Source: Conidiobolus incongruus B7586
Taxonomy: Eukaryota
Direction: 5' to 3'
Length of the DNA stretch: 35,141 nt
Assembly: GCA_000697335.1 (NCBI GenBank)
Contig: JNEM01010881.1
Span: forward strand, 1-35,141
Each line of letters begins with the position of its first letter. Within the stretch, counting starts at the first letter, position 1. The translations under genes were made by a program, and so were the position numbers. A model generated the notes under the pieces. The model was not told the origin of the DNA, searched no databases, and saw only the letters and a program-made list of their open reading frames with translations. Positions 1-35,141 of the stretch are shown here, piece after piece.

Positions 1-1894
1 ATATATTTCCTTATATATTATATATTATATATAATATATTTTCAAAAACTAACAATATATTATAAAATTATAAAATTAAAAAAATAAAAATTTATATTTA
101 TTATTTCTAATAATAGAAAAATAATCATTTTGGCTTATAATTAGTATATATTCAAAAATATTTACTTTTATTGATATTTAACATTATTATAGGAGTTTTA
201 TCATAATAGAAAAAATTCATTGGTTTTAGTAAATCAAAACCAATTTTTTGACCAATTATTATTTATAATTTATTTTAAGCAATTTTGGTGAATATTCAAA
301 ATATTTAATATTAATATCAGGTTATAATAAAAAATTAACAAAATGACTATTATATAAAAGAAATTAATTAATAATTATTATATATTTTAATTATATTATA
401 TATTTACCTATTTTATAAATCATTTTAATAAATTTCAATATTGAATAATACTCTTAAATAAAACATCAATTAATAATTAATTATTCTAATTAGTTTTCAA
501 TCAAATTATTTACTTAATATCAAAAAATAATTCCAAATTATATATTAGCAAATTATATATTATTTGAATAACATTCTATCAGATCTTCATATATTTCAAA
601 ATTCATAAAATATAATTTATAGTAGTTAATTATTTAGAAAATTGATTTAATTTTAAAAAAGATGATTTATTTTTTTCATCCTGATAAACCATTTAAAAAT
701 GGTAAAAAATAATATTATCATATTAAATATGAACTCTATAATTTGTATATAAAATTAAGATTATATCTATATTTTGTAATATATGGTTTCATATAAAACA
801 TCAAATTTTGTTAAATTTTAATAAAAAGTTTTATTTAAAAAATTATAATTATAATGAATAAATTATATCAATAGGTATTTAAATAATATAATCTTTATAA
901 CTTAAATATATATTTAGTAAACTATATTATAAAACTTAAAAATTTAATCAAAAAATTAATCCATTATTTATTATAAAAATTGATATTATAATTGAGTATT
1001 TCGATAGCTAAGCCATATCCATGATATTACTAGATATTACCATTATTCTTGATTCACTTAAATATTGCAAAGCCTCAATAGCTATCTATAATTCTTATCT
1101 CAATACTGATGAACTTTAATATTTTAGAAAATAAATCATAATATAAGAATTGCCTTGGGTATATAATTTTAATTAAGAGAATTATAATAAATGAACCTTT
1201 TTGCATTATAAATCCATCAATTACTTAAATCATTAAATTATTACTTACTAACTAATGATTAAATCAGGAATTAAGATGATACCAAATCTTTATAATATTT
1301 GATTAGTGACATTATGGATAATTAGAATTTATAAGCAATTTATAATTTAAATATTCCTATCTTTTGGTATATCAAGCAAGCACAATATCCAACTTTTTAC
1401 CCAATTTTTGACATTGAGTCCCAACTCATTGTTAATAATGATACTGAGGTAATAAGCTGAAATTTTTTTGAAATTTTAGTTCAAAAATAAATTATTGTGT
1501 AATAATAGAATTAGGTGAATTAATTGTCATCATATATCGCTATAAAGATTCGAATCTAATATATAAATAAATATGGAAAATCGTAATTCTAATTTTATAT
1601 CTTTTAACTTTTTCTAGATTAAAAAAATTTTTAATTTAGTAGATTAAGTATTTGTTAAATTGGAAAAGATAATAAAATTTTGAAAATTTCCTCAATAATG
1701 AAAAATATATAATATTTGGCAAGTTCCAAATATTTGGGTATAAAATAAAATCAATAAATTAAATTTTGATAAAAAATATAATTATTATGGTAAAGTATTT
1801 TCTTTGAAAATACTATGTTTCAAATTACAATCAATTTAAAAAATATTATTAGTATTGAATTTGTAAAATTTTAAATCATTAATTAGGTTTAGTT

Positions 1895-3630
1895 AAATAA
1901 ATATATAGTTCTTGTTAAGTCATTGATTTAATAGTTTGTAAAAATACATTGATTCATATAGCTACATTGTAATTGAATCAGGTAATGCAGGTTTAATGGT
2001 TGCTATTAAACTAACTAGACATGGAACCTCTGCATTGTGGATAGAAACTAGTTCTGTGTTAACACTTGGAACAAGCCAACTCCTCTTCTGACATCCAAAA
2101 GCAGGAAAGAATGATGATTTAAATTGGAATTTCAAAGCCGAATATTATGAAAGGAACTATCATAAACATCATAATATGCTTTACGCCAGAGGTTCAGCGA
2201 TGGGAAGTTTCCCTGCTTACAATGGTCTTGAAATCATATTTTTCAGAGAAAAAAAACTAAAAATAGTAGAGTTGGCAGGTAACAATAGCTGGGCCAAACC
2301 AATATTTAGAGATTATTACGAATCCATAAAACTAAACGATAAACCATTATCAACTAGTGAAGATAGGTGAAAATCACATATTAGCACAGATAATTCAAAA
2401 AAATTGCCAAAATAGGTCCTAATGACTTGTAACTTGGAGTAACAGTATCTCAAGCCATATTGAATGATGATAAAGGAAGGTATTTTTAATGAAATAGAGT
2501 TAGATAATGAATCCAATAGAAATAAACTTTTTAAATTATTCATTCCTGTGAAAATCGACATCAAAGCTCACTCCTTATGTTCGTCGCAGTGTTAGAATAC
2601 ATAAAACCTGAGTTATCCAATGGTTCAAAACTTTATCTCTAAATTGATACTTTAGCCATTAAAGTCATTTAAAAATATTGAGGCCAAGAGTGCGGATTTA
2701 ATGAGTGATAAGTGTTTGTATAGAGCTAGCCCCGTTACTAAATGAGAAAACAAATGATACCTAGAGAATGAAAAGATATTTACTTATAAGTCATTGTAAG
2801 TGGCACTTTCAACGTATCTCAGCAAATATGGCTCAATGGAATCGGCTATTCTCAACATTTAATAGAAAAGGACATTGAAACTAAAGTTAATCTTGCAGAA
2901 TCTGAAATAAAGTTCTATAAGATCATATTGAGGTATCTAAGGCTCTTGAACTCAGCGCTTAAAAGGTATTTTTCGAAAACTATCACTTTACATTCAACGA
3001 TAATGAGGAATATTTTCAATAATACAAGACTGGCAAAGGTGCATATATCCACAGTGGTGCTTTCTATGGCGCAATATTTAACACTAACTCCGAATTGGAC
3101 TACGATGATATTTGGTACTAGGTTTATTGATCAAGTTCATTGGATTTTTCTAAGGAGTTTCAGAAAAGTTTTGAAGTAACTTGTATCTCGCATTGTTCTC
3201 AGTTCACGTTCTATTATGAACGTCTGTGTCAAACTAAAATCATACGACCCACAAGATGACCCGTACATCAATTTCTGATATTGTGAAGCGAAAGGAGTTG
3301 GGCAAGGTCTGAATAAGATATTATGGGGTGTTAAGGAGATTTTGAACTCCGTTGTTAAAGAAATCATCCTAGAACCTCATCAGCAAACTGATGATGAATA
3401 AAAATTCTTCATTAAAGATAATTTAATCAGTTACAATGCTTGCTACACCATTGAGATTGGTAAGAATGATGATTCTATGACAGTGCTTGATAAAGATCTT
3501 ATAACTATAGGTGTGAAGGATTTGTGAGTTGCTGATTTGTCAGCAGCTCCTTATATTGTTGCAGATTTTCTACTCTAATGATTATATACTTGATTTGAAA
3601 TGTATTCATTCTATTCTCGACAGTTAGAGG
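1895..3630 (+). pseudogene. GMC oxidoreductase (glucose-methanol-choline family) pseudogene, copy 1
   Basis: Hand translation gives a degenerate ADP-binding motif YIVIESGNAGLMVAIKL (~1963-2013), MLYARGS (2176), VIVSGTFNVSQQIWLNGIG (~2790-2846) and C-terminal VLDKDLITIGVKDL*VADLS (~3483-3542). It has many stops and frameshifts and is colinear with the copy at 12.1-13.9 kb. Boundaries approximate. Confidence 0.88.
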
Positions 3631-4975
3631 TTATTATATAATGAAACTTTTATATATAAGTTTTAAAATCCCACACCTCATAGCAGCCCAAACTATATTA
3701 AAATAATATATGTTTGTATTTTACCGATTTTACAAATTTATTTGCTATGATCTGTAGTTGGAATTTATGTTAAATGTTTGATCAGTAACTTATTGCAGAA
3801 TGAATTGATCAATTTTAGTTGATTGATATCATCAAATAAAAAATAAATATCAAGGAAAAAATAACCCTTGTCATAAAAAAGCAAAATACAATAGGAATTG
3901 CCTTGGAAATTCAAGATATTGAATTTATATTTAAAATACAAATTATATTGAAATTATATTTGATATTTCATTAAGTCAATATTTCATTGTAAAAATTTAT
4001 CAAATAACAGAATTAGTTTCCACATCTGTTCAAATAAAATCTCTTATTTTATTGATAACTCTGTCATCAAAATGATAGTAAATTTTTGTGTTTCACAGAT
4101 CTTGTCATATAATATCAGAACTTGATTTTCTCACCATTTTTTGAATATACTGATGATAAAAATATAACCCTATTATTAAAATGGACCAATATATCATATA
4201 ACGGTATTTTTTTTCAGTTTTATCCTCTCAATATATACCATATAATTATAAAAACAGTTTTATTAATTCCCTTAAATGCAATATTTATTTTAATAATTAG
4301 CATCCGAATGCCAATTTATGCCTCTCTTTGCCAGGTATTAAATTGATTGATTAATATTAACTAATCAGCCAATCAAACAAAGAATTGTTGAATATAAGAA
4401 AAGGACATATCATCAGTCAAGTTTATTGAATATCAATATAAAGAAGACAATTGGACTTCTAACTCGAATTCCATTTTATATTTTTCGTTGAATCTGAAAA
4501 ATTTGTTAATAAATGTAAATACCCGAATAATAATCACTCATATAACCCAGATATTGATACCCATTCAAAATATTTCAAAGCATTATAATATACATTTTTT
4601 CAATTTCTAATTTTCAAAAATTTTTAAACTTTAACAAATTGAATAAAAATTTAATTCTGGTAATGATTAAAATGAAAAATATTGGAATATAATAATTACA
4701 TATTTGATCAGAAATAATAATTCAAAATATTTTATATTATTAAGAAATTAACTGTTAATTAACTATATTTGGAATTATATTGTTAATTGTATTCTACAAG
4801 AATAGATATTCTAAATATTTGAAAAATTAATAATAAAATATAATTCAGTTTCAATTTATTAGGGCAGAAATCAAATAATGGCATAATTTTAAAATTAAAA
4901 TTAAACAAAAATATGAATAAATAATTTATAAAAATTAATTGATAATATATAAAAATTAATAAATAATATAAAATT

Positions 4976-5371
4976 TGTAAGCATAATGGTAGTTAAACCA
5001 ATATAATACAAAGGAAGACTTAATATAAAAGTAATGTGGTGCAGAATATGGTAATATAATGTGGTTGTAGTATGCAAGTATAAACAAAGTTTAATTAAGC
5101 TTCAAACTAGGATGAGTCACTGATATATTAAGATTTATATTAGGTAGTGCCAATATACTATAATACTAATAGAAAGTAGTCTTAATTTTAGAAGTAATAT
5201 AAAAGCAAAAAATAATAAGAATTAAGAGGGAAAAAAACTTAGTTTATTAGATAATTCAATGCTATTTATATAATTAATTTAACTATATAAGTATAAATTA
5301 ATTATATAATTTATAGTTAATTGAATTATATTAAAGTATATATAAGAATTTAAAGAATTAGTCTCTTAATA
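4976..5371 (-). repeat. 3' LTR of the Ty3/Gypsy element
   Basis: Starts TGTAAG and ends TTAATA (probably CA>TA). Aligns almost without gaps to 10278-10675. Confidence 0.93.
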
Positions 5372-5390
5372 CTCCCTTAGTAGGTTTCTT
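5372..5390 (-). other. Polypurine tract (PPT) remnant
   Basis: Plus-strand CTCCCTT directly abuts the LTR, reading AAGGGAG just before the 3' LTR on the minus strand. Confidence 0.6.
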
Positions 5391-5419
5391 AAAGAAGACA
5401 CACTCCTTATATTTTTGCA

Positions 5420-8400
5420 AATAAGTATAATAAGCTAAAATATTCTTAATATTTTCTAGGGGTTTTTATATAGCTTCTTCAATAAGATAACCTATCCATT
5501 TTATATAAAAATAAAACTTATTCCTAATAGGTTTAAATTTAATTATATAATCAATATAGTATTCTTCTTCTATATTTTAATTAATAATTAGATTTAGTTT
5601 TGGGGCTTTTAATTAATTAAAAAAAGTGTTAAAATCTTCAAAATATAGTTTAATTTTGGATATGTGAAAGGTAAAGTTGATCCTCAAAGTTAGAGGTAAT
5701 TCCAAGATAATATTTTTAAAATTTGAATCAATAGATTAAATTTTATAAGGATTATAATATATTAATAAGAATTTTAGATTTAAGCTAGATTTAAATAAGG
5801 TAGGTTTAAGGGTAGATTGTTCTAAGTATATAAACATATTAATTTCATATTTAAGAGGATTTCTAGATAACTTTAAATATTGTTTTTCTATGATCTTTTA
5901 ATTTTCTTTTAAGTTAAATTTAACTTGGGAATTAATATGCTTAATATTAGATTAAAGTTCAAAAATATCCAAAGGTAAGTAGATTTGAAATTTTAAAGCA
6001 ATTATTAAATTAGGATATTTGCTATAATTGATAAAATAAAAGCTAAAAACTGTTAATTTATTTGATAAAGGTATTGAATAAATATTAAAGTTAATAGATA
6101 TAGATATCCTAATTTAACTAATTAGTGTTAATATAAGCTTTAATTATTTGCTTTAAGTTTTTAATAATTTGTTTAACAAGTTTATTAGTTTAATGATAAT
6201 TAGTAGTAGACATAGTTAGATTAATCTTAAAGGAAAAAAATAGTAACTTCTAAAATTAAGAGTTGAATTACACATCTTTATTAAATATAATAGTTTGTAA
6301 AATTCTATAGTAGGTAACAATATTAGAGAATAATAATTATGCAATATCTTTAATTATAGAAGTTTTGAAACAAAGAATAATATAAGAATATTTGGAAAAT
6401 AAATCAATTACAATTAATAAGTTATTAAAACTATTTGTTGATTTAAAGATTTCTATGAAATTAAGCTAGATTTGTTGTTAAATTTCATTAGGGACTTATA
6501 AAGGAATAAGTCTGTTATATTCTAATTGAGTGTTATATTTAATTCTTTAGTATATATTATAAGTATTAGTGTATTTCTAAACTAATTTAACTAGGGAAAG
6601 TTAATAATACTTTATTTTAATTCTCTCAGCAGTTTTTAACTAGTTTTAATGTCCTCTAACAAATATATTATGATATTAATTAAATGTTATTTATTAAATC
6701 TTAGGAATAACAGGAACATATAGACAATTATTATAATATAATAGGTTATTAATAATTTTAAATCTTTTGACATATTTTAATTAGTTTTCTAATGGTTTAA
6801 AAATTTCTTCTTTAACTAAAATAAAAAAAACATTATTTAATAGTGTTTTTTAAAGTAATTTATTAAAATCTTTATTTCCTTCATTAATTATTATTGAGTT
6901 AATATTTGCTAGGTTTTTATAATTAGAATAAAAACATAAGTATGTAAGATTTCTTAATAAAGTATCTACAACATAATTCTATTAACCTAAAAAATATTAA
7001 ATAAAGAAAAAATAAGCTTAGATAATTTTAATCTATTTAACTTATTTTCTTAATAAATACTTCTGAGTATTTAAATAGATAAGTGATTTGTGATTTATAA
7101 GTGTTAGTAAAAAGTTACAAGATAAGAAATATAAGTGTTTTTTGATTATTTCTATTAAATCAAAGAGTTTTTATTTATAAACTATATATTTTAATTCAGC
7201 TAGTTTTATTTTTCTTAACCAGAATGTTATTGGTTTTAAGGTAATATTTGTAGGGTTAAATTTAACTTATTATCCCTTATTTATTATTTTATCTTATAGT
7301 TAAAAGGTAAAATATTAATTAAATTTAAACTAAGCTAACTATTTACCAATTATAAAAAAACTAAAGTTAATAAAAATAATAGTAGGTAGTTTTAAATTCA
7401 AGATAAATAAGTAAAAGCTTTAGTAATAAAAAAAATTAAAGCATTTATATAAAAAGTATATAGTATAGTTTATTCAAAAGAAGAGTCTTTTATTAAGAGA
7501 TTAATAAGAAGAGTAATAAATTCAACAAAAGAATCAATGAAATCTTTAAAGTAATTTAATAATTTAAATATAAACATAAGTTAATCTTTGTTTATAAATA
7601 TAGTAAAAGCTTTAACACCATTGAGTTTAGTTAAATTAATATTAATTATTTCAAAGGAAACAATATAACCATAAAAAAAGATAGAAAAGGCACTAAAGAT
7701 ATATTTTAATAGTTTCAAAAGTAATTTATATTCTTGAATAATTTATAAAACTTAATTAACATGTTAAATATATTCTTTTTTAGTCTTTAAATAGATTAAG
7801 ATATTATCAAGGTAAGTAATAATAAAATTATTAAAAACAAGATCAAAAAGGGAATTGATGAATTAAATAAAAGTTATAAGGGTATTACACAATCTAAAGT
7901 CTATAATAGTAAATTTATAATAACTTAAAAGAGTGTTGAAAATAATTAAATTGATAGAATTTTCTTTAACTCTAATGTTATAGTATTTATTTTTTATATT
8001 TAGTTTAGTATATATAGTTAGTCTAAGTAATTTATCTTTAACATCATATAAGTTTAGTAATAAACTTTTATCCTTGATAGTTTTAGAGTTTAAAACATAG
8101 TTATTAAACTATAGTCTCTAACCACCATCAGTTATTTATATAAAGAGAATTAAAAATCTTTATGATAAAGAAATAAGTTTAATATACCTATTTTTAAGTG
8201 GTTTTTAGATTTCTTCTTTTAAAGTTTGATATTATTTAAAAAATAAATAGTAAGTAAATTTTAAGTATATTTGTATATTAGGAAGTAGTTTAATTTTGTG
8301 TTTAATATTTTATTTAGGAGGTAATCTATCTATAAATTCAAAAACATTAGTAAATTAACTTAATATATTATATAAGAAATGGTCATTAGATATAATTTTA

Positions 8401-8900
8401 TTGAAAATAACAAATAAAGTACTATTAGATAAATAATAAACAAATACATATCCCTATAAGTTATTAATACTATTAATTAATTTTTTATATTAATTTTTGT
8501 TTATAATAATAAAATTATTTTCTATAATTGTAGAGTTAGTATTAAATATAATATTTAATAGTTTTATAATAGGATAATATAAATCTTTTAAGATTAGTTC
8601 TATTAATTTCTTTTGGAATATAAAAGAAATAGATTTGTAACCTTCTAGGGTAATATTTATAGATATAAAACTGTGATATTTAAACTAATTTTAACCTTAT
8701 ATAAAATTGTAACTAATGTTACCAACTAAGAATTTAATATATTAAGAGTAATTAGGAGATAATAATAGGTATTTAAATATAGTACCAGATGCTTATTCTA
8801 TTAAGTTATTAGCATATTTAATTATTAAATTACTTTTTTAGGTAGGTAAAAATAGTTTTGTAATAATAAAAAAAGAGATAATATAACTAAAATAACTAAT
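5420..8900 (-). pseudogene. pol: Degenerate pol polyprotein (RT-RNaseH-integrase-chromodomain)
   Basis: Minus-strand translations. RT: ITYLDNILIY (7791-7820, from YLDDILIY) and FNTLLSYYKFTIIDFRLCNT (~7880-7942, from FNTPLGHYEFTVMDFGLCNA). Integrase: TIIFNKDV*FNS (~6260-6295, from ISDRD.QF) and MSTTNYH*TNKLVK (~6174-6212, from STAxHxQTDGxxE). Also RINFTFHISKIKLY (~5643-5684) and chromodomain FYIKWIGYLIEEAI*KPLENI (~5448-5510). Boundaries approximate. Confidence 0.9.
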
Positions 8901-10264
8901 ATTAATTAAAACACTAATAGGTATATCTATAAAAGAAATAATTAATATTTACAATAAAGTGATACTTAAAGGTAAAAAATTATAAGATAAATTAATTACT
9001 AGAATATTTTTAGTTTTTAATAATTTAATTAGTTAGATTTTCCTACTATATATAATTTAATTTGTAAAATTATTAGTCTATTAGAATTTTTGTGGATTAG
9101 ATTAAAACTTGCTAATTAATTATAAGAGGAGTGATTTTAAGGTTATATTAATATTATCCAGGTTTGATTTATGATTAATAAGATTATTGAGAATTAAGTA
9201 GATGTTATTTCCTTAAAGGATATTTATCAACTTTATAGATAACTTAAGTTTTTTAACAATAGTAGTAAATTTTATTTGTTTTTAAGTAAGTTTTAACTTC
9301 TTACTAAAGGTTTTCTTATAAAGTTTTAAAATAAAAGCATCTATTATTTAAAACTTAAATAGGTTAGAATAAGTTTTAACAGATTAATTCTTAAGGTAAA
9401 AAGATTCAATTATAGAATAAAAGATATCATCAATTTAATTGCTATATCACAAATATTAAAAAAACATATTATTAAAGTATTCTCTATTAACTAATTAAAA
9501 CTTCACTTAAAGATTAAAGCATTGTAATAGTTTGTAGATTTATTCTTCTTCAGTGATATTTAATATATTTAACTATATCTCATTAAATTTTTTATCAATT
9601 ATTTTGTAGATGTTTTTTATTTAAGTTAAGAAAGCTTTTCTCTTGTTAATTAAACTTAATTATTTGGGTTATACCTCTTTTTAAGGGTTTTTTCAAATTG
9701 TTTAAAAGTTTATATCTTTATAGTAAGTTATCCTCTTAAAGATTTTTTAAAATTAAGCTTGTAATAAGTTAATTACTTAGTATAAGTAAATTTTTCCAAA
9801 AAAGAAATGGTTAATTTAAGGATATTCTTTAAATCTTCATTAAAGATTAAATCAAGATAATTCTTTATTTTTTTAAAATAGTTTTCAAGCTTATAAAAGT
9901 TTTTAAAACTATTATAAATAGTTAATTTATTATTAAAGACATTAAAGAGGTGGTTTAATATATTAACTATAGTGAAATAACTAGTTTGTTGAATTTAAGC
10001 TCTTTAAGACATATTTTTTTCAATTAAAATTATTTAATATAAGTTTCTTGAAGGGTAATAAACTTTTAAAAATTAAAGTCTTGGATTTATTTAGTAATTA
10101 AGCTACTATTATCATTAAAATAATATGAGGGTATCTTTTTTTTAATGGTATTATAGTATATAGTGTTAAATTTAAATAAAATAAATTATAGATAAGATTT
10201 AAAATAATAATAAATAAATTTAATATAGATAGTTATTAATTTCTAATAAGTTTTTAATAATTTT

Positions 10265-10277
10265 CTTACTGTTACTA
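10265..10277 (-). other. Putative primer-binding site (initiator tRNA-Met-like), G>A mutated
   Basis: The minus strand reads TAGTAACAGTAAG immediately after the 5' LTR. Reverting G>A gives TGGTAGCAG.., complementary to a tRNA-iMet 3' end. The ancestral state is inferred. Confidence 0.5.
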
Positions 10278-10675
10278 TATAAGTATAGTGGTAGTTAAAC
10301 TAATATAGTATAGAGGAAGACTTATTATAAAAATAGTGTAGTATAAAACATAGTAATATAATATGATTATAGTGTACAAATATAAACAAAGTTTAATTAA
10401 GCTTCAAATTAAGATAAGTTACTGATATATTAAGATTTATATTAGATAGTGTTAATATACTATAATATTGATAAAAAGTAGTCTTAATCTTAAAAGTAAT
10501 AGAAAAGTAAAAAATAATAAAAATTAAAAGGGAAAAAAGAACTCAGTTTACTAAATAATTCAATGTTATTTATTCAATTAATTTAACTATATAAGTATAA
10601 ATTAATCATATAATTTATAGTTGATTGAATTATATGAAAATATATATAAAAGTTTAAAAAACTAGTTTCTTAATA
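10278..10675 (-). repeat. 5' LTR of the Ty3/Gypsy element
   Basis: Direct repeat of 4976-5371. Starts TATAAG where the other LTR has TGTAAG, and is followed by TSD AAATT. Confidence 0.93.
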
Positions 10676-12079
10676 AAATTAATAGTTTCTTTTATTATTA
10701 ATAACTTTTTTTTATATTTTTAATTAGCTTTTAATACTCAAAAAAAATTTTTTTATTAAAGACTAAAATTTAATGTTTTTATAAATTAATTTAATTTATT
10801 TATAAGAATTTTTTTCCTGTAAGCTATGTTTTTGATTATTTAAAATATTTATAATAATATAGGTTATAATAAAATGAATATATTAGATATAGTAACTATC
10901 TCTAGTTTTTTTATATAAAAAATCTTTTATAGCTTTAACTTTATATTTTCATAATTATTACATAAAATTAATAATATTTTTAATTTATTTTAAGAATATC
11001 ATTTAAAAATTATTTTATTTAAAAAAACAATATATAATTTACTAATAATTAATTTTCCTAGAGGTATTAAATAAAAAAATCATATAATATTATAATCTAT
11101 TATAACAATTAATATTTGCTTATATTAATAATATTTATTCATTGGAATTTATAAAAGGGATTAATTTAACTTAACTTAATATCTTGTTTTATTTTTAATT
11201 AAAGGATTATATAAATAAATTTAAGATTTATTAATTATAAGTATTTATTGTAAAAACTTTTGTTTTTAGTTATAACTTATTAAGTTTAATCTAGCTATAG
11301 CTACTTTAATTTTTTTTTAGGCTTTTATTAAATTATATGAATTCTATTTTATATTTTTATTAATTAAACTAAGTTTAAACTTAAGTATATATAACATGCC
11401 TATATAATTAATATTAAATTGTTTTAATAGTTTTCTAATAAAAATAAAAAGTTATTTTTTAATATATTTTTTTAATTTAATTATAAGTAAAAAAGTAATA
11501 GTAAAAATAAGTTTTTTAAATTTTAGTAAATTTTGAATAATGTCCCTTCTAGCATTAAAATTGCAAATCTAACAATAAATAGTAATTTTAGATAAAGCAT
11601 TATCTCTATAAGCTATTTACAAGTTTCACATAATTTTAAAGGGTTTATGGTTAAGTTTTAAAGATACAAAAATAAAAGCCTTTTGATAATCATTAACTAA
11701 TTTAAACATCATTAAATTTAAGTGTAAATTTTAAAATCAAAATATTTTAATAAAATAATCATTAAAATTGAATATATATTGTTTGAAAATATTTGTTTTC
11801 CTATATATTTTATATACAAAAAATCTATTAAAATATATAATATGTTTGAAAGATCAAAAATTAAAAAATTTGCCATTTCTTAATTTCCATACTAATAATA
11901 TCAAATAAAATTATTAAAATTTAAAAGACTGGTATTAAGTTAAAATATATACATTATTTAATATCTGATTACAAAATGAATACCATGTATATATCTCTAA
12001 TGATCTAAATCAATATGAGGTAAAATCTAATGCTATTTTTAATAATTAATATTGAACTGAAATAAAGTATAAATTAATT

Positions 12080-13877
12080 GTAAAAATTTGGAATAAGATT
12101 TCATCATTGGATATTAAGCTATGATAACTAGCAAGTATCAGAATAAAGTTGTGAAGTCGCTAATAATATCTGATACCACAGCTTGCTCAACTAAGCGTAA
12201 GTTCTTTACCCCTCGAACTTGGAAGTCTTTGTCTAGAACGGTCATAGGACCATCTTTCTTGTCAATTTTCAATCTGCAACCTAGGTATTTAGAGAAATTA
12301 TTATCTACATTGACATCATCTAAATCTTGATCAAACTGAATTTGTGAACTTTGAAAAACCTGTTTAGAGATACTCTTATAAATTTCCAAGTCTTCGTGAG
12401 CTTTCTAGAAGACAAGTAACACTATTCTAATATATTTTTCAGCTTCATCACTTTCTTAATAACGGAAATTGATGTATGGAACATCTCTTGGGTCATTAGA
12501 TTTCAAGGTGGCAGTTCCGTTTTTAAGACCGCTGTAAGGATTCAATAAGACATTGAAATAGGCTTATGTGCATCTGCAGAAATTCTTGTCGTCATTTCTG
12601 AGCATACAGTAAATCTTGATAGGACACCATAAAACTCAATATTGGTGTATTTCAAATTAGATTTTGATTTTAAAGTGACAGCATGAAGCGGTCCACCATG
12701 TGCATAGGCACCAGTTCCGTTTTTGTATTGTTGCCAACAGATATCATTGTCAGCTGTAGTATAGAAACAGTTTTCTAAAACGGCCCAATCAGAATTTAAT
12801 TCATATGTCAATGCAACTTCTATATGATCTCGGAGATTCTTTCCAACTTCAGGAAGATGGACTTGAGGTTGAATTCCCATTGCTTGTAATTCTTTGGAGT
12901 CACCAATACCACTCAACATCATAATTTGTGGGGTATTGAATGCACCAGCACTGACTACAACCTCTTTACGAGCATATACCTTCTTAATAGTTGGAGATGG
13001 TTTATTTTCGCGTTTTGCAATGGCACTAGCACGATATAAATGCTGTCCACTCATATATTCGACACCCTTAGCAGCTCAATTTTCCAAGATGACTTTAGTA
13101 ACTAATGAATCGGTCCAAACAGTGAGTTTGGAGTTCTTACTTGCCTCAGCTTTTATATGTTTTCTAACGTCTCGTCTAACAGTGGGCTTTTCATTGAAAT
13201 CGATATTTGTTGTATTATAATATGGATCAGTTTCATTATTGTCTAAGATTCTCACTGCTACCTAATTATTCTTGGTAATTTTTCTTTTATCTTTATCTAT
13301 AACTATTATAATTACTTCTGTAACATATTTGTCTTTCTTATCCTCTTTATCTAAGCCAAAAATTTATTGGTAGTCAAAGATAAAAATTGTCTATTCATTG
13401 CAAGATATTAGGTACTTTTCCTTCAAATTTGGTTGATTCAAAATAGTTTCTAAAAGTTGCTTGGTGCTAACTTGGATGGCCAGTTATATTGATCAGTCCC
13501 TGAAAATCACGAGTTTTTGGATACACATATACCATACCATTTTGATTAGTACATCCACTGAGAGCAGAAGCTCTTGGGCACAGAATGTTCTGCCTCTTAT
13601 TCCTAGATCGATGGAAGTAATCCACCTAGAAGTCCCAAGCAATGGATTCATCATCACAATTTCTAATAAATAACACGAGAGTGGTAGTATTCATATTGAG
13701 CGAATTTGATCCCGCTTCTATTAGCAATGTAGAAAATCCATGTTTAGCCAATTCGGTTGCTACCATAGAACCTTCAAGTCCAAATCCGATTACAACATAA
13801 TTCATTATTTCATCCTCATATTTTTCCAAGCCAATAACGAGAGTTAAATAAAATGTAAAAATTGCCTGTTAAGTATA
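12080..13877 (-). pseudogene. Secreted-type GMC oxidoreductase pseudogene, copy 2
   Basis: Fragmented ORFs 13626-13829 (YVVIGFGLEGSMVATELAKHGFSTLLIEAG, GxGxxG-like), 12542-13054 ([35 protein letters not shown]) and 12138-12389 (VLDKDFQVRGVKNLRLV). An upstream hydrophobic stretch AIFTFYLTLVIG resembles a signal peptide. Broken by frameshifts and stops. Confidence 0.92.
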
Positions 13878-16607
13878 GTTTAATAATCCCAGAAAATAGC
13901 CATATGGTATCTTTATGATACAGAATATTATCCAATATTAATTACTACAAACATAAAAAGTTGTCTCAAATTCTAACACTTAGATCAAAATTTTAGATGT
14001 CCTATATATCCATCAACCTACTTTAATTTCATATATAGCAGTCAACATCAATTATTCAATCTGCGGCATTATAGATTCGATTTAGTCAAACTTATTCAAA
14101 ATCCATTTTAGATTGACAAATAAATGAATATTTGTTAGAATCTATAAATCCATTTATAATCAAATCAATTATTAATTCATTTAATAATAGTGTGATATTG
14201 ATCAATTGAATTTGTGTTATACAAATTTCCTAAATTGATTTAAATATTATTTAGATTGACAAAATATATACTCAATAGAGAACACTATTTTATTTAGCAT
14301 AATTTATTTTTTAAAACATACCATATCAATTCATATAATTCATATTCAATTATGAAAACTTTGAAAAATCGATTAATCAAAAGAATATTATTTGAGGCTC
14401 TGTTGAATCAAAAGTTTTATAATGTGAAATGCATCACTTTTGAGTGTATGTCAAACTGATAGATATCAATATTATATATCAGCTAACTTCACAGTTCTTA
14501 AACTATACTATCGCTTTTTGTTATATTAATTTTTCTTGAAATTACCTAAATAATTTAATTTTATAAAATCTAAAGATGTCTATAGTTATCTGTATTTATT
14601 TCAATTCTTCGAGAATTTATTATATTTTAGATAGCTGTAATTCAATATTAAACTACAAGAGATTTTAACACTTTAATTATTATTTATCAATTATATTCTG
14701 CACTAATAAATAAATTTGAATAATGCATCCTATTTAACATTACACTATAATTGCTGATAAGTTAAATATATGTATAATTGTATTTTGCCTGACAATATAT
14801 ATTTATATAATTCATAGCTAAGTATTTTCATTTTTACAGTTTAAATCAGTTTGATTTTGCTGTATTAATATTCATATTCTCAGATAGTCAGATTTAAAAA
14901 GCTTGAGTGATTTTTATAACAATAGTATTTGCCAATATCATTGATAAGAATCTCATTATCAATCTATTGATTTTTATTAATTGTATATTTCCTCAAGCGA
15001 TAGAATGAAATTACTATTTTAGTTTATTTTATATGATAACAAGTCATTGAATTTCTTAATTTCTTTGATTAAGGCTGATTTTGAATTGGATTAACAAATA
15101 ACCTTTTGAATAAAAAACTGTAAAATTTAATCCTTAATTCAATTTTATTTATAGTTATATATTATTATAATATTAATTCGAAAAAAATCTATGAATTGGA
15201 GAGTTATTTGTTATTTTAATTTTAGATTTATATGGGTTATATTCGATTGTAAATTGACACCTAAATTGTCAATATCAATATATATTGAATTCCAAATAGC
15301 CATATGATTATTTTTGATATTTAAATCATTATTGAAAATAAAAATTTTTATTTGTATTCATCAATATAATTTATATTTGAATTGATAGAATGATATATAT
15401 TCAAAATGATAAAATTTGGAAAAAATATGATGAATAAAATTAAAATTATATTCAAATATAAATAATCAGATAAGGGTATTACCATTTTTGAACTCAATGT
15501 ATAATGCTAATAAGTTGAATATTTTTTAAGGATATATCATTTTGATATTAGGATTCTAATCCATTCAAGCATAGTATTAAATAAACCTAATTTTTTATTT
15601 ATCAATTTTATTACTATATAAAAATATATTTATAATTACTAAAATTATTAATGATATGTATATTATCAAATAAGATTTTTTTACTGAGCGGAGTTAAAAC
15701 TTTTTAAATGAAAGTTAATATACTTCATAGAATTACTGATATGATAAAATAATATTTATAGATATGTCAGTTTGAACAATTTTCAATTATCAAAATTTCA
15801 AGTGAATTAACATATGATTTAATTCCCATATAATATCAGCCATTTAATATTGCGTATATTGAGAGTATTCAACCATACTAAAAAATGGATGAAAAATTTA
15901 AAACCTATTAAATGGATTATACTGTAGTAGATTTCTAATACCAATTGAAATTAAATATACTAATGGAGTATTTAGACATCAACTTATAAAAGAATACTGA
16001 TTTAAATTAATTACAATGTTGAGAATAATATATTAAAATAAAGTGATCAATTACACTAAATGAAATTTCATTGATAATGATTTTAAAACATTATATTAAT
16101 TTTAGATTTATTATATTCGTGATAAGATATATAAATTTAATCGTCAAAAACACTTCATTTATTTTTTTGATAATGGCAATTTTTATTAACACTAAAATGA
16201 TTTGCCCAAACTTGGGGATTTTATTTAATAGAATGATGTCTGTGTTATTAAAAATTTATACTATAACATTTATATTATTTAAAAAGTAATTAAAGCAATG
16301 ATTTGTTATTTTGTAATTATTTTTTAATGAATGATAAATGATTTCAAATTTTTGAAACTTGATGCATATTAATAATTTCTTAATTTATTCAAAATTTATT
16401 TTTATAAGATATAATTACAAACAACTTAACTCTAATAAAAGTAGTAGCCAATTAAATTTAAGTAAATCCAAATAATTGGCTAATTTTGAAAGTTTAAAAT
16501 CATAAAATACATTCAAAGTTATTTCAATTTAAAACTCTCTAAGTATAAATTAACTAGTAGGTTCTATATAGATTTATATGAAATATTTAAAATGATAAAT
16601 TTAAGCA

Positions 16608-17558
16608 ATGGAATTGCTTGAAGACGATTTGCAATTAATTAATTATATTTTTAATTCCATTATTTTGTTATTTGCCTTACTAATTCTTATATTCAATGCG
16701 ATATTAATATATATACTGATCAAAAAGTGTGATTTTAATAATACAGAAATAAAGTTAATTTGTATTTTTGGAGTGATTGAATTATTGGTAGGTACTGAAT
16801 TACTGGTAATGTCAGTTGCAAAACTAATTTATGGGTACCATTGGTTCGATGCAGATAAAATACAATGCCGATTTTATGCATTCGCACAACAGTGGCTCAA
16901 TCGTGTCGAAATTGCAACTGTGCTTGTGCTCGCGTTTTTGAGATATTTAATCGTGTGCCATAGAATTGAAAAGAGTTTGGTCTTTTGGATTTGTATGATA
17001 ATAGTTTGTATAATCCCTTGCACTGTAGTATTCACGTATGGCGCAATAATAAAAGATGCAAACCCCAGTGTTTCGTACTTACAGTGTAATACATTCACTA
17101 ATCCTGGAAATCTAAGTTATACCATGACTATCATAATCCCATTTCTATACATTATCCCTTGCTGGATTATCACTATGTGCTACTTTGCTATTGGAAATAA
17201 TGCCAATAACCACCTCAACAAGATGAAGGAAGAAGCAAAAATTAATGGAGACGAAAATTTATTAAAAATCATTAGACAACAGAAGATTAAATTGGTCATC
17301 CAGTTAACTCTTGTGTTCATAATTTATAATGTAAACTTTATGCTCTCATATGTTACTTTCATAATGAAATTTGCTTTTGGTTATAAAAGGACACCTATCG
17401 TTGATGCTCTGGTGCTTATTTCGATATATAGCACCTTTGGGATTAATTCGGTTATTACTATCATGTTTCAACCAGATGTGAATAATGAATTTTTAATCCT
17501 TATGGTAAGGTATCAGGCTAAATTTAAATCTTTTATTAGAAATTTTTATAGACGATAA
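16608..17558 (+). CDS. Seven-transmembrane class-A (rhodopsin-like) G-protein-coupled receptor-like protein, 316 aa, intronless
   Basis: Intact ATG-to-TAA ORF with about seven hydrophobic segments. It has Asn in TM1 (IFNAIL), Cys at the top of TM3 (IQCRF) and in ECL2 (SYLQC), a DRY-position LAFLRYLIVC, TM5 IPCWIITMCY and TM7 INSVITIMFQP. Confidence 0.85.
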   Translation: MELLEDDLQLINYIFNSIILLFALLILIFNAILIYILIKKCDFNNTEIKLICIFGVIELLVGTELLVMSVAKLIYGYHWFDADKIQCRFYAFAQQWLNRVEIATVLVLAFLRYLIVCHRIEKSLVFWICMIIVCIIPCTVVFTYGAIIKDANPSVSYLQCNTFTNPGNLSYTMTIIIPFLYIIPCWIITMCYFAIGNNANNHLNKMKEEAKINGDENLLKIIRQQKIKLVIQLTLVFIIYNVNFMLSYVTFIMKFAFGYKRTPIVDALVLISIYSTFGINSVITIMFQPDVNNEFLILMVRYQAKFKSFIRNFYRR

Positions 17559-17801
17559 ATAATAAATATTTTGGTATTGGCAATTGGCAAAATCAATCTA
17601 TTAGAATTTAAAAATATGCGATTTAGTATACATCATATTTATATTTATCCTTACTAGATAACTATTTTTTAATATTTTTGCCATATTGTTAATTTTTAAT
17701 AATTATTAAATAGATTTATTTGTCATTCTATCAATAGAATGCCAGTATTTTCAGTTCTAATATCTATTAATTAAATTTCAATAATAAAAAATTAGATTTC
17801 T

Positions 17802-17845
17802 AATTTAAAATCAAATTCAATTTTATTGAATTTGATTTTTAAATT
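17802..17845. repeat. Near-perfect inverted repeat (hairpin)
   Basis: AATTTAAAATCAAATTCAA-tttta-TTGAATTTGATTTTTAAATT, a ~19-bp stem with one extra base. Confidence 0.75.
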
Positions 17846-18640
17846 GTGATAATAGAATATTAATTTATACAACTACATACACTATAATATAAGATTGATT
17901 ATGAATCAAAAAAATAAATTTAATTGAAATAAAAAACAACATCCAATGGCTTATTATATTGGATAAAATAACATTTCTTACTGGTATAAAATAAAAGTAT
18001 ATGAAATCAAATTATAGGGCTTTTTTGCAATAGAATAAGAAAGTTTGGATTGAGAAGCATTATATTAATAAATATTTCAGTAAATCTTTGCAATATTAAA
18101 TCACTCAAATTTTCCTTTTTTTATTATATAGTATTACTATTAAAATTATTCTTAATGAGCATAAAATTAGTTAATTAATATTTTTTAATAAGTATGAAAA
18201 AATACTTGGTATATAATTTATTATTATTGTCATGGTATGATGAATAATAATGAAAAAAAGATTGATATTAAGAATCAATAGTATATTTTATCAATTAAAA
18301 TAAAAATAACCCAATAAAAATATATTAAATATAATATTTTTCAAATTTATAATTCAATTGAAAAAGTATATATTGAATTTTAATTAAAAATGTCTCTCCA
18401 AAAACATAAATTAATTTATTTAAAATTATAAATTAAGAATTTTATAAAGTCCATATATTATATTGCTATTTGAGAAAATATGATTGAAAATGCATAAATC
18501 TTGATTTAAATCATAGGTAAAATTTGACTTAATTTTTAGTGGTAGTTGAATTTCCTTTCTCAAATTAGTTAAAAATTGTTTTGCAAAATCCAATCTATCA
18601 TTATAATAAATGAAATTTTATAATTTAATAAAATTTGAAA

Positions 18641-19380
18641 ATGCTTTTGGAATAAGAAATGAAACCTATTTAAATTATTTTTATAGAGTTTCCTGATATA
18701 TTTGAAACTTTAAGATCATGTCAATAAATCCAGCCTTAAAATATCACTCGTTGTTGCTGAATTATCTAGGTTATAATTAGAAACAATCCGTGATTTGAGT
18801 TTTTATGCTAATAAATGAAAAGTATTCCTTAATGAGTTTTCAATGGGCCAAGTTCCAGTATTTGAAGTTTCTGAGAACTTTAATTTAACCAAGAGTGCTG
18901 ACATTGTATTCTAATATAAAAACATAGATTTATTTCGATACCTTTAATTCACAAGAAAGTAGTTGCATTATCTAATAAGAATATACTTTTACTTGGACTA
19001 GATCCAAATGAGTTTTCCAAAATTTAGTGATTGATGTTTTAGGTAAATCACCCCCATAAAAACCCTAATTGATATTTTTTTACCTATATTCAGAGGTGAA
19101 TTGATCAGCGAATATAGAACAAAGAGCCTAGGTGCTACCTACATCGTAACTAGGGCTATTTAAATCAATATATAGATCATTGTACCTACCATGTTAGCGA
19201 TGACCTCTCTTTTTCTGACATCAACCTCTTTTGTAACTTTATATTTCTATTTTCTCATTTTATGCCTAATGATCTTTAGACAAAATTTTGACATTTGGCT
19301 AGTTGGTTTGAAGATTTGAAGCTTCCAATAATGTATTCTTTAAGTGTCACTCAATCCTTTAAGGACACATTTCAGTTATT
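18641..19380 (+). pseudogene. GST (EF1B-gamma-like) pseudogene 1
   Basis: Homologous to 26073-26813: exon-1 remnant ATGCTTTTGGA-ATAAG (18641), SLVVAELS, GQVPVFEVSENFNLTKSADI (~18846-18905) and LSFSDINLFCN (~19205). Multiple stops and indels. Confidence 0.8.
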
Positions 19381-22300
19381 TTTTTATTACTACAAGTGAC
19401 TTAATTCATTGTAATTAAAAAGATATCCATCTGAAATTCAATTGTTTATATGCTATAATTTACAAAAGAATTATTGTATTCAAAGCACCCTGCTTTGATT
19501 AGGACTGTAAAAGGTGATTGAACGGTCCTCTATATTCCTCTAAACATTTTAATATTTATGATCCACTCCACTCACATTATAAATTTAATTCCAATAACAA
19601 TTTTTAAATTCAACATACCTCAAATACGGTATATTTTACAAACACATTCTAATTCACTGAAATCAGTTTCAGAATTCGCTATTATTAGCTAGACAGAATA
19701 CAAGTATATTTTTCGATGATAATTTTATTTCATTATTTTCTATTTTTATATTAATAATATTTTCAATATAATATCATACTAAACTAAAACTTTTAATTAA
19801 TTTTTAATTAGTATTGTTCCATTTATGTATATAATTTTATTCACTCCTTATTTTAGAATTATTATTTCAAAGAATTAAACTTTCCTTTGTATTTTACGTA
19901 ACAATAATTTTTTTGAAAACAAATTTAAAATAAAATTTTTTTATTATATAATTTAGAAAAATAGATACTTATATAAATTTAATACTCTCCATAATTAAAA
20001 ATAATTTTTGATATATTTTTAGCAAACTTCTAATACCTAATCTATAGTTCTCTTTATCAAAGACTGAAATTTGATGTTTCACAGGTTAATTAAATTTTGT
20101 AAAAATCTTTATTCTTATAACCATATTTTTATCTGTTTTGAGGAATTAAAATTATGTGTGTTTCAATCCATTGAATCTATTTAATATATTAGCTTTTTTC
20201 AATTATTTTTTATTAGAGAGTATTATTATTACTTTAGTGATATATATTTTATAATTATTAATGAAAATAATAAGTATATTTAAATTAAATTAAAAACATA
20301 AATTTAAAGTAATTGTATTAATTGTAATTCTTTTAAAAATAAGAAAATAGTACAATATAAGATAATAATTATTTAGAATGAATACTATTTGCTTAAAAGG
20401 TTTTTTTAAGAGAGCCTTATATAAATATTATATTTATGAAATTATGCTCTTCTATTTAGAATTCATAGCCTAACAAATATGGTTGTCACTATTGTTCCTA
20501 ATCTATCTTTTCAGTAGGTTTTGGTGACAGGTCATTGTAATTGTAAGATGATGCATTGGGAATCTTAGTTAAGACTCCTGTTAATTGGTTAAAACTTCCC
20601 ATTTGATATTAGCAAAAAATACAAAAATATTTATTTTATAGTAATATTAATTTAAATATAAATTAATTAATCAGATAAAATATAGATAAGTTCTATTAAC
20701 GTCTCTTTATATTCTTTTATTATCAATTATTCAGTATATTTAAATAAATGTGTAAAATAAAAATTTTCAACCTTAATAACAAAGGAAATATCATAAAATA
20801 TATTATTTAATAAGTATAATACTATAAAATATTAACTTTTTATTATTATGATAATTTTCAAATTATTTTGTAGTGATAAATATTCAAAATTAACCATTCA
20901 CTTTGTTATTTAATTCGGGAAAAAAATTGTTTTATAAATATCCTGTTATGATAGTCATACTAATTGTTCATATTTGGAAGGATATTATTTTATATTATAT
21001 AATCTCATAAGTAGATTAGCCTTATAATATTAATTTATAAGTAATATTGTAAAAATTATTACTATTTCTATTTAAATACTACTATGTATAATAAATAAAA
21101 TCGAGAATATTAATTTAATATAATATGATATACTTGTATGACATCATTTAAGGTCTCTAATTTCATAGCTTAAATATAACTCTAAGATAATTTTTATTAA
21201 ATAAAAATAATTTGGAAAAAAAATTGCAGAAATTTGTTATAAAGTTTTACTTTGATTCTGTAACATAAAAATTATTTGTTAATCTCAAAATAAAGTAAAT
21301 TACTATTTTCTATATAGTAAACACATAATTTGAGAAACTATTTAAAATAATTAGAATGAGCAATTATGCATTATTCTAATGTTATTGTTAAGTGTTAAGT
21401 TTTTTAAACCATAATTGAATTCTCAATTAATTTTAAAAAAAATTCTTTCAACGACCAGATTCATTTATATTGTATTTATTTGCTAATAATAGCAACTATA
21501 AGAATGATATTTTAAAAAATTAGAATATTTCATTAACAAAATTTGAATATAAAACTATTTTAGTAATTACCCTATTTTATTTTAATTTTTTATTTTAATA
21601 TTGAATAGCTAAATATAGTAAATTTAATTTAGAACATCTTTACTATAAAATAGAGAAATGTCATTTAATATAACTATCTAAAATATATTACTTCATTGTA
21701 TTTAATCTAAATATTTTTATTATATTTTATGATATATATCCACATTATTAATATTGTATTATGTCTAAGGTTGTGGTATAAACATCAATCAAACTTTATC
21801 CAATATTTTAGCACAATTGAGTTATTTTAATAATTTTAATTGGTGATTAGTATCCTAATCAAAAGGTTTATTATATGATAATGTTAGATTAGAAAAATAA
21901 ATTGCTTTTAATGATGCTGTACATTATATTCACATTTATTACTTGTATTAAAATCAAATTATTAAACATTTATTTTGAAAATTGCGCTTTAAATAGTTTG
22001 CATTAATGATTATAATTGATAATTTGGTTTAAGTTATGAAAATACACAGTTTAAAACGCCAAATAAACTGGGTACTAATAAAAAGTTGGTGTAATCTTAT
22101 TAAATACTTAAGATATAAATCATAATACGAGATATATATACTCTAGTTTAATATTTTCAGAATAACCAAAATAGTTAATTTTGCATATCATAAAAAATAT
22201 CAAAATTTCATTAAATTTAAAATTTGAAAGAAAATTACTTGAATTAAAATAGATCTGAGGTAGTAAATTATCTAATTACAAATCCATTTTTAATAATCAG

Positions 22301-22540
22301 GAAAATTGGGGAACAATAATTGATTACTAATATCTTAGGATTAAATTCAAATGCCATAATTACTCTGAAAACTCAGAAATTTAGCCGATTTACTAAATAT
22401 TTCTATCAGTTTGTATAATGGCATCAATATACATTCCTTGATATTTGTAATAGAGATATGTTTTAATGCTAAAATATTTGTTCAAACACTAGTAATAATA
22501 TTTAGTAATCAGGATAATAATTTGATAAGCTAACAAAGTT

Positions 22541-23288
22541 ATGTTTTGATTAATATCTTTTGGAATAAATTTAAAAACGTCAATTTAATAATCATATAAT
22601 TAATTTCTTAATTAGAAACTTTATAATCCTGTTTCAAACCCTTAGGATCAAAAATCACTTTTTATTGCAAAATTGAGTGGGGTTGAATTATGGACCACTC
22701 CAGATTTCAAATTTGTTCTTTTAACCAAGGAAGAATATTTGAGAAAATTTTCAATAGATCAGAATCCTTATTTCGAAGGCAAAGATGGAAGAATCTCATC
22801 TGAAAGTGCGGCAATTGCATTCCTTAGTCGGTTTACTGATTTATTAATCACATATTTTACTCAAGTTTAGTTATTAGTCGCTTAATCCAAAGAGAATACC
22901 ACCCTTCTTGAACGTGATTTAAATGAACTTTCCAAATTCTGGCAAGTTATACTTTGCACTGAGCCAGTTTGATGGAACCATTCATTGATCTTTTAAGTCC
23001 CAGATACACTGGTAAGCTTCTAAGTGTGGATGGTGAAAAAAGCTTGTATGATTATATTCATCCTGATTTTGTGTACTTGAATAATTACATTGGCAAGCTT
23101 ACTTATTTTGTTGGAGTCGACTCTCCCTTGCTGATATTAATCTCTCGTGCAACTTGATCCTGCATTTTTTCATATTATTATAGACGAGTTCAAGACCAAA
23201 TATTCCAATATGACTAAATATTCTGAGATTACTACAGATACCCGAACTTAAAATGATTATTGGACATGTTTCATTCAAAAGATGTATA
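22541..23288 (+). pseudogene. GST (EF1B-gamma-like) pseudogene 2
   Basis: After acceptor TTAG it reads KLYNPVSNP*DQKSLFIAKLSGVELWTTPDFK..SSESAAIAF. Intron-2 remnant at ~22830-22870, then LMEPFIDLLSPRY..YLNNYIGKLTYFVG. Premature stop at ~22643 and later frameshifts. Confidence 0.88.
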
Positions 23289-26072
23289 ATTAATCTATCT
23301 GATAATAAATATTATTGAGGGAGTATTTTAACTCCTTGTTCTAAGAACTTGTGATATTCTAGATAATCCACTTTATAAGCTACTGTTTGATGAGTTTGAA
23401 ATATTTAAACCATCTGACTTTCTAAATAAGCTAGGTCCTCTATTTTTATTAACTTTACTCTTTCTTTATCATTTACCTATCATTTTAGCTCTTTTACCTA
23501 ATACTTTCTATCCTTTTACAGGATTCCTCCTAATAAGGCAAGTTTAAACCCCAATATTATATTAAACAAAATCAATGGATCATTTTGATTATTTTCTGTA
23601 TATTTGTTAAAATATTTATTATAATTATAAATTTAAACATATTATGGTTTAGAAAAAAATATAACAAATTAATATTAATATATTAAGCCATGTGTTAGTT
23701 TGATTACAAAATTCCCTTTATTAAAACCCCAACCTTTAAAAATTCAATTAGGCAATATTTTTATTATTATATTTCAAGTTTTATTATATAGGTTTGGTTA
23801 ATTAGTTAGTTATTATTTTTTGGGTTTGATTTAAAATTAATGAATTTATTATTTTATTACTAGTAATGACTGAAAATAATTCATTTTAATTTATTATATA
23901 TTTTAATATTTAAGCTTAAAAATATGTTGCTGAGATTTATTTTAAAAAAAAGAAAGTTATAAATACTAATAAATTATATAGAATATACATAATCTTTTTT
24001 CAATAATATTTAAAAAAAATATTGCCAAACTTCAAAATTAACAATATGTTAACATATATATACTTATATTTAAGGGAATTTATCTAAATAATTTATCATT
24101 ATTTTGAATATATTATTAATATAAATACTATAAATTATTCTATTAATTTTTTAAAAGGTAAAAAATATTAATAATAGAAATTTCCTGCAATTATTAATAT
24201 TGAATTCAGTTAATATTTTGATAAATTCTTAATTAAATTATTTATTTTATTTACTTATTCTTATTTTTATATTGTTATATTATTTATTTAATAAAATTAT
24301 GGATTATTAAATTAAATTTAATTTTTTTATAATCTTATGAAAAATTCATCATTAAATGAGTCAATAATGATTATATATATTTTAACAAATTACTAAGGTT
24401 TGGATACTAATATCACTATATTATTTAGTTACATTTCCATAATTCAAATATTTAAGATTAATTTCAATTAATAGAGGATTTTAAATATAATTTGATTAAA
24501 AAATATTTTCTATTTTAAAGATAAAATTCATTTATATATAATGATAAATAGCAGAAAGAAATTAACCAATAATGGTTCAAAAAATTATTATTATAATATA
24601 TTCAATTTAATATAAGTTATTGAATTATATTTATAACTAGATCCTTTGTATTTGAATATTATATATAATGGCTTTATTTCATAATTTAAATTACTCAAAA
24701 GACTTTAAATATTATTACAAAATATCAATATTTATAATTAAAAGAGAAATTAAGATATAAAGGAAAATATATAATATTTGATATTTATAATAAAAGTTAA
24801 TATATTATAGTAAAGCTTTCTTTTTATTAAAGCTATAAATTAAAAATATTTATAGTTTTTTTTATTATAATATTATTGATAAAAAATTTACTTATATAAA
24901 AACTAAGATTTTTAATTATTAATTAAACATAATACCAATGAAAACATCATTGAATATAATGACTATTAATTATTATATTCTATTATATGGAATTATAACT
25001 TATTTTATCTAATTATTTTTATATTATTAGTTATTTAGAATATTAATAATTTCTATTATCTAGTGTTTTATTTAAAGTTTTCTAAGAATTATTATGAATA
25101 TTATATAAAAAACTTAAAGCTCTATTTAATTAAATATCATTGATTATATCTATATATAATTTAATTATTTATTTTGTTTGCTTATAAATATATGATTATT
25201 TAGATTAATTCTTAATTAATATAGCTAAGAAGTGATTATAATAAAATAATAACCTTGAAAATTTCTTACTTTGATAATTTAAATTAAATTTATTAAAATT
25301 TAAGAAATTATCTATTATTTGATTTTATACTATATTTTTAATAAATTAATAATATATCAAATAAAATCTAATTATATTAAAATTCTTAACTAAAATATTA
25401 CCAGAATATTTTCAATTTTTATTTATAATTTTTATTTCTGTAAAATTTTTTAATTTATAAAATATCAAATTATAATATCTAACTTTAAAAGAATAAATTG
25501 TATTATATGATATTTAAAAAATGAATATTTTTGATTATTAATCTACATAAATTATTATATGTCATTATTTATTTAAAACTATGAAAATTTCTTTGAACAT
25601 GGAATTTGAATTCAAATTATATTATTTGTCATAACCAGATTTGGAAATTAGAATTTGAATAAAACTTAAATTTAGTCATTATTAATTTAATTTGAGATTA
25701 ATTGGGATTTCAAATTTAAATCTTTAATTTTGTTATGTCTTAACTAAATATTACGAATATATCCTTGTTGACCTTATATTCAAAAAATGTATTAACCTTT
25801 AATATAGTTAAGTTTGATTTGATACTAAATCACAACTTTCAATATCAATATAAATATTCTTGATTACTAATATATGCTTTCTCATGTTTGTATTACAGCT
25901 TGAAATTTTGATAATTTTTTCATATTGAGTGGATTATGATCAATGATTTAGGAAATCCGAATTTGAATTTATAATAGGGGATAATTTTCGATGCGAGGTT
26001 GTGTATATAAATAAATTTGAATGACATAAATGAATAAATGAATAGATCTATAAAATTATTAAAATTAAAATC

Positions 26073-26813
26073 ATGACTTTTGGAGTAAGTATAAATATAA
26101 TTTGAATATGTTGTCAAATAATTAATTATATTTCAGAAACTTTACGGTCCTATTACTAACCCTCGTGTTCAAAAAGCTCTCCTTGTCGCTGAATTCAATG
26201 GTATTGAACTTGAGACCACTCCTGGATTTAAAATTGGTGTCGATACTCGTGCTCCTGAATATATTGAAAAGTTCCCTTTAGGCCAATCTCCTGGTCTTGA
26301 AACTTCTGATGGCCTTTTCCTCAGTGAAAGTGCTGCTATTGCTTTTCATCGTAAGTGAATTTTTATTAATTTTATAATTTTTATTAATAATTTGTATTAG
26401 TTGCTCAGTCTAAGAGCGATACCACTCTTCTTGGTCAAAATCCAAATGATCTTGCTAAAATCTGGCAACTTATACTTTTCGCTGAATCCAGTTTGGTGAA
26501 TCCTGTAATTAGTCTTTTGAAGCCTAGATGGCTTGGTCAAGTTCTTCCTGAAGATCAACAAAAGAAATACTATGAAGCTTTGGACCGTTACTTGACTTAT
26601 TTGGATAACTTTATTGGAGATAAATCTTACTTAGTTGGTGATCGTGTTTCTCTTGCTGATATCAACCTTATCTGCAATTTAAAGTTAATCTTCGAAAACC
26701 TCATGACAGATGAATTGAAGTCCAAGTATGCTAACTTGACCAAATATTTTTATGAAATTTTGAAACTGCCTCAATTTAGCAAAATTATTGGTCAGGTCTC
26801 TTATCAAGGGTAG
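26073..26813 (+). CDS. Glutathione S-transferase, stand-alone EF1B-gamma-type GST domain, 212 aa; exons 26073-26084, 26137-26350, 26401-26813
   Basis: Splicing out two GTAAGT..AG introns (52 and 50 nt) gives an uninterrupted 639-nt ORF: MTFGKLYGPITNPRVQKALLVAEFNGIEL..KFPLGQSPGLETSDGLFLSESAAIAFHLAQ..LLG..YLVGDRVSLADINL..VSYQG*. The cis-Pro loop, SESAAI motif and SLADI N-cap are present. Confidence 0.93.
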
Positions 26814-28197
26814 TTAAATAAATGATAGGAAAATAATAAAGAATGTAATTATCCCAAAATGATATGACATATTCTAATTCATATTAATTAAAAACTTGAT
26901 GATTGTAAAAGAATAAAAAATTTCACTATATTGTTATTGAAAATAATTCAAATAGTCAAAAAAATACAATATTTGAAATTTTATCATAAAATTACAAAAT
27001 TCAGATTATTATTAAATACTTATTAGCTAGCACCCAAGTAATAATCATTCTTTGATCTACTTTAAACTTATATTGTATTCGATAATTATCTTCATTAGAT
27101 ATAAAGCAAATATATTGAACACTATATTAAAGCAGTTTTTGATAATTTCTTAAAATCAGCGTTACTAAGTAAGTTGTATCTATTTTTTAACACATTATTG
27201 ATTTCAATTCAATCAAATATATTAAAATTGATACTGAGAGAATTAATCGTAGTTTTCTTGAATTATAATTGTAATATATATATATTCTTTATAAAACTGA
27301 ATGCTATAGTTATAAATATTAACCGGATAGATTGTATAATTAAATATCATATTTTAAAACTATTAAATCAAAAAAATTTACCTTATACTACAATTTAGTC
27401 GATTTCAAAAAAAGGTAATCTTATTCCAATATCATTCATCTATAATATTCCAGTTCCTGAATTCTTGAAACATAAATATATATTCAACAATTTAAGGTAA
27501 TATAAATATTAAAAAAATCAGTATTAATATTCATCAATTAATAAAAATTTATATTGGATAAATTTATTTGATAAAAACAATTTTTTAAACATAATAACAG
27601 CGTTTTTTGAATTTTGAATTATTAATTTTAAAAATAATCAACAATACATTGAAAAAAATATGTTTTATTCAGATTATAAAACAGAATCAAATTAATGTAA
27701 ATGATATTAAGATATCATATATAAAATATTGAATATTGACTTCATCCTAATCCTCTTTAAATTGATATAATTATGTATAAAATCGTCATCGTTTTAAATT
27801 CAGTTAATTTCTATTTTTTTGTCCTTTTTCAATTTACAAAATTATGTAGTATACAAATTAATTGATTTATAATATAATATAATTAATTCATCAACTTCGT
27901 AATCGAAAGGATAAAACATTTAGATTTAACGGAAATATTGCCCCATTTTGCACCATTAGTTAAATTAATTCATTATTTATTAATTGCATTAATTGATAAT
28001 ATTGATTGATTTTAATATTATACTTAAAAATAATTACAAAATAATTAATTTGCTTTTGTAACAAATTTGCATATGTGAAATTTCGATTTTACAAAGTTGA
28101 CTGGAGGGAAATAGGTGGCATAACTGATATATATATATGTGTCGCAGTCTAAAATAATCGATATAAAATTTGCATTTGAAATATAAAGAAATCAAGA

Positions 28198-28924
28198 TTG
28201 TTTTTTGGAGCAAGTTTGAATTATTATCCATATATATAAATTCATTAAAACTGGAAAGTTATATGGGCCTACTTAAGCAAATACTCGTGTAGTTAAAACT
28301 TTGATTGCAGCTTGAATTAATGGCCTTTAACTAGATACTATTGGATTTCAAGTTCTTGTTGATAATAGAGAGCGCGAGTTTGCTAGAAAAAATATCACCT
28401 AGATAAATCTACTGGTCTCGAGACTTCTGATGGTCTGTTACTTACCATAAGTGCTGTTATCCTTTACCACGGTGAGACTTAATACTCCAATTTGGATTCA
28501 CTTTGGTCTATTTGCGAGTGGTAAACCTGACGCAATCTTACTTGGAAAGAATATAAACCAATTCTCCCAAATTCTTCAGTCCTTCCTCTCTAGTGAGTTT
28601 AGCTTAATTGATCCCATCCTTGACCTTTTCCTTCCTTAATTTTTAAATCCTAATAACCATGAAGCAATTAAATGAGGATTTAAATAACAAAACAATAAGA
28701 ATTTGGAATAATTTAACCAGGTTTTGGAAGGCAAACAGTACTTGGTCGGAAACACCGTGACTATTGCAGATATCAATACACTTTGCAAATTGACTCCTGA
28801 ATTTATTAAAGTTTACGCTGCCCAGACTTAACAAAGATATCCCAATGTTTTTTCATACTATGAACTCTTGGATAAATTGCTCTAGTTTGCAAGGTATATA
28901 TGCCAAATTCCATATAGTGAATAG
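28198..28924 (+). pseudogene. GST (EF1B-gamma-like) pseudogene 3
   Basis: Exon-1 remnant TTGTTTTTTGGA-GCAAGT, then KLYGPT*ANTRVVKTLIAA*INGL*LDT, GLETSDGLLLTISAVI and YLVGNTVTIADIN. Several stops and frameshifts. Confidence 0.87.
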
Positions 28925-29288
28925 ACTATTGAACTGCTGATTTGGCTATATATTCGCTGCCTCAATGATTAATTTGTAGGCTTTTTTTATAAAATATTAT
29001 ATTGAAAAAATAATAAAGCTATTTTTTAATATATTATATTGTGAATTTAATACCTTAATAAATTCAATTTAATATAAGAAAAAATATTTGTAATTGGTGA
29101 TAATTGAAAGACAAAGTTTTTTGTCTTTGGTATTTATACTATAGTTAATATACTTAAGTGTTAATTTTGTTGAAGGATTATGCTGGATAGATGATATATA
29201 TTTTAATTGGTTAAATTCACCTTAATCTTTTCACCAAACTTTTTTTCTCATTTGTATTAAATTTTAAAAACTTGATTTTACAATATTA

Positions 29289-30599
29289 TTAGTGTAGAAA
29301 TTAAGTAATAGCACAATTTTAAAATTAAAATTAAACAAATAAATTAATAAATAATATATAAAAATTAATGAATAATATAAAATTAATAGCCTTTTTTATT
29401 ATTAACAACTCTTTTCTATACTTTTAATAAGCTTCTAATACTTAAACAATTCTTTTTATTAAGGATTGAAATTTGATGTTTCATGAACCAATTTAATTTG
29501 TTTGCAGGAATTTTTTTTCTTGTAAGCTGTTTTTTTAATTGTCTAAAATAATTATAATTATATAGGTTATAATCAAGTGAATATATTAGATATAGTAACT
29601 CCCTCTATTTTTATTATATAAAAAACCTTTTATAACTAGCTTTATATATTTTGCAATTATTATATAAAATAATAAGTGTCTTTAATTTTTATTGAGAACA
29701 CCATTTAAAAATTATTTTATTTAAAAAAATAATATATAATTTACTATTAATTAATTTTCCTTAAGGTATTAAATAAGAAAACTTTATACTATTATAATTT
29801 ATTATAAAAATTAACATTTGCTTATATTTAAAGTATTTATTCATTAGAATTTATAAAGTAGATTAATTTAACTTAACCTAACATTTTGTTTTATTTTTAA
29901 GTAAAAGATTATATAAAAAAGTTTAAGATTTATTAATTGTAAGTATTTATTGTAAAAACCTTTGTTTTTAGCTATACCTTAATAAGTTTTGTTTAGTTAT
30001 AGCTACTTTAGTTTCCTTTTAGGCTTTTGTTAAATTATAAGGTATCTATTTTATGTTTTTATTAATTAATTTAAGTTTAAATTTAAGTAAATATAATATG
30101 CTTATATAATTAATATTGAATTAATTTAATAGCTCTCTAATAGAAAATAAAGGGTATTTATTAATATATTTTTTTATTTTATTAATAAATAAAAAAATAA
30201 TAATAGAAATTAATTTTTTAGATTTTAATAAATTTTGAATAATATCCCTTCTAGCTTTAAAATCACAAATCTAGCAATATATGGTAGTTTTAAATAAAGC
30301 ACCATTTTTATAAGCTATTTGCAAGTTTTAAATTATTTTAGATGGTTTATGGTTAAGTTTTAAAGATACAAAAATGAAAGCCTTTTGATAATCACAATCT
30401 AGTTTAAACATGATTAAATTTAAACGCAAATTTTAAAATCAAAATATTTTATTAAAAAAATAATTAAAATTGAATATATATATAATTTGAAAATACTCAT
30501 TTTCATATATATTTTATATACATAAAATCTTTCAAAATGTATAATATGTTTGAAAGATCAGAAATATAAAAATTTGCTATATTTTAATTTCTATACTAA
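29289..30599 (+). mobile_element. ~1.3-kb non-autonomous TIR element, copy B (uninterrupted)
   Basis: TIRs TTAGTGTAGAAATTAAGTAATAGCA / TGCTATATTTTAATTTCTATACTAA flanked by TA. Colinear with copy A and carries a single AAATT (~29370) at the Gypsy insertion point. Confidence 0.87.
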
Positions 30600-31961
30600 T
30601 AATAATTGATTCAATATGGTTAATATTTATGGAAAACAAAGTTTTTCTTGAAAAAAATAATATTCATCATTAATTCATAGGTAATATTATTGATTTTTAT
30701 ATATTCTTTTGTTCTTGATTAAAATTATCCTGGTATATAAATATAAAAAACCATTATCAAATATATCAGTCCTTTCCAATTAAATATAATTAATATTTAT
30801 TCTTTTTGGTATGGGAAAAGAATATTTTTCAATTTTATAAACTATTTTAATATATTTTAAAATATATGTTAGATAGCTTTGCAATTAAATTTTAATAGCA
30901 TATTTATAGTTTGAATTAAAAAAATTATTAATTAATAATTTTATATTAACTAGCTATTAAAAAAATAACTTATATTTCTTTCAAAATATTTTATTAAAAA
31001 ATAAATAGAAATAATAACCTTTGAAAACTATAAATCTTACTAATAAATAATTATTAATGATTTATTATAATATATATTATCACGGATAAACTGATAGATA
31101 ATAGCTTATAGAATTAAATATATCATTTTTATTTCCTATATATAAAACATTTATAAAACAAAAATAATCCAAAATCAAATGATGCTTTTTTAATAATTAT
31201 ATATTGTCAAGTGAATACAATGCAAAAAAAACTTAAATTAAAAATAGGATAATAAATTTTATTTATGAGTAAGTATTTTTAAACTTTAAATATATTAGTT
31301 AATATAAATATATCAGGCTATATACTAATTGCTATAATATAAATATAATACTAATTACAGTTGTTTTAAGACTTAAATAACAAAAATAAATAATAATAAA
31401 CAAAGAAAAATAATGGTAAATAAAGAAAAATAATAAAAATTAAGAGAAAGAAATAAAAACAATAATTTTTAATTAAATTAATATGAATTATAAAATTTAA
31501 TTAACTTATTACCATAGAATTAAAAATTTGGGAAAATTTTTAATTTCTGATTTTTTCAATATATTATTAATTTCAAATAAAAAAAATAAACAAAACAGAT
31601 AGGAAAAAAAATAATATGGTATTATATATATAACACATTTGTTAAACAAATTTAACTTTTTAAAATTTACTGTTAAATTTAAAATTAAATTATATTATAA
31701 TCATCAGATGTTTTTTATTTTAATATTTTTAAAACTTAATTATAAACCCTCTAAATTTATTTAAAATATATAAACAGCTTTTAGTAATAGAGCATTATCT
31801 AAATCAAAAATATATCATTTGGTAAATCAATTTATAATTTAAGAAAGATATTACTATAGAGTCAAAAACATAGGAAATTTTTTAATATCTGATTTTTCAA
31901 ATATATTATTAGTTTCAAATAAAAAAAATATACAAAATAAATTAGAAAAAAATAGCTTTGA

Positions 31962-31964
<3 letters not shown>

Positions 31965-31992
<28 letters not shown>
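31965..31992. repeat. (AT)14 microsatellite inside TIR element copy C
   Basis: Read directly. The equivalent site in the other copies has a shorter AT run. Confidence 0.9.
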
Positions 31993-31995
<3 letters not shown>

Positions 31996-33237
31996 ATAAT
32001 TTTTTTGATTAATAAATTAATTTTTTGAAATTGGTTGTTTAATTTAATTATACTTAAATCAAATAATAACTATCAAAAGTTTTTTATTTCAGTATCAATA
32101 AAGCTTAACCATAAACCCTCTAAAATCATTTAAAATTTACAAGTAGCTTTTGATAATAAAGTATTATTTAAATTAACAATTTATTTCTAAATAAATTTCT
32201 TTAAAGTTAAAAGAGAAATTACCTAAAACCTATCAAAATTTAAAACACAGATTTCAATTATTATTGTTCTAATTATTAATAAAATTAAAAAATATATCAA
32301 AAAGTATCTTTTTATTTCAGTAAAAGAATTATCAAGATATTTTAATAATAGTTATATACTAACCTGCAAAAGTAAGTTATAAAATCAAATATATATATAT
32401 TTTAATTAATAACTAAAACAATTGTATATATTAATTTACTTGAAATTATAATATATAATTAAGGTATATTATTTGATTATAAATAAATATATTTAAATAT
32501 ATTTAGTAAACTATTAGCAAAAATATTAACCCTTAATATTTAACTAAGGTGAGTTATAAATTTGCAGGTTTTTGAGATAAGGGGATATATTTAACAATAT
32601 ATAACCATATCTTTTTTCTCTCTTTGTTATTATTTATATAATATTTTACAAATATACTAAATTCTTTTTATTAGTATTATTATACCTAAATCCCTCTCTA
32701 AAAAAACCTATTTGCATATTAATTAACTTTATGAAAAAGATAAATCAACTTATGATATTGCTAGAATTACTAGTGTTAACTAGTTTACTATAGTTAAAGC
32801 TATTAAGAATAGCAATAAAAACATATTTAAACTTAAACTTAAGTGTGTTAAAATTATAAATGAATATAATGAGAAGTATATCTATAGGTTGGTTAATACA
32901 AGTAAATATAGTATTGCTATAGAAATATAACAGGAATTATAAAACTATACAAGAATATTAGTTAACATTGATACTATTATATATGTTTTATATTAGCTTA
33001 GATACCACTTACACCTTAAGAAAAAACACCCCCAACTAAAAAAATCCTACTATAAAGCTAGGTAAGAGTTTAAATATTGCTATTAATGTTGAATTGAAAC
33101 TAATTAGAATAAGGTTATTTAGTCTAATGAAACAAAAATATACCTTAGTGAATCTAATAAAAAAGCTAGATACTTTAGAAAAAATACAAAACTACTTTAT
33201 AACCATCATGTTAATTTTACCCAAAAGTATAATAATG

Positions 33238-33585
33238 TGTATTATCCTAGTGCTGGAAACTAGGATAATTGTATTGAATTAAGTTGGAATGTGGATAAGT
33301 TATAGGATTAAGATGTAGTTATATAGAGTTTTATTGGAAGTTCTTGACAAAGACTTGGAGTTAGTTTCCTTCAGATAGATAGATAGATAGATAGTTGGAT
33401 AGATGGATGAATGAATAGATAGATGACTAGATGAATGAATAGATAGATAGATCCCTGTTGTATTTCTCCTTTTGATATTAGGATAAGAATAGATCAATTT
33501 AAGGGAAAGTAGAATAAGAGATAAATTATGGGTAAACTGATATTAAAGGTAAATATATATGGACTAATTGGGTAGATATGTGACA
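33238..33585. mobile_element. Solo LTR (348 bp) inserted in the Tc1 transposase
   Basis: TGT..ACA termini and 5-bp TSD TAATG (33233-37, 33586-90). Removing it restores the transposase frame at the KHGGGS-like motif. Confidence 0.88.
33373..33452. repeat. Imperfect (TAGA/TGGA/TGAA)n tetranucleotide microsatellite within the solo LTR
   Basis: AGATAGATAGATAGATAGTTGGATAGATGGATGAATGAATAGATAG.. read directly. Confidence 0.85.
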
Positions 33586-35141
33586 TAATGGGTTAATTAT
33601 TATTTAAAGATATATATTGTTTTTAGGTGTAAGATATCTTTATAAAATTAATAGGGGAATTAATGTTAAAATATACTAAAGTATTCTAAACAATAAATTG
33701 AAAAAAACTATTGAATAATATAGGTTAAACAAATCTAATGTTATTTTCCAGTAAGATAATACCTCTTGCTATATTATAACTTCTACTATCAAATAACTTA
33801 AAAATAACAAGATAACAGTTATAAAGTAGTTTTTTTAATCTCCTAACCTTAACCTAATTAAATACCTTTAGGATTAGTTAAAAAAAGCTATTAAAGCTTT
33901 CCCCCCAGCAAAAAATTTAGATCAACTTTAAAAATATATTCAAGAAGTATAGAACAAGATTAACCCTTCTTAGTATAAGAAGTTAGTTGATTTTATACCT
34001 CATAAACTTAAAGAAGTTAGAAAAGTTAAAGATAGATACACTAAGTTTTAATTTTTTTTTATCACCAAAAACCTACAAATTTATAACTCACTTTAGGTAA
34101 AATTTAAGTATTTATATTTTAACCAATTAATAACTAAATATCATTATATAATAATATATATTATTAATAAATATAATAGATTTTAATTATTTAAATTTAT
34201 TTCATTAAATATTAATTAAGTTATTAGTAAAAATATAAGTGTTTTTGATTTTATAACTTATTTTTACAGGTTAGTATATAAGTATTTTATATATATTAAA
34301 GTTTAAATTAAAATTAATTAATAAAAATAAAAAATATATATCTTATAATTTAACTAAAGCTTAAAAAAAGCTATAGTAGCTATTGCTAAATAAATTTTAC
34401 TAAAGTATAGCTAAAAACCAAGGTTTATATAGTAAATTATTATAATTGATGAATTCTAGGTGCTTTTGTATTATCTTTTACTTAAATATAAATCAATGTG
34501 TTAGATTAAGCTAAATCAACCCTTTTCACAAATTTCTTTACTAAACCCTTTGTTGATAAATAAATATTAATTATTATAATCGATTATAATAATATATGTT
34601 ATTTTTATTTAGTTCTTAAAGGAAAATTAATTAATAGTAAACTTTATATATCTTTTTTAAATAAAATTATTTTAAATTAGTATTTTTGATATAATTTAAG
34701 AAAACCTATAATTTTATATAATAATTGCAAAGTATTTAAATTTAAAGATATAAAAAATTTTCTAATTAAAAATAATAGAAAAAACTACCATATCTAATAT
34801 ATTCCTTAGATTATAACCTATATGATTATAATTATTTTAGGTAATTAAAAAACTAGCTTATAAGAAAGAAAATTTCTATAGGATAATTTAATTGATTTGT
34901 GAAATATTAAATTTCAGTCTTTAATAAAAAGTATTATTTTTTAAATATTAGATCTTTACCAAAAATATAGCAAAAAGTTATTTAAAATAAAAGAAACTAT
35001 TAATTTTATATTATATATTTATTTTTACCGTTTATATATTAAAATGTTTATTTTTTCAAATTTAAAAAATTCCCATTATTTAAATTACAAAGCAATATAA
35101 TTTAAAACCTATTAAAATTCAAAAGACTAATTTTAATTATC

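Follow-up and report, generated by a model that had tools for sequence, protein, structure and literature searches.

The analyzed window, a 35,141-nt stretch of DNA with a G+C content of about 20%, includes a Tc1/mariner DNA transposon of the DD34E type (nucleotides 32357 to 34276, + strand, ends approximate), which was delimited by its inverted arms, its TA flanks, and contigs that join 32352 directly to 34280. The left terminal inverted repeat, of about 220 nt (32357 to 32574, + strand), matches the right one at 74%, and the latter (34066 to 34276, − strand) was located by comparison of the inverted arms. The transposase gene is split by an insertion into an N-terminal part (32682 to 33237, + strand), whose start codon reads ATA and which includes 10 in-frame stop codons, and a C-terminal part (33586 to 34051, + strand) with 12 in-frame stops and a stop at 34049; the relic has 22 in-frame stops in total and neither part has a frameshift. 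The codon of the first catalytic Asp (33126) reads AAT, the second Asp (33755) is intact, and the Glu codon (33860) reads AAA, the spacing computed from the last two positions being 34 residues. Subtraction of the 353-nt insertion from the 1370 nt between 32682 and 34051 leaves 1017 nt, that is, 338 codons plus a stop, and both halves align without gaps (185 and 151 residues) to the intact 338-amino acid transposase P0011, the best of the 836 protein matches obtained with the C-terminal part at E ≤0.001. The coordinates, the single reading frame, and the length of 1017 nt given in an earlier note on this DNA agree with these results. The Pfam domains DDE_3 and HTH_Tnp_Tc3_2 score above the cut-off in P0011 and below it in the relic. 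The element shows these features of the Tc1 group of the IS630-Tc1-mariner superfamily: HTH and DDE regions, DD34E spacing, inverted repeats, and a TA target duplication. When the N-terminal read-through was searched against longer proteins, none of 180 candidates passed, and a degenerate nucleotide motif representing the Tc1 family matched neither metagenome nor viral contigs. An alternative genetic code was rejected, as all three kinds of stop codon are present, at Trp, Gln, and Arg columns.

The insertion that splits the transposase gene is a 348-nt solo LTR (TG...CA, 33238 to 33585) flanked by the 5-nt target duplication TAATG (33233-33237 and 33586-33590). Other copies of the Tc1 family pass exactly from 33231 to 33585, skipping 353 nt (five letters fit both sides), which corresponds to the LTR plus one copy of the target duplication. 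The LTR contains an AGAT/GAAT microsatellite (33373-33452), and other family members skip from 33282 to 33470 or from 33339 to 33515. It is less mutated than the surrounding Tc1, with a G+C content of 30% and a TpA/ApT ratio of 0.94.

A full-length Ty3/Gypsy retrotransposon with the same mutation signature is found at nucleotides 4976 to 10675 (− strand), with LTRs at 4976-5371 and 10278-10675 and the target duplication AAATT. It has matches to reverse transcriptase, RNase H, and integrase, all below the Pfam cut-off. The end of its pol read-through (5500-5600, − strand) resembles what we take to be a chromodomain, and Pfam gave no chromodomain match in that segment. Both transposons are inserted in copies of repeat R, which is AT-rich, unclassified, and about 1.35 kb long; the window has three full copies of it and one partial copy (19882-20319). 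Copy a (10676 to 11900, continuing at 4849-4961 across Gypsy, + strand), identified by repeat comparison, shows by its composition the signature in its left part and none in its right part; copy b (29257 to 30604, + strand) is an empty site for the Gypsy and Tc1 insertions; and copy c (31849 to 35122, − strand) is interrupted by Tc1, which has TA on both flanks. Pairs of repeat R copies differ with transition/transversion (Ti/Tv) ratios of 0.9-1.9, a weak transition excess or none. No transition excess was found either between the two Tc1 terminal inverted repeats (16 transitions and 34 transversions in an alignment that is poor in its middle), and there was little in the tandem duplication that closes copy c, whose units are offset by 342 nt (31483-32222; 38 transitions and 32 transversions, about 1.2).

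The window also includes a cluster of four paralogous GST genes (18629 to 28934, + strand), one apparently intact (26060-26823) and three frameshifted (18629-19368, 22540-23295, and 28189-28934), as well as two GMC oxidoreductase paralogs about 31% identical (1850-3750, + strand, and 12072-13868, − strand), the first of which is frameshifted. A GPCR gene at 16608-17555 had 8 matches, and the three that carry species names are from Conidiobolus coronatus NRRL 28638 (49-69% identity); the GST had a single match (40%), which clusters with a C. coronatus GST. The encoded GPCR and GST proteins differ from those of C. coronatus NRRL 28638. These two fast-evolving markers indicate that the host is likely a Conidiobolus or a close relative (Entomophthorales), in line with the entomophthoralean-like fungus proposed from gene content in the earlier note, and with C. 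coronatus as the source of the nearest named proteins an ascomycete host was rejected.

The transition departures previously described for the transposase motif codons were found at the expected places. Conserved columns were scored with 45 homologs of 325-350 amino acids taken from the 150 listed matches to the C-terminal part: among 63 columns conserved in at least 70%, 28 are unchanged in the relic, 29 differ by C>T or G>A only, none by the reverse transitions only, and 6 otherwise. At the DNA level the changes were polarized with the best 4 of 72 loci, which have intact frames, are 48-52% identical to the relic, and have a G+C content of 46-57%. Where the four relatives share a C or G, 120 of 211 positions read T or A in the relic, while at shared A or T positions only 1 of 184 reads C or G by transition (Fisher's exact test, P = 2e-41). 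The four relatives agree at 395 positions in all, and 12 of these show transversions. Most of the 395 are first or second codon positions, and the relatives are distant; as an internal control, 96% of the A and T at comparable positions are preserved. The changes comprise 45 C>T and 75 G>A, which by eye are interleaved along the ORF without strand patches, although repeated rounds of mutation would wipe out any such patches. Thus 57% of the conserved C and G were lost with no indel across 336 aligned codons.

Variation within the Tc1 family was followed by aligning on the element the assembled contigs of four runs (X1-X4), all from one sample that is counted once and is possibly the source of the window. 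In X1, 26,667 contig pieces were placed on Tc1, mostly 90-95% alike. Transitions account for 469 of the 509 variable places in X1 (the other 40 being transversions), 457 of 492 in X2, 456 of 489 in X3, and 475 of 515 in X4; none of the 12 indels listed (of 13) lies within the coding parts. In a short stretch (the central 45 of 105 bases) all 13 listed sites are transitions. The family clearly includes many divergent copies, contig depth not being taken as copy number.

Gene duplicates and non-coding DNA in the same window do not share this spectrum. Compared with the apparently intact GST gene, the three frameshifted copies (about 750 nt) have Ti/Tv values of 122/189, 117/154, and 122/157 (0.65-0.78), changes of C/G>T/A versus the reverse of 68/54, 64/53, and 52/70, with no directional bias, and 6, 10, and 10 CpG sites versus 11. 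The duplicates are old (58-64% identical). The GMC duplicate also lacks the signature. Overall, the Ti:Tv ratio is about 12 to 1 in the transposons and below 1 in the pseudogenes. CpG is absent from the 7620 nt of transposon DNA (G+C 18.5%), where the observed/expected (O/E) ratio of CpA is 0.67; non-coding DNA of similar G+C content (12,527 nt, 17.3%) has 43 CpG and the pseudogenes (4143 nt) have 53, both with a CpA O/E of 1.10. The host DNA outside repeats is CpG-poor too (O/E about 0.5), and at the host's own level 8.4 CpG would be expected in Tc1 and 23.5 in the 5700 nt of Gypsy, where none was observed. A CG deficiency in 'lower fungi' was reportedly described by Clutterbuck in 2017. The composite RIP index, calculated in this one window, is positive over the transposons only. 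As a separate observation, GATC (18 versus 40.0 expected) and GTAC (4 versus 16.3) are depleted even in non-coding DNA outside recognized repeats.

The 120 polarized changes in Tc1 fall at CpA in 65 cases, at CpG in 10, and at CpC or CpT in 45, with some CpG sites whose partner was also lost being counted as CpA. By 3′ base, the losses are 10 of 12 at CpG, 65 of 82 at CpA, 27 of 62 at CpT, and 18 of 49 at CpC. No CpG is left in Tc1, and about 80% of the CpA sites and 40% of the CpC and CpT sites are lost (65/82 versus 45/111, P = 8e-8), so that for the polarized sites these counts establish the order CpG > CpA > CpT ~ CpC. The prior description of the changes as mostly at CpA/TpG is correct only in part: the context is broader, and the complete absence of CpG from the element had not been noted. 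Confinement of the mutations to CpG was not what we found, 110 of the 120 being classed as non-CpG; CpG-only decay was rejected on the 45 changes at CpC and CpT and on the CpA O/E of 0.63-0.68 in Tc1 and the Gypsy interior. In the Gypsy LTR pair 21 of 32 CpA sites vary, versus 27 of 63 others. Two Tc1 relatives from other samples (L017:369-1376 and L072:898-1233) have 4 CpG versus 30.2 expected and 4 versus 15.4, respectively; their CpA/TpG is normal or raised, which is ordinary decay of methylated CpG and contrasts with the Tc1 relic.

A scan of eight offsets revealed an extra deficit of C with a G two or three bases upstream. With expectations from dinucleotide-preserving shuffles, GNC and GNNC number 1 versus 14.5 and 2 versus 14.6 in Tc1, 26 versus 41.9 and 19 versus 41.6 in Gypsy, and 8 versus 14.3 and 5 versus 11.6 in R-left; CNG is also low in Gypsy (19 versus 33.4). 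Genes and pseudogenes are close to expectation, and in non-coding DNA GNC is normal (97 versus 94.5) and GNNC low (66 versus 94.4). The odds ratio for an upstream G is 0.08 in Tc1, across coding and non-coding parts and all codon phases, and 0.42-0.47 in Gypsy; in the Gypsy LTRs it reaches 0.8-0.9, the solo LTR shows no significant effect, and the deficit is absent from the 15 full-length Tc1 relatives examined. At the substitution level, 43 of 62 cytosines with an upstream G were lost versus 77 of 143 without (P = 0.045), and within CpC and CpT 18 of 31 versus 27 of 80 (P = 0.03). Differences between copy pairs showed no effect at −2 (16/32 versus 162/319), with P = 0.08 at −3. This apparent upstream-G effect, strong in composition and modest in substitutions, is a lead whose mechanism is unproven.

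The nesting of the elements gives an order of events. TAATG stands on both sides of the solo LTR, and a family copy without the LTR reads GG in place of AA; since both copies of the target duplication carry AA, Tc1 was most likely mutated first and the solo LTR inserted later. The LTR in turn reads A at 33289 and 33311, where 73-93% of the depth shows G, which suggests that it was hit after its insertion. LTRs of one element are identical at insertion, and retrotransposon integration needs an LTR ending in CA. Comparison of the two Gypsy LTRs (396 and 398 nt) gives 49 transitions, which affect about half of the C/G-bearing sites, 4 transversions (1%), and 2 one-base indels, and both LTRs end in TA instead of the expected CA. 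Thus the mutation of Gypsy came after its insertion; there too C>T and G>A are interleaved. Taken together, these orders indicate that mutation has acted more than once on this locus. One signature is shared by a class I (Gypsy) and a class II (Tc1) element. Read from the sequence, the comparisons demonstrate that the C>T changes run one way, are restricted to repeats of the transposon type, arose independently in different copies, and followed insertion. The repeat-confined one-way process that had been proposed is borne out by the 120/211 versus 1/184 polarization and by the unbiased pseudogenes.

The reading that we favor, with a probability of roughly one half, is that a methylation-linked, transposon-directed, enzyme-assisted C-to-T process has run repeatedly on both strands of these transposons. 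A cytosine methyltransferase, probably of the DNMT1 family, would be recruited to the chromatin of transposons, where the cytosines that it marks would turn into thymine at a rate far above that of ordinary DNA. Targeting would depend on transposon identity, copy number, or heterochromatin and not on simple pairing of any two duplicates, and the conversion may be assisted by an enzyme, like that of the Dim2-dependent mitotic mutator in Zymoseptoria. Deamination of 5-methylcytosine leads to CpG loss; the total loss of CpG points to methylation, and since CpA was lost and not gained, decay at CpG alone is excluded. That linked gene duplicates were spared fits transposon-directed targeting better than pairing of the Neurospora type, although these duplicates are old. 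The process resembles fungal RIP in its outcome and differs from it in sequence preference. A precedent is the mitotic mutator, dependent on a methyltransferase, that converts C to T at CpA (PMC8016269, in its available text). Counting against this reading are the weak or absent transition excess in the terminal inverted repeats, the repeat R pairs, and the tandem duplication, the scarcity of CpG in the host DNA outside repeats, the sparing of CpG by the Zymoseptoria mutator, and the lack of an upstream-G effect in the Gypsy LTRs, in the solo LTR, and at −2 in the copy pairs.

Passive decay differs from this methylation-linked process in that the transposons, densely methylated in all contexts, would lose 5-methylcytosine by spontaneous deamination over long times with no dedicated mutator. 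The context order resembles a methyltransferase preference, the hits on both strands are interleaved without patches, the damage is graded across the nested elements, and the ratio in the LTR pair is high but within reach when set against the rates commonly quoted for mammalian CpG. However, pure CpG decay would raise CpA/TpG, which is depleted here, and passive decay would thus need methylation of nearly all non-CpG cytosines; the heavy loss of conserved C and G with no indel in the transposase argues for a short clock. We consider passive decay possible but rather doubtful, and sequence alone would not separate it from an enzyme-assisted mutator. Far less credit can be given to a mutation bias toward AT that affects unselected DNA throughout the genome, an explanation to which we attach almost no weight: the low G+C content of the window and the under-representation of CpG everywhere would suit it, but pseudogenes and non-coding DNA of matched G+C content keep CpG and CpA, the dinucleotide model changes sign at the left end of Gypsy, and the Ti:Tv ratios of transposons and pseudogenes are far apart. 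Since the GST duplicates lack the bias, AT drift was rejected; pseudogenes and intergenic DNA with the same transition excess, named in the earlier note as grounds for abandoning its interpretation, were not found.

In canonical RIP, duplicated DNA is recognized premeiotically through its homology, and a RID-like enzyme then introduces the mutations. Three linked GST duplicates that decayed by frameshift, unbiased and with CpG kept, and the GMC duplicate that did likewise, speak against this unlikely explanation without deciding the matter, since such old duplicates may predate the system. The changes are nevertheless of the C:G>T:A type only with CpA preferred among non-CpG sites, and the composite index is positive over the transposons only. 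Moreover, C. coronatus has 555 repeats of at least 1 kb at 80-95% identity and none at 95-100% (PMC12543289, available text), and proteins with a RID-like domain layout have been reported in other Entomophthorales, which according to the authors cannot be read as RID homologs (PMC11105155, available text). Editing of transposon intermediates by an APOBEC-like cytidine deaminase would also give C>T only with a 5′ context effect, such as that of G at −2 or −3. It is very improbable: Tc1, which moves by cut and paste, passes through no reverse-transcribed intermediate, the hits are interleaved on the two strands, the LTRs diverged after insertion, and the strongest determinant is the 3′ base.

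A more specific form of the transposon-directed process is tentative and somewhat unlikely: a RID-free, independently evolved repeat mutator of the Entomophthorales might target CpA as well as cytosines with a near cytosine on the opposite strand (CG, CNG, GNC, GNNC) and spare host gene duplicates. If true, such a mutator would silence transposons permanently without the cost of RIP to gene-family growth. The deficit of GNC and GNNC, if upheld, would be a fingerprint for finding the enzyme. As Conidiobolus can be cultured, it is open to tests of whether the process requires sex, homology, or a RID-like enzyme. For a Conidiobolus-like fungus, the locus gives copy-level, polarized, and controlled evidence that C>T mutation is strong and confined to repeats.

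To call the pathway undescribed, as had been suggested, is too strong. RIP in Entomophthorales was already suggested from indices, with major caveats flagged, the index signal being 24.2% in Zoophthora radicans and 5.7% in Entomophaga maimaiga, while the available text gives no value for Conidiobolus (PMC11105155). A kingdom-wide screen found RIP-like signatures unique to ascomycetes and classed C. coronatus as 'no_rip' (PMC12543289, available text). The eight AT tetramers of that screen are enriched 0.84-1.39-fold in the transposons of this window, so an AT-tetramer screen would miss the present signature. No copy-level mutation spectrum for Conidiobolus was found in the available text of the literature, including PMC5751038, PMC11258239, and PMC13297926, nor was a DNMT inventory for Conidiobolus found in the available literature and supplements, including PMC5751038, PMC7862722, and bioRxiv 2023.01.30.526367.

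Among known systems, as far as the cited sources are available, RIP of Neurospora crassa and other Pezizomycotina, including the Aspergillus variant at CpA and CpG (PMC4352252), is alike in its C:G>T:A changes only, its confinement to repeats, its preference for CpA, and the colinear frames full of stops that it leaves. It differs in that the host here is outside Dikarya, about 40% of CpC and CpT are lost, linked gene duplicates are spared, and an upstream G has an effect. The Dim2 mitotic mutator of Zymoseptoria tritici (PMC8016269) shares methyltransferase-linked C>T in transposon regions, from CpA to TpA, and needs no sex; the methyltransferase link would be the counterpart here, but in Z. 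tritici more than 98% of the C>T changes are at CpA and CpG is spared, whereas here CpG is gone and CpC and CpT are hit too. The CpG/TpCpG hypermutation of transposons in Microbotryum and the rusts (PMC4352252) is similar in its complete loss of CpG, probably by methylation followed by deamination, but its signature is restricted to CpG, while most of the polarized changes described here are classed as non-CpG and CpA/TpG is depleted, not gained. The closest case by host is that of the Entomophthorales indices (PMC11105155), from the same order of fungi and also with a composite index positive over repeats; to those dinucleotide indices the present analysis adds copy alignment, a mutation spectrum, its sequence context, and a pseudogene control.
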